Assembly (NCBI GenBank): GCA_022616075.1 | Contig: JAKEFK010000024.1 | Span: 572 to 64,571 of the forward strand | Length of the DNA stretch: 64,000 nt | Direction of reading: 5' to 3' | DNA from: a bacterium | GTDB lineage: Bacteria > Acidobacteriota > HRBIN11 > JAKEFK01 | Shown: positions 1 to 64,000 of the stretch, one piece after another | Layout: every line of letters starts with the position of its first letter | Numbering within the stretch: the stretch's first letter is position 1 | Translations under genes and position numbers: made by a program | Notes under the pieces: model-generated | What the model was told of the DNA's origin: nothing | Database searches by the model: none | Seen by the model: the letters and a program-made list of their open reading frames with translations, nothing else

Positions 1-181
1 GATAGAGGCCGTACCATTGGAGTCGAACGATATCTTCTTCTGCCATGGATTCATAACCACGTTGGATCAGCATCGGCAAATCGCTCAAGATCTCGAGTGG
101 CGGCTTCTCTTTTTTTAGTCTCTCGCGAGAATTTTTCTTGAGCACTTGTTCCAGTGTCAGATCTTCATCTGCCAATTTCAC
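1..181 (-). CDS. Ferredoxin-type nitrite/sulfite reductase, N-terminal fragment; gene continues past the window edge
   Basis: Minus-strand translation (LADEDLTLEQVLKKNSRERLKKEKPPLEILSDLPMLIQRGYESMAEEDIVRLQWYGLY) matches the conserved N-terminus of NirA/Sir-type reductases. The only in-frame starts are TTG(175) or GTG(181) just after a U-tract. Confidence 0.45.
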   Translation of the reverse strand, partial: MKLADEDLTLEQVLKKNSRERLKKEKPPLEILSDLPMLIQRGYESMAEEDIVRLQWYGLY

Positions 182-198
182 TCCAAAAACTTTCGCCC

Positions 199-238
199 AA
201 AATAAAAAACCCGCTTCCTCTTCAGGGAGGACAGCGGG
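199..238 (-). terminator. Intrinsic-terminator-like hairpin plus U-tract in the leader, directly upstream of the reductase start (candidate attenuator)
   Basis: Minus-strand CCCGCTGTCCTCC-CTGAA-GAGGAAGCGGG followed by TTTTTTATTTT. An equivalent hairpin is present in copy 2 (4398..4436). Confidence 0.45.
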
Positions 239-294
239 TTAAGAATTTCAGATTTTTAAGGGATTGCTAGAACCGGCGCGTGTGCCGTCTAACG

Positions 295-360
295 GATTTC
301 AAAACCTGCTGCCCTGCCCCTACGAAAGGGGCGGATACAGCAGCAATGTGTTTTGAAATC
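295..360 (-). promoter_or_regulatory. 66-nt extended, near-perfect hairpin in the leader RNA
   Basis: gatttcaaaac...ctgctgccctgcccct-loop-aggggc...cagcag...gttttgaaatc. Stem arms are conserved in copy 2 and the loop differs. Confidence 0.45.
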
Positions 361-385
361 TTTTGTATTCATGAAGACAATTTGA

Positions 386-414
386 ACCTAAGTCAATTGT
401 CCTGAATTGTCAAG
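386..414 (-). promoter_or_regulatory. Sigma70-like promoter (TTGACA-17-TAGGTT) driving the structured leader
   Basis: -35 and -10 hexamers with 17 bp spacing on the minus strand. Confidence 0.3.
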
Positions 415-624
415 CCGTTAGCGATGAATACTTATCATGGATAAGATGAACGAACTTGTGTTTACGGCGATTTATAAATAACGCCGCCTTTTCGGACATG
501 AAGGGCCTTGTAACTATGCGCCCGAAAGTGGGTCAATTTTCAACGCCCCTTGACAGAACACATTCAGGATACGCGGCAAAGTCCAGCCGAAAAGCTGACA
601 ACTCCAGTAGATTTTGAGCCTGCA

Positions 625-2175
625 TCATTGGGAAATGTTCTTTTCAAGCTGCATCCAGAAGGGAAGCCAGAAATGGAATAAAGGAGGTGGAGCTGCTGCG
701 GCAATCTCGCCTGTCAATTTGTTATCCATGAGCCACAATCGAAAACGCGTGCGGTGATTGTGATTTGCTGTATCGGGATTCCGGATCGTTGCATCGGAGC
801 GTCCGGATACTCGACCTTCGATCCAGGTTAGATCGGTTACCGGATGTTCCGCATCATCACCGATTTTTAACCTCGCTGCGCTCTGATCGATCTGCAGCAG
901 GACCGGAATTGTTTTTTCCCATGTCACGATTTTCCCACTCCACCTTCCCTGCAAACCTTCAGGCGCATGGAAGGGAAGTTCAGGAGGTCTGGGTTTTCGC
1001 GTCGGATCGAGCACGCGGCGCGCAGGATAATCTTCAATCAACACATCGAGCACCGAGTCGGCGAGTGAATACGTCAAATCCTGTCGACTGTTCGATAGAA
1101 CAGCAATCACGATTCTTTGCTTCGGTGCAATTCTCAGAATGGTGGAAACACCCGGGGATCCACCTTCATGTCCATACCACAGGTGTCCGAATTTCGATTC
1201 CTCTCTACCTCCCCAACCCAACCCGTAAAACCAATCCAAGCCCCAGAATCCGGAGGCAGAGCCGGAAGACTTTTTCTCCTGGATCATCCGGTCAATGTTT
1301 TCTTTACTCAGAATCTGGCGCTGATCTTTTACCTGCTCTTTCAGGTGAAACATCCCGAACCGCACGAGATCGTGAGCTGTGGAATAGATTGTCCCCGATC
1401 CGCGAGAATCAAAATCATAATCTGGGATGAGGGTCTCTCCAGGCCCGAATCTTTTTGCGACGTTTCGATCCGCAGGACCAACCGAAGTCTGATAAAGCCC
1501 GAGCGGCTGGAAGAGCTCCTGTTGCATGAATCTGCTAAAGGATTGCCCGGATACGTCTTCGATGACCCGTTCGAGAATTCCGTACCCGAGGTTGGAGTAA
1601 TCGTGTTGTTCGTCCGGTTGGCGCACGACAATTGCGTAGCGTTGGACTGTCTCATCCAGGGAAGGGCGTCTTGTTTCATCGTTCGCAAAATAGTAGCGAT
1701 TCTGTTCTGCGAGCCCTGCCCTGTGCTGCAAAATCAGTTGCAACGTGGCATCCTTTGCATCGGCCGCATGTCCTGTAATTTTTGCGTTCTTTAAATAGTT
1801 GTTGGCCGGACGATTCAAATCGACCAGACCATTCTGGACCAGTAGCATCAGACCTGTTGCTGTAAGGGGTTTTGATACGGACGCGATCGGATATGTTGTG
1901 GCGGGAGTTGCCTTCCTCCTGCTGGAGATGTCAGAGAATCCAAATGCCTCCTGCCAGAGGATTACTCCTTTCATCGCAACAGCGATCGAAACGGAAACCG
2001 GCGTGCCTGTTTTCACGGATTGCAGTATCTGGGTGCGTATCGGCTCCAATCGCGAATCCTGTAAGGGGAGCGTTGTCGCTTCCCTGGTCGATGAAATTGT
2101 GATCTGTGTGAGCAGGGCAACCAGCAGGCTAAAGGTAAGCAAGGCGAAGAGAGCGCGCGGTTCGCGGGTGCTCAT
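625..2175 (-). CDS. Class-C beta-lactamase-like serine hydrolase with signal peptide and C-terminal extension domain
   Basis: 516 aa ORF with a hydrophobic N-terminal signal, an SxxK motif (ASVSK) and a YSN motif (DYSNLGYG). Confidence 0.85.
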   Translation of the reverse strand: MSTREPRALFALLTFSLLVALLTQITISSTREATTLPLQDSRLEPIRTQILQSVKTGTPVSVSIAVAMKGVILWQEAFGFSDISSRRKATPATTYPIASVSKPLTATGLMLLVQNGLVDLNRPANNYLKNAKITGHAADAKDATLQLILQHRAGLAEQNRYYFANDETRRPSLDETVQRYAIVVRQPDEQHDYSNLGYGILERVIEDVSGQSFSRFMQQELFQPLGLYQTSVGPADRNVAKRFGPGETLIPDYDFDSRGSGTIYSTAHDLVRFGMFHLKEQVKDQRQILSKENIDRMIQEKKSSGSASGFWGLDWFYGLGWGGREESKFGHLWYGHEGGSPGVSTILRIAPKQRIVIAVLSNSRQDLTYSLADSVLDVLIEDYPARRVLDPTRKPRPPELPFHAPEGLQGRWSGKIVTWEKTIPVLLQIDQSAARLKIGDDAEHPVTDLTWIEGRVSGRSDATIRNPDTANHNHRTRFRLWLMDNKLTGEIAAAAPPPLFHFWLPFWMQLEKNISQ

Positions 2176-2459
2176 GGTGCAAGCTTAAAATCAACGGAAC
2201 TGGCTGTCCAGTGAGTTATTTTCAGCATTTGGATGAGAGAATCTAATTTAGAATTTTTTCGGTCACGACTTCTCCTATCAAACCGATTCGGTAAAGCAAA
2301 CGGTGACCCCCACTGATTTGCCAAACTCCGATCATATAAGACATAACCGCATGAGCTCATGACGTTAATGAAAAAGATTAATTGGTTTCTGTCCAGTAGG
2401 AATCATTAGAATAAGCAAATGAAATTACAGGTTATGAAAGTTCAGGAAGAGAATTTGAG

Positions 2460-3483
2460 ATGAAACTGGTTGAATTACGCGAACGTTACGCAATTGATAA
2501 CCTCATGGTTGTAGAGGGTCCGGTACCGGAAGTACGTGCGGGCGAAGTGTTGATACAAATCAACGCATGTTCCCTGAATTATCGAGATTTGCTGATTGTG
2601 AGGGGTTATGGACGTTGGAAAAAAACCTTGCCGTTCGTGCCACTGTCTGATGCGGCTGGAGAAGTTGTGGAGGTTGGACCTGGAGTTTCAAGAGTTGCAA
2701 TTGGTGACAGTGTTGCTGCGATATTCGTTCCGGCGTGGTTAGATGGAGATCTTTCGGAGGAAAATGATGGGCCTGCCATGGGGGAAATGCTCCCAATACA
2801 GGGTTCTTCCAGAGGAAGTGCTGGTTCGAGTCCCGGAGCACCTGAATGATACGGAAGCGGCAACGCTGCCGTGCGCGGCCGTAACGGCATGGAACGCCTT
2901 GTCCGGAGAAGGTTCGCCGAAGCCCGGGGAGACGGTAGTTGTACTGGGTTCCGGGGGAGTATCGTTGTTTTCGCTTCAATTTGCTCGCCTCAAAAAAGCG
3001 CGTGTTATTGCATGCTCCCGGAGCGAAGCCAAGATAACCCAACTTTTAAAACTGGGTGCAGATCACGCAATCAACTCTGGAGTTTCACCTGGATGGCCTG
3101 AAGTTGTGATGCAATTAACGGAGGGCCGCGGGGCCGATTACATTATAGATGTTGTTGGCAGGCTCGCGGATTCCGTTCATGCACTCCGGTTCGGAGGTCT
3201 CATTAGCGTCATCGGAATGCTCGATCGATTTTCGACTGAAATCGATCCGGCTGTAATAATGGCAAAAAAGGCGCGTCTCCGCGGGCTCCAGGTTGGCTCA
3301 AGGGAAATGTTCGAAGCCATGAATCGCGCCCTTTTCCGCCACCGAATCCGTCCTGTCATCGATCGCGTTTACAACCTGACAGCCGTGCAGGCCGCCTACC
3401 GCAGACTTGAAAGCGGTGATCAGTTCGGCAAAGTATGCATCCGGCTCTGGCCTGATACTAAAGAAAAAAGCGACTTTAACTAA
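2460..3483 (+). CDS. MDR-superfamily NAD(P)H:quinone oxidoreductase/alcohol dehydrogenase, frameshifted
   Basis: The N-terminal half (2460..2849) and C-terminal half (2743..3483, motifs VVVLGSGGVS and EAATLPCAAVTAWNAL) lie in different frames. The shift falls at a G5 run (2779..2783). Confidence 0.75.
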
Positions 3484-3496
3484 GGAAATAGGAATC

Positions 3497-4246
3497 ATGA
3501 GATTCGTCGGAAAAATAGCTCTCGTGACGGGGGCCGGCAAAGGAATAGGGAAGGCTACAGCTCTCAAGCTGGCATCGGAAGGATCTGATGTCGCTGTACA
3601 CTATCTTCGTTCATCGGAACATGCCGAATCAGTTTGTGAGAAAATTCGTGCGCTGGGAGCTCGAGCCTTGGCGGTTCAGGCAGATATTGCCGACAGAGAA
3701 ACCGTAAATAAGATGGTAGCTTGCGTCACTGCGGAGCTTGGCCCGATCCAATTGCTGGTAAACAATGCGGGGGATATAGGGGATATCGATTTCCATCAAT
3801 TGCAGCCTGAGCATTGGGATCGGATTGTTGCAATAAACCTCACAGGCCCCTTCAATCTTATCTGGGCAGTGAAGGAGGGGATGCTTGCTCGACAATTCGG
3901 CAGGATCGTAAATATTTCCTCTATTGCGGCCTTAGCCGTTCGACCGAATCTTCTTCCGTACTCAGCTGCAAAAGCCGGGGTGATCTCATTGACAAAATCC
4001 TGTTGCGCTCCGTTTGCTCAAAAGAATATCAGAATCAATTCCGTCGCACCGGGCGCAATTGATACGGATATGTTGCGTGAGCTTTCCCCACAAACAGTAG
4101 AGCAATTGAAGTCCGCGACTCCGTTGGGCCGTTTGGGCGAACCGGAGGAAATCGCAAATGTTGTCGCGTTTCTTCTCAGTGAGGAATCAAGTTACATGAC
4201 GGGCTCTACAATCATCGTCAGCGGTGGCAGAATGCTGATTCCGTAA
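3497..4246 (+). CDS. SDR-family oxidoreductase (FabG-like)
   Basis: Glycine-rich motif GKIALVTGAGKGIGKA, NNAG, and catalytic YSAAK. RBS-like GGAAATAGGA precedes the ATG at 3497. Confidence 0.85.
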   Translation: MRFVGKIALVTGAGKGIGKATALKLASEGSDVAVHYLRSSEHAESVCEKIRALGARALAVQADIADRETVNKMVACVTAELGPIQLLVNNAGDIGDIDFHQLQPEHWDRIVAINLTGPFNLIWAVKEGMLARQFGRIVNISSIAALAVRPNLLPYSAAKAGVISLTKSCCAPFAQKNIRINSVAPGAIDTDMLRELSPQTVEQLKSATPLGRLGEPEEIANVVAFLLSEESSYMTGSTIIVSGGRMLIP

Positions 4247-4342
4247 TCATGCCATGCTGATTATCGAGCCTTCATAGATATGGCGTCTTTCTGCTGAACC
4301 AAACCGGATTTTGGTGTCAGAGTGACGTATGGACTGCCGCGA

Positions 4343-4649
4343 ACTTGTTCCAGTGTTAGATCATCCTCTGCCAATTTCACTCCAAAAACTTTCGCCCAAA
4401 ATAAAACCCCGCCTCCTCCTCAGAGAGGACAGCGGGTTAGGAATTTCAGATTTTTAAGGGATTGCTAGAACCGGCGGCTGCGCCATCTAACGGATTTCAA
4501 AACCTGCTGCCCTGCCCCTATGATAGGGGCGAATACAGGAGCAATTTGTTTTGAAATCTTTTGTATTCATGAAGATAATTTGAACCTAAGTCAATTGTCC
4601 TGAATTGTCAAGCCGTTAGCGATCAATACTTATCATGGATAAGATGAAA
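4343..4649. repeat. About 307 bp repeat, copy 2: orphan duplicate of the reductase 5' leader, downstream of the SDR gene
   Basis: Same hairpins as copy 1. On the minus strand it encodes FWAKVFGVKLAEDDLTLEQV and then diverges and stops. Confidence 0.8.
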
Positions 4650-4705
4650 TTATCAAATGAGGTGACGCTCATCTAGGAAATTCTTCCTTTCAGATCCTTA
4701 CAAAC

Positions 4706-5313
4706 TCAGCGGCTCTGAGATGTTTTCTGAAAGTAATATCCACCTTCGTAGAAGCCAACTACATTTCCCATTGAATCAAAGACAAAACTAAGAATTTCGC
4801 CAGGAGAATGCGGACCGGACATTCTGAATCTGTCTTTCCCTTCAGGCGTAAGCTCGGAATCGGAGTTTGGATACTCTACCCAACTCAATATCAACTGATT
4901 GTCCTTTATAGCGAGGTCCATACTAAAAGAGAGAACCTCGGATCGATATCGGCCGATGAATTTTCCGAAATCTTTTGACGTTTGGAGGGAAACCGATTGT
5001 TGTTTAGAACGGTGGATCCGATCAAAAATCGGAATTAGCAATCCAGGACTTCTCACAAGTGTTTCGTGGCCACTCCTTTGTATCCATATTCGTTAATATT
5101 ACGATTCCCAGTTTTGATTCCGGGACGAAAGCAATCATCGAATCATACCCGGGAGCGTCGCCTGCGTGACCAACTAGAGTGCGGTCGCTTTTTCGAAAAA
5201 GGGCGAACCCAATTCCGTAACCGAAACTCCAATTGCTATTCATGAACTGAGGCGTCCGCATTTCTCTCAGACTATGAGCTGATAATACTTCAGAATCGTC
5301 TTTGAACTGGCAC
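4706..5313 (-). pseudogene. Second class-C beta-lactamase-like gene, C-terminal part, separated from its N-terminal part by an inversion
   Basis: Encodes QFKDDSEVLSAHSLREMRTPQF...GHAGDAPGYDSMIAFVPESKLGIVILTNMD plus the C-terminal extension. It aligns to residues about 270-516 of the 625..2175 protein. Confidence 0.7.
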
Positions 5314-6258
5314 ACATTTACGCCAAAAAAACTTTGGAAGCCGGCTTTACGTCGGTTCGTGATCTTGGAGCCAGCGAACTGATCGACGTTGCCTTGAAAA
5401 AAGCGATTAACAATGGGAGGATCCCCGGTCCCCGCATGTTCGTTGCCACTCTCACCTTGGGCGCCACAGGTAGTCACGGAGATTGGGGGACCGGCTTTCC
5501 CCATACCTTCGTATGGAAGGATTGAGTAACACTGCGGATGGGGTTGAAGAGATCAGGAAAGCTATTCGACTTCAGATTAAGTACGGAGCCGATCAAATTA
5601 AATTTGCAGCCACTGGTGGGGTATTTAGTGAAGCGGGATCGGCCGAGGGTATGCAGTACTCTCCTAAGGAGATGAGAGCCATCGTGGATGAGGCGCATCT
5701 CTGGGGCAAGAGAGTTGCGGCGCACGCACACGGAACGCAAGGAATAAAAACTGCTGTGGAGGCAGGAGTCGATTCCATTGAACATGGAAGTCTTATAGAT
5801 GAAGAAGGAATTGAGATGATGAAGAAACGTGGCACTTATCTCATTCCCACAATTTTTGCGGCGGATGCTGTTGAAATTTACGGTAAGGATTGGAATCTGC
5901 CTGAAAGTATCCTCGCAAGAGGGCGGTCTATCAACAAAGAAAACGTGAAAACTACAGAAAGGCAATCAAGGCGGGTGTCAAGGTTGGGTTCGGATCAGAC
6001 GCCACCGTATTTCCCCACGGAATGAACGCTGTCGAATTTTCTCATCTAGTCGAAGTGGGAATGACGCCAATGCAGATAATCCAGGCCGCTACAGTTGTTA
6101 ATTCAGAACTGCTCGGTAAGAGCGACGAATTAGGATCCATCGAACCAGGAAAAATATGCTGATTTCATCGCCGTTTATGGAGATCCATTGAAGAATATCG
6201 AGGCGCTCAATGATGTACGATTTGTTATGAAAGGCGGCGTTATTTATAAATCGCCGTA
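5314..6258 (+). pseudogene. Amidohydrolase-family (metal-dependent hydrolase) gene body, detached from its N-terminus and multiply frameshifted
   Basis: LEAGFTSVRDLG...AAHAHGTQGI...GVDSIEHGS...GSDATVFPHGM...YKSP*. Lesions include an 8-nt insertion near 5940 and an extra A in an A5 run near 6150. Confidence 0.7.
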
Positions 6259-6321
6259 GACAGAAGTTCATCTTTACGAATCGAATTCTTTAACTCATTC
6301 GGAAATAAATGAGCTAAGATA

Positions 6322-7213
6322 GTGGTATTTTTGATGATTCCTCGTGGCGCATCATTGATTAAACGGACAAGAAATTCCCTTTTCATCTGTTTCTTTCTAC
6401 TCCTTCACTTCGAAACCGGCCAGAGTCCATCTGCGGCAGCGATGAAGGATGATCCTGAAATAAAAGCTGCCCTGCAAATTGTTGACGAAATCATCACCAG
6501 ACGCCATTCTGTGGCGGAAATATAGGACCTCAGCCGCAATTATTTACGGCGAGAAGGTGATATGGGCAAAGGGATATGGTTATTCCAATATTGAAGAAAA
6601 ACAGCCGGCCACCCCTGATACGATTTATCGAATCGCATCTATCACTAAAGTGTTTACTGCGACAATGCTCATGCAATTGCGAGATGAAGGCAAGCTACAG
6701 CTTGATGAGTCTCTAGTGAGCCATATCCCCAATCTTAAGATTCGCAACCGATTCTCGAGTTCCGCGCTCCTTTCGTTCAGGCAGGTCGCATCACACTCTT
6801 CAGGTCTGCAGCGGGAACCACCCGATATTCAAAAATACTGGGACACTCTTATTTTTCTTCCATTGAACTCATGATGCCTTCCATTATTGAGAAGGCTGAA
6901 ATGGCAACGCCACCGTTAACCTGCTTGAGCTACTCGAATCTGGCTGTCGCCTTGATGGGTCACGCCCTGGAGAGAATCGCAGGTCTGGACTATGAGACAT
7001 ACGTGACCGAGCGAATTACTCAACCTCTAGACATGACAGATACTTTTTTTCATCCTTCCCAGAAAGTCCAAAACAGGGTAGCAATTCCCTACACAAAGAC
7101 TGCGGGAACGGTATCAAAACAGAAGCTAATCTATTCGAGTCTGGGAGGTCTACAGCCCGCGGGAGGACTCTTTTCAACGGTAACGGATCTGGGAAGATTC
7201 ATTTCACTCCACA
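6322..7213 (+). pseudogene. Second class-C beta-lactamase-like gene, N-terminal part (signal peptide, SITK, YSN) with at least two frameshifts
   Basis: Three consecutive ORFs in different frames (6322..6525, 6479..6874, 6871..7320) together align to the N-terminal about 270 aa of a class-C enzyme. The match ends abruptly after ISLHKN at 7213. Confidence 0.7.
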
Positions 7214-7557
7214 AGAATTGCGCGATCGATTGGAGACATCCTGAACAATTCGGCTTCGTAGTTCTCAGCCTGTTCTGTGATATGCGTGTGGGCATCTATC
7301 AAGCCGGGCAGCACAGTTAATTGGGATAGATCAATTCTTCGTGCACTAACCGGAACCTGAACATGATCCGCCGTACCAACTGCTTCAATCGGTTCCCCTT
7401 TTACTAAAATCAGCTGATTATCAATCACTTTTCCAGTTTTGACGTCAATCATCCTACCGGCCTGGAGAACGGAATAACTAACTTCTTCTGCTTGCAAGTT
7501 TGCGAAAAGGGTGGCGAAAAGTGAAAAAACCACGATGAAGAATTGGAGTAATTTCAC
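7214..7557 (-). pseudogene. Amidohydrolase N-terminus (signal peptide plus HxH metal site DAHTH), now separated from the gene body at 5314..6258
   Basis: MKLLQFFIVVFSLFATLFAN...LPGLIDAHTHITEQ. The ORF terminates inside repeat R2 at the inversion junction. Confidence 0.65.
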
Positions 7558-7650
7558 AGTCTGTCCTCCTGTCCTTTTCTAGACTATCCGGAAGCATTGC
7601 TGATGGTATTGGACAAAAAAGATTGATTGGACAAAAAGCACAATCGGTGT
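7498..7650. repeat. About 150 bp repeat R1, copy A (upstream region plus signal-peptide codons MKLLQFFIVVFSLFATLFAN)
   Basis: Near-identical to 9815..9965. Confidence 0.8.
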
Positions 7651-7669
7651 AAGGGAAGCAATGACCACT

Positions 7670-9874
7670 TCAACCGGGTCCGAAGCCCAGAGGCGAAACA
7701 TTCAAGGCCGGTTCAGGCCCCGGCCCAAGGTGGCGCTCGAACCAGTCTAGCACCCGCTGCAGGACGTCCACCTGATGGGCTCGCTCGCTGATGCCATGCG
7801 GCTCGCGTGGGTAGACGACCATCTCGGTCTCTGTACCGACGAGCCTCAGAGCATGATAAAACTCCCACCCTTGGCCTACAGGAGCCAAGTCGTCCGCTTC
7901 GCCGTGCAAGACGAGAGTAGGCGTACGGCAGTTTTTGACATGCGCCAGCGGGGAGCGGTTCCAATAGGCATCGGGTCGATCGATGTGAGTACCGAGGAAG
8001 TAGGGCGAGAAGAACGACGGTGTAAACGTGCCGCTCCCATTGGAGCTCGCCAAATTCGACAGTCCGGCGCTCATGACGGCTGCCTTGAAGCGGTTGGTTT
8101 GAGTAACCGCCCAGGCGGTCATGTAGCCTCCGTACGACCCGCCCCCGATCCCGAGCCGGTGCGGATCGGCGATCTTCTGATCGATCAAATGGTCCAGGCC
8201 GTCCATGATGTCCGTGAAGTCTCCGCCTCCCCAGTCGTCGCGGTTCGCCTCGGCGAATCTCCAGCCCTGGCCGCTTGATCCACGAGGATTCGGCAGCAGA
8301 ACCACGAAGCCGTGAGACGCCAGGAGTTGGCCCCATTCCCACGCTGAGCCATGCCAACCTGCCCACCATGCCCACTCCGGCCCGCCGTGCACTTGCACGA
8401 CTGTCGGCTGCGGGTTTCCCTTTCGGAAACCCGGCGGGGTGATCAGCACACCATGGATTATACGGCCGTCCTGGCTGCTCTTCCACGATATTTCCTCACT
8501 CTCACCGAGCCGCCAGGAGGCGGCCTGCGGATGGAGAGAGGTAAGACGGCGACCGGGCTCGCCGATACGCAGCACCCACACATCATCGGGCGACTGGCCC
8601 GTACCGCTGACGTACGCCAGCACACGGGAATCGGCGCTCGCGCTGAATCTGCGGCCAGGCCACAGGAAGGTCTGAGCCTCGCCTAGCACCTGTACCGCTT
8701 CCGTCGAGACCTTCACGCGCAATAGGCGCGTCCGCGCAGCCTCGAAGCTCTGGAATAGCAGATGCTCAGAATCCGAATCCCATTCTGCGCCCCAGTCTCC
8801 CGTCCAGAGCGAGCCCGGGTAGTCGTCCAGCAGATAGCGCGGCCGACCGCCGGCGGCGGGAACCAAAGCCACCCGGATGGAAATGTTGGCGGGAGATGGG
8901 GTCGAGAAAGCGATGGTGTGTCCATCCGGCGACCAGCGGACTATCTGTTCCGAATAGGCAATCGCTTCGCTCAGGGTGCGCGCCACTTGGCCCCCCTGCC
9001 TTCGGATCACAACCAGTCTGGAGGGCTGATAGTGGACGTCTTCCATGCGAGGCGTCTTTGCGGTCACGATTGCGATCTCCTCTCCACCGGGCGACCAGTC
9101 AAAATCGCTGATCTCGAGACGCTGTGGTGATACCGGTTCGGCATGACCGTCGACCAAACGCACGACGTACAGTCGCGAGTACCTGTAATTATGGTCAGCG
9201 TACCGTGCATCGTCGCCATCCTTTGATTTTTTCACCTCTTCTTCGGAGGGAGCTTCGCGCAGCGTAAAGGCGATCATCGAGCCGTCTGGTGACCAGCGAA
9301 ATCGCAGTACCTCTCCCCGGAGCGCGGTGACCGGCTCGGCCTCACCACCGTCCAGACGCAGCAGCCAGAGCTGGGCCCCGGCTCCGCTCAGTGCCCCCTG
9401 TGGACACGGGCGATCGGAGAGGAAGGCGAGCCGCCTGCCTTCTGGGGACCAGCGAGGCGTGGTGTCGTTGGCTAGATGCGACGTCAACCTGCGAGCCGGT
9501 GCGTTGCCGTCGGTTGGGACGATCCAGATATCGGCCTTGGGGAGCGGATCAGGGCGTGCCGAATCGACCGCCTCACGTACCACGAAGGCGATCCGCAAGC
9601 CGTCTGGTGAGACTTGGGCGTCGCTGACCTCGCGGATGGCGACCAGATCCTCGGGGGTTACAGAGCGCTTCGCCTCGCTGATGGTGTCCGAAGACGCTGA
9701 TGTAAAGCCTGCTTCCAAAGTTCTTTGGCGTATGTGTGTGCAAAAATTGCGCGATCGATTGGAGACATTCTGAACATTTCGGTTTTCGTAGTTCCCCGCC
9801 TGGTCTGTTTGTCCGTTTGCGAAAAGGGTGGCGAAAAGTGAAAAAACCACGATGAAGAATTGGAGTAATTTCAC
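7670..9874 (-). CDS. S9-family serine peptidase (prolyl oligopeptidase/acylaminoacyl-peptidase-like) with N-terminal beta-propeller; GC-rich chimeric gene
   Basis: GGSYGG nucleophile elbow, and C-terminal Asp and His motifs (HGEADDLAP, REPHGI). The body is about 65% GC against about 48% in the flanks. The first about 60 codons come from the amidohydrolase leader (R1-R2-R3). Confidence 0.85.
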   Translation of the reverse strand: MKLLQFFIVVFSLFATLFANGQTDQAGNYENRNVQNVSNRSRNFCTHIRQRTLEAGFTSASSDTISEAKRSVTPEDLVAIREVSDAQVSPDGLRIAFVVREAVDSARPDPLPKADIWIVPTDGNAPARRLTSHLANDTTPRWSPEGRRLAFLSDRPCPQGALSGAGAQLWLLRLDGGEAEPVTALRGEVLRFRWSPDGSMIAFTLREAPSEEEVKKSKDGDDARYADHNYRYSRLYVVRLVDGHAEPVSPQRLEISDFDWSPGGEEIAIVTAKTPRMEDVHYQPSRLVVIRRQGGQVARTLSEAIAYSEQIVRWSPDGHTIAFSTPSPANISIRVALVPAAGGRPRYLLDDYPGSLWTGDWGAEWDSDSEHLLFQSFEAARTRLLRVKVSTEAVQVLGEAQTFLWPGRRFSASADSRVLAYVSGTGQSPDDVWVLRIGEPGRRLTSLHPQAASWRLGESEEISWKSSQDGRIIHGVLITPPGFRKGNPQPTVVQVHGGPEWAWWAGWHGSAWEWGQLLASHGFVVLLPNPRGSSGQGWRFAEANRDDWGGGDFTDIMDGLDHLIDQKIADPHRLGIGGGSYGGYMTAWAVTQTNRFKAAVMSAGLSNLASSNGSGTFTPSFFSPYFLGTHIDRPDAYWNRSPLAHVKNCRTPTLVLHGEADDLAPVGQGWEFYHALRLVGTETEMVVYPREPHGISERAHQVDVLQRVLDWFERHLGPGPEPALNVSPLGFGPG

Positions 9875-9965
9875 TGTCTGTCCTCCTGTCCTCTTCTAGA
9901 CTATCTGAAGCGGGGTTGATGGTATTGGACAAAGAAGATTGCTTGGACAAAAAGCACAATCGGTG
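9815..9965. repeat. About 150 bp repeat R1, copy B, fused onto the S9 peptidase gene; followed by R2/R3 at 9700..9800
   Basis: Near-identical to 7498..7650. The adjacent 9700..9800 matches 7215..7265 (R2) and 5314..5345 (R3, opposite orientation). Confidence 0.8.
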
Positions 9966-9986
9966 TTCGACCGCAGGAGCTACCAC

Positions 9987-10796
9987 TTACGAACAAAGAG
10001 TGCGATATTGCGCCGGCGTCAGTCCTGTCATGCGCTTGAAGACTCTACAAAAATGGCTTTGATCATAGAAACCGACATCAGCGGCGATCTTAGCCAGAGA
10101 TGGGTTGATGCGCGAAGAGAGAAGTTCGCAGGCAGCTTGAATGCGACGCTTCCGTAAATAAGCGCCTATCGAGTGGCCGTAAACTTTCCGAAACGATCGC
10201 GAGAGCCGCGTAGAGTTTACACCAGATCGGCGCGACAGTTCCTCGAGTTTGAGCGGACTTGCATAATTTGAATCAATGATCTCTTTTGTCATAACAAGCC
10301 ATGGCTGAAGCGTCGATGTCTTCATGCAGAAGGTCTCTCGAGAAACTTGTCCAAGCATCTCAAGAATGATCCCCTCTATGATTAACGGATGGGTTTTCCC
10401 TCCGTATCGTAATTCCTGTACTAGATTCGCGGCAAGCCAGGACAGACGACCACCGCGAAAAATAATCGATTCTCCAGTTTTTTGTAGAAGCTCAGCGAGG
10501 CAATGTGCCCATTGTTCACCAACTTCCACATGCAAGACGCGAGCTCCCCTGGAAGAAATCCGGTGGGAGTGTTCTTCGCTGGAAGGATGAAATCCAACCG
10601 TCCATGGGTTCCATTTAATGTTTTTGCGCCCATAAGTATCGACGAATGCACCTTTCAACAGTATCCCAATGGAAACGCAGGAATGAGAGTGAAGGGGTAT
10701 CACCAAATCCGGAGGATAAAAGTATTCGATCAATCGAAATCCGGTAAGCTGTCTATCGTCCAAGGTTTCTCGTTTATTATCGCATCCTGAACTCAT
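9987..10796 (-). CDS. AraC-family transcriptional regulator (cupin sensor plus dual HTH)
   Basis: C-terminal AraC HTH signature (YLRKRRIQAACELL...IAADVGFYDQSHFCRVFKRMTGLTPAQYR). Confidence 0.8.
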   Translation of the reverse strand: MSSGCDNKRETLDDRQLTGFRLIEYFYPPDLVIPLHSHSCVSIGILLKGAFVDTYGRKNIKWNPWTVGFHPSSEEHSHRISSRGARVLHVEVGEQWAHCLAELLQKTGESIIFRGGRLSWLAANLVQELRYGGKTHPLIIEGIILEMLGQVSRETFCMKTSTLQPWLVMTKEIIDSNYASPLKLEELSRRSGVNSTRLSRSFRKVYGHSIGAYLRKRRIQAACELLSSRINPSLAKIAADVGFYDQSHFCRVFKRMTGLTPAQYRTLCS

Positions 10797-10950
10797 ATTT
10801 TGGCAGGATAAACTGATAAGAATGATTATATCCTTTCATTTTCCAACAGACAGAATAAATGTTCTCTCTGTGTTTTGCATAACCTCGGAGATGGATCGTT
10901 CGCTGACCAAATACATTTTTCCTCTGAGAATTCTGATGCAGGTAGCTTTT

Positions 10951-11293
10951 CTATGGTTTGTTTGTTTGCCAACCCGGGAAAACGGCTGCTCGATCCCACC
11001 AGGTACTTTCGGGAAAATCAGTCGAAAGCTGTTTCCAATGTTCCTTTAAGATTTCGCGATTCCTTCCAGCTATTCGGTATGCTGCGATTCCCTTCCAAAA
11101 TAACGCTTCAGGAGTAACCGTCAAATTCTTTGTTGAGCAGTTGCGTCACCCGTTCGTTCGGATACGTCACGGCATCCATTTTCCCGCAACCCAGTCAACC
11201 GGGAACGTAGAAATCGATAAAAAGCGCCTTTTGTTTTTCTTGCGCCTTTCTTTGCGCTTCTTCAATGTTGGAACACCATAAGATGTCCGGCAT
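10951..11293 (-). pseudogene. Decayed paralog of the thioredoxin-fold UxxC gene at 35129; retains the in-frame TGA
   Basis: MPDILWCSNIEEAQRKAQEKQKALFIDFYVPG-TGA-LGCGKMDAVTYPNERVTQLLNKEF, then an internal deletion and frameshift, then a C-terminal match (EALFWKGIAAYRIAGRNREILKEHWKQLSTDFPESTWWDRAAVFPGW). Confidence 0.55.
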
Positions 11294-11459
11294 GTTTGCT
11301 CCTTCTTTCTGAACCAGAATAGATTCTTCAAGATCATTGGTCGAATTAATTGTTTTCAGCATGTCGATGAGACATTGTCATGAGAAAAGGGAGAAGTCAC
11401 GCATGATGGCTTCTCATGCAAATCTTGAATAAAACTAATTGGACAGGGACTCCTCTCCG

Positions 11460-11492
11460 ATTCTACAATCGTCGGCCACCACATTCTACAAT
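11460..11492 (+). promoter_or_regulatory. Direct repeat ATTCTACAAT x2 (23 bp centre-to-centre), about 30 bp upstream of the 11521 start
   Basis: Two exact 10-mers at 11460..11469 and 11483..11492. An AAGGAGG RBS follows. Confidence 0.3.
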
Positions 11493-11520
11493 AGCTAAGA
11501 GTTTAAGGAGGATGGTTTAA

Positions 11521-11964
11521 ATGAAATGGATAACAAGGGAAAAAGTAAAAGTTGATCGTGTTGCTTGTCCGTGGTTAATTCAGAGATTTCTCGATCCGCA
11601 GGCCGAGTTTCTCTTTGTTAAACCGAATCGAGTGATGCTCATTGCTGAAAAAGAAAATGCAATTCCATTTGATATTCCAGGCGCGGAGCTGGGCCATCAT
11701 GAGGGCAGATGTTCTTTTGAGGCCTTTCTAAGACATTACAAGTTAGAGGATTCTGCGCTCCATCGGCTAGCGAGAATTGTTCATGGAGCTGATGTGAAAG
11801 ACGATCTCTATCGATGCGCCGAAGCGCCCGGTTTGAAAGCAATTGCCCACGGATTTAGCCTACTTGGGTTGAATGATGAAGATATTCTTGCAAAGGAGTT
11901 CATCGTTTATGATGCTTTGTATGAATACTGCCGCAATACACCGGCAGAAACAGGAAACACGTAG
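11521..11964 (+). CDS. ChrB C-terminal-domain-like (chromate-resistance-associated) protein
   Basis: N-terminus MKWITREKVKVDRVACPWLIQRFLDPQAEFLFV resembles the Chrome_Resist/ChrB C-terminal family. Confidence 0.45.
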   Translation: MKWITREKVKVDRVACPWLIQRFLDPQAEFLFVKPNRVMLIAEKENAIPFDIPGAELGHHEGRCSFEAFLRHYKLEDSALHRLARIVHGADVKDDLYRCAEAPGLKAIAHGFSLLGLNDEDILAKEFIVYDALYEYCRNTPAETGNT

Positions 11965-12177
11965 TAGTATTCTCCGGATCTGCCCCAATCAGCGCACCCG
12001 CGCTTGAGGATAATAACCAAGGCTCTCACCGGTCAATACTGGCTGCTCTGCACGGAAGTTGATCCGTTCACGTTAGCTGCGGCAATGCGTCGCGAAATCC
12101 ACGCTGTTGAGCGAGATGTTCCATCTTCCAACATCCGAACGTGACAGGTTCTGATTTGAGCTTTCCAGCACAAAATT

Positions 12178-13104
12178 TCAGATAACGAGCTTGAGTCCTT
12201 TTGAGGAACGGAACGGGATCGCGGTCTCCGAAAGCAATCGCGCGAATTCGCGATAATATGTGGGCGCGGACTTGGAATTCAGTGTGACAGCGTGCCACTG
12301 GCGATGGACTCCGTTTTTTGTAAGCCGGACACCAATGAGCTGACGCGATTTTAAATACGATGCAACAGCCCATCTGGCCATCACAGCGATTCCCATCCCT
12401 GCTCTGACCATTTCCACGATTGCCTCCGTTAATGCCACTTTATAGGTTCTCTTTGGCCTGATGCCGGCTGGTCGCAAGAACCTACGAAAGACGAGGCTCT
12501 CTTCCGCTGGAATTGCGTACACGATCAAACTCTGATCGGCAAAATCTCGCGGTAGGATGTAGCGATGTGTAGCCAAAACGTTGTCCGGTTTCATGATTAC
12601 CAGAAGCTCGTCTTCAAACAGTGGAAAACAGGAAAGATTCTTTGTCTGAACTTTCGTGTTCATAATTGCAAGATCCAGCTTCCCCGCAAGTAAGAATTCC
12701 AACGGTCGATAAGTTGCTTCCAAAACGATCTCCACCTCAACTCCTGGAAATTTCTCTTGCATCGCTTTGAGCAAGGAAGGCAGCCATTGATAACATGTAT
12801 TACACTGCGTGCTGATCCGTAAAATTCCTTGTTCACCGTTGGCGAGCTTGCGGATGTTGTTTTCGGTGAGCTCTAATTCTTCTAACACGCGGCGGGCGGA
12901 ATTTAGTAACTGCTCTCCCGCTTCAGTAAGAATCATTTTGCGATTGATGCGCAAGAAGAGGGACGTGCTAAGGCGGTCTTCAATTCCCCTGAGTTGATGG
13001 CTCAATGCCGGTTGTGTGACATGCAACCTGTGGGAAGCCTTTGTCATGCTGCCTTCATCCGCAATTGCTTCGATCAATTTCAGATGACGAATTTCTAAAT
13101 TCAT
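12178..13104 (-). CDS. LysR-family transcriptional regulator
   Basis: N-terminal wHTH (LEIRHLKLIEAIADEGSMTKASHRLHVTQPALSHQLRGIE) plus a substrate-binding domain. Confidence 0.85.
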   Translation of the reverse strand: MNLEIRHLKLIEAIADEGSMTKASHRLHVTQPALSHQLRGIEDRLSTSLFLRINRKMILTEAGEQLLNSARRVLEELELTENNIRKLANGEQGILRISTQCNTCYQWLPSLLKAMQEKFPGVEVEIVLEATYRPLEFLLAGKLDLAIMNTKVQTKNLSCFPLFEDELLVIMKPDNVLATHRYILPRDFADQSLIVYAIPAEESLVFRRFLRPAGIRPKRTYKVALTEAIVEMVRAGMGIAVMARWAVASYLKSRQLIGVRLTKNGVHRQWHAVTLNSKSAPTYYREFARLLSETAIPFRSSKGLKLVI

Positions 13105-13257
13105 GTTACCAGGCAAGGAAAATAATATTATATCAGATAATGTATATTAGATAATCCATAATAATTTCTAATAGACTTGATGAGGATAAAGAATTGGACG
13201 GAAAGAAAGATGAGATAAATACTGTTTCGCAACGATGACCGAAGGAGAATCTAGTTG

Positions 13258-14332
13258 ATGCACAAGCTCGCGTGGGCTACGGCCGTACTCTTTCTTTTTC
13301 TTCAAGCGAGAATTTTCGGTGAAGGGGGATACGCTGGAGCGCGTCGCATCCGTGCCCCGGGAAAAGTGGGAAGGAATCGAGACACGATATGATGCCGTAC
13401 TCACGGAAAAAGGGCACTGGCTGCGCTCCATAGTGACGCGGCCATTAAACCGTACCGGAAAGATCCCGGGCATCCTCGTTGTAGGATGGTTGAGTTGTGA
13501 CACAGTTGAAATCGGTGCAGCGCCGCGCGGCGGTTTTGCAAAGTTGATGCATGGGCTTCTCACAAAATCAGGATACGCGATGATGCGGATCGACAAACCG
13601 GGAATTGGAGATAGCGGAGGCCCTTCTTGTAATACATGCGATTTCGAAACAGAGCTTGCCGGCTACAAAGCGGCGCTGCGGGTGTTTAAGAAATATGACT
13701 TCATTGATCCTGAAAGGATTGTTCTTTTAGGCTTGAGTAATGGGGGAGGCTTTGCGCCGCTTGTTGCTGAAAAAGAAAAAATCGCCGCTTACATCGTATC
13801 GGGAGGGTGGTCCAAAACCTGGCTCGAACACATGCTCGAGATCGAGCACCGCAGACTGGGTCTGGAAGGGAGATCTTCCGGAGAGATTTCGCGCGAAATG
13901 CAGCGTTTCGCAGAGTTCTACACATACTATCTGATCCATAAAATGACTCCCCGGCAGATCACCACAAAATATTCACATCTTGCCAATCTGTGGTACGACG
14001 AACCGGAACATAAATACGGACGACCGGCGGTTTTCTTTCAACAGTTACAGGCATTGAATCTCGCTGCGGCATGGGAACAGGTGAGGGTCCCGGTCCTTGT
14101 TATTTACGGTGAATATGACTGGATCATGAGCCGGTCGGACCATGAATGGATCGCGGAAATCGTAAATCGAAATGCTCCGGGACGCGCCCGCTACGTTGAG
14201 ATTCCAAAGATGGACCACGGCTTTACAATTCAGGAGAACATCCAGGAAAGCTTTCGGAATTTCGGTGGCGGAAGATTCGATGAATCGCTCGTAACTTTGA
14301 TTCAGGATTGGCTTCGCCAGACAGTGAAATAA
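13258..14332 (+). CDS. Secreted alpha/beta-hydrolase (GLSNGG nucleophile elbow), frameshifted at a G5 tract
   Basis: An ATG at 13258 with RBS GAAGGAGA encodes the signal peptide MHKLAWATAVLFLFLQARIFGEG. The main body (13319..14332) is in the +1 frame. Removing one G of G5 (13324..13328) joins the two. Confidence 0.7.
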
Positions 14333-14479
14333 GAAAAAAGCATTCTCCTTACCACAACCACAACCCGGCTATTTATAAATATTCCTCATGTTGATAAAAG
14401 AATCAATTACTATTTTTTATTAGGACCATGAGAAGAAAGAATTGGACTGCGAGCCGGAGCGGAAGAATATTACTGAGGG

Positions 14480-16726
14480 ATGAAGGTCCTGTTTTTTATC
14501 TTGCTTGCTCAGACAGCATTTGCGTTTACCAGGCCGGTCGTGGAGATTTCCCGAATCCATCAAGCGCCTCAAATAGAAGATTTTCTGGACATGGATTCCG
14601 ACAGCGAGAGAGACCTTCTGAAAATAGAAGGATTCCGGCAGCGGGAGCGGAATGACAATAAGCCCTCCACGCGTCTTACCAGGGTTTTTCTGGGTTATGA
14701 TGACCGCAATTTCTATGCAGTTTTTCAATGTTTCGAGAAGGATCGCGACAAAATTCGCGCGCGGATGATGAATCGCGGCAGTAACGCGATCTACAATGAC
14801 GACATCGTTACAGTTCAGCTGGACACGTTCAATGACCAGCGCCGCGCGTATCAGTTCGTGTCCAACCCATTCGGCGTCCAGCAGGATGCCGTTTGGTTTG
14901 AGGATTCCGCAACCTTTGATTACTCCTTCGATACTGTTTTCAAAACGAAAGCAAGGATCACTCAAGACGGATATGTTGTCTTGTTTGCGATTCCATTTCG
15001 CAGTTTACGGTTTTCGTCCGATGAGCGTCAAAACTGGGGAATTCTTTTAACTCGTTATATTCCCGGGATCGATGAGCAAACTTACTGGCCTCAGTATTCG
15101 AACAAAATCTCCGGACGACTGAACCAGACGGCGGTTCTGAATGGTCTGAGGAATATTTCACCCGGGCGTAATATTCAGCTTCTGCCGTACACTGCGTTTC
15201 GGTCTTTTCAGGCGCTTGATCTTCGGAACCTGTCCACTCCGCGGATTGTGGAGGACCCGGCGGAGAATGAGGTGGGAATAGATGGCAAATTCATCGCGAG
15301 GGACAGTCTTGTTGTCGATGTGACGGCGAATCCTGATTTCAGCCATGTAGAATCGGATGAACCGCAGGTCACGGTGAATCAAAGATTTGAGGTGCTCTTC
15401 CCTGAAAAACGTCCGTTCTTTCTGGAGAATCAAAGCTTTTTTGAAACTCCGATTAATTTACTGTTTACGCGGAGAATTGCTGATCCGCAATGGGGGACGC
15501 GCCTGACCGGAAAGATTGGGAATTACAGTCTGGGCGCTTTGCTTAGCGATGATGAATCGGAAGGAAAGAGTCTGCCTGAAGATCATCCGTTGTCGGGGGA
15601 ACGCGCATATTATGGCACCATCCGGGTAAGTCGCGATCTCGGACACCAATCTTCAATTGGGTTGATTTACGCCGACAGCCGATTTGCCAGCAGCTTCAAC
15701 CGCGCAGGCGGTGTTGATGCTCATATCAAATTCAGCGATCAGTGGGTTTCTACTTTTCAAGCTGTTACAACGTCCACCAGGAATCAAGATGGAACCAGAA
15801 GTGCCGGGCCCGGATACAGAGTGAACTTGCGGCGGAATGGGCGCCATTTTGTTTACAATTTCGACTACCATGATTTCAGTCCCGGATTTGTCTCGCGTAC
15901 TGGATTTGTGAATCGCACCGATATTCGACGATTCGATCAACAGGCAGGCTACAGTTTCCGCCCGGAAAGCAACTTTCTGTTCGCGTGGACGCCGCATTAC
16001 GATATTTCCTATGTCTATGATCACAGCGGAACACTGATAGATTGGTTTCACAATCCATGGGTATCGCTTGATATGGCTGGACAAACGTTCCTGGGGTTTG
16101 GTTATACCTTTTTGGCTACCAGGGTAAAACCGGACGACTTCCCGGTCCTCACTGAGAATCTCAGGATATCCCGTCACGAGTGGGGTGTGACCTTCAACAC
16201 GGAAGCATTGAGACGGCTCAGTGTCGCATCGTCACTATTTGTTGGCAGATCTGTAAATTTTGTGCCCCGCGAAGATAAGCCTCCCGCCGGTGCCGATTTT
16301 CTGAACGCAGCCTTAACCCTTTCCTTCCGCCCGACGAATTCCTTCACCATTGATACTGCGTACATCCTGAACAGGCTTACAGATCCTCAGACATCTTTCG
16401 ATATCTTCAACAATCACATTATCCGGACAAAATGGAATTATCAAATCAATCGCGAACTTTCGATTCGTGTCATTGTGCAGTATGACACTCTGCTGGCCAA
16501 TACGAATTTTACTAGGTTGCAAACAGTGAAAAACCTGAATGCGGATTTATTGGTCACCTACATGGTTCATCCAGGCACCGCGCTTTTTGTCGGATTCAAT
16601 AGCAATCTTCAAAATTTGGATCCGAGTCTTGCCATGACTGGCTCCGGCTTGCTGCGTACTCGCAACGATTTCCTGAACGATGGCAAACAGTTCTTCGTAA
16701 AATACTCACATTTGTTCCGATTCTGA
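14480..16726 (+). CDS. DUF5916-type protein: N-terminal CBM9-like domain plus putative outer-membrane beta-barrel; paralog 1
   Basis: 748 aa with a signal peptide and a C-terminus ending ...FFVKYSHLFRF. Paralogous to 31618..33903. Confidence 0.5.
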   Translation: MKVLFFILLAQTAFAFTRPVVEISRIHQAPQIEDFLDMDSDSERDLLKIEGFRQRERNDNKPSTRLTRVFLGYDDRNFYAVFQCFEKDRDKIRARMMNRGSNAIYNDDIVTVQLDTFNDQRRAYQFVSNPFGVQQDAVWFEDSATFDYSFDTVFKTKARITQDGYVVLFAIPFRSLRFSSDERQNWGILLTRYIPGIDEQTYWPQYSNKISGRLNQTAVLNGLRNISPGRNIQLLPYTAFRSFQALDLRNLSTPRIVEDPAENEVGIDGKFIARDSLVVDVTANPDFSHVESDEPQVTVNQRFEVLFPEKRPFFLENQSFFETPINLLFTRRIADPQWGTRLTGKIGNYSLGALLSDDESEGKSLPEDHPLSGERAYYGTIRVSRDLGHQSSIGLIYADSRFASSFNRAGGVDAHIKFSDQWVSTFQAVTTSTRNQDGTRSAGPGYRVNLRRNGRHFVYNFDYHDFSPGFVSRTGFVNRTDIRRFDQQAGYSFRPESNFLFAWTPHYDISYVYDHSGTLIDWFHNPWVSLDMAGQTFLGFGYTFLATRVKPDDFPVLTENLRISRHEWGVTFNTEALRRLSVASSLFVGRSVNFVPREDKPPAGADFLNAALTLSFRPTNSFTIDTAYILNRLTDPQTSFDIFNNHIIRTKWNYQINRELSIRVIVQYDTLLANTNFTRLQTVKNLNADLLVTYMVHPGTALFVGFNSNLQNLDPSLAMTGSGLLRTRNDFLNDGKQFFVKYSHLFRF

Positions 16727-16812
16727 CCGCTCTGACAACAATTCGTCTAACCGCAATAAGTTCGAATGGAGTTAAGGCGAATTACCGGGAGAGCGTCGAT
16801 AGCGGGAGCAAC

Positions 16813-18054
16813 TCAAACAATCGAGGAAAGAACGTTGCAAAATCTGACAATTTCCTCATCGGTATTGTAGTAATGTACGGAAGCTCGAACGAGCGCCTTC
16901 AGTGAGCGGGCTTCCATGTCCAGACGTGCCGAGCCAATCTGCGAGACCCACACGTTGATGTTCTGTTTTCTCATTTCCGATCGGATCTCGAATGGATCTT
17001 TTGTTTCTGCAAGAAAAGTCACGATTCCACACTTTTCTTTGCCAAGATCTGCGACTTTGACTCCCCGAATCGAATTCAACTTTTCGCGAAGGTGATCCGC
17101 AAGAGTGCTTATCCGATCCCGGATCGCTTCGATCCCCCAGGAGAGCGCATAATCGATGGCCACGCCTAGTCCAATTTTGGCAGCTATATTTGACTCAAAA
17201 TTCTCGAAGCGGCGCGCATCTTTTCGGATCTCGTATCGATCCCTTGAGATCCACTTCGCTGAATGTAAGTCTACAAATGGAGGTTCAAGAGTTTCATAAA
17301 GATTGCGCCGAACATAAAGGAATCCGGTTCCTCTTGGCGCCCGAAGATATTTGCGACCTGTAGCCGATAACATGTCGCACCCGATCTCATCGACCTGAAG
17401 TGGAATTTGACCGGCTGACTGACAGGCGTCCAGCAGATACGGAATCCCAGAACTCCTTGCGATTGTTCCAACGTCTGCAGCCGGATTTATGAGGCCTCCG
17501 TTGGTCGGAACATGGGTAATGGCGATTAACTTGACTCGCTCATCGATTGCGTGTTTGAGCGCATCGATGGAAATCTGTCCCGCCTCATCGTTAGGAATCA
17601 CCTCAATCATCACACCCGTCTTCGGGGCCAATTGCAAAAATGCAACATAGTTGCTGACATACTCCGCCATCGAAGTGAGAATGCGATCCCCCTTTTTCAA
17701 CGGCAATGAGTAAAACGCCATATCCCAGGCGCGAGTTGCGCTCTCCAGAACTGCAATCTCATCGCGCCCTGCACCGATCAGCTGAGCAATAGAATCATAA
17801 GTGTGCTCACACTTGCTTTCCATTTTCTCGGCAGCTTCGTAACCGCCTATTTCTGCTTCGAGCCGAAGATGGCGAATCACCGAATCCAGTACAGGCCGGG
17901 GAATGAGTGATGCGCCGGCGTTATTGAAATGAATTATTTTTTCGCATGCGGGTGTGTCCCGGCGTGCCTTATCCACATCAATCGACATTTCACACTCCTC
18001 TTCTGAAAGGGATCCTGATGCTCCCACTTCGAACGTTAATCCTTCTGGCGACAT
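16813..18054 (-). CDS. Class-V aminotransferase-fold PLP enzyme (cysteine desulfurase/selenocysteine lyase-like)
   Basis: Class-V aminotransferase fold pattern. The real start may be the internal Met at 17988. Confidence 0.7.
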   Translation of the reverse strand: MSPEGLTFEVGASGSLSEEECEMSIDVDKARRDTPACEKIIHFNNAGASLIPRPVLDSVIRHLRLEAEIGGYEAAEKMESKCEHTYDSIAQLIGAGRDEIAVLESATRAWDMAFYSLPLKKGDRILTSMAEYVSNYVAFLQLAPKTGVMIEVIPNDEAGQISIDALKHAIDERVKLIAITHVPTNGGLINPAADVGTIARSSGIPYLLDACQSAGQIPLQVDEIGCDMLSATGRKYLRAPRGTGFLYVRRNLYETLEPPFVDLHSAKWISRDRYEIRKDARRFENFESNIAAKIGLGVAIDYALSWGIEAIRDRISTLADHLREKLNSIRGVKVADLGKEKCGIVTFLAETKDPFEIRSEMRKQNINVWVSQIGSARLDMEARSLKALVRASVHYYNTDEEIVRFCNVLSSIV

Positions 18055-18076
18055 AGATAAAGTTAATTGTTCTAAT

Positions 18077-18133
18077 CATATCGATGAACTCTATACATCT
18101 ACTCGCGAATGCTTCATGTTCGAAATCGATATG
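18077..18133. promoter_or_regulatory. 9-bp inverted repeat CATATCGAT...ATCGATATG in the divergent intergenic region
   Basis: Arms at 18077..18085 and 18125..18133, between the aminotransferase (-) and RidA (+) genes. Confidence 0.25.
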
Positions 18134-18205
18134 TGTCATGAAAATTTTTTGTTTGATAAAGGATCAGAGTTGTAGTCACATCGAGAGAAACAAAGGAGGG
18201 TACGG

Positions 18206-18583
18206 ATGGAAGTTGTTTCAACGAAAGCAGCACCCGCGCCGATCGCACCTTATTCGCAGGCCATAAAGGCCGGAGGATTTCTTTTTATTTCAGGATCTGC
18301 GGGAACGGATCCCAACACAGGCGCAATCGTAGAAGGGGGCCTGGCCGCGCAGACAGAGCAAACGCTTAGAAACCTCAGTGCCACAGTCACAGCAGCAGGA
18401 TCGACACTGGAAAAAGTCGTAAAGGTTACGGTTTACCTGAAAAATATCGAAGATTATGAAGAGATGAATCGGATTTATCAGAGATGGTGGTTAAAGCATT
18501 TTCCCGCACGCACAACGGTCGGCGTTGCGGCTTTGCCCCGGCCGGAGATCCTGATCGAAATCGATGCTATAGCGATGCTGTGA
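18206..18583 (+). CDS. ridA: RidA/YjgF-family reactive-intermediate deaminase
   Basis: PIAPYSQAIKAGGFLFISGSAG...VKVTVYLKNIEDYEEMNRIY, the typical RidA fold. Confidence 0.8.
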   Translation: MEVVSTKAAPAPIAPYSQAIKAGGFLFISGSAGTDPNTGAIVEGGLAAQTEQTLRNLSATVTAAGSTLEKVVKVTVYLKNIEDYEEMNRIYQRWWLKHFPARTTVGVAALPRPEILIEIDAIAML

Positions 18584-18676
18584 TCTACACTACCTCGGTT
18601 GTCTTTGTTGTCAATAGAGTACAACGAAGCAAGCTCCGTACAAGATTGAGAGAGGAGCCGCCGTAGAATAAAAAGA

Positions 18677-20035
18677 ATGCACGAATCCTCATTGGCAGAA
18701 TTTATCAAGAGCAGCCGTGGAGATTTTGAGACAAAGCTGTGCCGGCTTGTTGAAATTCCAACGATCAGCGCGGACCCGGGGCGTGAGAGTGATTTTCACG
18801 CCGCCGCATTGCTGGCTGCCGGTTATTTAGAAGAATTTGGCGCTGAATCCGCGATCCATCAGACTGGCGGACATCCGGTTGTGGTAGGTAAGTTTTCGCA
18901 GCCTGACGCCAGAAAAACGTTGACGATCTATAACCATCTGGATGTGCAACCGGCAGAAGAACCGGAATGGAAACGCGCTTCGTTCGTGTTTGCCAGGGAA
19001 GGGGACAAATATTTCGGCCGTGGAACAACGGATGACAAAGGTCCTGCGTTAACGGCTCTCTTTGCAGCTCGTTATGCGATGGAATCAAAAATCCCACTGA
19101 ACATACAGTTTGTCTGGGAATTTGAAGAAGAAATTGGAAGTCCTCATTTCGAAGAATTTTTGCAGAGAAATGCTCCATCTTTGAAGAGTGACTCCGTCAT
19201 GGTAGTCGATTCGATCTGGACTACCAGCGATAAGCCGGGAATCTGTTATGGGATTCGAGGGAATCTCAGTGGATCCATGCTGCTGGAAACGGCCGAAGCG
19301 GGAGTCCATTCGGGAATTACAGGTGGCGTTGCCAGGAACCCTCTTACAGAATTATGTTGGGTCGCGGCCCAATGCTACGATCCAAAAACAGCAAAGGTGT
19401 TGATCCCTGGATTCTATGATGACGTCCACAAAGTTAGCAGAAGAGAGAAGGCAAACTTTGTGAATTCCGGGTTTGTTCTGAAAACATTTGCTGCGGCTTA
19501 CAGGCTAAAAAAGATTCGTGTTCAGCAAAGCAAAGAAGCCATGATGCGCCTATGGTGCCGACCTACATTTGAAGTTCACGGAGTTGTCGGAGGTTATTCA
19601 GGCGCAAAAGTGAAGACGGCAATTCCTCCTCGCGCGGAATTGAAGTTTAGCTGTCGCCTGGTGCCGAATCAGGACCCTGAAAGGATATCAAAGCTGATTC
19701 AGCGATTTGTTAAAAAGCTAAATCCTGATGTGGAAGTGGTCATTCATGCGAAACTGCAATGGTATGTCGGTGATATCACAAGCTCTTATGCGAAAGCAAT
19801 CTCGGATGCGATGAAATTTGGATTTTCGCGCTCGCCTGCTTTCGTTCGATCCGGCGGTTCGGATGGAGCAATCATTCTTCTTCAGCGTTACCTAAATGCT
19901 CCGGTTCTTATGCCGGGACTCTCCTTGCCTGAACATGGCTACCACGCTCCAAATGAATTCTTCGACTGGGGGCAGGTTGCCGGTGGGATTCGTACGTTTG
20001 TCCGTTACTTTGATACGATCTCGCGATTCGAATAA
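18677..20035 (+). CDS. M20-family metallopeptidase/dipeptidase
   Basis: HLDVQPAEEPEW, GRGTTDDKGP, and metal-ligand spacing typical of M20/ArgE/DapE. Confidence 0.8.
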   Translation: MHESSLAEFIKSSRGDFETKLCRLVEIPTISADPGRESDFHAAALLAAGYLEEFGAESAIHQTGGHPVVVGKFSQPDARKTLTIYNHLDVQPAEEPEWKRASFVFAREGDKYFGRGTTDDKGPALTALFAARYAMESKIPLNIQFVWEFEEEIGSPHFEEFLQRNAPSLKSDSVMVVDSIWTTSDKPGICYGIRGNLSGSMLLETAEAGVHSGITGGVARNPLTELCWVAAQCYDPKTAKVLIPGFYDDVHKVSRREKANFVNSGFVLKTFAAAYRLKKIRVQQSKEAMMRLWCRPTFEVHGVVGGYSGAKVKTAIPPRAELKFSCRLVPNQDPERISKLIQRFVKKLNPDVEVVIHAKLQWYVGDITSSYAKAISDAMKFGFSRSPAFVRSGGSDGAIILLQRYLNAPVLMPGLSLPEHGYHAPNEFFDWGQVAGGIRTFVRYFDTISRFE

Positions 20036-20064
20036 CGCCGATGTCATAAGATATCCTTTTCAAA

Positions 20065-21060
20065 ATGAAGAACAAAGGCAGTTTGATTCTGACACGAAGC
20101 GAAGTTGCGGATCTATTGGATCTGGAATCCTGCATCCAGGCCGTCGAAGACGCGTTCCGCTGGCATGAAGAAGGGGCGGCACTCCATCCAGGTGTTCTGA
20201 GCACACATGCTTCCGATGGAGCATTTCACGTGAAAGCTGCCGGCGTGCAATCGAGCAGGCTCTATTACGCGGCCAAGATCAATGCCAACTTCCCGCAAAA
20301 TACAAAAAAGTTTGGCTTGCCCAGTATTCAAGGGATCATTCTGTTGTGTGACGGCCAAAATGGCTATCCGCTGGCGGTCATAGATTCCATCGAGATTACA
20401 ATCTTGCGGACAGGAGCAGCGACTGCAGTGGCAGCGAAATATCTTGCGGCGCCGGAGGCAGAAACTGCGCTGATCTGGGGCTGCGGAAACCAGGGAAGAA
20501 TTCAGTTGAAATCGATTGCAAAAATCGTTTCGCTGAAACGCGTATTTGCTTATGATGCAGATTCCAAAGTTTTGAACAAATTTGTGGCAGATCTTAGCCA
20601 GGAACTGAATATTGAAGTGATTCCAACATCGGATCCTCTGTCTGCTGCACGGTTCAGCCAGATCTGCGTCACCTGTACTCCATCGCGTACTCCTTTGATC
20701 GGGCCTGAGAATATTTCGGAAGGCGCTTTCATTGCGGGCGTTGGGGCCGATAATCCACAAAAGCATGAACTTGCCCCGGAACTTCTTACTCGCGGCAAAA
20801 TTGTGGTGGATCTTTTGGACCAATGTCTTGTAATGGGGGATCTTCATCATGCAGTGGAAAGAGGTATCGTTCGGGCAGATCAAGTGCACGCAGAACTTGG
20901 CGAGATTGTTTGCGGTAAAAAGAAAGGTCGCGAATCAAAGCAGGAGATTATCATTTTCGACAGCACAGGGACCGCGCTGCAGGACGTGGCTGTTGCCACC
21001 ATTGTGTATGAAAAAGCACTGAAAAGACAAAGCGGTAGGTGGATCGATTTTCAAAAGTAA
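20065..21060 (+). CDS. Ornithine cyclodeaminase/mu-crystallin family enzyme
   Basis: Rossmann motif GCGNQGRIQL and OCD-family N-terminal region. Confidence 0.8.
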   Translation: MKNKGSLILTRSEVADLLDLESCIQAVEDAFRWHEEGAALHPGVLSTHASDGAFHVKAAGVQSSRLYYAAKINANFPQNTKKFGLPSIQGIILLCDGQNGYPLAVIDSIEITILRTGAATAVAAKYLAAPEAETALIWGCGNQGRIQLKSIAKIVSLKRVFAYDADSKVLNKFVADLSQELNIEVIPTSDPLSAARFSQICVTCTPSRTPLIGPENISEGAFIAGVGADNPQKHELAPELLTRGKIVVDLLDQCLVMGDLHHAVERGIVRADQVHAELGEIVCGKKKGRESKQEIIIFDSTGTALQDVAVATIVYEKALKRQSGRWIDFQK

Positions 21061-22415
21061 TTGGAGAAAATCATTTCTTTGCGTCTGCTCTAATGGATGC
21101 TGAAACCTCAAAAACGTATTCGGGCGTTTCATTTGGAGATGCCTTCCGCTTCTGGCTCGTGCTAGGGTTCATCAGCTTTGGTGGTCCCACCGGACAAATT
21201 TCCATCATGCACGAAGAGCTTGTCGAGAAACGGAAATGGATCAGCGAATCCCGCTTCCTTCATGCTCTCAATTACTGCATGCTCCTCCCTGGTCCCGAAG
21301 CGGCACAGCTCGCAATCTATATTGGCTGGCTTTTGCATCGGACGATCGGAGGAATTGTTGCGGGAGTGTTTTTCATCTTACCTTCCATTGTCATCCTGTG
21401 GCTTCTTTCTTACATCTATGTGATTTATGGAAACGTGTTCTGGATTGCTTCCTTATTTTATGGACTCAAGGGCGCCGTGATGGCAATCGTCGCTGCAGCA
21501 GTCCTGCGTATCGGAAAGAAAGCTCTAAAGAATGAAGTGATGTGGGTAGTGGCCGGCTGCGCGTTTATTGCGATTTTCTTTTTGAAAGTTGCTTTTCCCT
21601 GGGTCATCTTTTCCGCCTGTTTCATCGGCCTCCTGGGGGGAAAACTGTATCCGGCAAAATTCGCGGTCTTGCGTACTGCAAACAGAAATGTTTCCGATGT
21701 TGCGCAAATCAATGATCAGACGGCCTCACCTCCACACGCCAAACCATCGCTTGTGCGAGCGATCAAAATCTGTATTGTATCAATGTTCTTGTGGTGGACA
21801 CCGGTTTTCCTGACCGCAATGTTCCTGGGGCGCGAACACACAATCTTTCGAGAAGGTATTTTCTTTAGCAAAGCGGCTGTGATTACAGTTGGAGGCGCCT
21901 ACGCCGTGCTTCCCTACATATCCCAACAGGCTGTCGAGAAGTATAACTGGCTGCAGCCGGGTCAGATGATGGATGGTTTGGGATTGGCGGAAACCACACC
22001 CGGACCGTTGATCATGGTTGTTCAATTTGTAGGATTTCTGGGAGGCTGGAATCATCCCGGAGAACTTCCGCGTCTTTCAGCAGCAACGTGGGCCGCGCTT
22101 TTAACTACGTGGGTTACATTCGTTCCATGCTTTTTGTGGATTTTTTTAGGCGCTCCGCATGTGGAACAATTGCGGAGCAATCGCTCCCTGACGGCAATGT
22201 TATCCGTGATCACAGCCGCTGTCGTTGGAGTTGTTCTAAACCTTGCCGTTTGGTTCGCAATTCATTCTTTAATTCCTGCTCCCGGAACCATTGATTATTT
22301 TCTATTGTTTCTTTCTGTCACTTTCTTTATCGGGATCATCCGCTTTTCCTGGAATGTCGTCCCTGTGGTTATCGCTTCAGGAGCGCTTGGGATCGCTTAC
22401 AGAATCTTATCTTGA
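21039..22415 (+). CDS. chrA: Chromate ion transporter ChrA (duplicated CHR domains)
   Basis: FISFGGPTGQISIMHEELVEKRKWISESRFLHALNYCMLLPGPEAAQLAIYIGW plus a second CHR repeat. The start may be the internal Met near 21093. Confidence 0.8.
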   Translation: MDRFSKVIGENHFFASALMDAETSKTYSGVSFGDAFRFWLVLGFISFGGPTGQISIMHEELVEKRKWISESRFLHALNYCMLLPGPEAAQLAIYIGWLLHRTIGGIVAGVFFILPSIVILWLLSYIYVIYGNVFWIASLFYGLKGAVMAIVAAAVLRIGKKALKNEVMWVVAGCAFIAIFFLKVAFPWVIFSACFIGLLGGKLYPAKFAVLRTANRNVSDVAQINDQTASPPHAKPSLVRAIKICIVSMFLWWTPVFLTAMFLGREHTIFREGIFFSKAAVITVGGAYAVLPYISQQAVEKYNWLQPGQMMDGLGLAETTPGPLIMVVQFVGFLGGWNHPGELPRLSAATWAALLTTWVTFVPCFLWIFLGAPHVEQLRSNRSLTAMLSVITAAVVGVVLNLAVWFAIHSLIPAPGTIDYFLLFLSVTFFIGIIRFSWNVVPVVIASGALGIAYRILS

Positions 22416-23144
22416 ATTCCTGAATAGTTTGAATGGAGGGCAGGTTCTCTGTCTGAGTCTACAAGGATGCAGATTTTCCCAAAATGAGTTGCTCCTGCCA
22501 GATGCTGAAATGCCTGAGCCGCTTCATGGCAAATAAAGACACCCCTCCGGTTCCCAACACCACGACTGTGTCTTCCGGCCTGAGACGCCCTGCGCAAACC
22601 ACGGCATTCCATGCCGTAACTCCCGCGCACGGAAGCGTTGCAGCTTCTTCATCGGACAGATGCGGCGGGACCGGTACGACACTATCTTCGTCTACTGCGA
22701 TGTATTGTGCGAGAACCCATCGGCTACTGCGCCTCCGAGCGGAGAGACAAGTTTTTCCGGAGAGACTTCGCCCTCCAGCCACCTGGGATAAAAGATGGGC
22801 GCAACGCGATCTCCCTTCTTGACTCTGGTTACTCCGGTACCTGTCGTTTCGACAACGCCGGCTGCATCGGAGACAGGAACGCGGCCGGAAGGAGGTCTCC
22901 AACGGTTAACACCGTTTACTACGAGTAAGTCTCGATAATTGAGTGAAACCGCCCGGACGTTCAAGACAATCTGGCCGGGTTCGGCCACAGGCTCCGGACG
23001 TTCGACAACCTTTAAAGAATCAATACCAAATTTTTCACCAACTTTAATGACGCGCATGTTCCTGTCCTTTCCTTTATCACTCGTATCTAATTGCCACGGT
23101 TGGATCAACTCGCGATGCACGGCGAGCCGGAACAAAACATGCAA
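22397..23144 (-). pseudogene. Second MDR quinone-oxidoreductase paralog, frameshifted and C-terminally truncated
   Basis: N-terminal domain intact (SLNYRDLLVVNG; EEAATLPCAGVTAWNAV; VVVLGTGGVSLFAM), then frame breaks. About 80 aa of the C-terminus are missing where the ChrA gene ends. Confidence 0.6.
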
Positions 23145-25518
23145 ACAGAGCTACAAAAACCAGCAGCAATACGATCACAATGAATGTCTGCGGGTCGGTT
23201 ACACTGACACCGAAGAGCAGGTTCTTGATTAGCCGCGTCACCGCAAGCGACGCCACGAAACCAAGCGGTACGCCAATGAATGTTAGCTTCATACCTTGAC
23301 CGATCACGAGTTTCAATACGTCACTCCGCCTTGCTCCGAGCGCCATCCGAATGCCGATTTCATGAGTGCGTTGTGCTACTCCGTACGAGATCGCACCGTA
23401 GAGTCCTGTGGCCGCAAGCACCAATGCCGCGACTGCAAAAATGGTTAGCAGCCACGCATTGAAGCATCGCGGAGCGATTGAAGCGGACATGTACTGCTGC
23501 ATGGTCCGCATGTTCGAACTGGGCACATCGCGATCGACCGCCTGTATTTCGCGGCGCACCGCAGATGACAACGTCATAGGCTCAACTGCCGTGCGAATCA
23601 GCCAGTATTGATTTCTCGTCATCCACACCACGTCATCTTCGTGAAACTGATGGATCGGAAGGTAAATGTGAAGCGATGGGTCGCTGTCCAGGCTCGCATG
23701 TTTCACGTCTCCCATCACGCCTACTATTTCAACAGGACGGGGACCTGTGTCATTGTCATCGATGAGAAGATACGCCCCGATTGGGCTACTGTTTGGCCAG
23801 TACCGCCTGGCAAAATTCTGACTGATGAGAGCTACCGGTTTGGTCTGCGCCGTATCGTGCTCTTTGAATTCACGGCCAGTGATCAACGGAATCCTCATCG
23901 CCTCGAAGTAACCTGCGCTGGCAATACGAAAGTCTGCCATCATCGCTTCATCAGGAGGGGTTGCGCGCCCCTCTATGGTAACTGGTACGCGGGCCAAAAC
24001 GCCGCTCAGCGGAAGCGTGGAGACGAGGCCAACACTTTCGACTCCTGGCAAACTTTCAAGGCGTGGCCGGAGCTTTTCATAAAATCCGGTGACTGCAGCG
24101 CGGTTGGAGTAAGTTGTTTTTGGTAATGAAAGCCTTAGCGCCAGAACGTTATCTGCATCGAATCCGGGACTGACTTCTTGCAGCCGCAGAAAACTTTTAA
24201 CAAGCAAACCGGCGCCGGCCAGCAGAACAAGTGAGAGGGCGATTTGAAAGATGACCAGGAAGCCTCGCGCACGACTTTGTCGCGGTCCGCTGACAGATCC
24301 ACGAACCCTCTCTTTGAGTTCGTCATTCAGACTTACGCGTGTCGTTTGCCATGCTGGGGCCACACCGAAGATCATCGCAGTCAACAGCGAAAGCGCGAGC
24401 GTGAACAGAATCACGCGAAAGTCCACAGAGACTTCCGCAATGCGCGGCAGGTTTTCCGGGCTGAGCACAAGCAACAATGGACTGCCATAGTATGCAAGCA
24501 GCAATCCACCTACGGCGCCTAGCAGAGCAATCAACAAGCTCTCTGTTGCAAGTTGCTGAATTAAACGCCAGCGATTGGCGCCGAGGCCCATCCGAATGGC
24601 CATCTCGCGGCGCCGCGTTGATGCCCGCACCAGCGCCAGATTCGCCAGATTCACACAAGTGATCAGAAGCACCACACCGATTGCTCCAAACAAGACCCAC
24701 AACGCGACGCGGAAGTTTCCCACGACTTCTTCATGCAACGGAGTAAGCGTGACGCCAAGCTTTTGTCGATTGGCGACCGAGTATTGCTGCCGAACCCGCT
24801 CGGCTATGGAAGTTAAATCCGCTTCAGCTTGTTGGAGTGTGATGCCCTGCTTCCTCCGCGCAACGGCGAGCAAGAAATTTGTCGATGTGCGTATGTTGCG
24901 CGATGGATCGGCATCAGGAGCCAGCGGAACCGCGAGTTCCGCTTCTCTGATCGGAAAGAAAAACTGTGGCGGCAGGACGCCCACCACCGTGTAGCTCGCG
25001 CCATTCAGTGTGAGCGTTTGTCCATCGAGCAGCGGATCAGCGCCAAATCGCCGCTGCCACAAACCGTGACCTACGACTACTACATTTTCCTGACCGGGTG
25101 TGTCCTCTGCAGCCAGCAAAGTACGCCCGATCAACGCTTCCACGCCAAGTAACTGAAAGGCGTTTGCTGAAATTCGGAGGCCTTGCAATCGCTCAGGGTC
25201 ACCGCGGCCGGTTAGATTCGCACTCCAATTCGCAAACGCTCCGATGTCGTCCAGGCTTCGATTCTGGTCTCGAAAGTCGATGAAATCAGGAAGATTAAAC
25301 GGGCGCTTGCCCGGGTCCACGCGGCGCGAAGTCATCCACACCAATTGTTCCGGCTGCTTGAAGGGAAGTTGGCGCAACAGGATGCCATTGACTAGACTGA
25401 AGATCGCTGTATTACCACCGATGCCGAGTGTAAGTGCAAGCACTGCCTCCAGTGAAAAGCCCGGTTGCTTGAGCATTGTTCGAATTGCGTACCGTAAGTC
25501 TTGCCAGAGATCTTCCAC
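23077..25518 (-). CDS. ADOP-family (Acidobacterial duplicated orphan permease) FtsX/MacB-like ABC permease
   Basis: 813 aa with a duplicated FtsX architecture and the MEDLWQDLRYAIRTMLKQPGFSLEAVLALTLGIGGNTAIFS N-terminus characteristic of ADOP proteins. Confidence 0.85.
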   Translation of the reverse strand: MEDLWQDLRYAIRTMLKQPGFSLEAVLALTLGIGGNTAIFSLVNGILLRQLPFKQPEQLVWMTSRRVDPGKRPFNLPDFIDFRDQNRSLDDIGAFANWSANLTGRGDPERLQGLRISANAFQLLGVEALIGRTLLAAEDTPGQENVVVVGHGLWQRRFGADPLLDGQTLTLNGASYTVVGVLPPQFFFPIREAELAVPLAPDADPSRNIRTSTNFLLAVARRKQGITLQQAEADLTSIAERVRQQYSVANRQKLGVTLTPLHEEVVGNFRVALWVLFGAIGVVLLITCVNLANLALVRASTRRREMAIRMGLGANRWRLIQQLATESLLIALLGAVGGLLLAYYGSPLLLVLSPENLPRIAEVSVDFRVILFTLALSLLTAMIFGVAPAWQTTRVSLNDELKERVRGSVSGPRQSRARGFLVIFQIALSLVLLAGAGLLVKSFLRLQEVSPGFDADNVLALRLSLPKTTYSNRAAVTGFYEKLRPRLESLPGVESVGLVSTLPLSGVLARVPVTIEGRATPPDEAMMADFRIASAGYFEAMRIPLITGREFKEHDTAQTKPVALISQNFARRYWPNSSPIGAYLLIDDNDTGPRPVEIVGVMGDVKHASLDSDPSLHIYLPIHQFHEDDVVWMTRNQYWLIRTAVEPMTLSSAVRREIQAVDRDVPSSNMRTMQQYMSASIAPRCFNAWLLTIFAVAALVLAATGLYGAISYGVAQRTHEIGIRMALGARRSDVLKLVIGQGMKLTFIGVPLGFVASLAVTRLIKNLLFGVSVTDPQTFIVIVLLLVFVALFACFVPARRASRVDPTVAIRYE

Positions 25519-25547
25519 AATATTTTCCTCCTTGAAGAAACTAAGGA

Positions 25548-26528
25548 TCCGTTAGCGCATGACGGTATCTGTGTGGAGTGGTTCCTAAAGAACGTACAAA
25601 AGCGCGTCGCATCACAGCGGCATTTGCGAATCCGCAGATAGAGGCAATCTGTTTGAGACCTCTGTCCGTTCGTTCGAGCTGGAGCCGTGCTGCTTCCACA
25701 CGAATTCGCAGAAGACATCCGTTCGAAGTTTCGAACGCTCATGGCTACGCGGTCTGCAAGGATCTGAACAGTGAGTTTCCTGTGAACGTTTTCCCGAATC
25801 CAAACTTGAAGCTCCTGTATCGCTTTCATTTCCGATGCCTGAGCGGCCAACGATACGCTTACCTGTTTCTGTTTGCCGGATCTGCGGAGAAACAAAACCA
25901 GTTCGCGCGCTATTTCCTGCGCAACGGAGACGCCGCAATCTTCTTCCACCCAGGCAAGGGCCAGATCGATTCCCGCCGAAATGCCTGCGGAGGTATAAAT
26001 GTTTCCATCCTTCACCCAGATCGGCTCCGATTCGACTTTCACCCTCGGATAGCGATTTGCCATCTCCTGTCCGAATTTCCAATGTGTAGTCGCTCTTTTG
26101 CCATCCAGCAAACCGGCTTCTGCCAGCAAAAACGAGGCAACGCAAACGGAGCCGAATCTGCGAACAATGGGAGCTGTTTTTTTCATCCATGCGAACAGAA
26201 CCGGATCGTATTCGGTGCGCGTTTTAAGTCCGCACACAAGCAGCACCGAATCGAATTTCCCCTTCACATCCTGAATGTAACCGTGTGCAGCAAAGGAAAG
26301 CAGACCTTCCTCTCCCTGAACAACCAGTTCTTTCTTGTTGGTGACAACTTCCACTTCATAAACTGCCTTGCCGGACAGACGATTTGCAGCACCAAGAACT
26401 TTGAGGAGGCCCACGAGATCCATCTCATCAACAGGCGGGACGACTACTACAATGATCCGCTTTCCATTCGATCCTGTAGCCTGATAGTTCTTCGTCATCT
26501 TTTGCCCAAGTATACTCGGCCAAAACAT
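25548..26528 (-). CDS. GlxA-type regulator (DJ-1/PfpI domain plus AraC HTH), C-terminal HTH region frameshifted or deleted
   Basis: DJ-1/PfpI N-terminus. The AraC HTH (LLRIRVEAARLQLERTDRGLKQIASICGFANAAVMRRAFVRSLGTTPHRYR) is recovered only in another frame. The called frame runs 127 nt into the permease gene. Confidence 0.6.
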
Positions 26529-26715
26529 TTTCGAGCAAGAGAATATGTACCGTTTGGCGGAAAATGACTTTCTTCTGTCGCGAAACGGCGTTAAGCAATC
26601 TGTAAGAGCCGAGAATAGGTTTTTAATCTTGGCATCTTGGCGGTTAGAATTACATGTTTAGAAATCGGTAGCGCAGATTTTTCGCAAATTTTATGATAAC
26701 GGCAGATTCAAGAAA

Positions 26716-27603
26716 ATGCTTTCACAGAGACGACTGTTTCTGGTCCTCGCCGTATCAGCAACAGTCCTTTTTTGGGGCTCATCCTTTGTGGCGATCAGGG
26801 CGGCTCTAAAGGATTATGGAGCGGAGCAGCTTGTGTGTCTTCGATTTTTGGTCAGCTCATTCATACTGTTCGGTATAGCAATCGTGAGGCGGGTTCCACT
26901 TCCCAGAATATCGGATGTACTGGCAATCTTTCTTTGCGGTGTGCTCGGAATAACCTTCTACCAGCTTGCATTAAGCTTCGGGCAGAAGACTGTAAATGCC
27001 GGAGCAGCCTGCTTGATAATCAACACGGCGCCTATTTACACGATCTTGTTGGCGCGCGTTTTCTTGAAAGAACAATTCTCACCAAGGATCTGGATCGGAA
27101 CAACGATCAGTTTAGCCGGAACTACTTTGATTGCTCTTGGCGAGAGTGGAGGGATTGTAATCAACCGGGGCGCCATTCTGATTGCCCTTGCCGCTTTATG
27201 TTATGCGGCGTCTGTCATCTTGCAAAAACCGTTGATGAAACGATACGAACCAGCCGCCTTCTCAAGTTACTTGATCTGGTCAGGTTCCGTCTTGCTACTT
27301 CCCTTTATTCCCGGCGCTGTTTCCAGAGCCAACGAGGCAAGCATCACCACAAGCGGCGCTATCGTTTATTTGAGTGTGTTTCCTACTGTGATCGGCTTCT
27401 ATTCTTGGTCCTTTGTACTATCGCATCTGCCCGCGAGCAAGACAGTTTCATTTCTTTACATGATGCCTGTTGTTGCTGTGCTTTTGGAGTGGATCATCTT
27501 TCGTGAATTGCCGCGATCTTTGACTGCTGTTGGTGGACTTTTCTCGCTGGTGGGCGTGGTTCTTGTAAACACTTCTAAATTTGCTAAAAACAAAAACACC
27601 TGA
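26716..27603 (+). CDS. EamA/DMT-family transporter
   Basis: Ten predicted transmembrane segments with two EamA repeats. Confidence 0.8.
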   Translation: MLSQRRLFLVLAVSATVLFWGSSFVAIRAALKDYGAEQLVCLRFLVSSFILFGIAIVRRVPLPRISDVLAIFLCGVLGITFYQLALSFGQKTVNAGAACLIINTAPIYTILLARVFLKEQFSPRIWIGTTISLAGTTLIALGESGGIVINRGAILIALAALCYAASVILQKPLMKRYEPAAFSSYLIWSGSVLLLPFIPGAVSRANEASITTSGAIVYLSVFPTVIGFYSWSFVLSHLPASKTVSFLYMMPVVAVLLEWIIFRELPRSLTAVGGLFSLVGVVLVNTSKFAKNKNT

Positions 27604-27673
27604 CACGTGCGCCAGTGTAATCGCCAGTTCAAAAACGCCGGGAAACGAACTTTTCCACAGCTACTCCACTGAC

Positions 27674-28355
27674 TTAGAATTGCACGTTGACTTCCGATGA
27701 ACAGGATTGAAAGGATCCGTTTTCACAAACCTTATATCGAAAGGAGGCTCCTTTTTTACTAGTCGCGTCGTCCCAGTGATAACTATCGTTCGGAGTTGTC
27801 AGGCGTTTGACTCCATTTCTGAATAAAACGACATTTTCCGAGCGCACATCCGTTCCCCAATCCAGATAAACGAGTCTCCGACCATTAGAGACAACGGCTT
27901 TGCCGAAGAGTGGAACGATGATCTTGTTTGGGACGAACGCAGGAGGTACGGGGCATGAATTGAACCCGTTGTTTGACAAGATTCCCACGGTTTCGCTTTT
28001 TTCATTTAACACAATGACATCCGGTTTAGAATCGCGATTCACATCCTTAATCGCCACATCGAAACCCGGGCCAAACTCCGTCGCTTCGGGTCGGGCACAG
28101 ATTCTCGTAGTTCAGGAATGCATCGAAGCAACCTGCGCCATTGTTTATGAGAATCCGGAGGTGGCCTTGTCTGTTAATGATTGCCAGATCATCATCACCA
28201 TCACCGTCCAAATCGCCAACCGCCACAACTTCCGGGATTGCGCCAGCATTGTAGTTCAACGGACTTGCCAGGTTAATTTGCGCTGTTGTTATTAAAGGAA
28301 ACAATAACAAGGAACACACAACAAGGATCACAATGGTGAAAGCAATTTCACTCCT
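27674..28355 (-). CDS. Secreted FG-GAP/VCBS-repeat protein, frameshifted near 28070-28100
   Basis: Signal peptide MRSEIAFTIVILVVCSLLLFPLITTAQ, then DLDGDGDDDLAIIN and FGPGFDVAIKDVNRDSKPDVIV repeats in two frames. Confidence 0.6.
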
Positions 28356-28616
28356 CATATCTTCTCCTCGATCCGACGAGATCTTTACTTTCCAATATAG
28401 GTCCGGCAAGCAGAACAGATTTGTTATGACAGCGTAAAATTTTTCTTTATTTTTATTCATCATATCGATGAGACAAAAGAATTAGTCTTATGAACGCCAC
28501 GGTGAGGCTAAGGAAGGATGGAAGGATATGATTAGCCGATGAGATCGTGCCGCAGATCTCAACGCTCTAAAACTTGAGTGAGGTCCTGCCACTGTCAGGC
28601 GCTTGCGTCGTTAATA

Positions 28617-29312
28617 CTAATAGAGTAGTTTTTGGACAACAGCGTTTACATGAATCCGGGTTGTATCGAGCAAAGGGACTTGAGCGCCCGCCTGATTATC
28701 CAAAATCAGCGGTAATTCGGTTCCCGCCAGAATCAGACCCTGAATCTGTTCCCGTTCCAACATCCTGCCGGCAATCTTCAGAAGCTGACTACGAGTTTCT
28801 GGAAAAAACATCCCTTTGAGTAACTCATTCATGTATTTGTCATGAATAAAGTCACGTTCATTTTTATCGGGAACCACCAGCGCCATTTGTCTCTTTCGAA
28901 ATATGGTTGCGTAAAACTCTCCCTCCATTGTGAAACGAGTGCCAAACAGCCCAAGCTTTTGCAAACCCACAGATGAGGCAAAGTCACAGGCGGCCTCTAC
29001 GATACTTATCAAGGGGAGAGCCACCTTTTTGCAGATCTCATCAAAAACAATGTGCGGCGTGTTTGCGGCCATAATTCCGAAATCGGCTCCTGCCCTTTCG
29101 AGTCGTTCGATTTCATTAGCAAGATACTCGACAAGTTTTGGCAGTTCGTTTGCGGCAGCCATTTGGAGCATTCTGTTCACGTCTATGCTGTTTATGATGA
29201 TGGAAGGGTAGCTGCCGTCACGCTTTTGCTCGCGATACACTGCAATGATAGACTTGTAGTAATCGACAGTCGATTCCGGCCCGATACCGCCAATAATTCC
29301 TACAGTCTTCAT
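28617..29312 (-). CDS. Asp/Glu/hydantoin racemase-family protein (aspartate racemase-like)
   Basis: GGIGPESTVDYY plus a second catalytic Cys region. This is the Asp/Glu racemase fold. Confidence 0.75.
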   Translation of the reverse strand: MKTVGIIGGIGPESTVDYYKSIIAVYREQKRDGSYPSIIINSIDVNRMLQMAAANELPKLVEYLANEIERLERAGADFGIMAANTPHIVFDEICKKVALPLISIVEAACDFASSVGLQKLGLFGTRFTMEGEFYATIFRKRQMALVVPDKNERDFIHDKYMNELLKGMFFPETRSQLLKIAGRMLEREQIQGLILAGTELPLILDNQAGAQVPLLDTTRIHVNAVVQKLLY

Positions 29313-29337
29313 CCGAATTTATTACGGTTCCTAACGC

Positions 29338-29721
29338 CTATTCTAGAGCGGTTGCTTCAATTTCAATCAAGCAGTCCATAGGTAACCGGCTTGCTTCGAT
29401 TGTTGTTCGAACTGGAGGCTTTTCTCTGAAGAACGTTGCGTAAACCTCGTTCATGCCGGCAAAATCATCCATGGTTTTGAGATAGACAACGCACCTCACA
29501 ACTTTCCTCATGCTGGTTCCGGCGGCTTCCAGCAGACTGGATACATTCTGAAGAGCGCGTTTAGTCTGACGATCGATTCCTCCTTTGACGAGCTCTTGCG
29601 TCGTGGGATCAAGAGGAATCTGTCCTGTAGCAAATACAAATCCATTCGCTTTAATCGCTTGCGAATACGGCCCGATGGGATTTGGAGCGGCATCCGTGGT
29701 TACAACCTCAATCATAAACAC
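29338..29721 (-). CDS. RidA/YjgF-family protein, second paralog
   Basis: PIGPYSQAIKANGFVFATGQIP...VVYLKTMDDFAGMNEVY. Confidence 0.8.
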   Translation of the reverse strand: MFMIEVVTTDAAPNPIGPYSQAIKANGFVFATGQIPLDPTTQELVKGGIDRQTKRALQNVSSLLEAAGTSMRKVVRCVVYLKTMDDFAGMNEVYATFFREKPPVRTTIEASRLPMDCLIEIEATALE

Positions 29722-30069
29722 TCCCTTCGATCATTATTTTTCTCGGCTGTGGTTTTAATTCCATTCCGCACTTCGCACAAAGATTCCATTGCAAATGTTG
29801 TTATGAGAGAACCGGACAGCAAAAGGGTACGCATCTCTTTTCCTCGCTTTTTAGCGCAGGTACTTTCTAGACAGGTTACTGCCTGAGAAAGTGTTTGTAA
29901 AATTGATTGTTTTCATTACTGTGATGAAAAATCTAAATTCATTGGAAAGGGATTCAAATCTTTATTTCCCACTGAAAAAGCGTAAGTGCCTCCATTTTCG
30001 ACTTCCATATTACGCATCGAGAATTGCCCCAGGTCCGATGTGCTTCAATCTTTCGCAGTTGTCAAATTC

Positions 30070-31351
30070 TTAGAATGATGACAAATCGTAAAGCGAAGGA
30101 CTCCAAACGGCGGAAATAAACCCTTGATACGGCCGGCGCTCGTCGTAGGGATCCGCAAACATTCCGGCTTCGACAACCTTCCGATTGGTCACTGCAAACA
30201 TGTAGTGCCAGAGCTGATTAAAGACTTGCTCGTACGGGACTCCATACTTAAGCGGTGTAATTCCCCGCAATTCTTTCCGGATGTCCTGATAGTTATCCAT
30301 CAAGAATTCCTGAATAATTTCGCGTCCTGTTATCAGCATTGAGGAAACGAGAGCCTTGTCGGAAACAGAAAGTACCGGTACTACTGGAGCAAAAAGACCA
30401 TCCGTTGACTCAATCCAGTGAATCGCTATGAGAAAATCCACAGCGTCCTGGACTTGTTCGGGGGGGTAGATGCAGCGAGGAAGCCAAGTTGAGCGAGGTC
30501 GCGCGATTCTTTTCAAGACCAAACATTATTCTTCCCAACAGGCTCCACATTTGATGATCCACGGCTCTGCGGAGAGTATGAAGGGACGGTTTTAAAGAAT
30601 CAGGCAAATTGCCAGGTGTATAATCCCAACTGATTGCCCATAGCAAATCCGGAAGCGTATAACGTGGCAGGGAATGGTGATCTCCGAAAGATGTGATAAC
30701 GACATCCTGTGACTCTTCGTTGTGGCTTCCCCAATATAATCCTTTCAATATTGACGGGTCTTTTTCCTGAGCCCAGGGAACATAACCATTTCCCATCGCA
30801 TCTTTCGGAGGTTTATAGCGATACCCTTTATCTGCTGTAATTCTTAAACCGTCCCAGTCCAGTGAGAAACAGCCTAGAAGAATAAACGCGAGTTCCTTCT
30901 TGCGATCGGTGGAAAGAGATGGATCGGTCGAAAGGATCGATTCGATCTCATTTTTTCTTCCCAAAAACCCCTTTGTCATTTTCTCCGCTTTTGCTTCGGA
31001 AACGCGAAGAATCGTCTTCAGATCTTCTCGGGTAAATAAAGTGAAGTTGATTGTGTACCGATTCTCAGAAAAACGGATCAACCCGAGGGCTTTCAGATCT
31101 TTTCGTCCGACAGTTGATCCTTGGAGTGCTTGATCCAAATATTCTTTGTCACGGGGCTCACGTGCTATGTCCAGAAGAATCTGCTGCACTTGCGGGTGTC
31201 CCATTGCGCTCGAATATTCACCGGTTTCTGAACCGACGATTCCATAACTCAACACACCGCGGCCGGGATTCTCTCCAAGTAATCCCGTTTGGAATAGTAA
31301 GAAAGAAGAGAGCAATAGAATCACGCATCGATTCGATGATTTTTCGGCCAT
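30070..31351 (-). CDS. Secreted hypothetical protein (about 430 aa), frameshifted near 30440-30520
   Basis: Signal peptide MAEKSSNRCVILLLSSFLLFQTG. Two overlapping ORFs (30410..31468 and 30070..30522) in different frames. Confidence 0.45.
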
Positions 31352-31617
31352 TTCCTCTGGACCCGTAGATTTAGACCAGGACCTTGAACTTTTGGTTGGG
31401 CAATTAATGGCTTGTTTGTGTGGCCTGCAAAGAAGCTGATCATTGTACGGCATGGTGAGCGCTATCACCTTGATCCACCCAGCCGGTGGATTGTGTTATT
31501 CATCCGTGCAGCAGAGCGCATGGCCATTCCACGGATGATAAATAAATGAGTTGTTTTCATTGATATTATCTAAATAATTAATTTGAATCACATAATCGAG
31601 GCGATTATGCTTCGGGG

Positions 31618-33903
31618 ATGATCTCAATCATCAGTCGTGTGCTGCTTGCATTGTTGATATTTCACGCAATCGAATCGGAAGCACAAATCCATTCGAATCT
31701 GACGCCTAAGATATTGCAGATCCGGCGTATAGACGACGCGCCAGTTTTGGAAGATTTTCTGGACATGGAACCTGACTCACAGATTGAAAAGTCTCTCACG
31801 AAAGTAGAAGGTTTCATTCAGCGGGTTCCGTCTGATGGATCTCCATCGAGCCGCCGGACTGTCGTTTATCTCGGCTATGATTCATCGCATTTTTACGCAG
31901 TCTTTCTATGTTTTGATCCGGAGCCGGAAAAGATTCGGGCAAGAATGTTCAACCGCGGCAGTGAAATCATACTCTCCGACGATGTAGTGACGCTTCAACT
32001 GGACACGTTTCACGACAAGCGGCAGGCTTATGTTTTCGGATCGAATCCTCTTGGAGTGCAATCCGATTGGGTCTGGGTGGAGGGACGGGGCTTCGATCAA
32101 TCTTACGATGCCGTATTCCAAACTAAGGGCCAATTGACGGACCGGGGCTACGTAGTGTGGATGGCGATTCCATTTACAACTTTGCGTTTTCCATCAAAAC
32201 CGAACCAGGAATGGGGAGTTCTTCTCACTCGCGACATCCCTCGATTGAATGAAGAAACATTCTGGCCTCACTACTGCAGCCATATTGAAGGTCGCTTGAA
32301 TCAAATTGCAGACCTTACAGGTCTGGAGCAAATTACTTCCGGGAAAAATACTCAGTTGATCCCATATGCCTCCGCACGATCTTTTCGAGCACTGGATCAG
32401 AGACCAGATGTGACGCCTCATTTCATTGACAGCCGCTTGGATCCGGAGCTGGGCTTAGATACGAAACTGATTATTAATGACAGCCTGGTTCTCGATCTAA
32501 CCTTGAACCCCGATTTCAGCCAGGTTGAATCGGACGAACCTCAGGTTACAGTGAACGAACGTTTTGAAGTCTTCTTCCCGGAAAAGCGGCAGTTCTTTTT
32601 GGAGAACGCCAGCTCGTTTCAGACTCCGATGAACCTCTTGTTTACGCGAAGAATCGCAGATCCACAGATCGGAGCTCGACTGACGGGCAAGATCGGAAAA
32701 TATGCCATAGGCGCTCTCTCAGTCAACGACGAGTCGCCCGGTAAGAATGTCGCCGAACACCATCCAATATCGGGAGATAAAGCTATATTTTCGGTATTCC
32801 GGATTAGCCGGGACATTCTGGAAGGGTCCAACCTGGGTATCCTGTTTACGGACCGCGAATTCGAAAGCTCATTTAATCGTGTAGCGGGGATTGATGGACG
32901 TTTGAAGCTAAATTCGAATTGGGCGGGATCTTTTCAAGCCGTCACCAGCGTTACGCAGTTATTGGACGGGAGACATCTATCAGGACCTGCTTACCAATTG
33001 GATTTATTGCGAAGCGGGCGAAAGTTGTCCTACGAATTCATTTACGCCGGCATAAGCCCAGACTTTCGAACTCAGTCAGGATTTGTTGAACGAACGGACA
33101 TCCATAGTTTTCATCAGTCCGCAACCTACAGCTTTCGTCCCGAAGGAAAGCATCTTATTAACTGGGGTCCTGCTCTATTCACAGATTACATACTGGACTA
33201 TTCGGGAAAGCGCCTGGACTGGGTATTCAATCCCCATTTCTTAATGGAATTCACAGGGCAAACCTTGATCTCGTTGCGATACGCAGCATTCAGGGAGAAA
33301 TTACGTGCCGTTGATTTTCCTGTTCTTGCCAAAGATCAAGACTTTTCACACCATCAATTCGCAGCCTCTTTTGCAACCCAATTGATTCCCCAGTTCAGTG
33401 TCAATGCTTTCGGGTTTCATGGAAGTAAAGTCAATTTCAATCCAGCCGAAGGAACGATCCCCTTCTTGGGTCAAACAACACACCTGGAATTGACGTTGAC
33501 TCTCAGACCAGGCAGATCTTTGACTGTCGATCACACTTATCTTCTTACTGACATGAATCAACGAAAGACGGGCGTTCCTATTTTCACAGACCACATTCTT
33601 CGTTCCCGTTGGAGCTATCAATTCAGCCGTGAACTCTCCATGCGGGTCATCCTACAGTACAATGCGTTGCTGACCAATCCTGAGCTTACCGATCTCCCTA
33701 CGATCAAATCCCTGAATGCCGACTTTCTGCTGACCTATCTAATTCATCCCGGAACAGCTCTGTACATTGGTTACAACAGCAATCTGGAGAACCTGCATCC
33801 TGATTTGATCCGGAGTTCCACAGGTCTGGTTCGAACCAGGAACAGCTTCATTAATAATGGAAGGCAATTCTTTGTAAAGTATTCCTATCTGCTTCGCTTG
33901 TGA
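31618..33903 (+). CDS. DUF5916-type CBM9-like/outer-membrane beta-barrel protein, paralog 2
   Basis: 761 aa, collinear with 14480..16726 (LEDFLDME..., VYLGYDSSHFYAVF, ...FFVKYSYLLRL). Confidence 0.5.
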   Translation: MISIISRVLLALLIFHAIESEAQIHSNLTPKILQIRRIDDAPVLEDFLDMEPDSQIEKSLTKVEGFIQRVPSDGSPSSRRTVVYLGYDSSHFYAVFLCFDPEPEKIRARMFNRGSEIILSDDVVTLQLDTFHDKRQAYVFGSNPLGVQSDWVWVEGRGFDQSYDAVFQTKGQLTDRGYVVWMAIPFTTLRFPSKPNQEWGVLLTRDIPRLNEETFWPHYCSHIEGRLNQIADLTGLEQITSGKNTQLIPYASARSFRALDQRPDVTPHFIDSRLDPELGLDTKLIINDSLVLDLTLNPDFSQVESDEPQVTVNERFEVFFPEKRQFFLENASSFQTPMNLLFTRRIADPQIGARLTGKIGKYAIGALSVNDESPGKNVAEHHPISGDKAIFSVFRISRDILEGSNLGILFTDREFESSFNRVAGIDGRLKLNSNWAGSFQAVTSVTQLLDGRHLSGPAYQLDLLRSGRKLSYEFIYAGISPDFRTQSGFVERTDIHSFHQSATYSFRPEGKHLINWGPALFTDYILDYSGKRLDWVFNPHFLMEFTGQTLISLRYAAFREKLRAVDFPVLAKDQDFSHHQFAASFATQLIPQFSVNAFGFHGSKVNFNPAEGTIPFLGQTTHLELTLTLRPGRSLTVDHTYLLTDMNQRKTGVPIFTDHILRSRWSYQFSRELSMRVILQYNALLTNPELTDLPTIKSLNADFLLTYLIHPGTALYIGYNSNLENLHPDLIRSSTGLVRTRNSFINNGRQFFVKYSYLLRL

Positions 33904-33925
33904 CGTGGGGAAATTGTAACGTTCA

Positions 33926-34891
33926 TCAAGGGATCATCAGCACGATCTTGCCGTAGTGTCCCGGCTCCAGGATAGCTTCATGAGCGAACGCGGCTTCGTG
34001 GAGCGGGTATCGGCGCCCGATTACAGGCCGGACAACCCCGCTTTGCAGCCCAGCGCCCAGCGCTGCGTGGATCACAGAGACGTCTTCATCAGAGGCGTTA
34101 GACAGAAGCATGCCTAGAATCGATGCATCACGCGACATTGTATCGCGTGGATTGATTTCGATCGTTCCACGATTGCCGATCACAACGACGCGTCCATTTC
34201 TAGACAACATCGCCAGGTCCCGATTGAGATTTTGGTTCGCCAACATTTCCAGAACAATTGACACGCCGGCGCCACCTGTGGATTGCAATACTTCTTCCAC
34301 AAGGTTGGCGGAATTGTGATCGAACACCTGATGCGCTCCATTTTCACTGACGATCACACGTCCCTCATGGGTCCCGGCTGTCCCTATCACACGCATGCCC
34401 CAGGCATGAGCTAACTGAACCGCGGCCAGACCAACTCCTCCGCTGGCCCCATGGATCAGAACCGATTCTCCCGGGCGCGCATTTGCCTTCTGAAAAAGCG
34501 CACGAAACGCTGTCGCATACGGGACTCCAAGGGCTGCTCCCTGCTCGAACGTCACGTTGGGAGGAAGCGGATGCGCTTGCGCTTCTGTGCACAGAGCCGT
34601 TTGCGCATACGTCCCTGTGAGACTGCCCGAAAGATAAACACGTTCACCGATCTTAAATCGCGTATTCCCGCCTCCAACAACCGCCACTTTTCCCGCCCCA
34701 TCACGCCCTGGCGTGTATGGAAGCTGAGGAGATTTGGCATAAGTGCCCGCGCGAATGTATGTATCCACCGGATTCACACCTGCAGCATGGATCTCAACCA
34801 GCAGCTGGTCTCCCCCGGGTTGAAGATTCGGAACCTCTTCCAGTAGCAGCTTTTCAGGACCGCCAAACTCACGTACAACAATCGCTTTCAT
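33926..34891 (-). CDS. qor: NADPH:quinone oxidoreductase (zeta-crystallin-like MDR)
   Basis: MKAIVVREFGGPEKL...GVNPVDTYIRAG...HGASGGVGLAAVQLA. GC is higher than in the neighbouring genes. Confidence 0.8.
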   Translation of the reverse strand: MKAIVVREFGGPEKLLLEEVPNLQPGGDQLLVEIHAAGVNPVDTYIRAGTYAKSPQLPYTPGRDGAGKVAVVGGGNTRFKIGERVYLSGSLTGTYAQTALCTEAQAHPLPPNVTFEQGAALGVPYATAFRALFQKANARPGESVLIHGASGGVGLAAVQLAHAWGMRVIGTAGTHEGRVIVSENGAHQVFDHNSANLVEEVLQSTGGAGVSIVLEMLANQNLNRDLAMLSRNGRVVVIGNRGTIEINPRDTMSRDASILGMLLSNASDEDVSVIHAALGAGLQSGVVRPVIGRRYPLHEAAFAHEAILEPGHYGKIVLMIP

Positions 34892-35014
34892 TCAACTTCC
34901 CTCAACGCGATTTCCCTAAGAGTCTCTTTGCCACATCCATCAGATCGGCCCGCTAAGTAGTATTGCCCATTTTATGGATGCGAATCGAATTCTTTTTTCG
35001 AATTATCCAAATGA

Positions 35015-35035
35015 AATCCTTTCATCGAAAGGATT
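35015..35035. promoter_or_regulatory. Perfect-arm palindrome AATCCTTT-N5-AAAGGATT about 95 bp upstream of the UxxC thioredoxin-fold gene
   Basis: 8-bp inverted arms. The half-site resembles the AATCTT/AAGATT arms upstream of 35786 and 36828. Confidence 0.35.
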
Positions 35036-35128
35036 CTCATGATAGTCCTTCATCGAAATACTGAAAACAATTAATTTGACAAATGAATGATCCAGCCCGT
35101 ATTCTATTTGCTGAAACGGAGTGCATAT

Positions 35129-35722
35129 ATGCCGGGAATCCTGTGGTCTTCTAACGTTGATGACGCGCTCATGAAAGCCCAAAAAGAAAAAAAAGCGCTT
35201 TTTATCGATTTCTACGTTCCCGGTTGACTGGGTTGCGGGAAAATGGATGCCGTGACGTATCCGAACGAACCGGTGGCGCAACTGCTCAACAAAGAATTTG
35301 CCTGTGTCAAATGCAACGTGCAGGAGAAAGTGCCCGAGCTGCTATTGAATTTCGGAAAAATCCAATGGACTCCCACGTTTGTCATCGCGGATCACGCGAA
35401 AAATCAGATCCGAAGGATTATCGGGTATCGGCCGCCTGTCGAATTCCAGGCCGAACTTCACGTTTCGCTCGGCCTGATTGATTTGCTTCACAATCGTAAC
35501 AGGGAGGCTCTCCTGCAATTTGAGGGCATTGCGAATCGATTCCCGAAGTCATTGGTTGCGGCGGAATCTGTGTTCTGGAAGGGAATAGCTGCATATCGAA
35601 CTGCAGGCAGGAATCGAGAAGTTTTAAAAGAATACTGGAATCAGCTTTTAACCGACTATCCGGAAAGTACGTGGTGGGATCGAGCGGCTGTTTTTCCTGG
35701 CTGGGAACCAAACCGCCCATAA
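35129..35722 (+). CDS. Thioredoxin-fold (Thioredoxin_7/DsbD-gamma-like) protein with in-frame TGA in a UxxC redox motif; putative selenoprotein
   Basis: ATG 35129 ...ALFIDFYVPG-TGA(35225..35227)-LGCGKMDAVTYPNEPV... continues in frame to 35722. The TGA sits exactly where the first Cys of CxxC is expected. A hairpin GGATGC-CGUGAC-GUAUCC lies 20 nt downstream (SECIS candidate). Confidence 0.6.
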
Positions 35723-35756
35723 TCTCAATCAGCAGCAGGAATAGGAAGTTCGTTGC

Positions 35757-35779
35757 AATCTTAGACTTATGAGAAGATT
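35757..35779. promoter_or_regulatory. Palindrome AATCTT-N11-AAGATT abutting the RBS of the arginase-family gene; part of a roughly 50 bp leader shared with 36828
   Basis: 35752..35800 and 36795..36843 are near-identical through the first 5 codons (MAARS versus MTARS). Confidence 0.4.
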
Positions 35780-35785
35780 GGAGAA

Positions 35786-36640
35786 ATGGCGGCAAGATCC
35801 TCTAAAGTGACGATTCTTAATGTTCCTTACGATTCTGGTTACCGTGATACGCGGATGGGGCGTGGTCCCGAGCGCATCTTGAGTGTCGGATTGTTACAAA
35901 AGCTGGCAGATGCCGGAATCGAGGTCGAATCCGAAGTGATTGAAGCGCCCGTCAAATTTCACACTGAAGTGACCACAGCATTTCAGCTTAACAGGATACT
36001 GGCAAAGCGAGTTCACGAAGCGACTCAAAAAGGTCGCTTCCCAATTCTGCTTTCAGGCAATTGTGGTTGTTCGATCGGACTGATGTCAGGCCTGCCACAA
36101 GACTCCGGTGTTATCTGGTTTGATGCTCACGGCGACTTCAACACGCCGGAAACGACTTTAAGCGGCTTTCTGGATGGGATGGCGCTTGCGATTCTCACAG
36201 GAAAATGCTGGACTTCGCTGTCCTCCGCTATCGATGGATTCCGCGCGCTCCCTGAATCAAAGGCATTGCTGGTTGGGGCACGCGATGTGGATGAAGAGGA
36301 AGGGCGTTTGATTCAATCGTCCGGATTAGAATGGATTCGTCCGCAAGAAATGCAACAGCGGTTCATTCCAGCACTGGTATCGCTGAAATCCCGTACTCCC
36401 GCCGTGCATTTGCATTTTGATCTCGATGTTCTGGATCCGGCTTTAGCGCCAGCAAATCAGTATGTCGCGCCAAACGGACTTACGCCCAATCAACTGATCG
36501 ACGCGGCAAAACTGATCACCGATCGATTCGAAATTACTTCCATTTGCATTGCTGCCTACGACCCGGAATTCGATCCGGATGCAAAGGCCGCGCGCGTGGC
36601 ATGCGATTTGATTCTTGGTTTGTTGCTCCACCAACGCTGA
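35786..36640 (+). CDS. Arginase/agmatinase/formiminoglutamase-family ureohydrolase
   Basis: WFDAHGDFNTPE and DLDVLDP metal-binding motifs. Confidence 0.8.
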   Translation: MAARSSKVTILNVPYDSGYRDTRMGRGPERILSVGLLQKLADAGIEVESEVIEAPVKFHTEVTTAFQLNRILAKRVHEATQKGRFPILLSGNCGCSIGLMSGLPQDSGVIWFDAHGDFNTPETTLSGFLDGMALAILTGKCWTSLSSAIDGFRALPESKALLVGARDVDEEEGRLIQSSGLEWIRPQEMQQRFIPALVSLKSRTPAVHLHFDLDVLDPALAPANQYVAPNGLTPNQLIDAAKLITDRFEITSICIAAYDPEFDPDAKAARVACDLILGLLLHQR

Positions 36641-36798
36641 GACGCTTGCGCGGCTAAAGAAAGCTTTGCCGCTGTTCGGATGAACAGTACTCATTATTTT
36701 GATGAGAACAATCAATTTTACTTGAGCCATACTTGCTACTACACTTACCCCTCATGTCAAATAATCTCGAAAGAAACGGATAGTTCCATTCACTGTGC

Positions 36799-36821
36799 AA
36801 TCTTAGAATTATGAGAAGATT
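36799..36821. promoter_or_regulatory. Second copy of the AATCTT-N11-AAGATT leader palindrome upstream of the GGCT-like gene
   Basis: See 35757..35779. Confidence 0.4.
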
Positions 36822-36827
36822 AGAGAA

Positions 36828-37295
36828 ATGACTGCAAGATCGATTGATGTTTTCTTCTACGGCTATTTCATGGACGTTGATCTGTTGCGGAGTCAAGGGG
36901 TGTCGCCAACAAATCCTCGGCGCGCCTTTGTCGACGAATTCGCGCTGCGAATCGGTCGCCGCGCGACGCTTGTTCCAGCCGCAGGCCAACGAGTCTACGG
37001 AATGATCATTTCGCTGACCCACGACGAAATCTTGCGGCTTTATTCGGCGCCCGGACTGGAGCACTATCTTCCCGAAGCGGTAATAGCCCATACATTCGAA
37101 GGCCGTGACATTCCAGCGCTCTGTTACAGCCTTGCACAACCGCCGGCGGCCTCCGAGCAAAATCGAGAGTATTTATCAAAACTACTTTCAGCCCTTCGTA
37201 AGCTTGGTTTTCCTCCGGAGTATATTTCTTCGGTAGAACATGCAACGGACATGCAGAGTCCGGAACCTATCGCCTCACGCTTACGTTTCCAATGA
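36828..37295 (+). CDS. Gamma-glutamylcyclotransferase/AIG2-like protein
   Basis: N-terminal VFFYGYFMD... pattern typical of the GGCT/AIG2 fold. Confidence 0.45.
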   Translation: MTARSIDVFFYGYFMDVDLLRSQGVSPTNPRRAFVDEFALRIGRRATLVPAAGQRVYGMIISLTHDEILRLYSAPGLEHYLPEAVIAHTFEGRDIPALCYSLAQPPAASEQNREYLSKLLSALRKLGFPPEYISSVEHATDMQSPEPIASRLRFQ

Positions 37296-37799
37296 AGTGA
37301 AATCCAAACTTTCGTTAGACAAGTTAGAAGTTGGATTGTTTCTCGGAAAAGCACTAGGGGAACTGCAAAAGCTGTTTGCTTGCTGAGCAAAAGAGGAAGT
37401 GCGATTCGGCCGTCCTGAGAACTTTTTCTTCTTCCGGGTTGATTCTCATCTACTGTTGTCCCGGAATATTGAAGCGCAATTTCCGAATTTCAAGAAATTC
37501 ATTTCACCCCATAATGAAAAACTATCAAACATTTGCGCAACGTCGAGAAAGCGAACTCGTCGGTTTTCCCTACTATTGGGACGCTACTAGTGTCCCCGCA
37601 CCAGAACAACCCGGAGCGTTTCCGGTTCGGCGCGAAGCACTGCAGAACGCACGAGTCAATCCGACGGCATGCAAACAAACTCCAAATTCCATTATGGGAA
37701 TAACCCCTGAACGAAGAGCGTTACGTGAGAATGCGATATATGAGAACCTCCGATGCCAAAGTCGGCCGTAGAAATATGCGCTTTCAATCACCACAAGGA

Positions 37800-38010
37800 T
37801 AGCTGCTTCCTAAATTCCCGTTAGGGTCGCACGGCTCTCCTGCTAGACGTTTTGCACTCCTACCGGCGGGATTTTGGGCACGTGGCGGCCGATCGGGCGC
37901 ACCAGCACCATTTTCCAATTCGCTCACAACATACACAGTTCAAATACCAGAAGAACGATCAGCACGGCCGCTGCGGCGCAGTATGCGATGTATTCCTTCA
38001 TGTCAAATCC
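37800..38010 (-). pseudogene. Remnant of a paralog of the secreted Cys-rich protein at 40354..40857
   Basis: A roughly 45 bp 3' end is near-identical to 40363..40405. A short signal-peptide ORF is followed by HVPKIPPVGVQNV* (compare HIPKIPPAGLQNV in 40354..40857). Confidence 0.4.
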
Positions 38011-38171
38011 TCCGCCGCAGCCTTTATCAACAAACGTGCCAGGAGTCTTATCGACGAGAAGAAGTGCTTCGCGTGTATGTGAGGTCGAAAACTATTGCAT
38101 GTACGGTGAAATCATTTCGACTCGTTACGTTTCTTTTTATGCTTGACGTAACGCATAACGCATGCTTATGA

Positions 38172-38462
38172 TTGGAAATGATCATCAGCTACCGGGACAA
38201 GCGAACCAGAAACTTTGCGGATGGAAAACGAATCAAGTCATTTTCTGGCATTGAGCGTTCGGCGCGTTTGAAGCTTGATCGCCTTGAAGCGGCCATCTCC
38301 TTAAAAGACCTTGCTGCATTGCCCGGTAACTGTTTGGAGGCGCTGTCTGGGGATCGGGAAGGTCAATACAGCATCCGAATTAATGACCGATGGCGGATTT
38401 GCTTTGAATGGCCCGACAAATCTCCCGGCCCTTTAAACGTGGAGATTGTTGATTATCATTAG
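38172..38462 (+). CDS. higB: HigB-like (RelE/ParE superfamily) toxin
   Basis: 96 aa in the plasmid-maintenance killer family, immediately upstream of and overlapping an XRE antitoxin. Confidence 0.75.
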   Translation: MEMIISYRDKRTRNFADGKRIKSFSGIERSARLKLDRLEAAISLKDLAALPGNCLEALSGDREGQYSIRINDRWRICFEWPDKSPGPLNVEIVDYH

Positions 38463-38472
38463 GAGAACCACC

Positions 38473-38775
38473 ATGACAATAACCGCTATTCACCCTGGGG
38501 AACATTTGGCGGAAGAACTCAAAGAGTTAAGGATGAGTGCTGCAGAGTTAGCGCGTCAGCTCGATGTGCCCACGAACAGAATTACCGAAATCCTGAATGG
38601 ACAGCGAGCGATCAGTGCTGATACCGCATTGCGCATGGCACATTTTTTTGGCACGAGCCCCGAGTTTTGGTTGAACCTTCAGAGCATTTATGACCTGCGT
38701 CTGGCGCAAGAGAAAGCCGGCAAAACCATCAAGGAGTTACCGAGACTCAGGCGTCGTGTTACTGCTAAGGTGTGA
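38473..38775 (+). CDS. higA: HigA antitoxin (XRE-family HTH)
   Basis: MTITAIHPGEHLAEELKELRMSAAELARQLDVPTNRITEILNGQRAISADTALRMAHFFGTSPEFWLNLQ. Confidence 0.8.
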   Translation: MTITAIHPGEHLAEELKELRMSAAELARQLDVPTNRITEILNGQRAISADTALRMAHFFGTSPEFWLNLQSIYDLRLAQEKAGKTIKELPRLRRRVTAKV

Positions 38776-38867
38776 CTGAAACGGCCTATTTGCGTGGGCC
38801 TTCATTTAAGCTCGTCGGCTTAATTTCGTAAAACACTGGCATAATACGATAGAGCATAAATGTAAGG

Positions 38868-40142
38868 ATGCATCGCGACTTTCCACTTGATGTGGACATC
38901 CCAATCAAATTCATCGACAGGCGCGTAGAGCGGTTGCGAACGGACCCGAGGTCCGATCTACGGATGGCATTGAACCCAAACATTCATTGCCAGTTTTCAG
39001 TGCCCGATCTCAGTGAAGAGGATGTCTTCCTCGTACGACAATGGTGCACTCAGACGTCGGACCTAGAGCGAAATACTTCCGCCAGAAAGGCGGAAATCAT
39101 CGCGAAGCGTTTTTACGAGAGTTACGGGCTTTCAGTTCGTGATGTTTCAATTACACAGTTACAGACGCAACGTTCTTCCGGAGAGTGGAAGCTTTACGAT
39201 CTGCAGGTGAATGATTCCCCGGTCGACGTGAAAAACTATCGTAGCTTAAGGAGAAGATCATCGCGTTACCGGGAGCATCGAGTGAAGCACTTCAAAAGAA
39301 CCGATCAGGGCTTGGAAATATCAATTGCCGGTGTTGTTTCTCCGTGGACCAATGTGGACGAAATCGTATTCCTGGGCGAGAATACCTTTAGTGAAATAGA
39401 GTCGGTCCGCAAATACTTTCAACAAGGTGATCTACTCACCCTTGATTTTTCTGGAAATGCGATTCACCGCGGAACTCTTTTGCCACCATGGATGTTTGAC
39501 TACCCTTTGCAATGCTACAAGCAACGGATTCAAAGCCTTGAGAGGATGAAGAACAGCAAATTGTTTGATTTTGCTCAGTGGCCAGCATGGGAGTTGAATC
39601 CTTTCGCGATTTCGATTCTCTTACGGCGCGACGTTACAGAAATCCCTGAGATTAGAACCAAGATGGAAGACTGGGAAGTCGAGTATTACAGAGAGCTGTT
39701 CGAAGCATGTAGGCATTGCGGAGTGCTCCTTTCGGTTGTATTTTTCGCCACGCTTCGACATTTTCTAGCAATGTTGCGTTCGTCATATGGCACAAGCGCG
39801 AAATACAGGCCTTCGGACTATCGGAAGTTCCTTTACTTCCATCCGGAATGGGTCCATCCGGTTGGAATCCACGATCCGCTGGGAACAGTATCAGTACTTG
39901 TTTCAACTTTGGATGCCCTTTGGAGAGGTTCTCACTATCTTATAAAAGATTATCGGGATTTTCGTCTCGACGCGATGGGAATTCTAAGAGGCAGGAAGGA
40001 AGCGCAAAAAGATTGGAAGACAATTATTGCTTATTGCGCAAAATGTCCCCGTGACCCACTTCTCCTTTCAGAGGAAACAAGACATTGCAGATATGGAAGA
40101 ATTATTTGCGAGTGTGGGCATTGTTGCTCGGACTGCAAGTAA
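38868..40142 (+). CDS. Hypothetical 424-aa protein with a possible PD-(D/E)xK-like core (YDLQV...VDVK) and a C-terminal Cys-rich zinc-finger-like tail
   Basis: No recognisable family. C-terminal CAKCPRDP...CRYGRIICECGHCCSDCK. Confidence 0.45.
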   Translation: MHRDFPLDVDIPIKFIDRRVERLRTDPRSDLRMALNPNIHCQFSVPDLSEEDVFLVRQWCTQTSDLERNTSARKAEIIAKRFYESYGLSVRDVSITQLQTQRSSGEWKLYDLQVNDSPVDVKNYRSLRRRSSRYREHRVKHFKRTDQGLEISIAGVVSPWTNVDEIVFLGENTFSEIESVRKYFQQGDLLTLDFSGNAIHRGTLLPPWMFDYPLQCYKQRIQSLERMKNSKLFDFAQWPAWELNPFAISILLRRDVTEIPEIRTKMEDWEVEYYRELFEACRHCGVLLSVVFFATLRHFLAMLRSSYGTSAKYRPSDYRKFLYFHPEWVHPVGIHDPLGTVSVLVSTLDALWRGSHYLIKDYRDFRLDAMGILRGRKEAQKDWKTIIAYCAKCPRDPLLLSEETRHCRYGRIICECGHCCSDCK

Positions 40143-40353
40143 GAGAGCTGTAGATGCGCAAATCAATGGAAGTTGCAATTTCAATTATGAACCGTAGCCG
40201 CCTGTCTTGTGAGCGTGTGCGGGGCATTGTGAATCTAGCTGCGCAGAGTCGGCCTTCGCATCAGTTCCTGATATCGGACTCTCGGGCATCATTTAACAAT
40301 ATCTACCGGTCTCAAACTGCATCGCCACACTGCCTCTATTCTCTGAAAGTACG

Positions 40354-40857
40354 TCAATCAACGCAAGGATAGCTGCTCCCTAAATCGCCGTTGGAATCGC
40401 AAGGCTTTCCGGCTAAGAACGCATCGAAGCAGGTGCAGTCCTGCCAGTGAAGATAGACATTCTGTAATCCTGCGGGCGGGATCTTTGGGATGTGATTCGT
40501 TATCGGGCTTACATATACCTTGAAGATATTTCCGCCAAGATCACTCATCGCGGTGATCATTCCAAGCCATACTTCTTTCGGCGCGTTCGGATCCCTTCCA
40601 ATATCGCCGCCGAACTTCACATCGCCGCATTTGTAAAATGCCTTTGCGCAGGTTGCTGGTTTATAGAGCTGGATCGTGATGACTCCGCGCGAAGCTGCTA
40701 CAACCGTTCCATAGAGATCAGGACTTCTGTGCGTGAGGGGCGTTGTGCAAACGATTTCCCCGGTTTGCACAATCGCTGCAGCTCCAAAGAAGCAGCAGGT
40801 TAAGTAAAGCAGGATGATTTTCCGTGAAGACTTACATGGAGCGTTTCTATTTCGCAT
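40354..40857 (-). CDS. Secreted Cys-rich hypothetical protein
   Basis: Signal peptide plus 10 Cys residues. C-terminus GKPCDSNGDLGSSYPCVD. Confidence 0.5.
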   Translation of the reverse strand: MRNRNAPCKSSRKIILLYLTCCFFGAAAIVQTGEIVCTTPLTHRSPDLYGTVVAASRGVITIQLYKPATCAKAFYKCGDVKFGGDIGRDPNAPKEVWLGMITAMSDLGGNIFKVYVSPITNHIPKIPPAGLQNVYLHWQDCTCFDAFLAGKPCDSNGDLGSSYPCVD

Positions 40858-41101
40858 ACCCGATTACGAAACTCAAGAACTGTGCCAGCTAAACGCCACG
40901 GCACCTGACTCGGTGGAGATCCATTTGAACGGCCCAAAGGTCGAAGACTTTCTGGGTCGCGGTCGAAAGATTTCGACCCCGACACTCATTTTTGATATGC
41001 GATATCTATGGAATGATATCCACAACGTCGACGTGATCTCTCCCTGACCGACGAAGAAAAGCTGGCCAAGTTCTTGCTTTTACGGTGCCAGAGAGGTTGC
41101 G

Positions 41102-41575
41102 ATGGGTCTGCTTTATTTTGAGCTAACGGGTAACGTTGAATTCTTCAGGCTGCGGGCGATGGAACACGGATTCGATCTGTTGATGGCGCGCACGCCTTAC
41201 GGAATTGCAGGGTTGGGTGAAACGCACGCGATCACCACATTGATTGAGGAAATGCGCGCTGAACCTGCGATGGAGTTCCGCTTTTCTTTGCGCAATCTTT
41301 CCAGCCAATGTCTCAAGGAGCTCGTGGATCTTCACGTTCCGGAAGATGAGCTTCGCTACTACATCGTAACTTCATTAGACATCAAGAACCGCGACCTGCT
41401 CGTTTGTGAAAAGTCGCAAGGGCGATATTTCGTGATCAGACGTCCCAGCAAGAAAGAATGCCAGAACAGAAGCAACGCCCCCATTCTTATCACAAGGGAG
41501 AAAACTCAGTACTTCGCTGAGTTCGGCACTGATTTTGATATCGACCAGGCCGATTTTTCCAGGTTCGCTTTTTAG
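41102..41575 (+). CDS. Hypothetical protein, first gene of a four-gene operon
   Basis: 157 aa with no recognised domain. There is a 9-nt gap to the next gene. Confidence 0.4.
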   Translation: MGLLYFELTGNVEFFRLRAMEHGFDLLMARTPYGIAGLGETHAITTLIEEMRAEPAMEFRFSLRNLSSQCLKELVDLHVPEDELRYYIVTSLDIKNRDLLVCEKSQGRYFVIRRPSKKECQNRSNAPILITREKTQYFAEFGTDFDIDQADFSRFAF

Positions 41576-41584
41576 GGAGTACAT

Positions 41585-43174
41585 ATGATCGATGAAATCC
41601 GTTGTTTGAGATGCAATGCAAGGTTCGAAGAAATCGAATTCTGCAACCACGGTGAGATTGTTTCACCAACGCCGTTTTGCGAGGTTTGCGGCGATTGTAT
41701 TTGCGAAAAAAATGGAGATTCAACAGAAAACCGGCAACTGATGGAAATTTTCTATTCAGGAGTTTCTTCAGAGATCCTTGATGAACTTCCACGAAGGAGA
41801 GAGCATGAAGAAAAACTCCTTTCCATGTTTAGGAACTCGACGCATCCTTTGAGCTCAATTGATCATCTGCGTTCGACCTTCACACCGATCGCAGTGAATC
41901 AAATGCTCCGCTTTATCGTCAATGGAGGCATCCGCCGCTATCTTGTGAAAGCCATAAACGAGGACCTTCTTCCCGCCAGATCTCTTTTTTCGCGATCTGA
42001 GTGTTCCGTATTTCGTACTCATTCTCTTTATCCGATTAAAGTGTTCAATTTCGGCTCGCGAAGCAAAGGGGTCGTTCTTCTTGCTGGAACTGCTCACACA
42101 TTGAAGGGCTTATCCCAGCTTGAGCTTGGAAGAGAGGAAGTAGTTTTTGTGGGGGTTGAACTCAATGAGTCCCCCAAGCTTCTTGTCGATCAGTACCAGG
42201 AAGAGCGCGACTATACTCACGTCCTGCGAGTCTTCCGGGCATGGGTGGAGAGAGTGCGTCCTGAATTTGTCCGTTTTACCGAAAATGGAATTCCGCAATG
42301 CCTGATCGGAAAAAAGTGGGTCAAACCGCAGGGCTTCGATTCCACTGACGAATGGATTTCTGACGCGGAAAGGCTCAAGGATGGTTTTGCAGATTCCAGC
42401 GAGTTTTCATTCCGGTTCACTGGGACAACTGATAACTCCATCATCATGACTGTTTCTCCAACAAGAATCTCTGAAGATTCATTGTGGCCGACGTGCGAAC
42501 GCGTCTGGAAAGAGTTGCTGATCGCGCTTGAAAGAGCATCGGGAATATTGCTTATCGCATCGCACCGTGAGGAAGTGGGTTCTGTGCGCCAGTTCCTCAT
42601 GGATAGACTGAAGGAAAGGTTGGTGGAGTTTTCCGATTTCTCCAACTGGGGAATCGATGGCTCCGACTTTTACGCCGGTAACGTCGTATTTGCCGACCAC
42701 ACTCATCTCAAAACAGATCCTCATGATCTGATCGATCTGTCGCAAAGCGTTCCGGTCATTCTCTTCTACACAGGAATTCATCCTTCTGAGTATCTTCGTG
42801 AGCGGCCGATCCGAAGAAGGTTTGAAGCATGCATCGTCGGGCATTATCTCTTTACGAGTTTTCGCCCGCTCTGCAAATGTGCAGAAGGCGTTTCTTCTCA
42901 CGCAGTAAAAATTGCAAATGGCCGAATTGTTGATGCGGACTTTCTCGAACCAAAGGGCTGCGGACAGTGCTATGACTCCGGTTACCGCGACAAATATCTC
43001 CTGCTGTTTCCATATGAAGCACTGGTTCCGGAACCCGATGGAGATCCCTTTATTGATCAAAAGATGTTTGACGATTTTCTCGGTCTGAAGGTGTTGGATT
43101 TTTTCTACGCCTCGCGGCTGTTCGGCGCCTGTTTGAAAAACCAAACGGTAGTCGCAAGACTCGGATCTGAATGA
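41585..43174 (+). CDS. N-terminal Zn-ribbon protein with degenerate PilB/GspE-like secretion-ATPase features (Walker A lost, C-terminal tetracysteine retained)
   Basis: N-terminus CLRCN...CNHG...CEVCGDC. VLLAGTAHTLKG replaces GPTGSGKT. ILLIASHREE sits at the His-box position. C-terminal CKC...GCGQCYDSGYRDKYLLLFPYE resembles the GspE CxxC...CxxC-tGYkGR motif. Confidence 0.4.
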   Translation: MIDEIRCLRCNARFEEIEFCNHGEIVSPTPFCEVCGDCICEKNGDSTENRQLMEIFYSGVSSEILDELPRRREHEEKLLSMFRNSTHPLSSIDHLRSTFTPIAVNQMLRFIVNGGIRRYLVKAINEDLLPARSLFSRSECSVFRTHSLYPIKVFNFGSRSKGVVLLAGTAHTLKGLSQLELGREEVVFVGVELNESPKLLVDQYQEERDYTHVLRVFRAWVERVRPEFVRFTENGIPQCLIGKKWVKPQGFDSTDEWISDAERLKDGFADSSEFSFRFTGTTDNSIIMTVSPTRISEDSLWPTCERVWKELLIALERASGILLIASHREEVGSVRQFLMDRLKERLVEFSDFSNWGIDGSDFYAGNVVFADHTHLKTDPHDLIDLSQSVPVILFYTGIHPSEYLRERPIRRRFEACIVGHYLFTSFRPLCKCAEGVSSHAVKIANGRIVDADFLEPKGCGQCYDSGYRDKYLLLFPYEALVPEPDGDPFIDQKMFDDFLGLKVLDFFYASRLFGACLKNQTVVARLGSE

Positions 43175-43178
43175 TCTC

Positions 43179-44501
43179 ATGGCACTGGAGCTCAATAGAA
43201 CGCGAACGGCACCGATTACTGTTGTCCTGGTGGGTAGTGATAGGGAGGTTTCTCAAATGGAGCTGGCGAATACGAAAGTGAAAGCATTCCGCTTTACCTC
43301 CGGAGAGGAAGCCTTTGATTGGTGCCGTCGGAATGAGGAAACCTTTTCCCTGGTTATCGTTGGTCCACATACAGATGATATGACCGGAAAGAAACTTTCC
43401 AGGCTGATCAAGCAAGAGGTGGTTATGGATGTAATTCTGATTCTTGAATCGAATGACTCAGAGGAGACCGTAAAAAATCACACTGCCGCAGACATTTTGC
43501 TCTACCCAACAGAGTCGGTTATCGATCTTGTGCGGCAGTACATTGCCAATTACGCCTCTTACGGAAAAGGCGTTCCTGATGCTGAAATCATAATGCCGGA
43601 ATTCGAACAAATTTCGGGCTTGAGTAAAGGCGTCACCCTTAAGGGCTATACTCTTATCAACCTGATTGAATCCGGCGGGATGTCGGCTGTCTGGGAAGCG
43701 TATTCGAACATCAACAAGTCCGAGCGCGTCGCTATTAAGTTTCTTCATTCAACCTGGCTGCAGAGTGCAAGGATTTCGGAGTCGTTTAACCATGAAGCGA
43801 TCCTTCTTTCCAAATTTTCTCACAAGAACATTCTGAAGCTTTTGCTGTCCGGTTGCTGGAATTCTTATCAGTACATGATTCTGCCTTACGTTGATGGAAT
43901 GAGAGGTGACGATCTCTTTTCAGTGATTGAGCCTGCTCGCAGCGAAGTTGTGAGTTTCATTGCCTGTGAGCTCTTCAGCACGCTGGAGTACATTCACAAC
44001 TTTGCTGATGATGGATTGCAGCTGAATGTTCAGCATCGAGACGTGTGTCCGGATAATCTTCTCTTTTCGAAATCCGGATCGATGTTTCTAATCGACTTTG
44101 GAAGCGCGCGATCCGGACTGTTTGAGACCGGCTGCGACATTCGTCCTGTTCGTGAAAGCATCGCAGGGCATCATTTATATAATGCTCCCGAACAACTGGA
44201 CCGTTTTCATCCTCAACACAGTCGGCAATCTGATGTCTATTCTGCAGGTTTGACTTTGTACCGGCTCTTCGTACCCAGGCTCTATGCGGATGAGAATCAA
44301 ATATACGCTGACGTAGGGTCGCGAGCGCTTTATCCCCTTCCGGACAACGTTCCGGAGTATTACTGTGACTTTTTTCAAAAAACCCTCGCGCGGGCGCCCG
44401 AAAATCGCCCGACAGCAGCACACGCGCTCGCTTATATCAAGCGTCACTTTCCGCTTTTACAACAAGACGAGTTTAAAAATTACCTTCGTAATTTTATTTG
44501 A
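43179..44501 (+). CDS. Receiver-like N-domain fused to a Ser/Thr protein-kinase domain with an atypical catalytic loop (HRDVCPDN)
   Basis: Gly-loop/VAIK, HRD, DFG (IDFGSA) and APE (YNAPEQ) motifs. The catalytic-loop Lys is replaced by Cys. Confidence 0.7.
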   Translation: MALELNRTRTAPITVVLVGSDREVSQMELANTKVKAFRFTSGEEAFDWCRRNEETFSLVIVGPHTDDMTGKKLSRLIKQEVVMDVILILESNDSEETVKNHTAADILLYPTESVIDLVRQYIANYASYGKGVPDAEIIMPEFEQISGLSKGVTLKGYTLINLIESGGMSAVWEAYSNINKSERVAIKFLHSTWLQSARISESFNHEAILLSKFSHKNILKLLLSGCWNSYQYMILPYVDGMRGDDLFSVIEPARSEVVSFIACELFSTLEYIHNFADDGLQLNVQHRDVCPDNLLFSKSGSMFLIDFGSARSGLFETGCDIRPVRESIAGHHLYNAPEQLDRFHPQHSRQSDVYSAGLTLYRLFVPRLYADENQIYADVGSRALYPLPDNVPEYYCDFFQKTLARAPENRPTAAHALAYIKRHFPLLQQDEFKNYLRNFI

Positions 44502-46156
44502 GCTGTGAGGTTAGGATGATTGACTACAAAAAGAAGCAGATCGTTCTGGACGTTCTTGAACATCTTCGGGAATTTATCCGGTCTGATAATTTGGCTTTCG
44601 AAATTCATAAAGTCATCAAAGACGTTATGAGTGCTGACAACGTCACGGTGATTTTTGGTGACGATCAAGTTGATCAGTACTGGATCACGAGCCAGCCGGC
44701 AGAGGAACGCGGTGTGAGCTACACAGTTGTGAACAAGGCCAAAGCTGATGACAACGATACAGGCTACTGGTTTGCGGAAGTCGCGGAGCGGAGTAAAACG
44801 AAAAGCCAGATGGACTACGACATGAAATATTGCCTGGCTGCGGTTGTAGACACAGCGTCTGTTGTAGATCGCAGGCTCGGAACAATCTATTGTGATGTGC
44901 GCCGGGGACCGCATCGATACACCGAGCAGGATGCGAGATTCTTGAAGTATCTTGCTGACCACCTTGCTGTGTACTTGGAGTTGGTGATCGCCCGAAGAAA
45001 TTCCGCAAAACTCAGAGACCGGAATGATAAGTTTATGGAACTGCAGAAGCAGAATCCTGCAACTGTTCTAGAACGTCTCGTTGGATTTTCTCCGAAGATT
45101 GTGGAGATCAAAAACGACATCATGACTGTGATTTCATGTGTTGAGGAACCGGTCTTGATTCAGGGTGAAACCGGCACGGGCAAAGGTGTCGTTGCAAAGA
45201 TTATCCACGACCTTTCCTCACGCAGCTCAAAGGAGTTTGTAACAGTTGAGTGCAGCAATCTTCAGAAGGAGCTTGCGTATTCCGAACTCTGGGGGCATAA
45301 GAAAGGCGCTTATTCAGATGCGCGCGAAGGCCGTACCGGCCTTGTGCGAACGGCGCATGGCGGAACGCTGTTTCTTGATGAGATCGGGGACCTGCCTCTG
45401 ATCCAACAGGGAATGCTTCTACGAGTTTTACAGGAGGGTAAGGTTCGACCTTTAGGCGAGGATAGAGAAGAAGTGGTAAATTTCCGGCTGATTTGCGCCA
45501 CAAACCGCAATCTCCACAAGATGGTTCAGGAAGGTAAGTTTCGGGAAGACCTTTACTGGCGCATCAACAAGTTCCCAATTTATCTGCCGCCGCTTCGCGA
45601 TAGAAAAGAAGACATTTCGGTTCTTGCTGACCATTTCGCAAAAACGAAGTCCATTTCTCCAGACGCAATATGCTTGCTCAAAGCACTTCCTCTTACCGGA
45701 AACGTCCGTGAGCTGCAGGACCTCATTGGAATGGCGAAAGCATATGCGAAGTCCATGGAGATTACTCTTAAGGACGTGGAACTTGTTCTTGAAAGATGCA
45801 GTGCGAACTGTGTTGCATATCCCGACAACACTTCTTCTACTGAACCCGTGGATGGAAAAGTGCTCTTAAGCAGAGTCTTTTTGCACCAGTTGAGTTTTCA
45901 AGAACTTCAAGAGATGTGGAACAAGAAACGGATCACCAAAGAACAACTCAGGGCTCTTTTTGATGTTCTTTTTACTGTTACGCGTGGAGCGGTTGCTCCC
46001 ATCGGCCGTAGGCTGGGTATTACTGAGCAGAAGGTTATGGATCAGTTCATCGATTGGGTCGGCTACCTGCGCAAGCAGCGAATCCTGCCGCTGAAGGACG
46101 AGTTTGACTTCCCGGCCCGGATTTCACCTGAATCCCTCGATCAAGCTTTTGTCTAG
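44498..46156 (+). CDS. Sigma54-dependent enhancer-binding protein (GAF-like N-domain, AAA+ core, C-terminal HTH) with variant GAFTGA loop (GAYSDA)
   Basis: Walker A GETGTGKG, SELWGHKKGAYSDA, Walker B LFLDEIGDL, R-finger region, C-terminal HTH. Confidence 0.8.
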   Translation: MSCEVRMIDYKKKQIVLDVLEHLREFIRSDNLAFEIHKVIKDVMSADNVTVIFGDDQVDQYWITSQPAEERGVSYTVVNKAKADDNDTGYWFAEVAERSKTKSQMDYDMKYCLAAVVDTASVVDRRLGTIYCDVRRGPHRYTEQDARFLKYLADHLAVYLELVIARRNSAKLRDRNDKFMELQKQNPATVLERLVGFSPKIVEIKNDIMTVISCVEEPVLIQGETGTGKGVVAKIIHDLSSRSSKEFVTVECSNLQKELAYSELWGHKKGAYSDAREGRTGLVRTAHGGTLFLDEIGDLPLIQQGMLLRVLQEGKVRPLGEDREEVVNFRLICATNRNLHKMVQEGKFREDLYWRINKFPIYLPPLRDRKEDISVLADHFAKTKSISPDAICLLKALPLTGNVRELQDLIGMAKAYAKSMEITLKDVELVLERCSANCVAYPDNTSSTEPVDGKVLLSRVFLHQLSFQELQEMWNKKRITKEQLRALFDVLFTVTRGAVAPIGRRLGITEQKVMDQFIDWVGYLRKQRILPLKDEFDFPARISPESLDQAFV

Positions 46157-46268
46157 AACACTTCTTGAACGATCCTTGAGCGGGTAGAAGAGAAAGACCC
46201 AACCGAAAGGGATTGGATTCGAAAATAAGGTCAGCAATTTGGCGAGCAGAGCGAACTCAATGCTTAAT

Positions 46269-46724
46269 TTATAAACGCTGCCACCATTGTTTCACTATCT
46301 GCCAAAATCCGGTTTTTCCTTTGTCGGTTTCCGACATCACTCGGGTATCTTCTGCTGCACCCTCGATTGCCATCTCACCGATGTTGAAGTATCTCTCTTT
46401 CTCAGAGCGGTCGTATGCTCTTCCGGCCTCAATCTCGTTTCTAGACCATCGAGCAGCCCAATGAACATTGTTATTCGTTATCCAATAATGAGACTGGCAC
46501 TCGAAGCTCCAGTTCCCGATCGAAGGATGAAGCGAAATCGTCTTGCCATCAAAGATGAGCTTCCAATCCGTTGGTCCCAGCGGAGTAACGACTTCTTTTC
46601 CACAGCCACAGCAGCACTTGTGGACTACGGTTGCATACCTAATCGATATGTAAAGGGTCTCCTTCTCGATATGATCGGGAATAGATTCGACGAATTCATG
46701 TTTAAGAACTCTCTTCCTTCTCAT
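46269..46724 (-). CDS. Prokaryotic E2-like (UBC-fold) protein
   Basis: HPS-x7-C spacing (HPSIGNWSFEC) like the eukaryotic E2 HPN...C signature. Its stop/start overlaps the E1 gene. Confidence 0.5.
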   Translation of the reverse strand: MRRKRVLKHEFVESIPDHIEKETLYISIRYATVVHKCCCGCGKEVVTPLGPTDWKLIFDGKTISLHPSIGNWSFECQSHYWITNNNVHWAARWSRNEIEAGRAYDRSEKERYFNIGEMAIEGAAEDTRVMSETDKGKTGFWQIVKQWWQRL

Positions 46725-47911
46725 TAACGCATGTCTTCATTTGTGAGCAAGTCGCAATCGATCGTATACGTGCTGTGATGTTCACGCTTGAGGTCGCGAT
46801 AAAAGCCAAACAGTTTCTTCCATTTGATGACAGCTAAGGCGGCGTTGAGAGCGTTGAGATCAGCAATCTGGATATTCGTATCATATTGATTGTCTCTACC
46901 ACCATCCGAAAAAGAGATCCTGTTACGAACATGGTCACGCTGTTTCGGCGTGCTGGTCGTGATCCTTAGAATGCCGCCCAATGAATCATCAGTCACATTA
47001 ACACCCATACCGACGTCGATGAACGGAACGCCGCAGTATTCGAGCATTTCCACGATCATCTTTTTTGCCGAGCTGCGATCCAGGCAAAGAAAACCGAAGT
47101 CCATGTTTTGCAGTTCCCCGACATTCCCTGCATCTACATAAACCGCATGATCAATGACACCCCGGTGCATTTTCGAGTACAGACTCTTCAGGTAGACAAC
47201 CTTAGGTGGCTTCGTCATCAGGTCGTCAATCGAAGGAGCGCCCGGGGATCTGAAAGCGTTGTGCTGCAAAAAAGCATCTCCGTCAAAAAGGTGGATTTCC
47301 TTTACAGGGGTCTTAGCAACAAGATCCAGCACGTAACAGCCGGTTCCGCCCAACCCCACGATTGCAATCTTTAGTGGTTCTAGCTTTTTTGCGACGAAGT
47401 CAATTTCGGCCCTGCTTGAAGCGGTATCGATGTAATTGAATACAGTTTCCTCATTCTCTTTATCTGGTTCGATAACGGGAAACGTTTTTGACGTAATCAA
47501 TGGATCGATCAACTGAGCCGGGCCGGATATGATTGCGACATATGTGGTCACTTTAACGTAATAATCCTCATACAATCCGCTCGGCTTGGGCTTCGCTGAG
47601 AACCTGTGTTGGACCACGACGCCCTCAGCGAGGGTGCGGTTTTCACATGAATTTCTGATCTGCTCTATTTCCTTTCCATCCGCATTGCAGGGGTAATCGC
47701 CGACAAAATGAGCAACATGATCCTCAGGACGTGAGGTTATATCGCCCGCCAGGGTTAATGTTGAGACCAGAATTCCGAGCTTTATTTCTTTGCGGGAGTT
47801 TACATACGGAACATCCTTCACGAGTAAATAGCCGGAACGGATTTGGAGATCATAACCCTCGTCGCGCAGCTTTTTCAGGTCAGCGCTATGACTTATCAGT
47901 TTGCGTGACAT
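46724..47911 (-). CDS. ThiF/MoeB-family E1-like activating enzyme with a roughly 180-aa N-terminal extension
   Basis: Rossmann motif IAIVGLGGTGCYVLDLV...HLFDGDAF typical of E1/ThiF. The N-terminal domain is of unknown function. Confidence 0.7.
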   Translation of the reverse strand: MSRKLISHSADLKKLRDEGYDLQIRSGYLLVKDVPYVNSRKEIKLGILVSTLTLAGDITSRPEDHVAHFVGDYPCNADGKEIEQIRNSCENRTLAEGVVVQHRFSAKPKPSGLYEDYYVKVTTYVAIISGPAQLIDPLITSKTFPVIEPDKENEETVFNYIDTASSRAEIDFVAKKLEPLKIAIVGLGGTGCYVLDLVAKTPVKEIHLFDGDAFLQHNAFRSPGAPSIDDLMTKPPKVVYLKSLYSKMHRGVIDHAVYVDAGNVGELQNMDFGFLCLDRSSAKKMIVEMLEYCGVPFIDVGMGVNVTDDSLGGILRITTSTPKQRDHVRNRISFSDGGRDNQYDTNIQIADLNALNAALAVIKWKKLFGFYRDLKREHHSTYTIDCDLLTNEDMR

Positions 47912-48368
47912 TGAAGATCATTCCATCCTTGATCTTAACTTTTCCTCCAGGCATCAACGTACCTTCTAGGTTCGGATGAGGGCCGCCCTCATATGTGATT
48001 GTGAACAAGATGTTCTCTCCGGTCGGCACAGGGTCGAACGCAAGGGCGACGATTTCATTGAACGACAACTCCTTCTTCGTTACGACTTTCTTTCGGCCAT
48101 TTACGATGATCGTGAATTCCTTGCCCTTGGCGGAACCACTGTGGAAATGCTCGCCATCTTTCAGATGGATTATCTCTTGGTCGTTTGGAATAGGCTGATC
48201 TTCTCTATTGCCGGTAACCTCGCGATATAGCACGAGTCCTGGTTCTATATCGCCGAGCTTATATATGGCCTCGCCTATGGTGGGATTTGGCGATACGTGC
48301 AGCTTCTGATCAATATGAATCCTCACCTCATCGTGTTTCTGGTCCGCTTTCGTTTTTTGTTCAGACAT
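47886..48368 (-). CDS. Multiubiquitin-family (tandem beta-grasp) Ubl protein
   Basis: 160 aa with two beta-grasp-like halves. Operon context with E1 and E2. The C-terminus is ...TQTDKS with no GG. Confidence 0.5.
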   Translation of the reverse strand: MSEQKTKADQKHDEVRIHIDQKLHVSPNPTIGEAIYKLGDIEPGLVLYREVTGNREDQPIPNDQEIIHLKDGEHFHSGSAKGKEFTIIVNGRKKVVTKKELSFNEIVALAFDPVPTGENILFTITYEGGPHPNLEGTLMPGGKVKIKDGMIFNVTQTDKS

Positions 48369-48438
48369 TAAATCATCCTCCTTAAATGTGTTTGGTAACT
48401 CTTCCTTTGCGGCACTGCTTCGCTAATTTCGATTGGCA

Positions 48439-48894
48439 TCAGTTGTCCTGCTGGCATAACCGCGCCCGCAAGCGTGAAATGAGTGTTCTTGCGCGGCCCA
48501 CCTTTGTTTTGGTCAATTCGTGGTAGGAAAATCCGCGCGCAATAGAAACAAGAAGTCGCCATTCCGCCACGCTCATGTCGCCCCGGAGCTCTGCCAGACG
48601 AAGGCGAGCCAGCATCCGATGTTCTGCATGTGGTTCGAGCTGCTCTTGAAGATATTTACGCTTGAGCCGCGCATGGTTCCGTTCAACCCAGGAGCCGGTG
48701 GAAATGGCCGTGTTGAATTTGCGCTGAAATTCTTCTTGATCTGCGGGAACGCCGGTGGATTCAACGGTCGCCAGCAAGAAGGCGAGACCGTTTTCAATAC
48801 CCCAAGTTCGGTGAGTTACTTTGCCGCAACGCGCGGCCTGTGATTGGTGCTCCGCATAAACGCACCAAGGAAAAGGTAAGTCTTCCATGTTCAT
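48439..48894 (-). CDS. Hypothetical protein with C-terminal sigma70-region-4/LuxR-like HTH
   Basis: ...MSVAEWRLLVSIARGFSYHELTKTKVGRARTLISRLRARL. First gene of the Ubl/E1/E2 transcription unit. Confidence 0.4.
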   Translation of the reverse strand: MNMEDLPFPWCVYAEHQSQAARCGKVTHRTWGIENGLAFLLATVESTGVPADQEEFQRKFNTAISTGSWVERNHARLKRKYLQEQLEPHAEHRMLARLRLAELRGDMSVAEWRLLVSIARGFSYHELTKTKVGRARTLISRLRARLCQQDN

Positions 48895-49086
48895 CTCCTT
48901 TTGTGGGGATCGCTATTGTCCCCGCGATGACTGAGTGCAGATGAACCTTTTCATTGGCTTGCTGAACCGCGAACCGGAACGCTGTGCCCGATTCGAGGCC
49001 TATACCAGCCGCCTAGCAAGGCCGTTCTGCCCCACAATTATTGTAGTCCAAAATCGCTTAATGTTACAGATGGTTAGAAAAAAAGA

Positions 49087-50988
49087 TCAGAAAGTTGTCA
49101 ATTGCGTCGCATAAGTGTCTGACCACTCCTTTCGGAGAAGGTCGAACATCTGCTTCCGCTCAGGATCCTGCTGAGCCATCAAACTCTGCGCCCGAGCTAG
49201 CGACAGGAGCATCAACTGGAGTGCTACTAAAGTCTGCTGCGCACCATTGAATGTCTGCGGCTCGGAGGCATTATTTTCCGCACTTGTAGGAGCACCCTCG
49301 GCGACTCGCGCGTCCAGTGTCAGCGCAGCATTGCTCAACGGCTCGTAAAGCCGTCCGTAAAATGGATGTGCCGTGTTGATCGTCAGAATGATTTTGCCGA
49401 ATCGTTGATCTACATGATAAAACGGCCAGTACTCGTCATGCTTATAATGTATGATGTGCTTCGAGCTCTTAACGCGCTCAAAGGCTTCCTCATCAGTCTC
49501 CATTTCCCGCTTGAGCATCATCGCGAGAGTACGGAGGTTCTCATCGAGCTGCCGCTGTTCCTCCGGAGTGTTCGGCGTAGGCTCGATCAAGGCCTTTGCC
49601 TGGCGAAGCTCGGCCTCATCAGCCTTCATTTCACCGGCGCTTGGCTTGCTTCCATGGCGTATTACCGTCTGCTCGCTTTGATATTTCTTGATCTGCTCGC
49701 GAAGTGCAGTTATTTCTCCAGATAGCGCTTCAGAGATGTCCTGCAGCACATAATCCTTGGGACGAATGCCCTGCTTATTCGCGGCTACTCCGAATGCCTC
49801 GTCCAACTCGCCTGGGAAATCGATCTGGATGCGGAGCCAGTTCGCGTCACTGTGACGCTTCATGATCTCTGGAATCGTTCCGATGAAAACCTCGCGGTCG
49901 TTCCGCAAAACAGAGACCGTATTGTCGTCGTATAGGTGCAGGTCGTTTTTGCGAACCTTGAGAGGAAGCGCTCCCCAATCTGAGATCGGCAGGGCGTAGA
50001 GGCGAATAGTGACGGGTGCACGCTCGACGTTTTCCGATTCCTGACTGTGGTTTTCGCTCCGCTTCACTTGGATGACCTTAGAAAAAACTACCCGGCTTTC
50101 TTTCACTCTGATCTCAGGAATTCTGGTGTGCCGAGCAGAGACCATGGAGTATGTCGGATCGAAAGGCTCTACCAGCCGATTATTCACGTAGAGTTTTGTG
50201 CCTTTTGCAAGCGCGCGGCGATAGACACGGGACATCTCTTTGATCGCATGCTCACACAGCGTCCGAGCTTTCGCAAAAGTGAGCCGGTCGCACAACGGCA
50301 AATAAACGATCGTACCTGACTTCCCGAGCCTATCCTTGAGTTCGTCCACATCTTGCGCAAAAAGCGACTGCTCGTTTCGATCGGGAAAAGAGAGTGCTTT
50401 CGTCAAAATATCAGAGACCTCACTCGGCAGCAGGTCCATAAGAGTAGGGTCTGGCAGCTCGATGAGGTTTGATTTTTCCTTTCCGATGGCTTCGACATCG
50501 AGGGTCATATTGTAATAGGCTCCCGATTCCTGCCATGAATAAATGTCAAGAATCGGACTCATGCTGAGCGCCGCAGTTTTCATGCCCATGCCGAAGCGCC
50601 CGATGCCGGAACGGTTGTCAAAGACCATGGAACCGCCGAACGATGTTGCGAATTTTAGGACATTGGGTGCCATCCCGTTGCCGTTATCGAGTACCAAAAT
50701 ATTTGTCTGGTAAGCGCCTTTCTTACCAGTCTGGCTAAAATAGACGCGAACTTCGGTGGCGCCCCACTGGATAGCGTTGTCAATATGCTCGCACAACGCA
50801 GACGTTGTGCTGTTATAACCGACATCGCGCAAAGATCTGATGAGTGTTTGCCCGAAAAAGAGCGGTACGGTCGCCTTTTCCTTGATGATCCGATTCAGTA
50901 CAGTCTTCCCGCCGCGCGGGGCATTCTCGCCCCAAACTGGGGTTTGAGCATCAGCTTCCGACGAGGTGGGAGTATTTTGTTCTAGCAT
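49087..50988 (-). CDS. GHKL/MORC-like ATPase (HATPase_c_3 Bergerat fold) with long coiled-coil C-terminus
   Basis: EHIDNAIQWGATEVRVYF, VLDNGNGMA and GRFGMGMK motifs. The start at 50988 has an AGGAGA RBS. Confidence 0.7.
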   Translation of the reverse strand: MLEQNTPTSSEADAQTPVWGENAPRGGKTVLNRIIKEKATVPLFFGQTLIRSLRDVGYNSTTSALCEHIDNAIQWGATEVRVYFSQTGKKGAYQTNILVLDNGNGMAPNVLKFATSFGGSMVFDNRSGIGRFGMGMKTAALSMSPILDIYSWQESGAYYNMTLDVEAIGKEKSNLIELPDPTLMDLLPSEVSDILTKALSFPDRNEQSLFAQDVDELKDRLGKSGTIVYLPLCDRLTFAKARTLCEHAIKEMSRVYRRALAKGTKLYVNNRLVEPFDPTYSMVSARHTRIPEIRVKESRVVFSKVIQVKRSENHSQESENVERAPVTIRLYALPISDWGALPLKVRKNDLHLYDDNTVSVLRNDREVFIGTIPEIMKRHSDANWLRIQIDFPGELDEAFGVAANKQGIRPKDYVLQDISEALSGEITALREQIKKYQSEQTVIRHGSKPSAGEMKADEAELRQAKALIEPTPNTPEEQRQLDENLRTLAMMLKREMETDEEAFERVKSSKHIIHYKHDEYWPFYHVDQRFGKIILTINTAHPFYGRLYEPLSNAALTLDARVAEGAPTSAENNASEPQTFNGAQQTLVALQLMLLSLARAQSLMAQQDPERKQMFDLLRKEWSDTYATQLTTF

Positions 50989-51369
50989 TTCGATTCTCCT
51001 GTTTTGTGACCACCGGCTGTTCGGGGTCAGAGTCGAGAGCATAATGGCTCTCATTAAATAAGTAGTTGAAAACGCCCAAAAGTTACATTGTGGCCAGAAA
51101 TCGCGTGGAATTTTAGAAGTTTGATCGTTATTGTAAGAATGAGTGACAACGGTTTTCTGCGCGACTGATTCAATCTTTCGATAACGTCTCACGCATTTTG
51201 CTGCAGCCCGAGCGCATTTATGATTTCCGTTGCAATTCTTGTTTTCTCTTTGCTGTTGGAATCATATCCCAGACGAAAGTCTCGGAAATCATTATCTCCG
51301 GAATAAGGACCATAGACTCCACCGTTTGGGGAAGGTACTTCGTAACACAGCCCATTCTTCGAAGCTCCT

Positions 51370-52473
51370 TTACTTGTTTTGTCTAAACATCAATATGTTC
51401 GAATCTGCAGTGGCTTTCGATCTTGATTGTGATTTTTCTCTATAGCCCTCAATAATGGTTTTAAGCATGCCTTCGCCCAATTGCGAATGTGAAGACAGCT
51501 GGGCGAGATCAATAGGAACCCCGTATATAGCCTCGATCATCTGTCGAATTAGCCGTGGTTTTTCTGCCGGTATGTCTAGGCTTTCAGGTTCTTTCATTCT
51601 CCACCCATTAGCGGATAACTGCTCAAATAAGTAACGATATTGTCGCTCCGAAATAGCTCGCACATCAAAGGCTCGCCTGATTAAGGCTTGTATGGAAACG
51701 CCCCATTTTGGTTTTAGCTGTGCGATCCTAGAAAGAGTAAGTGGCGATACAAAATCTCGAACGATGCCTTTCTGAGGCATCAAGAACTCTGCTGCGAACT
51801 GGTTGGCACTCTTCTCCTGTTCAACGCCTAGTCTTTTCTTGTGCCCCAAAATAAGATGGCCTAATTCGTGAGCAATGGTTAGCCTCATCCTGTCAGCAGG
51901 TCTGTTCTTGGAAATCGCAATGAGAGGCACTTGGTCTCCAGGAGTATCATGAACGATTTTGCACGAAAATGCGTCACGTCTTGGAAGCTCGACTGGCAGA
52001 GCCAAAATCAAAACTCCAATTCGTTCTAAAGTATCTATCAAATTCACAATGGGACCATCTTCGGTGAGAATACAATGCATTCTAGTTTCAATGGCTGCTT
52101 GCTGAGGATCACTCGATGGGGATTTTGGGAGAGAGGGGGGGACTGGGCTAATCTTGGCGGCGAGCAGTGTGAAAAGCTCGTAGAGTACTTCTGCATACCG
52201 CTTAGCCTCTACCAATTCCCGTCTTGTCATCGTGGCGTGTGCCCTAAATACAACGGCGCTTGAGTCGAACTCAATCAAAGGATCGTTGGAAAAAAAGGAA
52301 AGAGGGAAGCGGGTGTATCTTGAAATATCAGATATCAAATCGGCGGAAGGCTCTTTGAATCCTCCTTCAATCTGAGCTATCGCGCTCTGAGAAACTTCAA
52401 TTTTGTCAGCCAATTGTTTTTGAGTCCACCCATGAAGTTCCCTTGCTTGTCGTATGCGTTTTCCGCTATACAT
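51370..52473 (-). CDS. Fused XRE-HTH plus ImmA/IrrE-family zinc metallopeptidase (CapH/CapP-like or DdrO/IrrE-like damage-responsive regulator)
   Basis: N-terminal HTH (IRQARELHGWTQKQLADKIEVSQSAIAQIEGG) and an HEXXH motif (HELGHLILGH). Confidence 0.8.
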   Translation of the reverse strand: MYSGKRIRQARELHGWTQKQLADKIEVSQSAIAQIEGGFKEPSADLISDISRYTRFPLSFFSNDPLIEFDSSAVVFRAHATMTRRELVEAKRYAEVLYELFTLLAAKISPVPPSLPKSPSSDPQQAAIETRMHCILTEDGPIVNLIDTLERIGVLILALPVELPRRDAFSCKIVHDTPGDQVPLIAISKNRPADRMRLTIAHELGHLILGHKKRLGVEQEKSANQFAAEFLMPQKGIVRDFVSPLTLSRIAQLKPKWGVSIQALIRRAFDVRAISERQYRYLFEQLSANGWRMKEPESLDIPAEKPRLIRQMIEAIYGVPIDLAQLSSHSQLGEGMLKTIIEGYREKSQSRSKATADSNILMFRQNK

Positions 52474-52479
52474 TTGTTT

Positions 52480-53061
52480 TCATCCATTTTCTTTCTTTTT
52501 GTCCTCTTGTTTCGGTTCGATAGGAAGTTCTCCCGGATCATTCGGAGGTGGAGGCGCGGAAGAAGAAAGACCGGGATTTTTTATTTCCATTATCCAATGA
52601 GCTTCAACGGATTCTTCGTCAGCGTATTTTGGACAAACCAACCAAAGCCGAGAAAGGTTGTGAAGTTTATCAGAATTCCAGATGATGATGAGTTTTAGCG
52701 GGTCAACACCGGTAAAGAGAAGCTGTTGGCAATACGCTTGTCTAGGGTCGGACTTTGACGCCGGCGGATTTTGATCATTTGCTTTCCAAATTCTGATACC
52801 GTAATTTGGAAGTTGGAGCCACAAACCAGCGTTATTGATATGCTCCATCTTGAGATCTGCAAATTCTTTCTTCTGTAAATAGTTCTTGGCATAAGCTCGA
52901 ACATTGCCAGCCCAAATGGTACCATCAAATTCGAGATCGTCAGCATCAACTATTTCTTTTGATTTCATCGCGCCCCATTCCAAGGCGTAATAAATCTCGC
53001 GCAGGAGCCAGTCCAATTCTTGATAAGTTTCTTCAGGATTAGGAAAGTGCGGTAGGTTCAT
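52480..53061 (-). CDS. Hypothetical protein (about 193 aa) upstream of the HTH-ImmA regulator and probably co-transcribed with it
   Basis: Start MNLPHFPN with a GAGGT RBS. No recognised domain. Pro-rich and acidic tail. Confidence 0.4.
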   Translation of the reverse strand: MNLPHFPNPEETYQELDWLLREIYYALEWGAMKSKEIVDADDLEFDGTIWAGNVRAYAKNYLQKKEFADLKMEHINNAGLWLQLPNYGIRIWKANDQNPPASKSDPRQAYCQQLLFTGVDPLKLIIIWNSDKLHNLSRLWLVCPKYADEESVEAHWIMEIKNPGLSSSAPPPPNDPGELPIEPKQEDKKKENG

Positions 53062-53130
53062 CTTCTTATTATTACCTCGTATCGGTAATAAAATTACCAG
53101 CAAATTACCATTCTGTCAATGGCTCCCCGC

Positions 53131-53190
53131 ATTGCTGCACTTTATTCCGGATTGCTCGACTTTATTCTGCGTTGCCGCGCGGTTTATTCC
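53131..53190. repeat. Three tandem 20-bp direct repeats (ATTGCTGCACTTTATTCCGG / ATTGCTCGACTTTATTCTGC / GTTGCCGCGCGGTTTATTCC)
   Basis: Exact 20-bp periodicity, in the 400-bp non-coding gap between brxL and the 52480..53061 operon. Confidence 0.7.
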
Positions 53191-53499
53191 AATCTACACT
53201 CGTGGGGTCTGTTGCAAAGGATGTGAAACTCTGCATCATCAAGAGTGTTGGAGTCGTAATGGCAACAAGTGCTCCATCTTTGCATGTGATTGAAGAGAAG
53301 TTCCGGAGAAGAAATAGGCATGGGCCAGATGCGAATAATCAGTGGATTGTTGAAAGACGGGCAGGATTCCAGATCATCTCGGCAATCATCATATAAAGCT
53401 TCTGCCGAGCCATCTAATTCGGCTTTCTTGAATTCGTGATACGCCTGGAACGGTCAGGCTCTTGTCTCTCACAAATTTCAAGAATCCGGGGTTGCGTGT

Positions 53500-55548
53500 T
53501 TACGTCAAGCCAAGCGATTTAAGCGCTGCCGTCATTGGATCGCTGTAAAAGATCGGGTCGACGCGTTCCATGATGTCGGCCGGAACGGCAAGGAAATCGC
53601 GCTTGTTCTCTATCGGAACCATTGCACGGCGAGCACCATTTTCCTTTCCTAATTGAAGGGCTTGGTCTAAGGAGCGCAAAGCCTTAATGTTCCCCTGAAT
53701 GCTCAGATCTCCAAGCACCATTAGCGCTGGCAAAGTCGAAGATTTCTTCAATGCAGAATATATCGAGACAACAAGCGCAACGCCCGTCTCTCCGGTGACG
53801 TGATTGTGCAATAAATCGATGACCTCGACATGGAAGTCAGTCGTATCCACTTGCTGAGCAATTCCCATATCCACCTTATGACCCTGTATGTAGGAGAACG
53901 CGCGACGAAGCGACTCGCGCATCCCGGGATCGATTGCACCTGACAAACTCAGCTTTCCAGTTCCAGATGAGCAACCGACCTCCAGTCGAAACAAACCAAC
54001 TTTTCCTTGATCATCAACGGAGGCCGTGTAAAGCGACCCGGGTGCAAGCGGATCCGCAGAAATCAGATTCCGCCCGCCTTCCTCCGGAACACCGACGTAA
54101 CGCTCCTCACCTGTCTCCTTTTCTATATAGGAGAAAGATGTGTTGAAGAATTCAAATGAACCCATCTTCTTCAACTGCTCTTTGACCCTTCGCCTTCCTT
54201 CCAGTGCGAGCTCCAATATTTCTTGGAGTTCGTCTTTCGTCATCTCGCCATGGGGATAAATTAGTTTGGCCAGCCCTGCAACGGTTTTTCGTGATGCTTT
54301 AACATCACGAGATTTCAATTGCGATCCAAGAGAAAAATGCGTATCAATAATCTCGGTGAAATTGCGGCGGCGGAGCTCACGAAGCGCCTCAGCAAGATAG
54401 TCCACGACGAATCCATACCCTGAAGTGAACATGCTGGTCTGCATTTTCGGAATCTCCCACCCAGGAACATAAAAATGAATGCGGTCCAGAAAGGCGGTGT
54501 CTTCCCGGATCACATCCGGCAAAGGAGCAAATAAATGCGACGACCGGACCATCACATCAACCGCCTGGTGGATATTTCCAAAGAATGCAACCGAAGCAGT
54601 GCCGCTCAATTGCTCTTTTCCTCGCGCAAAACTTCCTGATTCGCAATAGGTCTTCAGCGTGGTAATCACTTCTCGCGGCATCTTCTGCAGGTCGGCCACT
54701 TCATCAAATGCGACCGCATCCCACAAGCCAACCAATCCAATCTTGTTCGTGCTCATGTTGTAGAAAAGATTGGCAACGGTTGTAGGACCAGTTAGAAGAA
54801 TTGCGTACGGAGAGAGTTGCTGGTACGCGAACGATTTTCCGGTTTCGCGGGGTCCCAATTCAATCAGGTTATAATTTTGCTCGCATAATGGCACGAGCCG
54901 CATCAGATAAAGGAGTTTCAACCGCCGGCTCATCCCGATGGGTTCTAGCCCGATTGTGCGAACTAATAAATCGACCCACTCTTCTGATGTGAAACCTTCT
55001 CGCCCGTTAAAATATTCCTGGATATCGAATGTAGCCACCTGAATCGGCTTCAGATCATCAATCCAAAACGGACTCCGGCGACCCTGAACCTGATCATCAT
55101 ATTCATGGCGTAATTCGACCTCGGACCAAACGCCATCCACGAGAAGACGATCGAAATTCCGCACGAACCGGTCCGGGACATGAATGAAGCGGTTCCCGAA
55201 GTTTACGATTTCCGCCCAGTACTTATCATCTTCAGCCAGATACCGAACTTTGACTTTATCAATGAGGATGTGTCGTCCTTTTTCTTTGACAACGGACTGT
55301 GCCTTATTCGCTTCATCGGGGCGCACGAAATTTTCCGCAAGAGTCGAGTTGACGATTTTTAATCCTGCTTCGACTGCGACAGGATCATCGGTTGCACAGT
55401 ACTTGCCTAACAAGTATTCCAGAACATAAACCGGCACTGTTGATCCGAACTTGAGCTTGCGCACCAATTCTTTTCGGACGACCTTACCGGCGAAAGTTTT
55501 GCTGACCTTGGCGTCCAGCGCGTCCGGAACCGACTGGTTAGAAAGCAA
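53500..55548 (-). CDS. brxL: BREX Lon-like protease BrxL
   Basis: 682 aa. The N-terminus (...KVVRKELVRKLKFGSTVPVYVLEYLLGKYC) and a C-terminal Lon protease-like domain are typical of BrxL. Confidence 0.8.
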   Translation of the reverse strand: MLSNQSVPDALDAKVSKTFAGKVVRKELVRKLKFGSTVPVYVLEYLLGKYCATDDPVAVEAGLKIVNSTLAENFVRPDEANKAQSVVKEKGRHILIDKVKVRYLAEDDKYWAEIVNFGNRFIHVPDRFVRNFDRLLVDGVWSEVELRHEYDDQVQGRRSPFWIDDLKPIQVATFDIQEYFNGREGFTSEEWVDLLVRTIGLEPIGMSRRLKLLYLMRLVPLCEQNYNLIELGPRETGKSFAYQQLSPYAILLTGPTTVANLFYNMSTNKIGLVGLWDAVAFDEVADLQKMPREVITTLKTYCESGSFARGKEQLSGTASVAFFGNIHQAVDVMVRSSHLFAPLPDVIREDTAFLDRIHFYVPGWEIPKMQTSMFTSGYGFVVDYLAEALRELRRRNFTEIIDTHFSLGSQLKSRDVKASRKTVAGLAKLIYPHGEMTKDELQEILELALEGRRRVKEQLKKMGSFEFFNTSFSYIEKETGEERYVGVPEEGGRNLISADPLAPGSLYTASVDDQGKVGLFRLEVGCSSGTGKLSLSGAIDPGMRESLRRAFSYIQGHKVDMGIAQQVDTTDFHVEVIDLLHNHVTGETGVALVVSIYSALKKSSTLPALMVLGDLSIQGNIKALRSLDQALQLGKENGARRAMVPIENKRDFLAVPADIMERVDPIFYSDPMTAALKSLGLT

Positions 55549-58099
55549 GCGATACCTCCACAGGATTCGGTTTTACGAGTTCCATTCCGGTTAACGAATC
55601 AATCAGATGGATGGTAACGGATCCTGACGCTGGCGCCTTTTCGGTAAGCATTAAAGCAATGGTATTGGGTTCCACGCTGTTCGGGCTTTGCGTGGATTCG
55701 CGTAGCGCAAAATCTGCCGTTGTCTGGTTGAACCCATAGCTGCCACTGACAGGAATCGAGCAACTCTCGTTTCCGACCCGCGCTTCCACCTTGATCCGGG
55801 GCCATTCCATCTCGAGCACTCGCGATTCCCCTGTAACTGTAACGGAAAAAAAACGGCTGGTAATTTTCGGAGTCCCAAGTGCCAGCTTCCATGAGATGCC
55901 TTTCACTGTGTCGTAATGCTGGGTCACTTTAGGGCGGGCTGTCAGAACTGGGATGATGAGTTCTTGAGGGGATGCCCCGCCGTGGAAATAAGAAACCGAT
56001 CCGCCCGAACGGAATACAGCCAGGTTCAAGGGAACGGCGATGTCAAGATCGCTGTTGATGCCGAACTTCGAAAGCGGTTCCATAAAATAGCTTGGACTGC
56101 TAGCGCCGTTTCGCCCTACCCAGACGCGACGATGCAGCAGCGCGGTCTTTCCTCCGGGCGCATCAATCTTCATCGAGTCGTCCATTTCTTCTCCATACAG
56201 AAATCCATGATCTGCAGCAACGACGATATGTTCGACTCCTACCTCCGCCAGTCGCCTCATCGCGATACAGAGCTGACTTAAAACATCATCCATCATTTGC
56301 CTGGTCGATGTAAAACCTTTTTCTCCACTGCTGTCGATTTCCTGAGAGGTCAGCAGGACGATAAATGGGCCGCTCGGCACTTCTTTCAGCTTCCTTTTTA
56401 TTGCTTTGTATTCTTCCAGCTTCAAAACCACAACCGGCATATCGATGTTTGACGCAAAGTATTCGATCCGCTTTTCCCGATTTGCGAGGACTTTATCGCC
56501 CATTACGACTTCCAACGCCTTATTGGGAGCACGAAGTTGCATGGATTGCCGGGCCCTTGGTAACAAAGCGGCCATCCCAACTTCAGTAACCGCCGGAAGC
56601 GTTCCAATCACAGCATTGAGCTGAAGATCAAACTCCTTTCCCAGTAGTCCGTTCAGCTCCGTCGCCATTTCGTAGCGTAATGCGTCTACGAAAATGTATG
56701 CGGTTTTCTTCTGATGAAAATGAGGTTCTACAAAAATCTCGAAAACTTCACTTTGCTTGTAAAAGTCCGGTATATGAAAAGAGGCATCTTTCAAGGCTCT
56801 TAAAAAAGTTTCAGCTAACAGAGTGGCCGCTTCGTGGTGTGCTTTTCTCGCGGATGAGACGAGCTTGTCAAGATCATCCGGCAGCTTTAAATGCACTTCA
56901 AGGTTGGACGTTTGCTTTTCCAGATAACGATGGAGAGTATCCATCCGGTGCCATTCATCGATATAAGAACGGACTATGGATGAGGCGTTCTTCTTGCCGA
57001 CCTGTGATTGAACAAAAGAGCTGAACTGAATCAACTGAGCGGCAAGGTTAAGAATATTCCACTGGCCCTTGAGTTCTGGGTCCTGCGTAGCCCAGAAACC
57101 CTTCGCTCGTTTGCTAGCAAAGGCCAATACGTCCTCACCAATCCGCTCGATTAGTTTCTTTGCAGTATTCGTTAATAGGATAGCGTCGATCTTGGCAAAT
57201 GTTTCCACTTTCTGGCAGATTTCAAATGGTAAAGACATGCTGTTGACGTGCAGTGACTTCTCCACTTGGGCCGCCGCTCGTTTGTAACTTTCAGCGAGAC
57301 CAAGCTGTCCACGCCAGGATGCCGCCAATTCAGAGCATTTCCTCAATGCGTACGCATCGATCGTTCCGGCAAGAGTCACGAGCGCCGGAGGGATATCATC
57401 AGCCAGTGAATAAAGGAAATCAGCTATCAGAACGTGTCTCGCAAAGACGCTTCTCAACTGTTCGGGCGATTTTTCTGTTTTGATCGGAGCTTTATATATT
57501 GAAGAGAGAGAATTAATGAGCTCTGATGACGCTTTTTTGTCGAGTAACACTTGGTCGTATCTGTCAGATGAGACAAACTTCAATGCTGCTTCTTCCGGCA
57601 TGTCGACACCAAAAATCACATTGAGTACCGGGGACAATCGGAGATCACTCCCTTCGTCGGCGAGGCGTTCTAGATCCGCAAGTTTGAGTTGTCCACTATC
57701 GATTTGTTTTTCCAGTTCATCCAATCGATGATCCGGAATGCGTCCCTTCAGAGATCTTCTTGCAACTAATGATAATCGTGTGTTCCGTAGCACGGAACGA
57801 TCCCCCGGTTGCGCGACCGCTCCCAGCGCTGCCAGCTCAGCAAGCGCCTGTTTCGTTTGATCGCGATGGAGCGGAACATAAACGAGCATGTGAGGACGAT
57901 GCGGTCCGCGTAAGGCTTCTTCGATCTGCGCGCGCAGATCGTAATAGCTTGTGTTATACCGGGCAATCTTACAAGACGGAATTTTGAGAGTCTCAATCAG
58001 TGATGAGTACGTTTGGTCAGGGTCAAACCATAGAACAATTCCTTGCTCGGCGACCTGCCGGGCCAACATCTCCTGCAGATGATCTGCTATGACTCCCAT
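55538..58099 (-). CDS. pglZ: BREX alkaline-phosphatase-superfamily protein PglZ
   Basis: 853 aa. PglZ-domain motif region (IFVDALRYEMATEL...) in the C-terminal half. Confidence 0.8.
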   Translation of the reverse strand: MGVIADHLQEMLARQVAEQGIVLWFDPDQTYSSLIETLKIPSCKIARYNTSYYDLRAQIEEALRGPHRPHMLVYVPLHRDQTKQALAELAALGAVAQPGDRSVLRNTRLSLVARRSLKGRIPDHRLDELEKQIDSGQLKLADLERLADEGSDLRLSPVLNVIFGVDMPEEAALKFVSSDRYDQVLLDKKASSELINSLSSIYKAPIKTEKSPEQLRSVFARHVLIADFLYSLADDIPPALVTLAGTIDAYALRKCSELAASWRGQLGLAESYKRAAAQVEKSLHVNSMSLPFEICQKVETFAKIDAILLTNTAKKLIERIGEDVLAFASKRAKGFWATQDPELKGQWNILNLAAQLIQFSSFVQSQVGKKNASSIVRSYIDEWHRMDTLHRYLEKQTSNLEVHLKLPDDLDKLVSSARKAHHEAATLLAETFLRALKDASFHIPDFYKQSEVFEIFVEPHFHQKKTAYIFVDALRYEMATELNGLLGKEFDLQLNAVIGTLPAVTEVGMAALLPRARQSMQLRAPNKALEVVMGDKVLANREKRIEYFASNIDMPVVVLKLEEYKAIKRKLKEVPSGPFIVLLTSQEIDSSGEKGFTSTRQMMDDVLSQLCIAMRRLAEVGVEHIVVAADHGFLYGEEMDDSMKIDAPGGKTALLHRRVWVGRNGASSPSYFMEPLSKFGINSDLDIAVPLNLAVFRSGGSVSYFHGGASPQELIIPVLTARPKVTQHYDTVKGISWKLALGTPKITSRFFSVTVTGESRVLEMEWPRIKVEARVGNESCSIPVSGSYGFNQTTADFALRESTQSPNSVEPNTIALMLTEKAPASGSVTIHLIDSLTGMELVKPNPVEVSLAF

Positions 58100-58101
58100 C
58101 T

Positions 58102-61100
58102 TTACTTATCCAGCCCGTGTGCGATTGCATAGCTCTTGTTTTTCTTGCACGCTTCGATGACCCGCTGCGGCCAATACCGCATGGCAGTGTATGCCCAATC
58201 ATACTCGCCGGCTTTCAATTCCTCCCACGCTTTCTTCGGTTCCGGTTTCCAAGAAGGCATCAGGAAATGAATAGGCGCTGCGTTCAACAGCACTCCATCA
58301 TCAAACTCCGGTTTCCATCCCACAACTTTGTGTTTGCCGTCCACTCCTGTGATCTCGACGTTAGCGGCTTCCTGGAGTTTTTTATCAAACTGCTTCAAGT
58401 CCTCGAGCAATTCCGCCAGCTCAGATATTTTTCTGCCCAACAATGCTTTCTCCTTTCCCGTTTTCTTCGGTTCCATCTGTTGTGCCTGTTGCAAGTCGGA
58501 GGTTGCGCGGTTGATTCGGCCACCTAAGTATCGGTTGCCTCTTAATAAGGATAGAGTATCGCCTGTCAGCTTTTCGTAAAAGGCGAAAACGTTGTAACTC
58601 TTCTCCGGTGATTGGAATAGCCAATAGATTGGACGCTTGCGATAGCGGCGAATATGCTCTTTGAAGAAATCACCAAGCAAATACTTTTCGAGATCTCCGC
58701 GCAGAGCACCGGCTTTACCGGTTGCCGTCTGAATGATCGCTGTTGCTTCCTTATCCTTATAGATCTCGGTCAGAATGCGGGGTACTCTTACTGCAAGATC
58801 ATCTGGATGGCCTTCTTCCAGCACCATGAGTCCATCCGCATCAGAAAGCTCGCGAAGTCGCTTTGCAGTTTCCACAGGGAATCTTCCGCAACCAAGTTCA
58901 CCTTCAATTCCCGGCTGAAATCGGCCTAATGTGATTCCAACAGCGTAGCTGATCCATCGGAATGCGAGTTCCCGCTTTGATAAAATCTCTGCTTCAGCTT
59001 TTTCCTCTTCTTCATCACCGTTTGATTCTTCTTCGCCGGATGCTGCCGGTTCAGCAAGTTCTGCCTCAATGGCTTTGCGATCCTCTTCTCCGATTTCGTA
59101 AAGTCGATAAACTTCTTCATCAATCCTTTCTTCAATTTCTTTCAGTTGCCCGCGTCTCGCTTTGATCTGTTCGATTCCGTTTACCCAGTCATGAGGTGCA
59201 ATGAAATCGTAAGTCGTTTCATCATCTTCGCTGCCCTGTTTTGCAATAGACACAGTCTGTTCAGAAAGCGATTGCAGTTTGGAACTCGCATGTTGAGGCA
59301 TTGGTAGTCGGGCAAGATCACCTACCTGGACATGAACCGTGGGATTGATCAACTTCAGTGCATACTGAGCGAACTGCGAGTTCATTACACCTAGTACATG
59401 ATAAACATCTTCTGGAAAAGCAGAGGACCCGGAAACATCGAAGATGAATCCGCCGGGGGACAACCGGGCGCTAAAGTGGCCGCCGGTTAAATCGGTCCAC
59501 GTAACGCCACGACGGAAATAGAATTCCGTCGATTTAATAATTCTTGACCAGCCTGAATTGCCGTATAACGGGTCGGCCCAAGCCTTTATTTCGTGACCAT
59601 TCTTCCCGTAATTAATGACATAATCTTGATTTCCAAACCATTTCTTGAATACTCCTCCTTTATTGTACGGGTACCATCTTTCAACTCGCCGCTCGCACTC
59701 TTCTCCATCTTGGCAATCGAAACCGATATTTGAAGACTTCACTTCCCACCAAAATTTCAAGAATCTGAAGTTGTCTGCAGTAGCCAAACCCTGCCTGGGC
59801 TCAGCGAATTGGTCAAGTGACAATGAAGTTTTGAATACGTTGCGTAGCTTTTCCGTGATCCAATACACCCATGGAGCTCCAGAAATGGCCGCGAAATCAC
59901 GCTGTCGGTATTCGTACACAAGTGCATCAGGTTCACCGGCTTTTCTGCGCCCGATCGCATTTTCGAACGCGAGCTGCTTCGCCACCGCATCGGGCTCCTT
60001 GACCAAACGAAAGTAAACACCGATAGAATTCTCCCGGTCATTCGGAAACGATTCACGCCGCAAAATAAAAGCTGTTGTATTTACTTTCTCACCTTGCACT
60101 TCTGGAAAGGCACGTGGCCCATGATGCGTCATCGCTTCGATCGCAAAGTTTTCGAGCAGCCACTCACGAAATTTTTCATAGCTGCTGATAAACATGAACG
60201 ACTGCTGTGTTACCATGGCCATTCGGCCGTCTTCATTCAATAGCTCGCCGCAACGCTGAATGAATGCTGCATAAAGATCACCCTTGCTGGCCGGGTACTC
60301 ATCCTTCAAAAACTGGACCATCTCAGGATTCATATTTCGGCTCGACATGTAGGGGGGATTCGTGAACACAACGTCGTATCGTTGTGATAGAAGTTGCAAC
60401 AGTCTCAAACCCTTGCTCGTTTCGCCAAGGAAAAACGACTCATCAGAGGCTTTTTTTTCGGCGTACGAATCAACAACACGTTTAATTTCCGGACCCGCAA
60501 TGCCTTGAAAATGTTCTTCAAGTCGTACGAGCGAACCCATTAATGCACCATCATCAACAGCTCGACAAAAATCCTGCATCAATTTTGTTGATATCTGTTG
60601 AGGAAGCTTGACACCAGATAAAGCCTGCTCCAGATGCTGTCCACGAAACATTGCAACATCAGAAGAGGCAAGATTACTGTCTTTGATTAAGCAATCTCTG
60701 TTTAAGGATTTCGCCCGAATATATAAGGTTAATGCTGACAACTGAACGGCGCGTAAATCGATATCAATTCCGTGGACATTTTTCCCAACGATCGCGGCTG
60801 GTATGTCTCCCTCACGTTCAACCGAAGAATGTTCTGGCCAGCCGGGCCTGCCTGCATTTGCAATCTCTTCACGATACATTTCGGCCAGTAAATCAAACGC
60901 AACCAACCCAAAATGCATCGTTCCTGTTGCCGGATCAAGCACTTTGACATCCGCTACTCGTTTCTCTGTCTTTGCTGCCGGTGTTTTTGGAATGGGAACG
61001 AGGTACTCCATACGGTTTGCAAGCTGAGAATCGGGATGCATTGTTAACCACAAACGGCCCAGGCTATTCTCAACCAAAAATTTAACGATCCAGCGTGGAG

Positions 61101-61848
61101 TGAATACTTGAGTGGCGGCAGGGATATCATCCTTTTGAAATTTCTTCTTTTGCTTGAACACCCGATCGAAGGCAGCGTCCTTTTCCTCCGCAATGAAGAA
61201 CTGATACACCCACCCGATGGTTTCTTCGTTGCCTGGCTCCCATGCCTCTTTTAAATCTTCGCGATTCAGCTCATCGATCAACTGGCGCAATATCTTCGGC
61301 CGCGGGAAAAGGCGGCTCGGGAGATTACCGGCATCAAAAAGCACTCGAATTTCAGAAGCGAGGGTGGCATATTGGGAAAGCAGAAAGTGGCGATAAGCCT
61401 TGTCTCTTGGACCTTCGCTTAGATCATCAACCGGAGTGCTGCCAGCTTCATAGAGCTTGAGATCTTGGTCGTGATCTCCTGAGCCAAGATATTTCTTAAA
61501 TGCGTTCGAGTCATGGTATTTGTTGATTGTTCCGGGCAGTAGCTTCCGGCCTTCAAGCATCTTTAGAGCCACCAACCGGTTCAAGTGAGTGAAAGCTACT
61601 TCTTTAACCAATCTGCTGCAGGCTTGCTCAGCCGTAAAACCCGCATCTTGTTCATCATTGAACAGCTTTTCCAGATCGCTTCGTGTTTGGAGTGCTTCTT
61701 CTGATCTGGCTAAGGCGGGAATTTGATTCTTCGGTAGGAAAGTGCCGTCCGTTGTTAACCCATACACCTGAAGAAGCAGTTCTTCGGCTTCGCGGCTCAG
61801 CAACTCACGCGCCCAGAGTGTTAGTTCACGTATTTTGTCTGTATTCAT
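58102..61848 (-). CDS. pglX: BREX N6-adenine DNA methyltransferase PglX
   Basis: 1248 aa. NPPY catalytic motif (VVFTNPPYMSS), an AdoMet-binding region and a large C-terminal TRD-like region. Confidence 0.85.
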   Translation of the reverse strand: MNTDKIRELTLWARELLSREAEELLLQVYGLTTDGTFLPKNQIPALARSEEALQTRSDLEKLFNDEQDAGFTAEQACSRLVKEVAFTHLNRLVALKMLEGRKLLPGTINKYHDSNAFKKYLGSGDHDQDLKLYEAGSTPVDDLSEGPRDKAYRHFLLSQYATLASEIRVLFDAGNLPSRLFPRPKILRQLIDELNREDLKEAWEPGNEETIGWVYQFFIAEEKDAAFDRVFKQKKKFQKDDIPAATQVFTPRWIVKFLVENSLGRLWLTMHPDSQLANRMEYLVPIPKTPAAKTEKRVADVKVLDPATGTMHFGLVAFDLLAEMYREEIANAGRPGWPEHSSVEREGDIPAAIVGKNVHGIDIDLRAVQLSALTLYIRAKSLNRDCLIKDSNLASSDVAMFRGQHLEQALSGVKLPQQISTKLMQDFCRAVDDGALMGSLVRLEEHFQGIAGPEIKRVVDSYAEKKASDESFFLGETSKGLRLLQLLSQRYDVVFTNPPYMSSRNMNPEMVQFLKDEYPASKGDLYAAFIQRCGELLNEDGRMAMVTQQSFMFISSYEKFREWLLENFAIEAMTHHGPRAFPEVQGEKVNTTAFILRRESFPNDRENSIGVYFRLVKEPDAVAKQLAFENAIGRRKAGEPDALVYEYRQRDFAAISGAPWVYWITEKLRNVFKTSLSLDQFAEPRQGLATADNFRFLKFWWEVKSSNIGFDCQDGEECERRVERWYPYNKGGVFKKWFGNQDYVINYGKNGHEIKAWADPLYGNSGWSRIIKSTEFYFRRGVTWTDLTGGHFSARLSPGGFIFDVSGSSAFPEDVYHVLGVMNSQFAQYALKLINPTVHVQVGDLARLPMPQHASSKLQSLSEQTVSIAKQGSEDDETTYDFIAPHDWVNGIEQIKARRGQLKEIEERIDEEVYRLYEIGEEDRKAIEAELAEPAASGEEESNGDEEEEKAEAEILSKRELAFRWISYAVGITLGRFQPGIEGELGCGRFPVETAKRLRELSDADGLMVLEEGHPDDLAVRVPRILTEIYKDKEATAIIQTATGKAGALRGDLEKYLLGDFFKEHIRRYRKRPIYWLFQSPEKSYNVFAFYEKLTGDTLSLLRGNRYLGGRINRATSDLQQAQQMEPKKTGKEKALLGRKISELAELLEDLKQFDKKLQEAANVEITGVDGKHKVVGWKPEFDDGVLLNAAPIHFLMPSWKPEPKKAWEELKAGEYDWAYTAMRYWPQRVIEACKKNKSYAIAHGLDK

Positions 61849-62705
61849 TTGGGAGGAGGATTATCTAATGCTTGCAAGAAGAACTTTTGGGCCACTAAAA
61901 ACTCTTCCCGGAGTTGAATCAGGCGTTGTGCAACAATTTCATCTAAGGCGAGACAAACATGGCGGGTCGTATCAACCGCCTGAGAGGTCCAGGAAAAGGC
62001 GATAGGCTGTCTGGTTCCTGATTCGTCATTTAGAACTCGATCACTCCTGTGAACGATATCGTTTCTTCTTTGGAGACAGTCTCCGACCACTTTTGTAACC
62101 TCAGCCGCTTTGCGATTTAGGCGAGCACCAACATCTGTCCAAGGATCCTTAAGACCGAGAAGCAACCCCACCGTCTTTAAACCATTAACAGATCCAAGAT
62201 TCTTATTTTGGACGTAGGAAACTATTTTTCTTCCCAAAAAAACTGAACTTTCCTCATCGTTTAACAGACGAAACGCTTCTCCTATTGGGAGCGACAAACC
62301 CTTAAAATATTCCGTCACGTCCTTGTCGCTTGGAAAGAAATCAGCACCCTTCATATCGATAACATCATGTATATGTTCCCCCAGCAGAGTGGACAGGTAT
62401 GTTTCGTAAGCTGTACATGCACTGACAACAGCTTGACGAAGGAGGTTATCAAGTGATTCGCGTTTCAGGGTTGATGGATGAATGCGCGCCTCTTCGCGAA
62501 TGATCCCAACAAAAATCGAATTAAGAATCAACTGCAACATTTCATCGGATCTGGCGCCCACAACACCCCGCAGTTTCGTGAGAAGCTCACTTTCGGTAAT
62601 TACCTTGTCGTTTTCCAACATTCGATACACATCCAACATTAGCTGGGCCAAACGAAAGCTGTTTTCGAAAACCTCTTTAGGCGAAAGAGTAGTGCTTACT
62701 CCCAT
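61845..62705 (-). CDS. Hypothetical protein embedded between brxC and pglX; possible HEPN-like Rx4H motif (RRNDIVHR)
   Basis: 286 aa. 4-nt overlaps with both neighbours suggest translational coupling within the BREX operon. Confidence 0.45.
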   Translation of the reverse strand: MGVSTTLSPKEVFENSFRLAQLMLDVYRMLENDKVITESELLTKLRGVVGARSDEMLQLILNSIFVGIIREEARIHPSTLKRESLDNLLRQAVVSACTAYETYLSTLLGEHIHDVIDMKGADFFPSDKDVTEYFKGLSLPIGEAFRLLNDEESSVFLGRKIVSYVQNKNLGSVNGLKTVGLLLGLKDPWTDVGARLNRKAAEVTKVVGDCLQRRNDIVHRSDRVLNDESGTRQPIAFSWTSQAVDTTRHVCLALDEIVAQRLIQLREEFLVAQKFFLQALDNPPPK

Positions 62706-64000
62706 ATAATTTTTTTGCCCTGTTCTAGTAGATTGAACAAATATTCCTGCAGACGTTCGATTGAGGCTTTCACGTTTTCGATTTCACTCTTCTCCGGATC
62801 TTTCGGGCCTGTAAAGAAACTCGCCAATTGCACTCGAGCAATATCCTCTTCACTTCCTCCTGCTGCAGCCACAATCTCCTGAATGCGTCTCTTTGCTGTA
62901 TTCACCAATCCAGGCAGAGCATCGAGATCTGTATTTAGGACAGCAAGCGTAGCGCCAGTCGTTCGATCTGCTTCTGCGAATGGAGGAAGATCAATCTCTT
63001 CAATAGCCCTTCTTCTCAAAGGCTCCAAGACTGTCTCCGCTTCAACATCTTTGAGTTGCAAGAATTCAGGCATTCCCTGTATTTCCTGAATTGCTTTGTC
63101 ATAAGACTCAAATCGTCGTTTGTGCAGGCCTTCATAGACTTCACGGTACACAGCCGCGATGGAATTGGCGAGGCGCCCGGCATCCTTGAACACGCTCGTT
63201 ATGTCAGGCGATTCCAGGATTGCCTTCAGCTCTGAAACAGCGTCTTGCACGCGGCCCTCCTCTCCTGCCAATCGAAGCGCGGGTGGAAGGGAATCAGTCG
63301 CTCTCCGATACATCCGGATCTTTTCAAGATTTTCGTCGTTCAAAAACTTCTCAATTTGATTGGCGGTGTCGCGCAACGATTGAATTGTTTTCCCCTGGCC
63401 TGAGAGCAATCTGACGCAATCGTCCGAAGCACCCGTGGTTACTGTCTCGAGAGTCTCTCTCCATTCTTCCAACAATCCTGTAAATGGAAGACGGTGCGCG
63501 CGGGCAGTCGCAAGAGCCGGCAACAACTTTTCCTTTTCCACGTCAGCTAATTTCCGGAACGACTCCGCAATCGCCCCTTCCTCGACATCCACTTCCTGTC
63601 CAATCATTGCCTCTAAGTTTCGTACTGCTGTTGTGAGCGTCTTCAAATCGATCGTTTCTCGCGGGGCAAAAGCAGCATTTCGAAAAGCAGGAGTATTGGT
63701 GAATGGAAGTCTGGCGAGAGGCTCCTGATAATTCCGGTAGGTGCGCCCCTGATGCGTTACATCAATGCTGCCTGACCGGAATAATGTGGCAAGGACTAGA
63801 CGGATAACATCCTGGTCCCACCCATATCCGAAATCGCCGAAGTGTTCTGCAATCTGTTTACCGGTTATTTTATTGCCAAACTGATGCTGAGCCTTCAAAT
63901 AATCCAGAATTTCGCGAGCAGATTCGGCATTAGAGTTAAGCACATAACGGTTCCCTTCAGTGGTAACAAGGTTCAGGCCTTCACCACCATGAAAAACAGC
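62696..64000 (-). CDS. brxC: BREX BrxC/PglY, C-terminal portion; continues past the window edge
   Basis: The open frame runs to position 64000 without a stop. Position is immediately upstream of pglX in the canonical type-1 order. Confidence 0.55.
   Translation of the reverse strand, partial: AVFHGGEGLNLVTTEGNRYVLNSNAESAREILDYLKAQHQFGNKITGKQIAEHFGDFGYGWDQDVIRLVLATLFRSGSIDVTHQGRTYRNYQEPLARLPFTNTPAFRNAAFAPRETIDLKTLTTAVRNLEAMIGQEVDVEEGAIAESFRKLADVEKEKLLPALATARAHRLPFTGLLEEWRETLETVTTGASDDCVRLLSGQGKTIQSLRDTANQIEKFLNDENLEKIRMYRRATDSLPPALRLAGEEGRVQDAVSELKAILESPDITSVFKDAGRLANSIAAVYREVYEGLHKRRFESYDKAIQEIQGMPEFLQLKDVEAETVLEPLRRRAIEEIDLPPFAEADRTTGATLAVLNTDLDALPGLVNTAKRRIQEIVAAAGGSEEDIARVQLASFFTGPKDPEKSEIENVKASIERLQEYLFNLLEQGKKIIWE

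Follow-up and report, generated by a model that had tools for sequence, protein, structure and literature searches.

We propose that the interval 48439-53119 of the window, the whole 64-kb stretch of DNA analyzed here, probably holds two independent two-gene modules that are neighbors by chance: a RosmerTA-type toxin-antitoxin pair and a cassette of a MORC-like ATPase and a small protein, p151. The original prediction described three genes between BREX and a Ubl operon. We recovered all of them as minus-strand open reading frames, of 193, 367, and 633 aa, and an independent gene caller run on the source contig returned identical calls. The island setting was also found as described, with BREX upstream and a Ubl operon downstream, in the order BREX, RmrTA, ATPase/p151, Ubl operon. 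The gene for p151 lies outside the interval covered by that prediction.

53119-51370, minus strand: proposed module 1, RosmerTA-type pair
52480..53061, minus strand: rmrT-like gene, putative toxin, 193 aa from ATG (PADLOC RmrT, PDLC03939, 1e-9)
51370..52473, minus strand: rmrA-like gene, 367 aa, XRE HTH fused to M78 Zn-peptidase, putative antitoxin/autorepressor (PADLOC RmrA, 1e-67)
51087-48439, minus strand: proposed module 2, ATPase/p151 cassette
49087..50988, minus strand: MORC-like GHKL ATPase, 633 aa (HATPase_c_3, 1.2e-18)
48439..48888, minus strand: p151, 149 aa, C-terminal sigma-70 region-4/LuxR-type HTH

Near related ATPases, RmrA-like genes occur in two of 80 loci and RmrT-like genes or BREX in none, and the RmrTA pair was never found alongside the ATPase/p151 pair. 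In 59 of 61 informative loci from several phyla, the ATPase gene is followed by a p151 homolog in the same orientation. The GC content is 0.43 for rmrT and 0.46 for rmrA versus 0.52 for the ATPase gene and 0.55 for p151. From the rarity or absence of RmrA and RmrT near related ATPases, the constancy of p151 there, and this step in GC content, we conclude that the genes do not form one module. The original prediction grouped the small protein and the HTH-peptidase with the ATPase in what could be a single damage-inducible, MORC-like module, with upstream 20-bp repeats as its operator. This model can draw on the adjacency of the genes on the same strand, on the lack of a predicted minus-strand terminator between rmrA and the ATPase gene, and on the fact that ImmA/IrrE-type peptidases do regulate CapH/CapP defense operons (the rmrA product matches capP at 2.8e-17 and capH at 2.8e-9 in PADLOC). 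However, the three genes do not co-occur elsewhere, their GC content differs, the repeats are not kept in RmrTA relatives, and rmrA is separated from the ATPase gene by a 381-bp gap that contains a conserved leader of the ATPase's own. The comparative evidence has largely refuted the single-module model, which we regard as highly improbable.

From their sequences, the gene for the 193-aa protein and that for the fused XRE-HTH/M78 protein appear to be a RosmerTA-type toxin-antitoxin pair of a divergent subfamily. Experiments have shown RosmerTA to be a toxin-antitoxin defense system with a Zn-peptidase as its antitoxin (bioRxiv 10.1101/2022.05.11.491447; PMC10440598). Features in common with RosmerTA (Millman et al. 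2022; Ernits et al. 2023) are an operon of two genes in which the toxin precedes the antitoxin, an antitoxin that joins an XRE HTH to an M78/ImmA Zn-peptidase, a toxin without recognizable domain, the defense-island setting, and HMM matches to both components. The predicted regulator of the fused XRE-HTH/M78 (ImmA/IrrE) type was recovered, with matches to HTH_3 (3.4e-13) and Peptidase_M78 (2.9e-16) and the Zn-peptidase motif HELGH at residue 202. Its RmrA match spans residues 2-350, and a match to the NCBIfam spr1629 repressor/antitoxin model (9e-43) stays under that model's cutoff. The proposal of an unknown small protein next to a CapH/CapP-like regulator has to give way to RosmerTA, which fits far better (1e-67 for RmrA versus 2.8e-17 for capP). 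The rmrA gene starts 6 nt past the rmrT stop, and the order toxin-then-antitoxin is found in all five independent distant relatives, with gaps of ∼0-20 nt or a short overlap; their RmrA proteins are 39-57% identical to that of the window.

No Pfam or NCBIfam family matches the rmrT product. A full HMMER search collected 265 representatives of its family at E<=1e-3, and 47 of 54 aligned members match the RmrT model PDLC03939. In contrast to the known RosmerTA toxins, the window protein represents a divergent subfamily: no relative found exceeds 44% identity, and when 5.8 billion proteins were searched by word index, only the protein itself was retrieved and no close relative. By our reading, it has no predicted membrane segment, in which the tested toxin of Gordonia phage Kita differs. 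The weak match of the window RmrT (1e-9) is a point against the RosmerTA assignment. By analogy to published RosmerTA and ImmA/ImmR-type systems, RmrT would be a growth-arresting toxin neutralized by RmrA, and phage infection may upset the balance between the two and thereby free the toxin.

Upstream of rmrT, we identified a putative promoter/operator region that is shared with distant RmrTA loci and is itself preceded by the 20-bp repeats.

53084..53119, minus strand: inferred rmrTA promoter/operator
53119-53114, minus strand: –35 region TTGACA
53096-53091, minus strand: –10 region TAATTT, separated from the –35 by a 17-nt spacer, with TGG just upstream
53098-53084, minus strand: palindrome GGTAATTTTATTACC over the –10
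53109-53104 and 53076-53071, minus strand: extra GGTAAT half-sites
53131..53190, minus strand: imperfect 20-bp tandem repeats, two good units and one degenerate, 12-71 nt upstream of the –35

Of five independent distant RmrTA loci, four (L084, L085, L086/87, and L088) have the geometry of TTGACx, 17 nt, and a –10. Three of these four carry a similar palindrome over a TAATTT-type –10; the fourth, L088, has TATAAT as its –10 and just a partial half-site. On sequence grounds, we take this palindrome, rather than the 20-bp repeats, to be the conserved candidate operator of rmrTA, and by analogy a dimer of the RmrA XRE HTH would bind it over the –10 and repress the operon. The palindrome occurs once in the 64-kb window, and no copy was found in searches near the Ubl operon and near the ATPase gene. 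A generic promoter scan, in which promoter-like sites were overall no more frequent than expected by chance, did not flag the rmrTA promoter because of its weak –10 hexamer.

The repeats, originally taken for three exact 20-bp copies, do exist at 53131-53190 but are not exact. On the minus strand, units U3 ccGGAATAAAGTGCAGCAAT (53150-53131) and U2 gcAGAATAAAGTCGAGCAAT (53170-53151) are identical at 16 of 20 positions, and unit U1 GGAATAAAccgcgcgGCAAC (53190-53171) is degenerate, with its GAATAAA part displaced by 2 bp. TRF reports 2.5 copies with period 20, 79% matches, and a score of 63. Since this is the sole array scoring at least 50 in the window and the repeat 18-mer with up to three mismatches is confined to this site (0.05 expected), the repeats exceed chance. 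Their proposed role as operator could nevertheless not be upheld: none of the five promoters from distant RmrTA relatives contains them, and what four of these have in common instead is the –10 palindrome, whole or in part. We consider them locus-specific and not a conserved operator, at most auxiliary low-affinity sites or bent, UP-like DNA. That they function as auxiliary sites, through which RmrA or another factor modulates the rmrTA promoter, is possible though somewhat unlikely. Their position directly upstream of the –35, a period of about two helical turns, their standing as the only tandem repeat in 64 kb, and unit starts (GGAATAAA or AGAATAAA) that resemble one operator half-site plus spacer (GGTAAT-AAA) would agree with such a function, but the units are imperfect and lack a second half-site, the motif is found nowhere else in the window, relatives do without it, and a neutral local duplication is equally possible.

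The XRE HTH and M78 peptidase domains of the rmrA product also occur in CapH/CapP, ImmR/ImmA, and DdrO/IrrE, and like these it is likely a repressor acting on a palindromic operator over a promoter. Unlike in these systems, the two domains are fused and paired with a toxin gene and not with the operon of another system, and capP and capH fit the protein far less well than RmrA does. We consider it improbable that RmrA, instead of being an antitoxin, serves chiefly to switch transcription of a neighboring system such as the ATPase cassette, the Ubl operon, or BREX, as in CapH/CapP or ImmR/ImmA. Its domain pair is that of known defense regulators, its gene is placed between two defense systems, and an operator-like site with two mismatches is located at 63863-63877 in the 5′ part of BREX. 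With 0.86 such sites expected, however, this one is within chance, and the palindrome itself is present once in the window. Moreover, an RmrT-like gene was always directly upstream of RmrA in the relatives examined, and the best-matching family, covered over its full length, is the antitoxin RmrA.

In the second of the two proposed modules, the 633-aa protein is a predicted ATPase of the GHKL+S5 type with intact ATP-binding motifs: by our reading of the alignment, its invariant columns fit the GHKL motifs ExxxN, DxGxG, and GxxGxG plus a GT pair. As originally predicted, it is MORC-like, and it is neither a MutL nor a GyrB. The best solved relatives in a PDB profile search are MORC2/3/4 (4e-5), Foldseek aligns the model with the MORC4/MORC3 ATPase over ∼440 columns, and the MutL model scores 18 bits versus a cutoff of 180. 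The predicted long coiled-coil tail is represented by long helices at ∼411-490, but a small beta/alpha C-terminal domain then follows in the low-confidence AF2 model (pLDDT 61, poor). The ATPase gene has its own ribosome-binding site (AGGAG) as described, but rather than standing alone it is followed by the strictly conserved partner at 48439-48888. About 1300 relatives were found, with 170 loci among GTDB species representatives. By analogy to MORC proteins, the ATPase would act as an ATP-driven dimeric clamp on DNA, probably in defense or another genetic conflict.

Prokaryotic MORC/paraMORC GHKL ATPases have been linked to restriction-type systems (Iyer, Abhiman and Aravind 2008, PMC2292703). 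The window ATPase has HATPase_c_3 with GHKL-fitting invariant residues in common with them, with MzaB of the MZA system, and with GHKL-type Shedu (paraMORC3, VcSduA), and it resembles the prokaryotic MORC/paraMORC proteins in being patchy, laterally mobile, and often near restriction/defense genes. Unlike all of these, it has no linked helicase, methylase, or nuclease and no DUF4263 nuclease domain; its C-terminal half and its obligate sigma-4/LuxR HTH partner are also unique. The match to the MzaB model covers the first ∼120-130 residues only (57 bits versus a cutoff of 850), and PADLOC matched the ATPase and p151 to no system beyond the generic GHKL domain. HEF_HK/Response_reg_2 “two-component-like” pairs have likewise been linked to paraMORC ATPases (Bellieny-Rabelo et al. 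2021, PMC8011034). There, too, an HATPase_c_3 protein is tied at >90% to one small partner, often in restriction-modification/defense neighborhoods, but p151 is an HTH protein and not a receiver-like domain, and neither PF19191 nor PF19192 was detected even at E<=10.

The HTH matches of p151, to sigma region 4 and to the C-terminal domain of VraR, fall in its last ∼60 residues, which thereby resemble ECF sigma factors and LuxR-NarL HTH proteins. Sigma70_r4_2 matches eight of 27 family members (best 1e-6), and a PDB profile search returned the VraR C-terminus (6e-4), SigC region 4 (8e-4), and CnrH (3e-3). Unlike in ECF sigma factors, no sigma region 2 is detectable; matches of the full-length fold search to SigL, AlgU, and WhiG were not significant (E 2-10), and the N-terminal 75 aa have no assignment.

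The ATPase and its small DNA-binding partner, with a leader of their own, are a widespread, self-contained, and apparently undescribed pairing, for which the genomic context suggests a role in defense or conflict. Frequent neighbors of defense or mobile type are DUF4917, DUF499, ResIII, methyltransferases, recombinases, ParB, and the Ubl operon; other neighbors vary between loci, and many are housekeeping genes. This abundance of ordinary metabolic neighbors, together with the near-absence from phages (no close match), the rarity on plasmids (one close match in 72,556), and a PADLOC match limited to the generic GHKL domain, would suit a device for chromosome organization, repair, or gene silencing, or a selfish addiction-like element. 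We nevertheless consider a role outside defense rather unlikely, given the patchy distribution across phyla in variable contexts, the frequent location beside recombinases, IS elements, methyltransferases, and defense genes, and the ties of prokaryotic MORC/paraMORC relatives to restriction-type systems (PMC2292703). About as doubtful is a division of labor in which ATPase/p151 is a conserved sensor or regulatory front end for a variable downstream effector, here the Multi_ubiq/E1(DUF6791-ThiF)/DUF6527 operon. The distance from p151 to Multi_ubiq is 70 nt with a strong Shine-Dalgarno site, and no terminator is predicted between p151 and the Ubl operon in the window, so that at this locus the autonomy of module 2 may be incomplete. 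The same Ubl trio recurs behind ATPase/p151 in L008/L072, L005, and L044 despite divergence (ATPase 53-84%, E1 37-67% identical), and elsewhere the gene whose start coincides with the p151 stop, or lies just a few nt from it, is DUF4917 (L018, L021, and plasmid pOT10-1), DUF499 (L040), ResIII (L002), or unknown. Most loci, however, have no close same-strand gene after p151, or a housekeeping or opposite-strand neighbor, and no downstream family is widely recurrent.

The self-contained cassette carries conserved elements ahead of both of its genes, and the architecture of the ATPase leader is the same in ∼60 loci across phyla.

50989..51087, minus strand: conserved ATPase leader
51087-51082, minus strand: promoter-like TGTAAC, followed by 13 nt
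51068-51061, minus strand: CAACTACT
51052-51035, minus strand: hairpin P2
51028-51008, minus strand: hairpin P3, loop AACAGC, followed by ACAAAAC
51000-50996, minus strand: ATPase Shine-Dalgarno site AGGAG
48889..49086, minus strand: conserved ATPase-to-p151 spacer
49068-49063, minus strand: second TGTAAC, followed by 17 nt
49045-49040, minus strand: TACAAT
48995-48970, minus strand: long spacer hairpin, loop CACAGCG
48923-48905, minus strand: last spacer hairpin, followed by ACAAAA
48900-48894, minus strand: p151 Shine-Dalgarno site

In the leader motif, at least 90% of 65 sequences keep the GT.AC and C..TC.T positions. The upstream motif GTAAC...(C)TCCTAA presumably bears a loose resemblance to ECF-type –35/–10 pairs, but unlike in canonical ECF promoters the gap from GTAAC to C(A/G)TC is shorter (13 nt). 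We infer that p151 may recognize this bipartite GTAAC...CTCCTAA-like motif before one or both genes and so control their transcription.

All seven pairs of P3 show compensatory change, and its covariation (0.381, versus at most 0.10 in slid controls) was reached in none of 500 shuffles. P2 stems of at least 6 bp are present in 40 of 61 sequences, versus 16 in shuffles. Wherever the covariance model, which is specific, matches ahead of the ATPase or p151 gene, the match lies on the sense strand, and none of these elements has a match in Rfam. As to whether the signal acts at the RNA or DNA level, 17 G.U cells stand next to 11 A.C cells, and folding z-scores are alike on both strands. The hairpins with ACAGC loops beside each Shine-Dalgarno site could tune translation or mRNA stability. 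The P3 model also matches just upstream of p151 in at least eight loci, and a [GA]CA[CT]A[GA][CT]G motif is found in 34 of 37 ATPase-to-p151 spacers.

The genes between the type-1 BREX genes and the Ubl operon are all encoded on the minus strand, in the order BREX, rmrT, rmrA, ATPase, p151 and Ubl operon:

53500-55548, minus strand: brxL, one of the type-1 BREX genes pglX, pglZ and brxL
396 bp: spacer between brxL and rmrT
52480-53061, minus strand: 193-aa ORF, rmrT-like (putative toxin)
51370-52473, minus strand: 367-aa ORF, rmrA-like (putative antitoxin)
381 bp: spacer between rmrA and the ATPase gene
49087-50988, minus strand: 633-aa ORF, ATPase
198 bp: spacer between the ATPase gene and p151
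48439-48888, minus strand: 149-aa ORF, p151
46269-48368, minus strand: Multi_ubiq / DUF6791-ThiF (E1-like) / DUF6527 operon, directly 3′ of p151

An independent gene caller returned the same ORFs on the public source contig, so the ORF lengths of the original prediction were right, and its placing of these genes in a defence island was equally correct. Just past the Ubl operon, at 43179-46156 on the plus strand, lies a Ser/Thr protein kinase matching the PADLOC mad6 (3.7e-37) and PD-T4-6 models, followed within the same interval by an RtcR/PspF-like sigma-54 activator (8.4e-81). Together, these two genes may represent a further defence module of the island.

The ATPase, the HTH-peptidase and the small protein had been combined into one module, with the ATPase gene standing alone within it. 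A protein search recovered ∼1300 relatives of the ATPase, and 170 loci were found among the GTDB species representatives, with hosts in Terriglobia/Bryobacterales, many Alphaproteobacteria, Planctomycetota, Verrucomicrobiota and Myxococcota. RmrA-like genes were present near the ATPase gene in only two of 80 fetched loci, and none of the 80 contained RmrT or BREX genes. De novo clustering of all neighbouring ORFs revealed a single widely common neighbour, namely homologues of the ORF at 48439-48888, and a p151-family profile located such a homologue downstream and on the same strand in 59 of the 61 loci with a complete ATPase 3′ end and sufficient flank. The GC content is 0.43 for rmrT and 0.46 for rmrA versus 0.52 for the ATPase gene and 0.55 for p151 (window mean 0.49), and this step between rmrTA (51370-53061) and ATPase/p151 (48439-50988) is compatible with separate acquisition. 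Because p151 is the sole widely shared neighbour, RmrTA genes are nearly absent and the GC content differs, the ATPase is neither alone nor a partner of RmrTA. Judged by this comparison, the region holds two modules instead of one, and the real ATPase unit consists of the ATPase and p151. This two-gene cassette occurs in at least 170 species-level genomes of Acidobacteriota, Alphaproteobacteria, Planctomycetota, Verrucomicrobiota and Myxococcota, where RefSeq annotates the pair only as “ATP-binding protein” and “hypothetical protein”. At one locus from a close relative (L003, 9917-18337), the p151 homologue is located ∼6 kb downstream of the ATPase gene as opposed to ∼200 nt, which suggests an insertion between the two genes.

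The ATPase matches HATPase_c_3 (1.2e-18), and an alignment of 34 ATPase sequences revealed that E66, N70, D100, G102, G104, G127-G134 and T225 are invariant or nearly so (add one for full-length numbering). We read these residues as the ExxxN, DxGxG, GxxGxG and GT signatures of GHKL Bergerat motifs I-IV. A profile of the family searched against PDB sequences retrieved MORC2 (4e-5) and MORC3/4, then Topo VI-B. Foldseek aligned ∼440 columns to the ATPase modules of MORC4 and MORC3 (8.8e-5), at a TM score of 0.25-0.37 and starting from a poor AF2 model (pLDDT 61); the presence of an S5-fold transducer behind the GHKL domain was judged from this alignment. Models for housekeeping relatives failed: TIGR00585 (MutL) scored 18.4 bits against a cutoff of 180, and GyrB appeared only in Foldseek at E=0.1. 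Grouping with MutL or GyrB, the result that would have counted against the original prediction, was not seen. MzaB of the MZA system matches only over residues ∼48-179 (∼120-130 aa; NCBIfam 57 bits, cutoff 850), and MzaA, C, D and E are missing among the ATPase neighbours. Based on the GHKL motifs, the MORC profile and fold matches and the failed MutL and MzaB models, we classify the protein as MORC-like, as originally predicted.

Other GHKL-containing systems were considered as well. GHKL-type Shedu (paraMORC3) does not fit, as Pfam shows no family besides the GHKL domains even at E≤10 and the C-terminal DUF4263 PD-(D/E)xK nuclease is missing; HEF_HK/Response_reg_2 pairs can be dismissed likewise, with PF19191 in the ATPase and PF19192 in its partner both undetected at E≤10. 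The restriction-modification-type partners of paraMORCs (SF2 helicase, methylase, nuclease) are not linked to the ATPase gene, whose only conserved neighbour is p151. None of the paraMORC-linked systems described so far (PMC2292703, PMC8011034, PMC12137116) matches the protein.

The partner p151 is predicted to be all-helical; the AF2 models of the two cassette proteins are mediocre (pLDDT 61 for the ATPase and 68 for p151). The last ∼60 residues of p151 form a σ70 region-4/LuxR-type HTH: Sigma70_r4_2 was detected in eight of 27 members, and the p151 profile retrieved the VraR C-terminus, SigC region 4, CnrH and SigE from the PDB sequences. No relative was detectable for the N-terminal half, in which a DLPxPW..YA..Q....SWG.E..L motif is conserved. 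A fold search with the full-length protein gave no significant match, the hits to ECF σ factors included. While ECF σ factors contain regions 2 and 4, only a region-4-type HTH is supported in p151 and region 2 was not detected.

The ∼100 nt ahead of the ATPase start codon are conserved in the close relatives of the window, and the context further upstream is not shared. Together with the intergenic spacer, this gives two noncoding regions with recurring elements:

50989-51087, minus strand: ATPase leader with conserved motif and hairpins, likewise in the ATPase-family loci L001-L076
48889-49086, minus strand: ATPase-p151 spacer, similarly patterned in L001-L076

Across phyla, ∼60 loci share the leader layout (c)TGTAAC, 13 nt, C(A/G)TCTCCT(a/t)A, hairpins P2 and P3, ACA(G/A)A, the Shine-Dalgarno site GGAG and ATG, with AACAGC as the loop of P3. 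In 65 sequences, conservation reaches at least 90% at the GT.AC and C..TC.T positions. In the spacer, a GC hairpin after the ATPase stop codon is followed in about one-fifth of the loci, including the window, by a second TGTAAC...CT(A/C)C motif (8/37 by pattern count). The long hairpin of the spacer has a CACAGCG-like loop motif, which 34 of 37 spacers contain, and the region ends with a final hairpin, ACAGA and the Shine-Dalgarno site. A generic promoter and terminator scan of 48300-53600 returned sites no more frequently than expected by chance. The bipartite TGTAAC...CTCC motif, which recurs ahead of each gene, has the appearance of a dedicated promoter or operator, for which p151 would be the obvious candidate reader. 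The second half of the motif reads ACTAC(T/A) and not TCTCCT in the window and its closest relatives. In the window this applies to both copies (51061-51068 and 49040-49049, minus strand); in L002, L004 and L005, the ACTAC type is found only in the p151 copy, the ATPase copy being ACTCCT. Copies ahead of p151 with an ACTAC-type half read TGTAAC-17-TACAAT, a σ70-like promoter.

RNAalifold predicted no structure from the first MAFFT alignment of the leaders, which was too gappy, and later alignments were re-anchored on the Shine-Dalgarno site. In a MAFFT alignment anchored on this site only, all seven base pairs of P3 show compensatory changes (for example, AU 20, GC 14 and GU 4 at one pair; CG 19 and UA 12 at another). 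Of all cells, 78% are paired, and the covariation of 0.381 compares with at most 0.10 for a slid partner and was reached by none of 500 shuffles. The bulges and variable loops of P2 make column scoring on MAFFT alignments unsuitable (helix 1 is 38% paired), and this hairpin was instead scored per sequence against shuffles: its stem sequences are highly diverse, and 40 of 61 leaders can form at least 6 bp without a gap, as opposed to 16 (maximum 26) among shuffles. When P3 was searched as a covariance model over 1.28 Mb, it matched ATPase leaders, including eight loci outside the seed, and regions just upstream of p151 in eight loci, always on the sense strand before both genes, with ∼6 weak matches elsewhere. 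That the stems covary while loops and flanks stay conserved favours an RNA element over a DNA palindrome bound by protein; the counts of G.U (17) versus A.C (11) pairs are not decisive at this level, nor are folding z-scores and energies. Since Rfam gave no match at E≤1 for window 46000-54000 and none at E≤10 for a second leader region (L012, 9800-10020), the leaders represent a candidate new cis-regulatory RNA motif. Most single-sequence folds also pair CUCC with the Shine-Dalgarno site (a “P1” helix), both sides of which are invariant and so give no covariation signal. Should TGTAAC...CTCC act as a promoter, CUCC would lie outside the transcript altogether.

The gene-silencing MORCs of eukaryotes presumably descend from prokaryotic MORC relatives, very few of which, to our knowledge, have been assigned a partner or a mode of regulation. 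ATPase and p151 with their leader elements constitute an apparently undescribed variation on the paraMORC theme and the more interesting half of the region; with its partner gene, promoter-like motif and covarying leader hairpin defined, the cassette lends itself to direct testing. Its neighbours include recombinases, IS elements, ParB, methyltransferases, PD-T4-6-type kinases, DUF499 and capP-like peptidases, but also plain metabolic genes; phage records essentially lack the cassette, and plasmids seldom carry it. From this neighbour pattern and what is known of prokaryotic MORC relatives, we infer a role in defence or genetic conflict.

The gene at or a few nucleotides from the p151 stop codon differs by locus, and several overlap this codon. 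The following genes were found directly after p151 at individual contig loci:

L018, 7029-8045, and L021, 6552-7562: DUF4917, Pfam-checked in L018 only
L090, 8444-9460 (Roseomonas plasmid pOT10-1): DUF4917
L040, 8088-11207: DUF499
L002, 12592-13254: ResIII
L005, 14846-16927; L044, 15057-17111; L008/L072, 12659-14386: Multi_ubiq/E1/DUF6527 trio

We take DUF4917 to be SIR2-like. The different defence-type genes in this position suggest a variable effector slot; other loci carry unknown proteins there. The Ubl trio accompanies the cassette not only in the window but also, despite deep divergence, at three other independent loci. Only 70 nt, which include a strong Shine-Dalgarno site and no predicted terminator, separate p151 from Multi_ubiq in the window. 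With a varying gene after p151 and a recurrent Ubl trio, the cassette may work on its own or as the front end of effectors that differ between loci. Autonomy may apply; that ATPase and p151 serve as such a front end seems rather unlikely to us, even with the recurrence of the Ubl trio at four independent places and the presence of DUF4917, DUF499 or ResIII right after the p151 stop codon, depending on the locus, in its favour. Somewhat better placed, but still tentative, is a reading in which the pair is a self-regulated cassette, new and widespread, that serves in conflict or defence. It would combine a MORC-like DNA clamp, a dedicated minimal σ4-type transcription factor and an undescribed cis-RNA, and act as a front end in some lineages. 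The cis-RNA, with its covarying stem, ACAGC loop and the ACAGA beside the Shine-Dalgarno site, would gate translation of both genes, and the effectors would be the Ubl/E1 operon, SIR2-like DUF4917, DUF499 or ResIII.

The other module belongs to a known type of system. RosmerTA was established as a defence system of the toxin-antitoxin type, in which a Zn-peptidase is the antitoxin and the toxins are diverse and of unknown function; attempts to delete the antitoxin gene did not succeed, presumably owing to toxicity (10.1101/2022.05.11.491447). For a second member, validation came from assays of toxicity, neutralisation and phage defence (PMC10440598). These properties are published for other members, and the pair of the window is known from its sequence. 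The 367-aa protein matches the PADLOC RmrA models end to end (1e-67, residues 2-350), far better than capP (2.8e-17) or capH (2.8e-9), and the spr1629 repressor/antitoxin family is its nearest NCBIfam model, under cutoff. It combines HTH_3 (3.4e-13) and Peptidase_M78 (2.9e-16) with an intact HEXXH motif (HELGH at residue 202), in agreement with the fused ImmA-type regulator that had been predicted. The 193-aa protein, which belongs to a divergent subfamily, weakly matches one PADLOC RmrT model, PDLC03939 (1e-9), and no family in Pfam or NCBIfam.

A word-indexed homology search with RmrT returned only the query itself, whereas a full HMMER search of representatives yielded a family of 265 cluster representatives with at most 44% identity. 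Among 54 aligned members, 47 match PDLC03939 (best 2.7e-13), and the alignments contain no conserved stretch of 7-10 columns. A metagenome search with RmrA gave two fragments only. In all five distant relatives whose contigs were fetched (L084-L089), an RmrT-like gene precedes an RmrA-like gene, the two being ∼0-20 nt apart or overlapping briefly (6 nt apart in the window), and their RmrA proteins are 39-57% identical to that of the window. With the RmrA family match, an adjacent upstream RmrT-family gene and a toxin-then-antitoxin bicistron, the pair shows every sequence-level feature of RosmerTA and is assigned on these grounds as a new, divergent member. Automated annotation would leave the 193-aa gene “hypothetical” and RmrA possibly a generic regulator; the assignment adds a divergent toxin subfamily.

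For the promoter of this pair, the rmrT upstream regions of the window and the relatives were aligned by eye. A TTGAC(A/T/G) box followed after 17 nt by a –10 region (TAATTT, TAGTTT or TATAAT) is present in the window and four of the five independent relatives, in three of which the palindrome GGTAATTTTATTACC or a close variant covers the –10 region. A second GGTAAT(N3)ATTAC(C) is often found ahead of the start codon. The predicted elements in the window are:

53119-53114, minus strand: –35 region
53096-53091, minus strand: –10 region
53098-53084, minus strand: palindrome GGTAATTTTATTACC
53109-53104 and 53076-53071, minus strand: extra half-sites

A palindrome over the –10 region is the expected target of a dimeric XRE repressor, and RmrA may repress its own operon. 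The original prediction had named three exact-period 20-bp repeats as the likely operator. Tandem repeats do exist at 53131-53190, 12-71 nt upstream of the –35 region, but they were overstated: TRF reports 2.5 copies of period 20 with 79% identity, two units are identical at 16 of 20 positions, and the third is degenerate, half of it slipped by 2 bp. This array is the only one with a TRF score of at least 50 in the 64-kb window, and its 18-mer recurs only within it (0.05 chance matches expected). None of the relatives' rmrT upstream regions contains a counterpart, and the repeats are not the conserved element by this comparison; the operator is probably GGTAATTTTATTACC. Each unit starts with GGAATAAA or AGAATAAA, similar to one operator half-site plus spacer, so a weak auxiliary role may be left to the repeats. 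The same brxL-rmrT spacer contains a 45-aa plus-strand ORF (53259-53396) divergent from rmrT with a good Shine-Dalgarno site (GGAG-N6-ATG), which is probably not a gene because it lacks a homologue near the rmrT relatives and a coding-like codon bias and composition.

RmrA had also been considered a CapH/CapP-like switch for the Ubl operon. CapH/CapP-type regulators consist of separate HTH and protease genes next to another system's operon, which they control. In contrast, the domains of RmrA are fused, and the gene travels with rmrT and not with ATPase, Ubl or BREX genes. In a search of the window, the palindrome was absent near the ATPase gene and the Ubl operon, leaving no sign of RmrA control over either; the fusion, the association with rmrT and a candidate operator only at its own promoter speak against such a regulator. 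The literature searched held no mapping of RosmerTA regulation, and GGTAATTTTATTACC provides a comparative candidate operator for the family. Within the 5′ portion of the BREX genes, GGTTATTTTATTGCC at 63863-63877 on the plus strand differs from the palindrome at two positions, a match no more frequent than chance predicts (0.86 expected).

Follow-up and report, generated by a model that had tools for sequence, protein, structure and literature searches.

A type 1 BREX operon in this bacterial DNA carries, between brxC and pglX, a gene for a 286-aa protein that has a HEPN fold with an intact Rx4H active-site motif. The protein belongs to a compact subfamily related to the Pfam RiboL-PSP-HEPN family. 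Genes of this subfamily occupy the position after brxC in the BREX operons of ten or more bacterial lineages and therefore represent a recurrent accessory of these operons; the family lacks a name and is represented in neither PADLOC nor NCBIfam. By analogy with the anticodon nuclease PrrC, we suggest, with confidence that is about evenly balanced, that the protein may be a latent RNase, an accessory effector of second-line abortive-infection type that depends functionally on BREX. The window, the whole stretch of DNA that was analysed, is 64,000 nucleotides long. Features of the operon are given in Table 1.

Table 1. Genes, gene overlaps and motif codons of the BREX operon in the window.
Feature	Position	Strand	Remarks
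brxC, 3' part	62696..>64000	minus	ORF open to the window edge; C-terminal 434 aa
286-aa HEPN-domain gene	61845..62705	minus	ATG start; N-terminal region of ~80 aa, then RiboL-PSP-type HEPN domain, ~aa 82-281
pglX, BREX-1 adenine methyltransferase	58102..61848	minus	1248 aa
pglZ	55538..58099	minus	853 aa
brxL, Lon-like BREX protein	53500..55548	minus	682 aa
Overlap of brxC stop and HEPN start, 10 nt, ATGGGAGTAA	62696..62705	minus	
Overlap of HEPN stop and pglX start, 4 nt, ATGA	61845..61848	minus	
Codons of the predicted catalytic Rx4H motif R214-N-D-I-V-H219	62049..62066	minus	sequence reading

A first, sequence-only reading of this DNA had placed a partial BrxC, the 286-aa ORF, PglX, PglZ and BrxL in this order on the minus strand and had assigned the cluster to type 1 BREX. 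The ORF layout agrees with this order, and the assignment is supported by Pfam, PADLOC and NCBIfam matches of the core genes. The BrxC fragment matches PADLOC PDLC02476 (E 9.5e-35), positions 772-1170 of the 1173 in NCBIfam BREX_BrxC, and the Pfam BrxC wHTH and helical domains. PglX scores 880 bits with NF033452 BREX_1_MTaseX, against a cut-off of 500, and matches PADLOC PglX with E 5.7e-229; the NPPY motif ascribed to it is located at residue 497. PglZ matches PF08665 (E 1.3e-19, 71.3 bits against a cut-off of 25) and PADLOC PglZ (E 4.4e-99), and is divergent in that it scores below the cut-offs of both subtype-specific NCBIfam models, those for the BREX-1 type A and the BREX-6 PglZ. BrxL reaches 1010.8 bits with TIGR02653 (cut-off 628) and contains the Pfam domains BrxL_N, BrxL_ATPase and Lon_C. 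Together, brxC, a pglX of the BREX-1 type, pglZ and brxL define the operon as BREX type 1. In one related locus, L004, brxA and brxB are found directly upstream of brxC (PF08849, PF08747); at the corresponding place in the present operon, both genes would be outside the window. BREX type 6 reportedly has brxD between brxC and pglX. That type is ruled out here by the presence of BrxL, by the match of PglX to the BREX-1 model, and by the 286-aa gene, which does not encode an ATPase. The inserted gene had also been described as overlapping each neighbour by 4 nt, which is correct for pglX but not for brxC, where the overlap is longer (Table 1). Scanning positions 52900-64000 for promoters and terminators gave signals at or under shuffle expectation.

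The correct start of the HEPN gene is the ATG at 62705, since homologues are conserved from residue 7-8 (LSPKEVFENSFR) onwards and no further start codon lies between this ATG and the conserved LSPKEVFENSFR. The NCBI gene call, 258 aa long with its start at M29, cuts off part of the conserved region. On the opposite strand within the gene there is no ORF of 80 aa or more. A word-indexed search detected 143 homologues at E<=1e-3 and an exhaustive search 439 cluster representatives; with the HEPN protein as sole query, 80 genomic loci were obtained, the best 80 of 95 matches. This homology rules out a chance ORF. One homologue, P0212, aligns with the N-terminal 65 aa only, probably because its gene call is frameshifted or chimeric, and gives no evidence for a mobile N-terminal domain. 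Two cultured carriers of the family are Planctomicrobium sp. SH527, with the HEPN gene at about 954832-955653 of NZ_CP195790.1, and Anaerolinea thermolimosa IMO-1, with the gene at about 934478-935287 of NZ_DF967965.1. No homologue was found in E. coli genomes by DNA search, nor in plasmids, phage records or IMG/VR viral contigs. No model in PADLOC-DB 2.0.0 or NCBIfam 20.0 matches the protein at E <= 0.1, and loci of this kind are therefore currently annotated as 'BREX plus hypothetical protein'.

The only Pfam family matched by the 286-aa protein is PF18735, HEPN_RiboL-PSP, which aligns with aa 82-227, including the Rx4H helix, at E 1.5e-5 and 25.4 bits, below the gathering threshold of 28.4. 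The same family is matched by 26 of 27 homologues, and more distant full-length relatives exceed its curated cut-off, at 31-55 bits (maximum 55.5). Since the window protein is below the threshold while some of its relatives pass, it represents a divergent branch adjoining the family. Its motif, LQRRNDIVHRSD, spans residues 211-222 and contains the Rx4H sequence RRNDIVHR, in which R214 is encoded at 62064-62066 and H219 at 62049-62051. In the predicted structure, the protein has the four-helix up-down bundle core of HEPN domains, and Rx4H lies at the end of helix 200-219, ahead of the last long helix (237-281). The HEPN superfamily is defined by Rx4-6H, located where helix 3 ends, and by a polar residue (N, D or H) following the R (PMC3710099); both the placement of the motif and the N after R in the window protein agree with this definition. 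R and H are invariant in 67/67 related loci, and N follows R in 66/67. In the closest homologue, P0002 (79% identity), Q replaces the catalytic H. Foldseek gave no significant match in the PDB (best E 0.16), and a profile search of PDB sequences returned only a spurious FtsX match (E 0.011). The candidate HEPN motif noticed by the sequence-only reading is thus present and conserved, and the two findings named there as speaking against it, a missing four-helix core and a lack of R and H conservation, are the reverse of what we observe.

The HEPN fold could also serve another purpose: by binding RNA or nucleotides, or as a structural adaptor, it would modulate BrxC or PglX activity and have no suicide function. 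Some HEPN domains, such as MtlR and the nucleotidyltransferase-associated HEPN, are indeed non-catalytic binders (PMC3710099), and tight coupling of the gene to brxC would suit a regulatory subunit. However, non-catalytic HEPN domains have typically lost Rx4-6H (PMC3710099), whereas in this family R, N and H show little or no variation. Repeated loss of the gene and its replacement by nucleases in sister loci, described below, fit effector cargo better. We therefore consider a non-catalytic role very improbable.

Homologues of the protein occur in defence contexts, essentially always inside BREX loci. Among the best 80 of 95 matches, brxC is directly upstream of the HEPN gene in 75 of 76 assessable genome loci, and in the same 75/76 loci pglX, pglZ and brxL follow downstream on the same strand. 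The exception, L072, has no brxC upstream and is a 2-kb contig of a low-quality MAG. Metagenome loci were obtained by an alignment-based BrxC scan, in which 80 of 423 detected BrxC relatives were inspected; the HEPN gene is present in 67 of the 77 that were assessable. A metagenome scan with a single BrxC fragment as query found nothing. BREX-1 operons with the HEPN gene after brxC come from Acidobacteriota, Chloroflexota, Planctomycetota, Pseudomonadota, Cyanobacteria and other lineages. The HEPN start follows the brxC stop at a distance of 1-5 nt in 59 of 74 related loci. Intruding genes, seen in about 11 loci and 0.6-8.8 kb in extent, are located between the HEPN gene and pglX and never between brxC and the HEPN gene. 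The HEPN gene adjoins brxC or overlaps it, an arrangement compatible with translational coupling.

This arrangement bears on whether the protein works with BREX or merely resides in its operon. An autonomous, single-gene Abi-like HEPN defence could have settled between brxC and pglX in the manner of BrxU or PARIS. Such a protein would detect phage on its own, perhaps with its N-terminal region of about 80 aa, and would gain from BREX only co-regulation and co-transfer, without mechanistic dependence on BREX proteins. Distant relatives that share the full-length architecture (19-21% identity, motif RRNKIVHEGD) are found on their own or in contexts other than BREX, indicating that a protein of this type can persist without BREX, presumably regulating itself; the claim of BREX dependence is weakened accordingly. 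Against autonomy stand the near-constant position next to brxC across at least ten lineages and the short brxC-HEPN gap that is never split by intruding genes. Moreover, embedded autonomous systems are typically common outside their host system as well (10.1101/2024.01.29.577857), and no free copies of the HEPN clade were found among the best 80 of 95 genome matches. On balance, we regard an autonomous defence gene as rather unlikely.

The HEPN gene diversified together with the BREX core genes. The Mantel correlation between HEPN and the BrxC C-terminus is 0.79 (n=67) or 0.89 (n=24), and that between two core proteins, BrxC and BrxL, is 0.83. Plain co-inheritance within one operon explains the co-diversification of HEPN and BrxC equally well. 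Loci that lack the HEPN gene lie nested among HEPN-carrying BrxC lineages, with BrxC identity of up to 92%, and their post-brxC slot is either empty or occupied by a Mrr_cat, PDDEXK_3 or TPR protein. On several occasions the gene disappeared or gave way to other cargo, and it is therefore accessory; the nested loci rule out a core BREX subunit. Recent insertion is ruled out by the co-diversification and by a GC content near that of the neighbouring genes. Comparing homologous BREX loci, as the sequence-only reading had proposed, thus reveals a gene that recurs after brxC and is missing from some BrxC lineages. Rather than being an insertion confined to one locus, it is an old accessory gene co-inherited with a widespread BREX-1 sub-lineage. 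The repeated exchange of the post-brxC gene with nucleases fits a modular position for second-line effectors in BREX operons, and the HEPN family, at about 270 aa, is a concrete and compact candidate for this idea.

The HEPN clade was never found without BREX, a statement that covers only the clade caught by two family-specific peptide patterns among the best 80 of 95 matches; from this association we infer BREX-dependent control. In the latent-RNase mechanism that we favour, the HEPN protein would be a metal-independent endoribonuclease kept latent. Once first-line BREX had been overwhelmed, or a phage anti-BREX factor had blocked it, the RNase would be released or activated and would cut host and/or phage RNA (tRNA or mRNA), so that translation and phage production stop. 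Either its latency or its trigger would depend on BREX, most plausibly on BrxC. A more specific form of this mechanism, possible but on the doubtful side, is that the HEPN clade represents PrrC's counterpart in BREX, a latent RNase physically held by BrxC or the BREX complex. A phage that disables BREX, by means of a SAM-degrading enzyme or an Ocr-like DNA mimic for instance, would then bring about its release. If true, a BREX lineage spanning many phyla would have a built-in guard, and anti-BREX factors would become suicide triggers. The protein might instead form an addiction module resembling a toxin-antitoxin pair, in which a HEPN RNase toxin is neutralised by a BREX component and which would chiefly keep the BREX operon from being lost, not kill infected cells. 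The guard model predicts the same asymmetry as this module, and distant relatives that stand alone with no visible antitoxin suggest that the protein is not constitutively toxic. We find an addiction module improbable.

As for novelty, HEPN RNases in Pgl and BREX operons were already known (PMC3710099, PMC12839542), and the earlier description of the protein as an undescribed BREX-associated effector holds only for the family of the window protein and its constant location behind brxC. The brxC-pglX junction is a known slot that also receives BrxU (PMC8565348). We found no description in the literature of a BREX association of the RiboL-PSP-HEPN family, and the portions of the 2026 survey available to us (PMC12839542) do not mention the window protein's family or its post-brxC place. 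A dedicated HEPN protein, predicted to be an RNase, is kept beside brxC in soil and water bacteria of many phyla.

The RiboL-PSP-HEPN family was originally described by its endoRNase L-PSP fusions and ParB operons (Anantharaman et al. 2013, PMC3710099); the window protein has neither, and its neighbours are BrxC and PglX. HEPN genes belonging to families pEK499_p136 and RloC were noted in Pgl operons, a linkage called sporadic (PMC3710099, 2013), whereas within the window protein's clade the linkage to BREX is near-obligate. HEPN endoRNases inside BREX and BREX-related loci have been listed as 'backup suicidal effectors' (PMC12839542, 2026). Like the cases in these two sources, the window gene is a stand-alone HEPN gene in the same operon as BREX core genes on both sides, with the same proposed role. 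HEPN-MNT type II toxin-antitoxin systems (SO_3166, 5yep; 7ae2) differ in having an MNT antitoxin gene, which is absent beside the window gene. The 286-aa protein is about twice as long as the HEPN-MNT toxins and has a large insert and an additional N-terminal region. Membership in this group is ruled out, as no MNT gene is adjacent and the flanking genes are brxC and pglX.

In Salmonella BREX, PARIS is located between brxC and pglX (10.1101/2024.01.29.577857). BrxU, a GmrSD-like type IV restriction enzyme on pEFER, has the same position in a type 1 BREX (PMC8565348). The HEPN gene resembles both as an accessory defence gene in this slot. Folds and targets differ, however: BrxU is a DNase acting on modified DNA and PARIS combines an ABC ATPase with TOPRIM, and both are autonomous and common outside BREX too. 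A precedent for an embedded HEPN protein is HEC-08, located within another defence system, Hma; it confers phage defence that is lost upon mutation of the motif histidine (bioRxiv 10.1101/2024.01.29.577857). A functional parallel is PrrC, an anticodon nuclease that is encoded within the EcoprrI type Ic restriction-modification operon and depends on the EcoprrI enzyme (PMC3710099), which has been singled out as an exception found almost only embedded (10.1101/2024.01.29.577857). PrrC has an N-terminal ABC/Rad50-like NTPase domain; none is detected in the window protein, which is only 286 aa long and is not counted as a PrrC. The sequences are related only at the level of the HEPN superfamily, and the hosts are a type I restriction-modification system and BREX, respectively. 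The likeness is thus a functional analogy: in both cases a HEPN RNase gene, predicted as such in the window, occurs almost only embedded in a methylation-based defence operon, and PrrC provides the model of a latent RNase that is held in check by its host system and freed when phage inhibits that system.

The window carries five closely packed minus-strand genes from brxC to brxL, and the ORF map, the translations and the profile searches agree on the order BrxC, 286-aa ORF, PglX, PglZ, BrxL given by the sequence-only reading. On their profile matches the identities of the four BREX genes (brxC, pglX, pglZ and brxL) are unambiguous: BrxC matches PADLOC PDLC02476 (E 9.5e-35) and positions 772-1170 of the 1173 in NCBIfam BREX_BrxC, PglX scores 880 bits against NF033452 BREX_1_MTaseX (cut-off 500) and BrxL 1010.8 bits against TIGR02653 (cut-off 628). 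PglZ is judged divergent in sequence because it does not reach the subtype-specific NCBIfam cut-offs. The HEPN gene had been proposed to overlap each neighbor by 4 nt; this holds for pglX (ATGA), whereas the overlap with brxC is 10 nt (ATGGGAGTAA). The ATG at 62705 is judged to be its correct start, because conservation among homologues begins at residue 7-8 and other start codons are absent. NCBI annotates the protein ('hypothetical protein L0156_02300 [bacterium]') with 258 aa and a start at M29, which cuts off a conserved region. In L004, a related Acidobacteriota locus, a brxC of 1222 aa is immediately preceded by brxA and brxB. An ArdC-N gene and a Ser/Thr kinase-TPR gene are found just upstream of these three.

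Features in the window and at two related loci (L004, L162)
Feature	Position	Strand	Remarks
brxC, 3' part	62696 to window edge	minus	open frame, 434 aa
HEPN gene, 286-aa ORF	61845..62705	minus	ORF map and translation
pglX, 1248 aa	58102..61848	minus	NF033452 match, NPPY at residue 497
pglZ, 853 aa	55538..58099	minus	PF08665 match
brxL, 682 aa	53500..55548	minus	TIGR02653 match
Gene pair directly after brxL, 207 aa and 367 aa	51370..53103	minus	207 aa: weak PADLOC RmrT match, E 1.3e-9; 367 aa: HTH and Peptidase_M78, PADLOC RmrA, E 1e-67
HATPase_c_3 protein, 701 aa, followed by 151-aa protein	48439..51192	minus	701 aa: GHKL ATPase, weak MzaB-like PADLOC match; 151 aa: no family match
Multi_ubiq protein	47886..48368	minus	PF14452
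DUF6791+ThiF E1-like protein	46724..47911	minus	
DUF6527 protein	46269..46724	minus	
Sigma-54 activator AAA+ protein	44498..46156	plus	
Ser/Thr protein kinase	43179..44501	plus	
Two ORFs before the kinase gene	41102..41575, 41585..43174	plus	no Pfam match
L004, ArdC-N (anti-restriction) / Peptidase_M78-like gene	3613..4476	minus	
L162, distant HEPN relative	8001..8759		19% identity; inside SNF2-helicase/DUF499-ATPase locus (Hma-type, 'BREX-related')

The 286-aa protein adopts a HEPN fold, and its predicted catalytic motif is intact and invariant. Its sole Pfam match, to HEPN_RiboL-PSP (PF18735; aa 82-227, E 1.5e-5), is sub-threshold (25.4 bits; cut-off 28.4); 26 of 27 aligned family members match the same model, and more distant relatives exceed the cut-off with up to 55.5 bits. 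The structure prediction that the sequence-only reading called for, an AlphaFold2 model from the family alignment, has high confidence (mean pLDDT 88.9, pTM 0.84) and is nearly all-helical, with a single small beta-hairpin at aa 57-70. The candidate Rx4H motif (R214 to H219) is borne out: R and H never vary across 67 loci (consensus RRNDIVHRADR), the residue after R is N in 66 of them, and in the model helix 200-219 ends with the motif, ahead of the final long helix. This fits the HEPN family, in which the motif lies at helix 3's end and a polar residue typically follows R (Anantharaman et al., PMC3710099). A non-catalytic regulatory protein is very improbable, as HEPN domains of that kind usually lack the motif, which is intact here. 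In P0002, the closest homologue (79% identity, from a 1.9-kb metagenome contig), Q replaces the catalytic histidine (RRNDIVQRSD); this copy is either inactivated or mis-sequenced. No model for the protein was found in PADLOC-DB 2.0.0 or NCBIfam 20.0, and searching PDB sequences by profile yielded no useful match; one PHROGs family of unknown function spans the HEPN part.

Is the gene tied to BREX elsewhere? We searched genomes, one representative per species, with the HEPN alignment alone and inspected 80 of 95 matches. By record title, these loci belong to Acidobacteriota (27), Chloroflexota (25), Planctomycetota (13), Pseudomonadota (5), Cyanobacteria (2) and unclassified bacteria (3), with single loci from KSB1, Binataceae, Rhodothermia, a Clostridia MAG and Desulfobacterales. 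In tblastn with the window BREX proteins, 75 of 76 assessable loci have brxC directly upstream of the HEPN gene and, on the same strand, pglX, pglZ and brxL downstream, which places the homologues in a defence context; the one remaining locus is a 2-kb contig from a low-quality MAG. The context is kept even at 25-27% HEPN identity (L079, L080). Only 1-5 nt separate the brxC stop from the HEPN start in 59 of 74 loci. The HEPN-pglX junction is mostly equally tight, and about 11 loci hold 0.6-8.8 kb of other genes there, in L016 a DEAD/MrfA-type helicase, a NERD-UvrD protein, an RNase H and a TPR protein. Thus, the HEPN gene moves with brxC, and the variable insertion point is downstream of it. 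Pairwise HEPN distances correlate with those for the BrxC C-terminus (Mantel r 0.79, n=67); where all three proteins are present (24 loci), HEPN-BrxC gives r 0.89, HEPN-BrxL 0.66 and BrxC-BrxL 0.83 (p ~5e-4 for all values), so that HEPN and BrxC correlate as strongly as two core proteins. This shows long co-inheritance, as distinct from proof of physical interaction.

Some loci differ in the arrangement of the remaining genes. In four Anaerolineae loci (L059, L060 from Anaerolinea thermolimosa IMO-1, L061 and L065) the ORF following the HEPN gene matches PglX only from residue ~644, and many Chloroflexota loci (L016, L040 and others) have PglX-like matches upstream of brxC too, in L016 a full 1306-aa methyltransferase. 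This suggests a Chloroflexota/Anaerolineae BREX variant in which PglX has been rearranged or split or a second methyltransferase is present. In L067 and L079 pglZ directly follows the HEPN gene. Other HEPN carriers (L009, L011, L013, L022, L027, L035, L049-L053) have ~2-4 kb extra between pglX and pglZ, an interval that may be a second cargo site of the operon.

For the reverse test, a metagenome scan was seeded with the BrxC C-terminal alignment and 80 of 423 matches were inspected. In this comparison of homologous BREX loci, as proposed from the sequence alone, the HEPN gene is present in 67 and absent from 10 of 77 assessable loci. The HEPN-less loci are nested within HEPN-carrying BrxC lineages; BrxC identity to a carrier is 92% for L154 (L025), 82% for L148 (L035), 75% for L145 (L140) and 74% for L085 and L086 (L083). 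The brxC-pglX slot is empty in L085, L086 and L136; elsewhere it holds a Mrr-type restriction endonuclease (Mrr_cat, 509 aa; L145), a PDDEXK_3 protein (129 aa; L157), a TPR protein (219 aa; L154) or an unknown protein (208 aa; L131). BREX therefore does without the HEPN gene, which is accessory rather than core, and the junction behaves as an exchangeable cargo slot. BrxU on pEFER occupies the same junction (PMC8565348). The HEPN gene of the window is conserved in a BREX-1 lineage as an accessory, set tightly against brxC.

The family is small: out of 1.84 billion, an exhaustive profile search found 439 cluster representatives (E<=1e-3), many being fragmentary, and the best 150 include no fusion to BrxC. 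A distant branch (19-21% identity to the window protein, motif RRNKIVHEGD) has the same end-to-end architecture and no BREX linkage in four loci: L161 is solitary and adjoins a transposase fragment, L162 lies in an Hma-type locus, L163 in a defence-island-like region and L164 among housekeeping genes. In L162 the relative adjoins DUF8426 and an AIPR Abi-like gene. These members indicate that the protein type can exist by itself; the BREX-linked clade is a sub-branch fixed after brxC, and BREX exclusivity refers to the clade caught by two family-specific peptide patterns. The relatives living free of BREX speak for the main rival, an autonomous Abi-like gene merely lodging in BREX, which we consider unlikely. 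The reading we favour, at about an even chance, is that the protein would depend on BREX for its function, in analogy to PrrC, which is embedded in the EcoprrI restriction-modification operon, because the clade is essentially never away from brxC, with nothing between the two genes, while BREX without HEPN does occur. The established biology of HEPN RNases (PMC3710099), together with that of embedded defence genes (10.1101/2024.01.29.577857; PMC12839542), leads us to infer that the protein would be a latent metal-independent endoRNase serving as a second-line, abortive-type effector. An addiction module is improbable; this and the regulatory reading are both less likely than an autonomous gene.

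Downstream of BREX, the pair after brxL resembles a toxin-antitoxin pair or a defence regulator pair. The minus-strand genes at 46269..48368 look like a bacterial ubiquitin-like conjugation cassette, probably a further defence module of the same island since it lies only a few kb from BREX.

Among known systems, PrrC is defined by an NTPase domain, which the window protein lacks, and HEPN-MNT by an MNT gene, of which there is none beside the HEPN gene; membership of either is ruled out. For Pfam PF18735 the protein falls just under the threshold. In the texts and available supplements of PMC3710099, PMC12839542 and 10.1101/2024.01.29.577857, we came across neither this family nor RiboL-PSP-type HEPN in BREX nor a fixed position after brxC. 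To that extent the proposal of an undescribed BREX-associated effector stands for the family and its place; it does not for the general kind, since HEPN genes in BREX/Pgl operons are already published. Such genes were noted in Pgl operons in 2013, in other HEPN families and with sporadic linkage (PMC3710099). A 2024 preprint validated 'guilt-by-embedding', one case being a HEPN protein that requires the motif histidine for defence (10.1101/2024.01.29.577857), and a 2026 survey describes stand-alone HEPN RNases in BREX loci as 'backup suicidal effectors' (PMC12839542).
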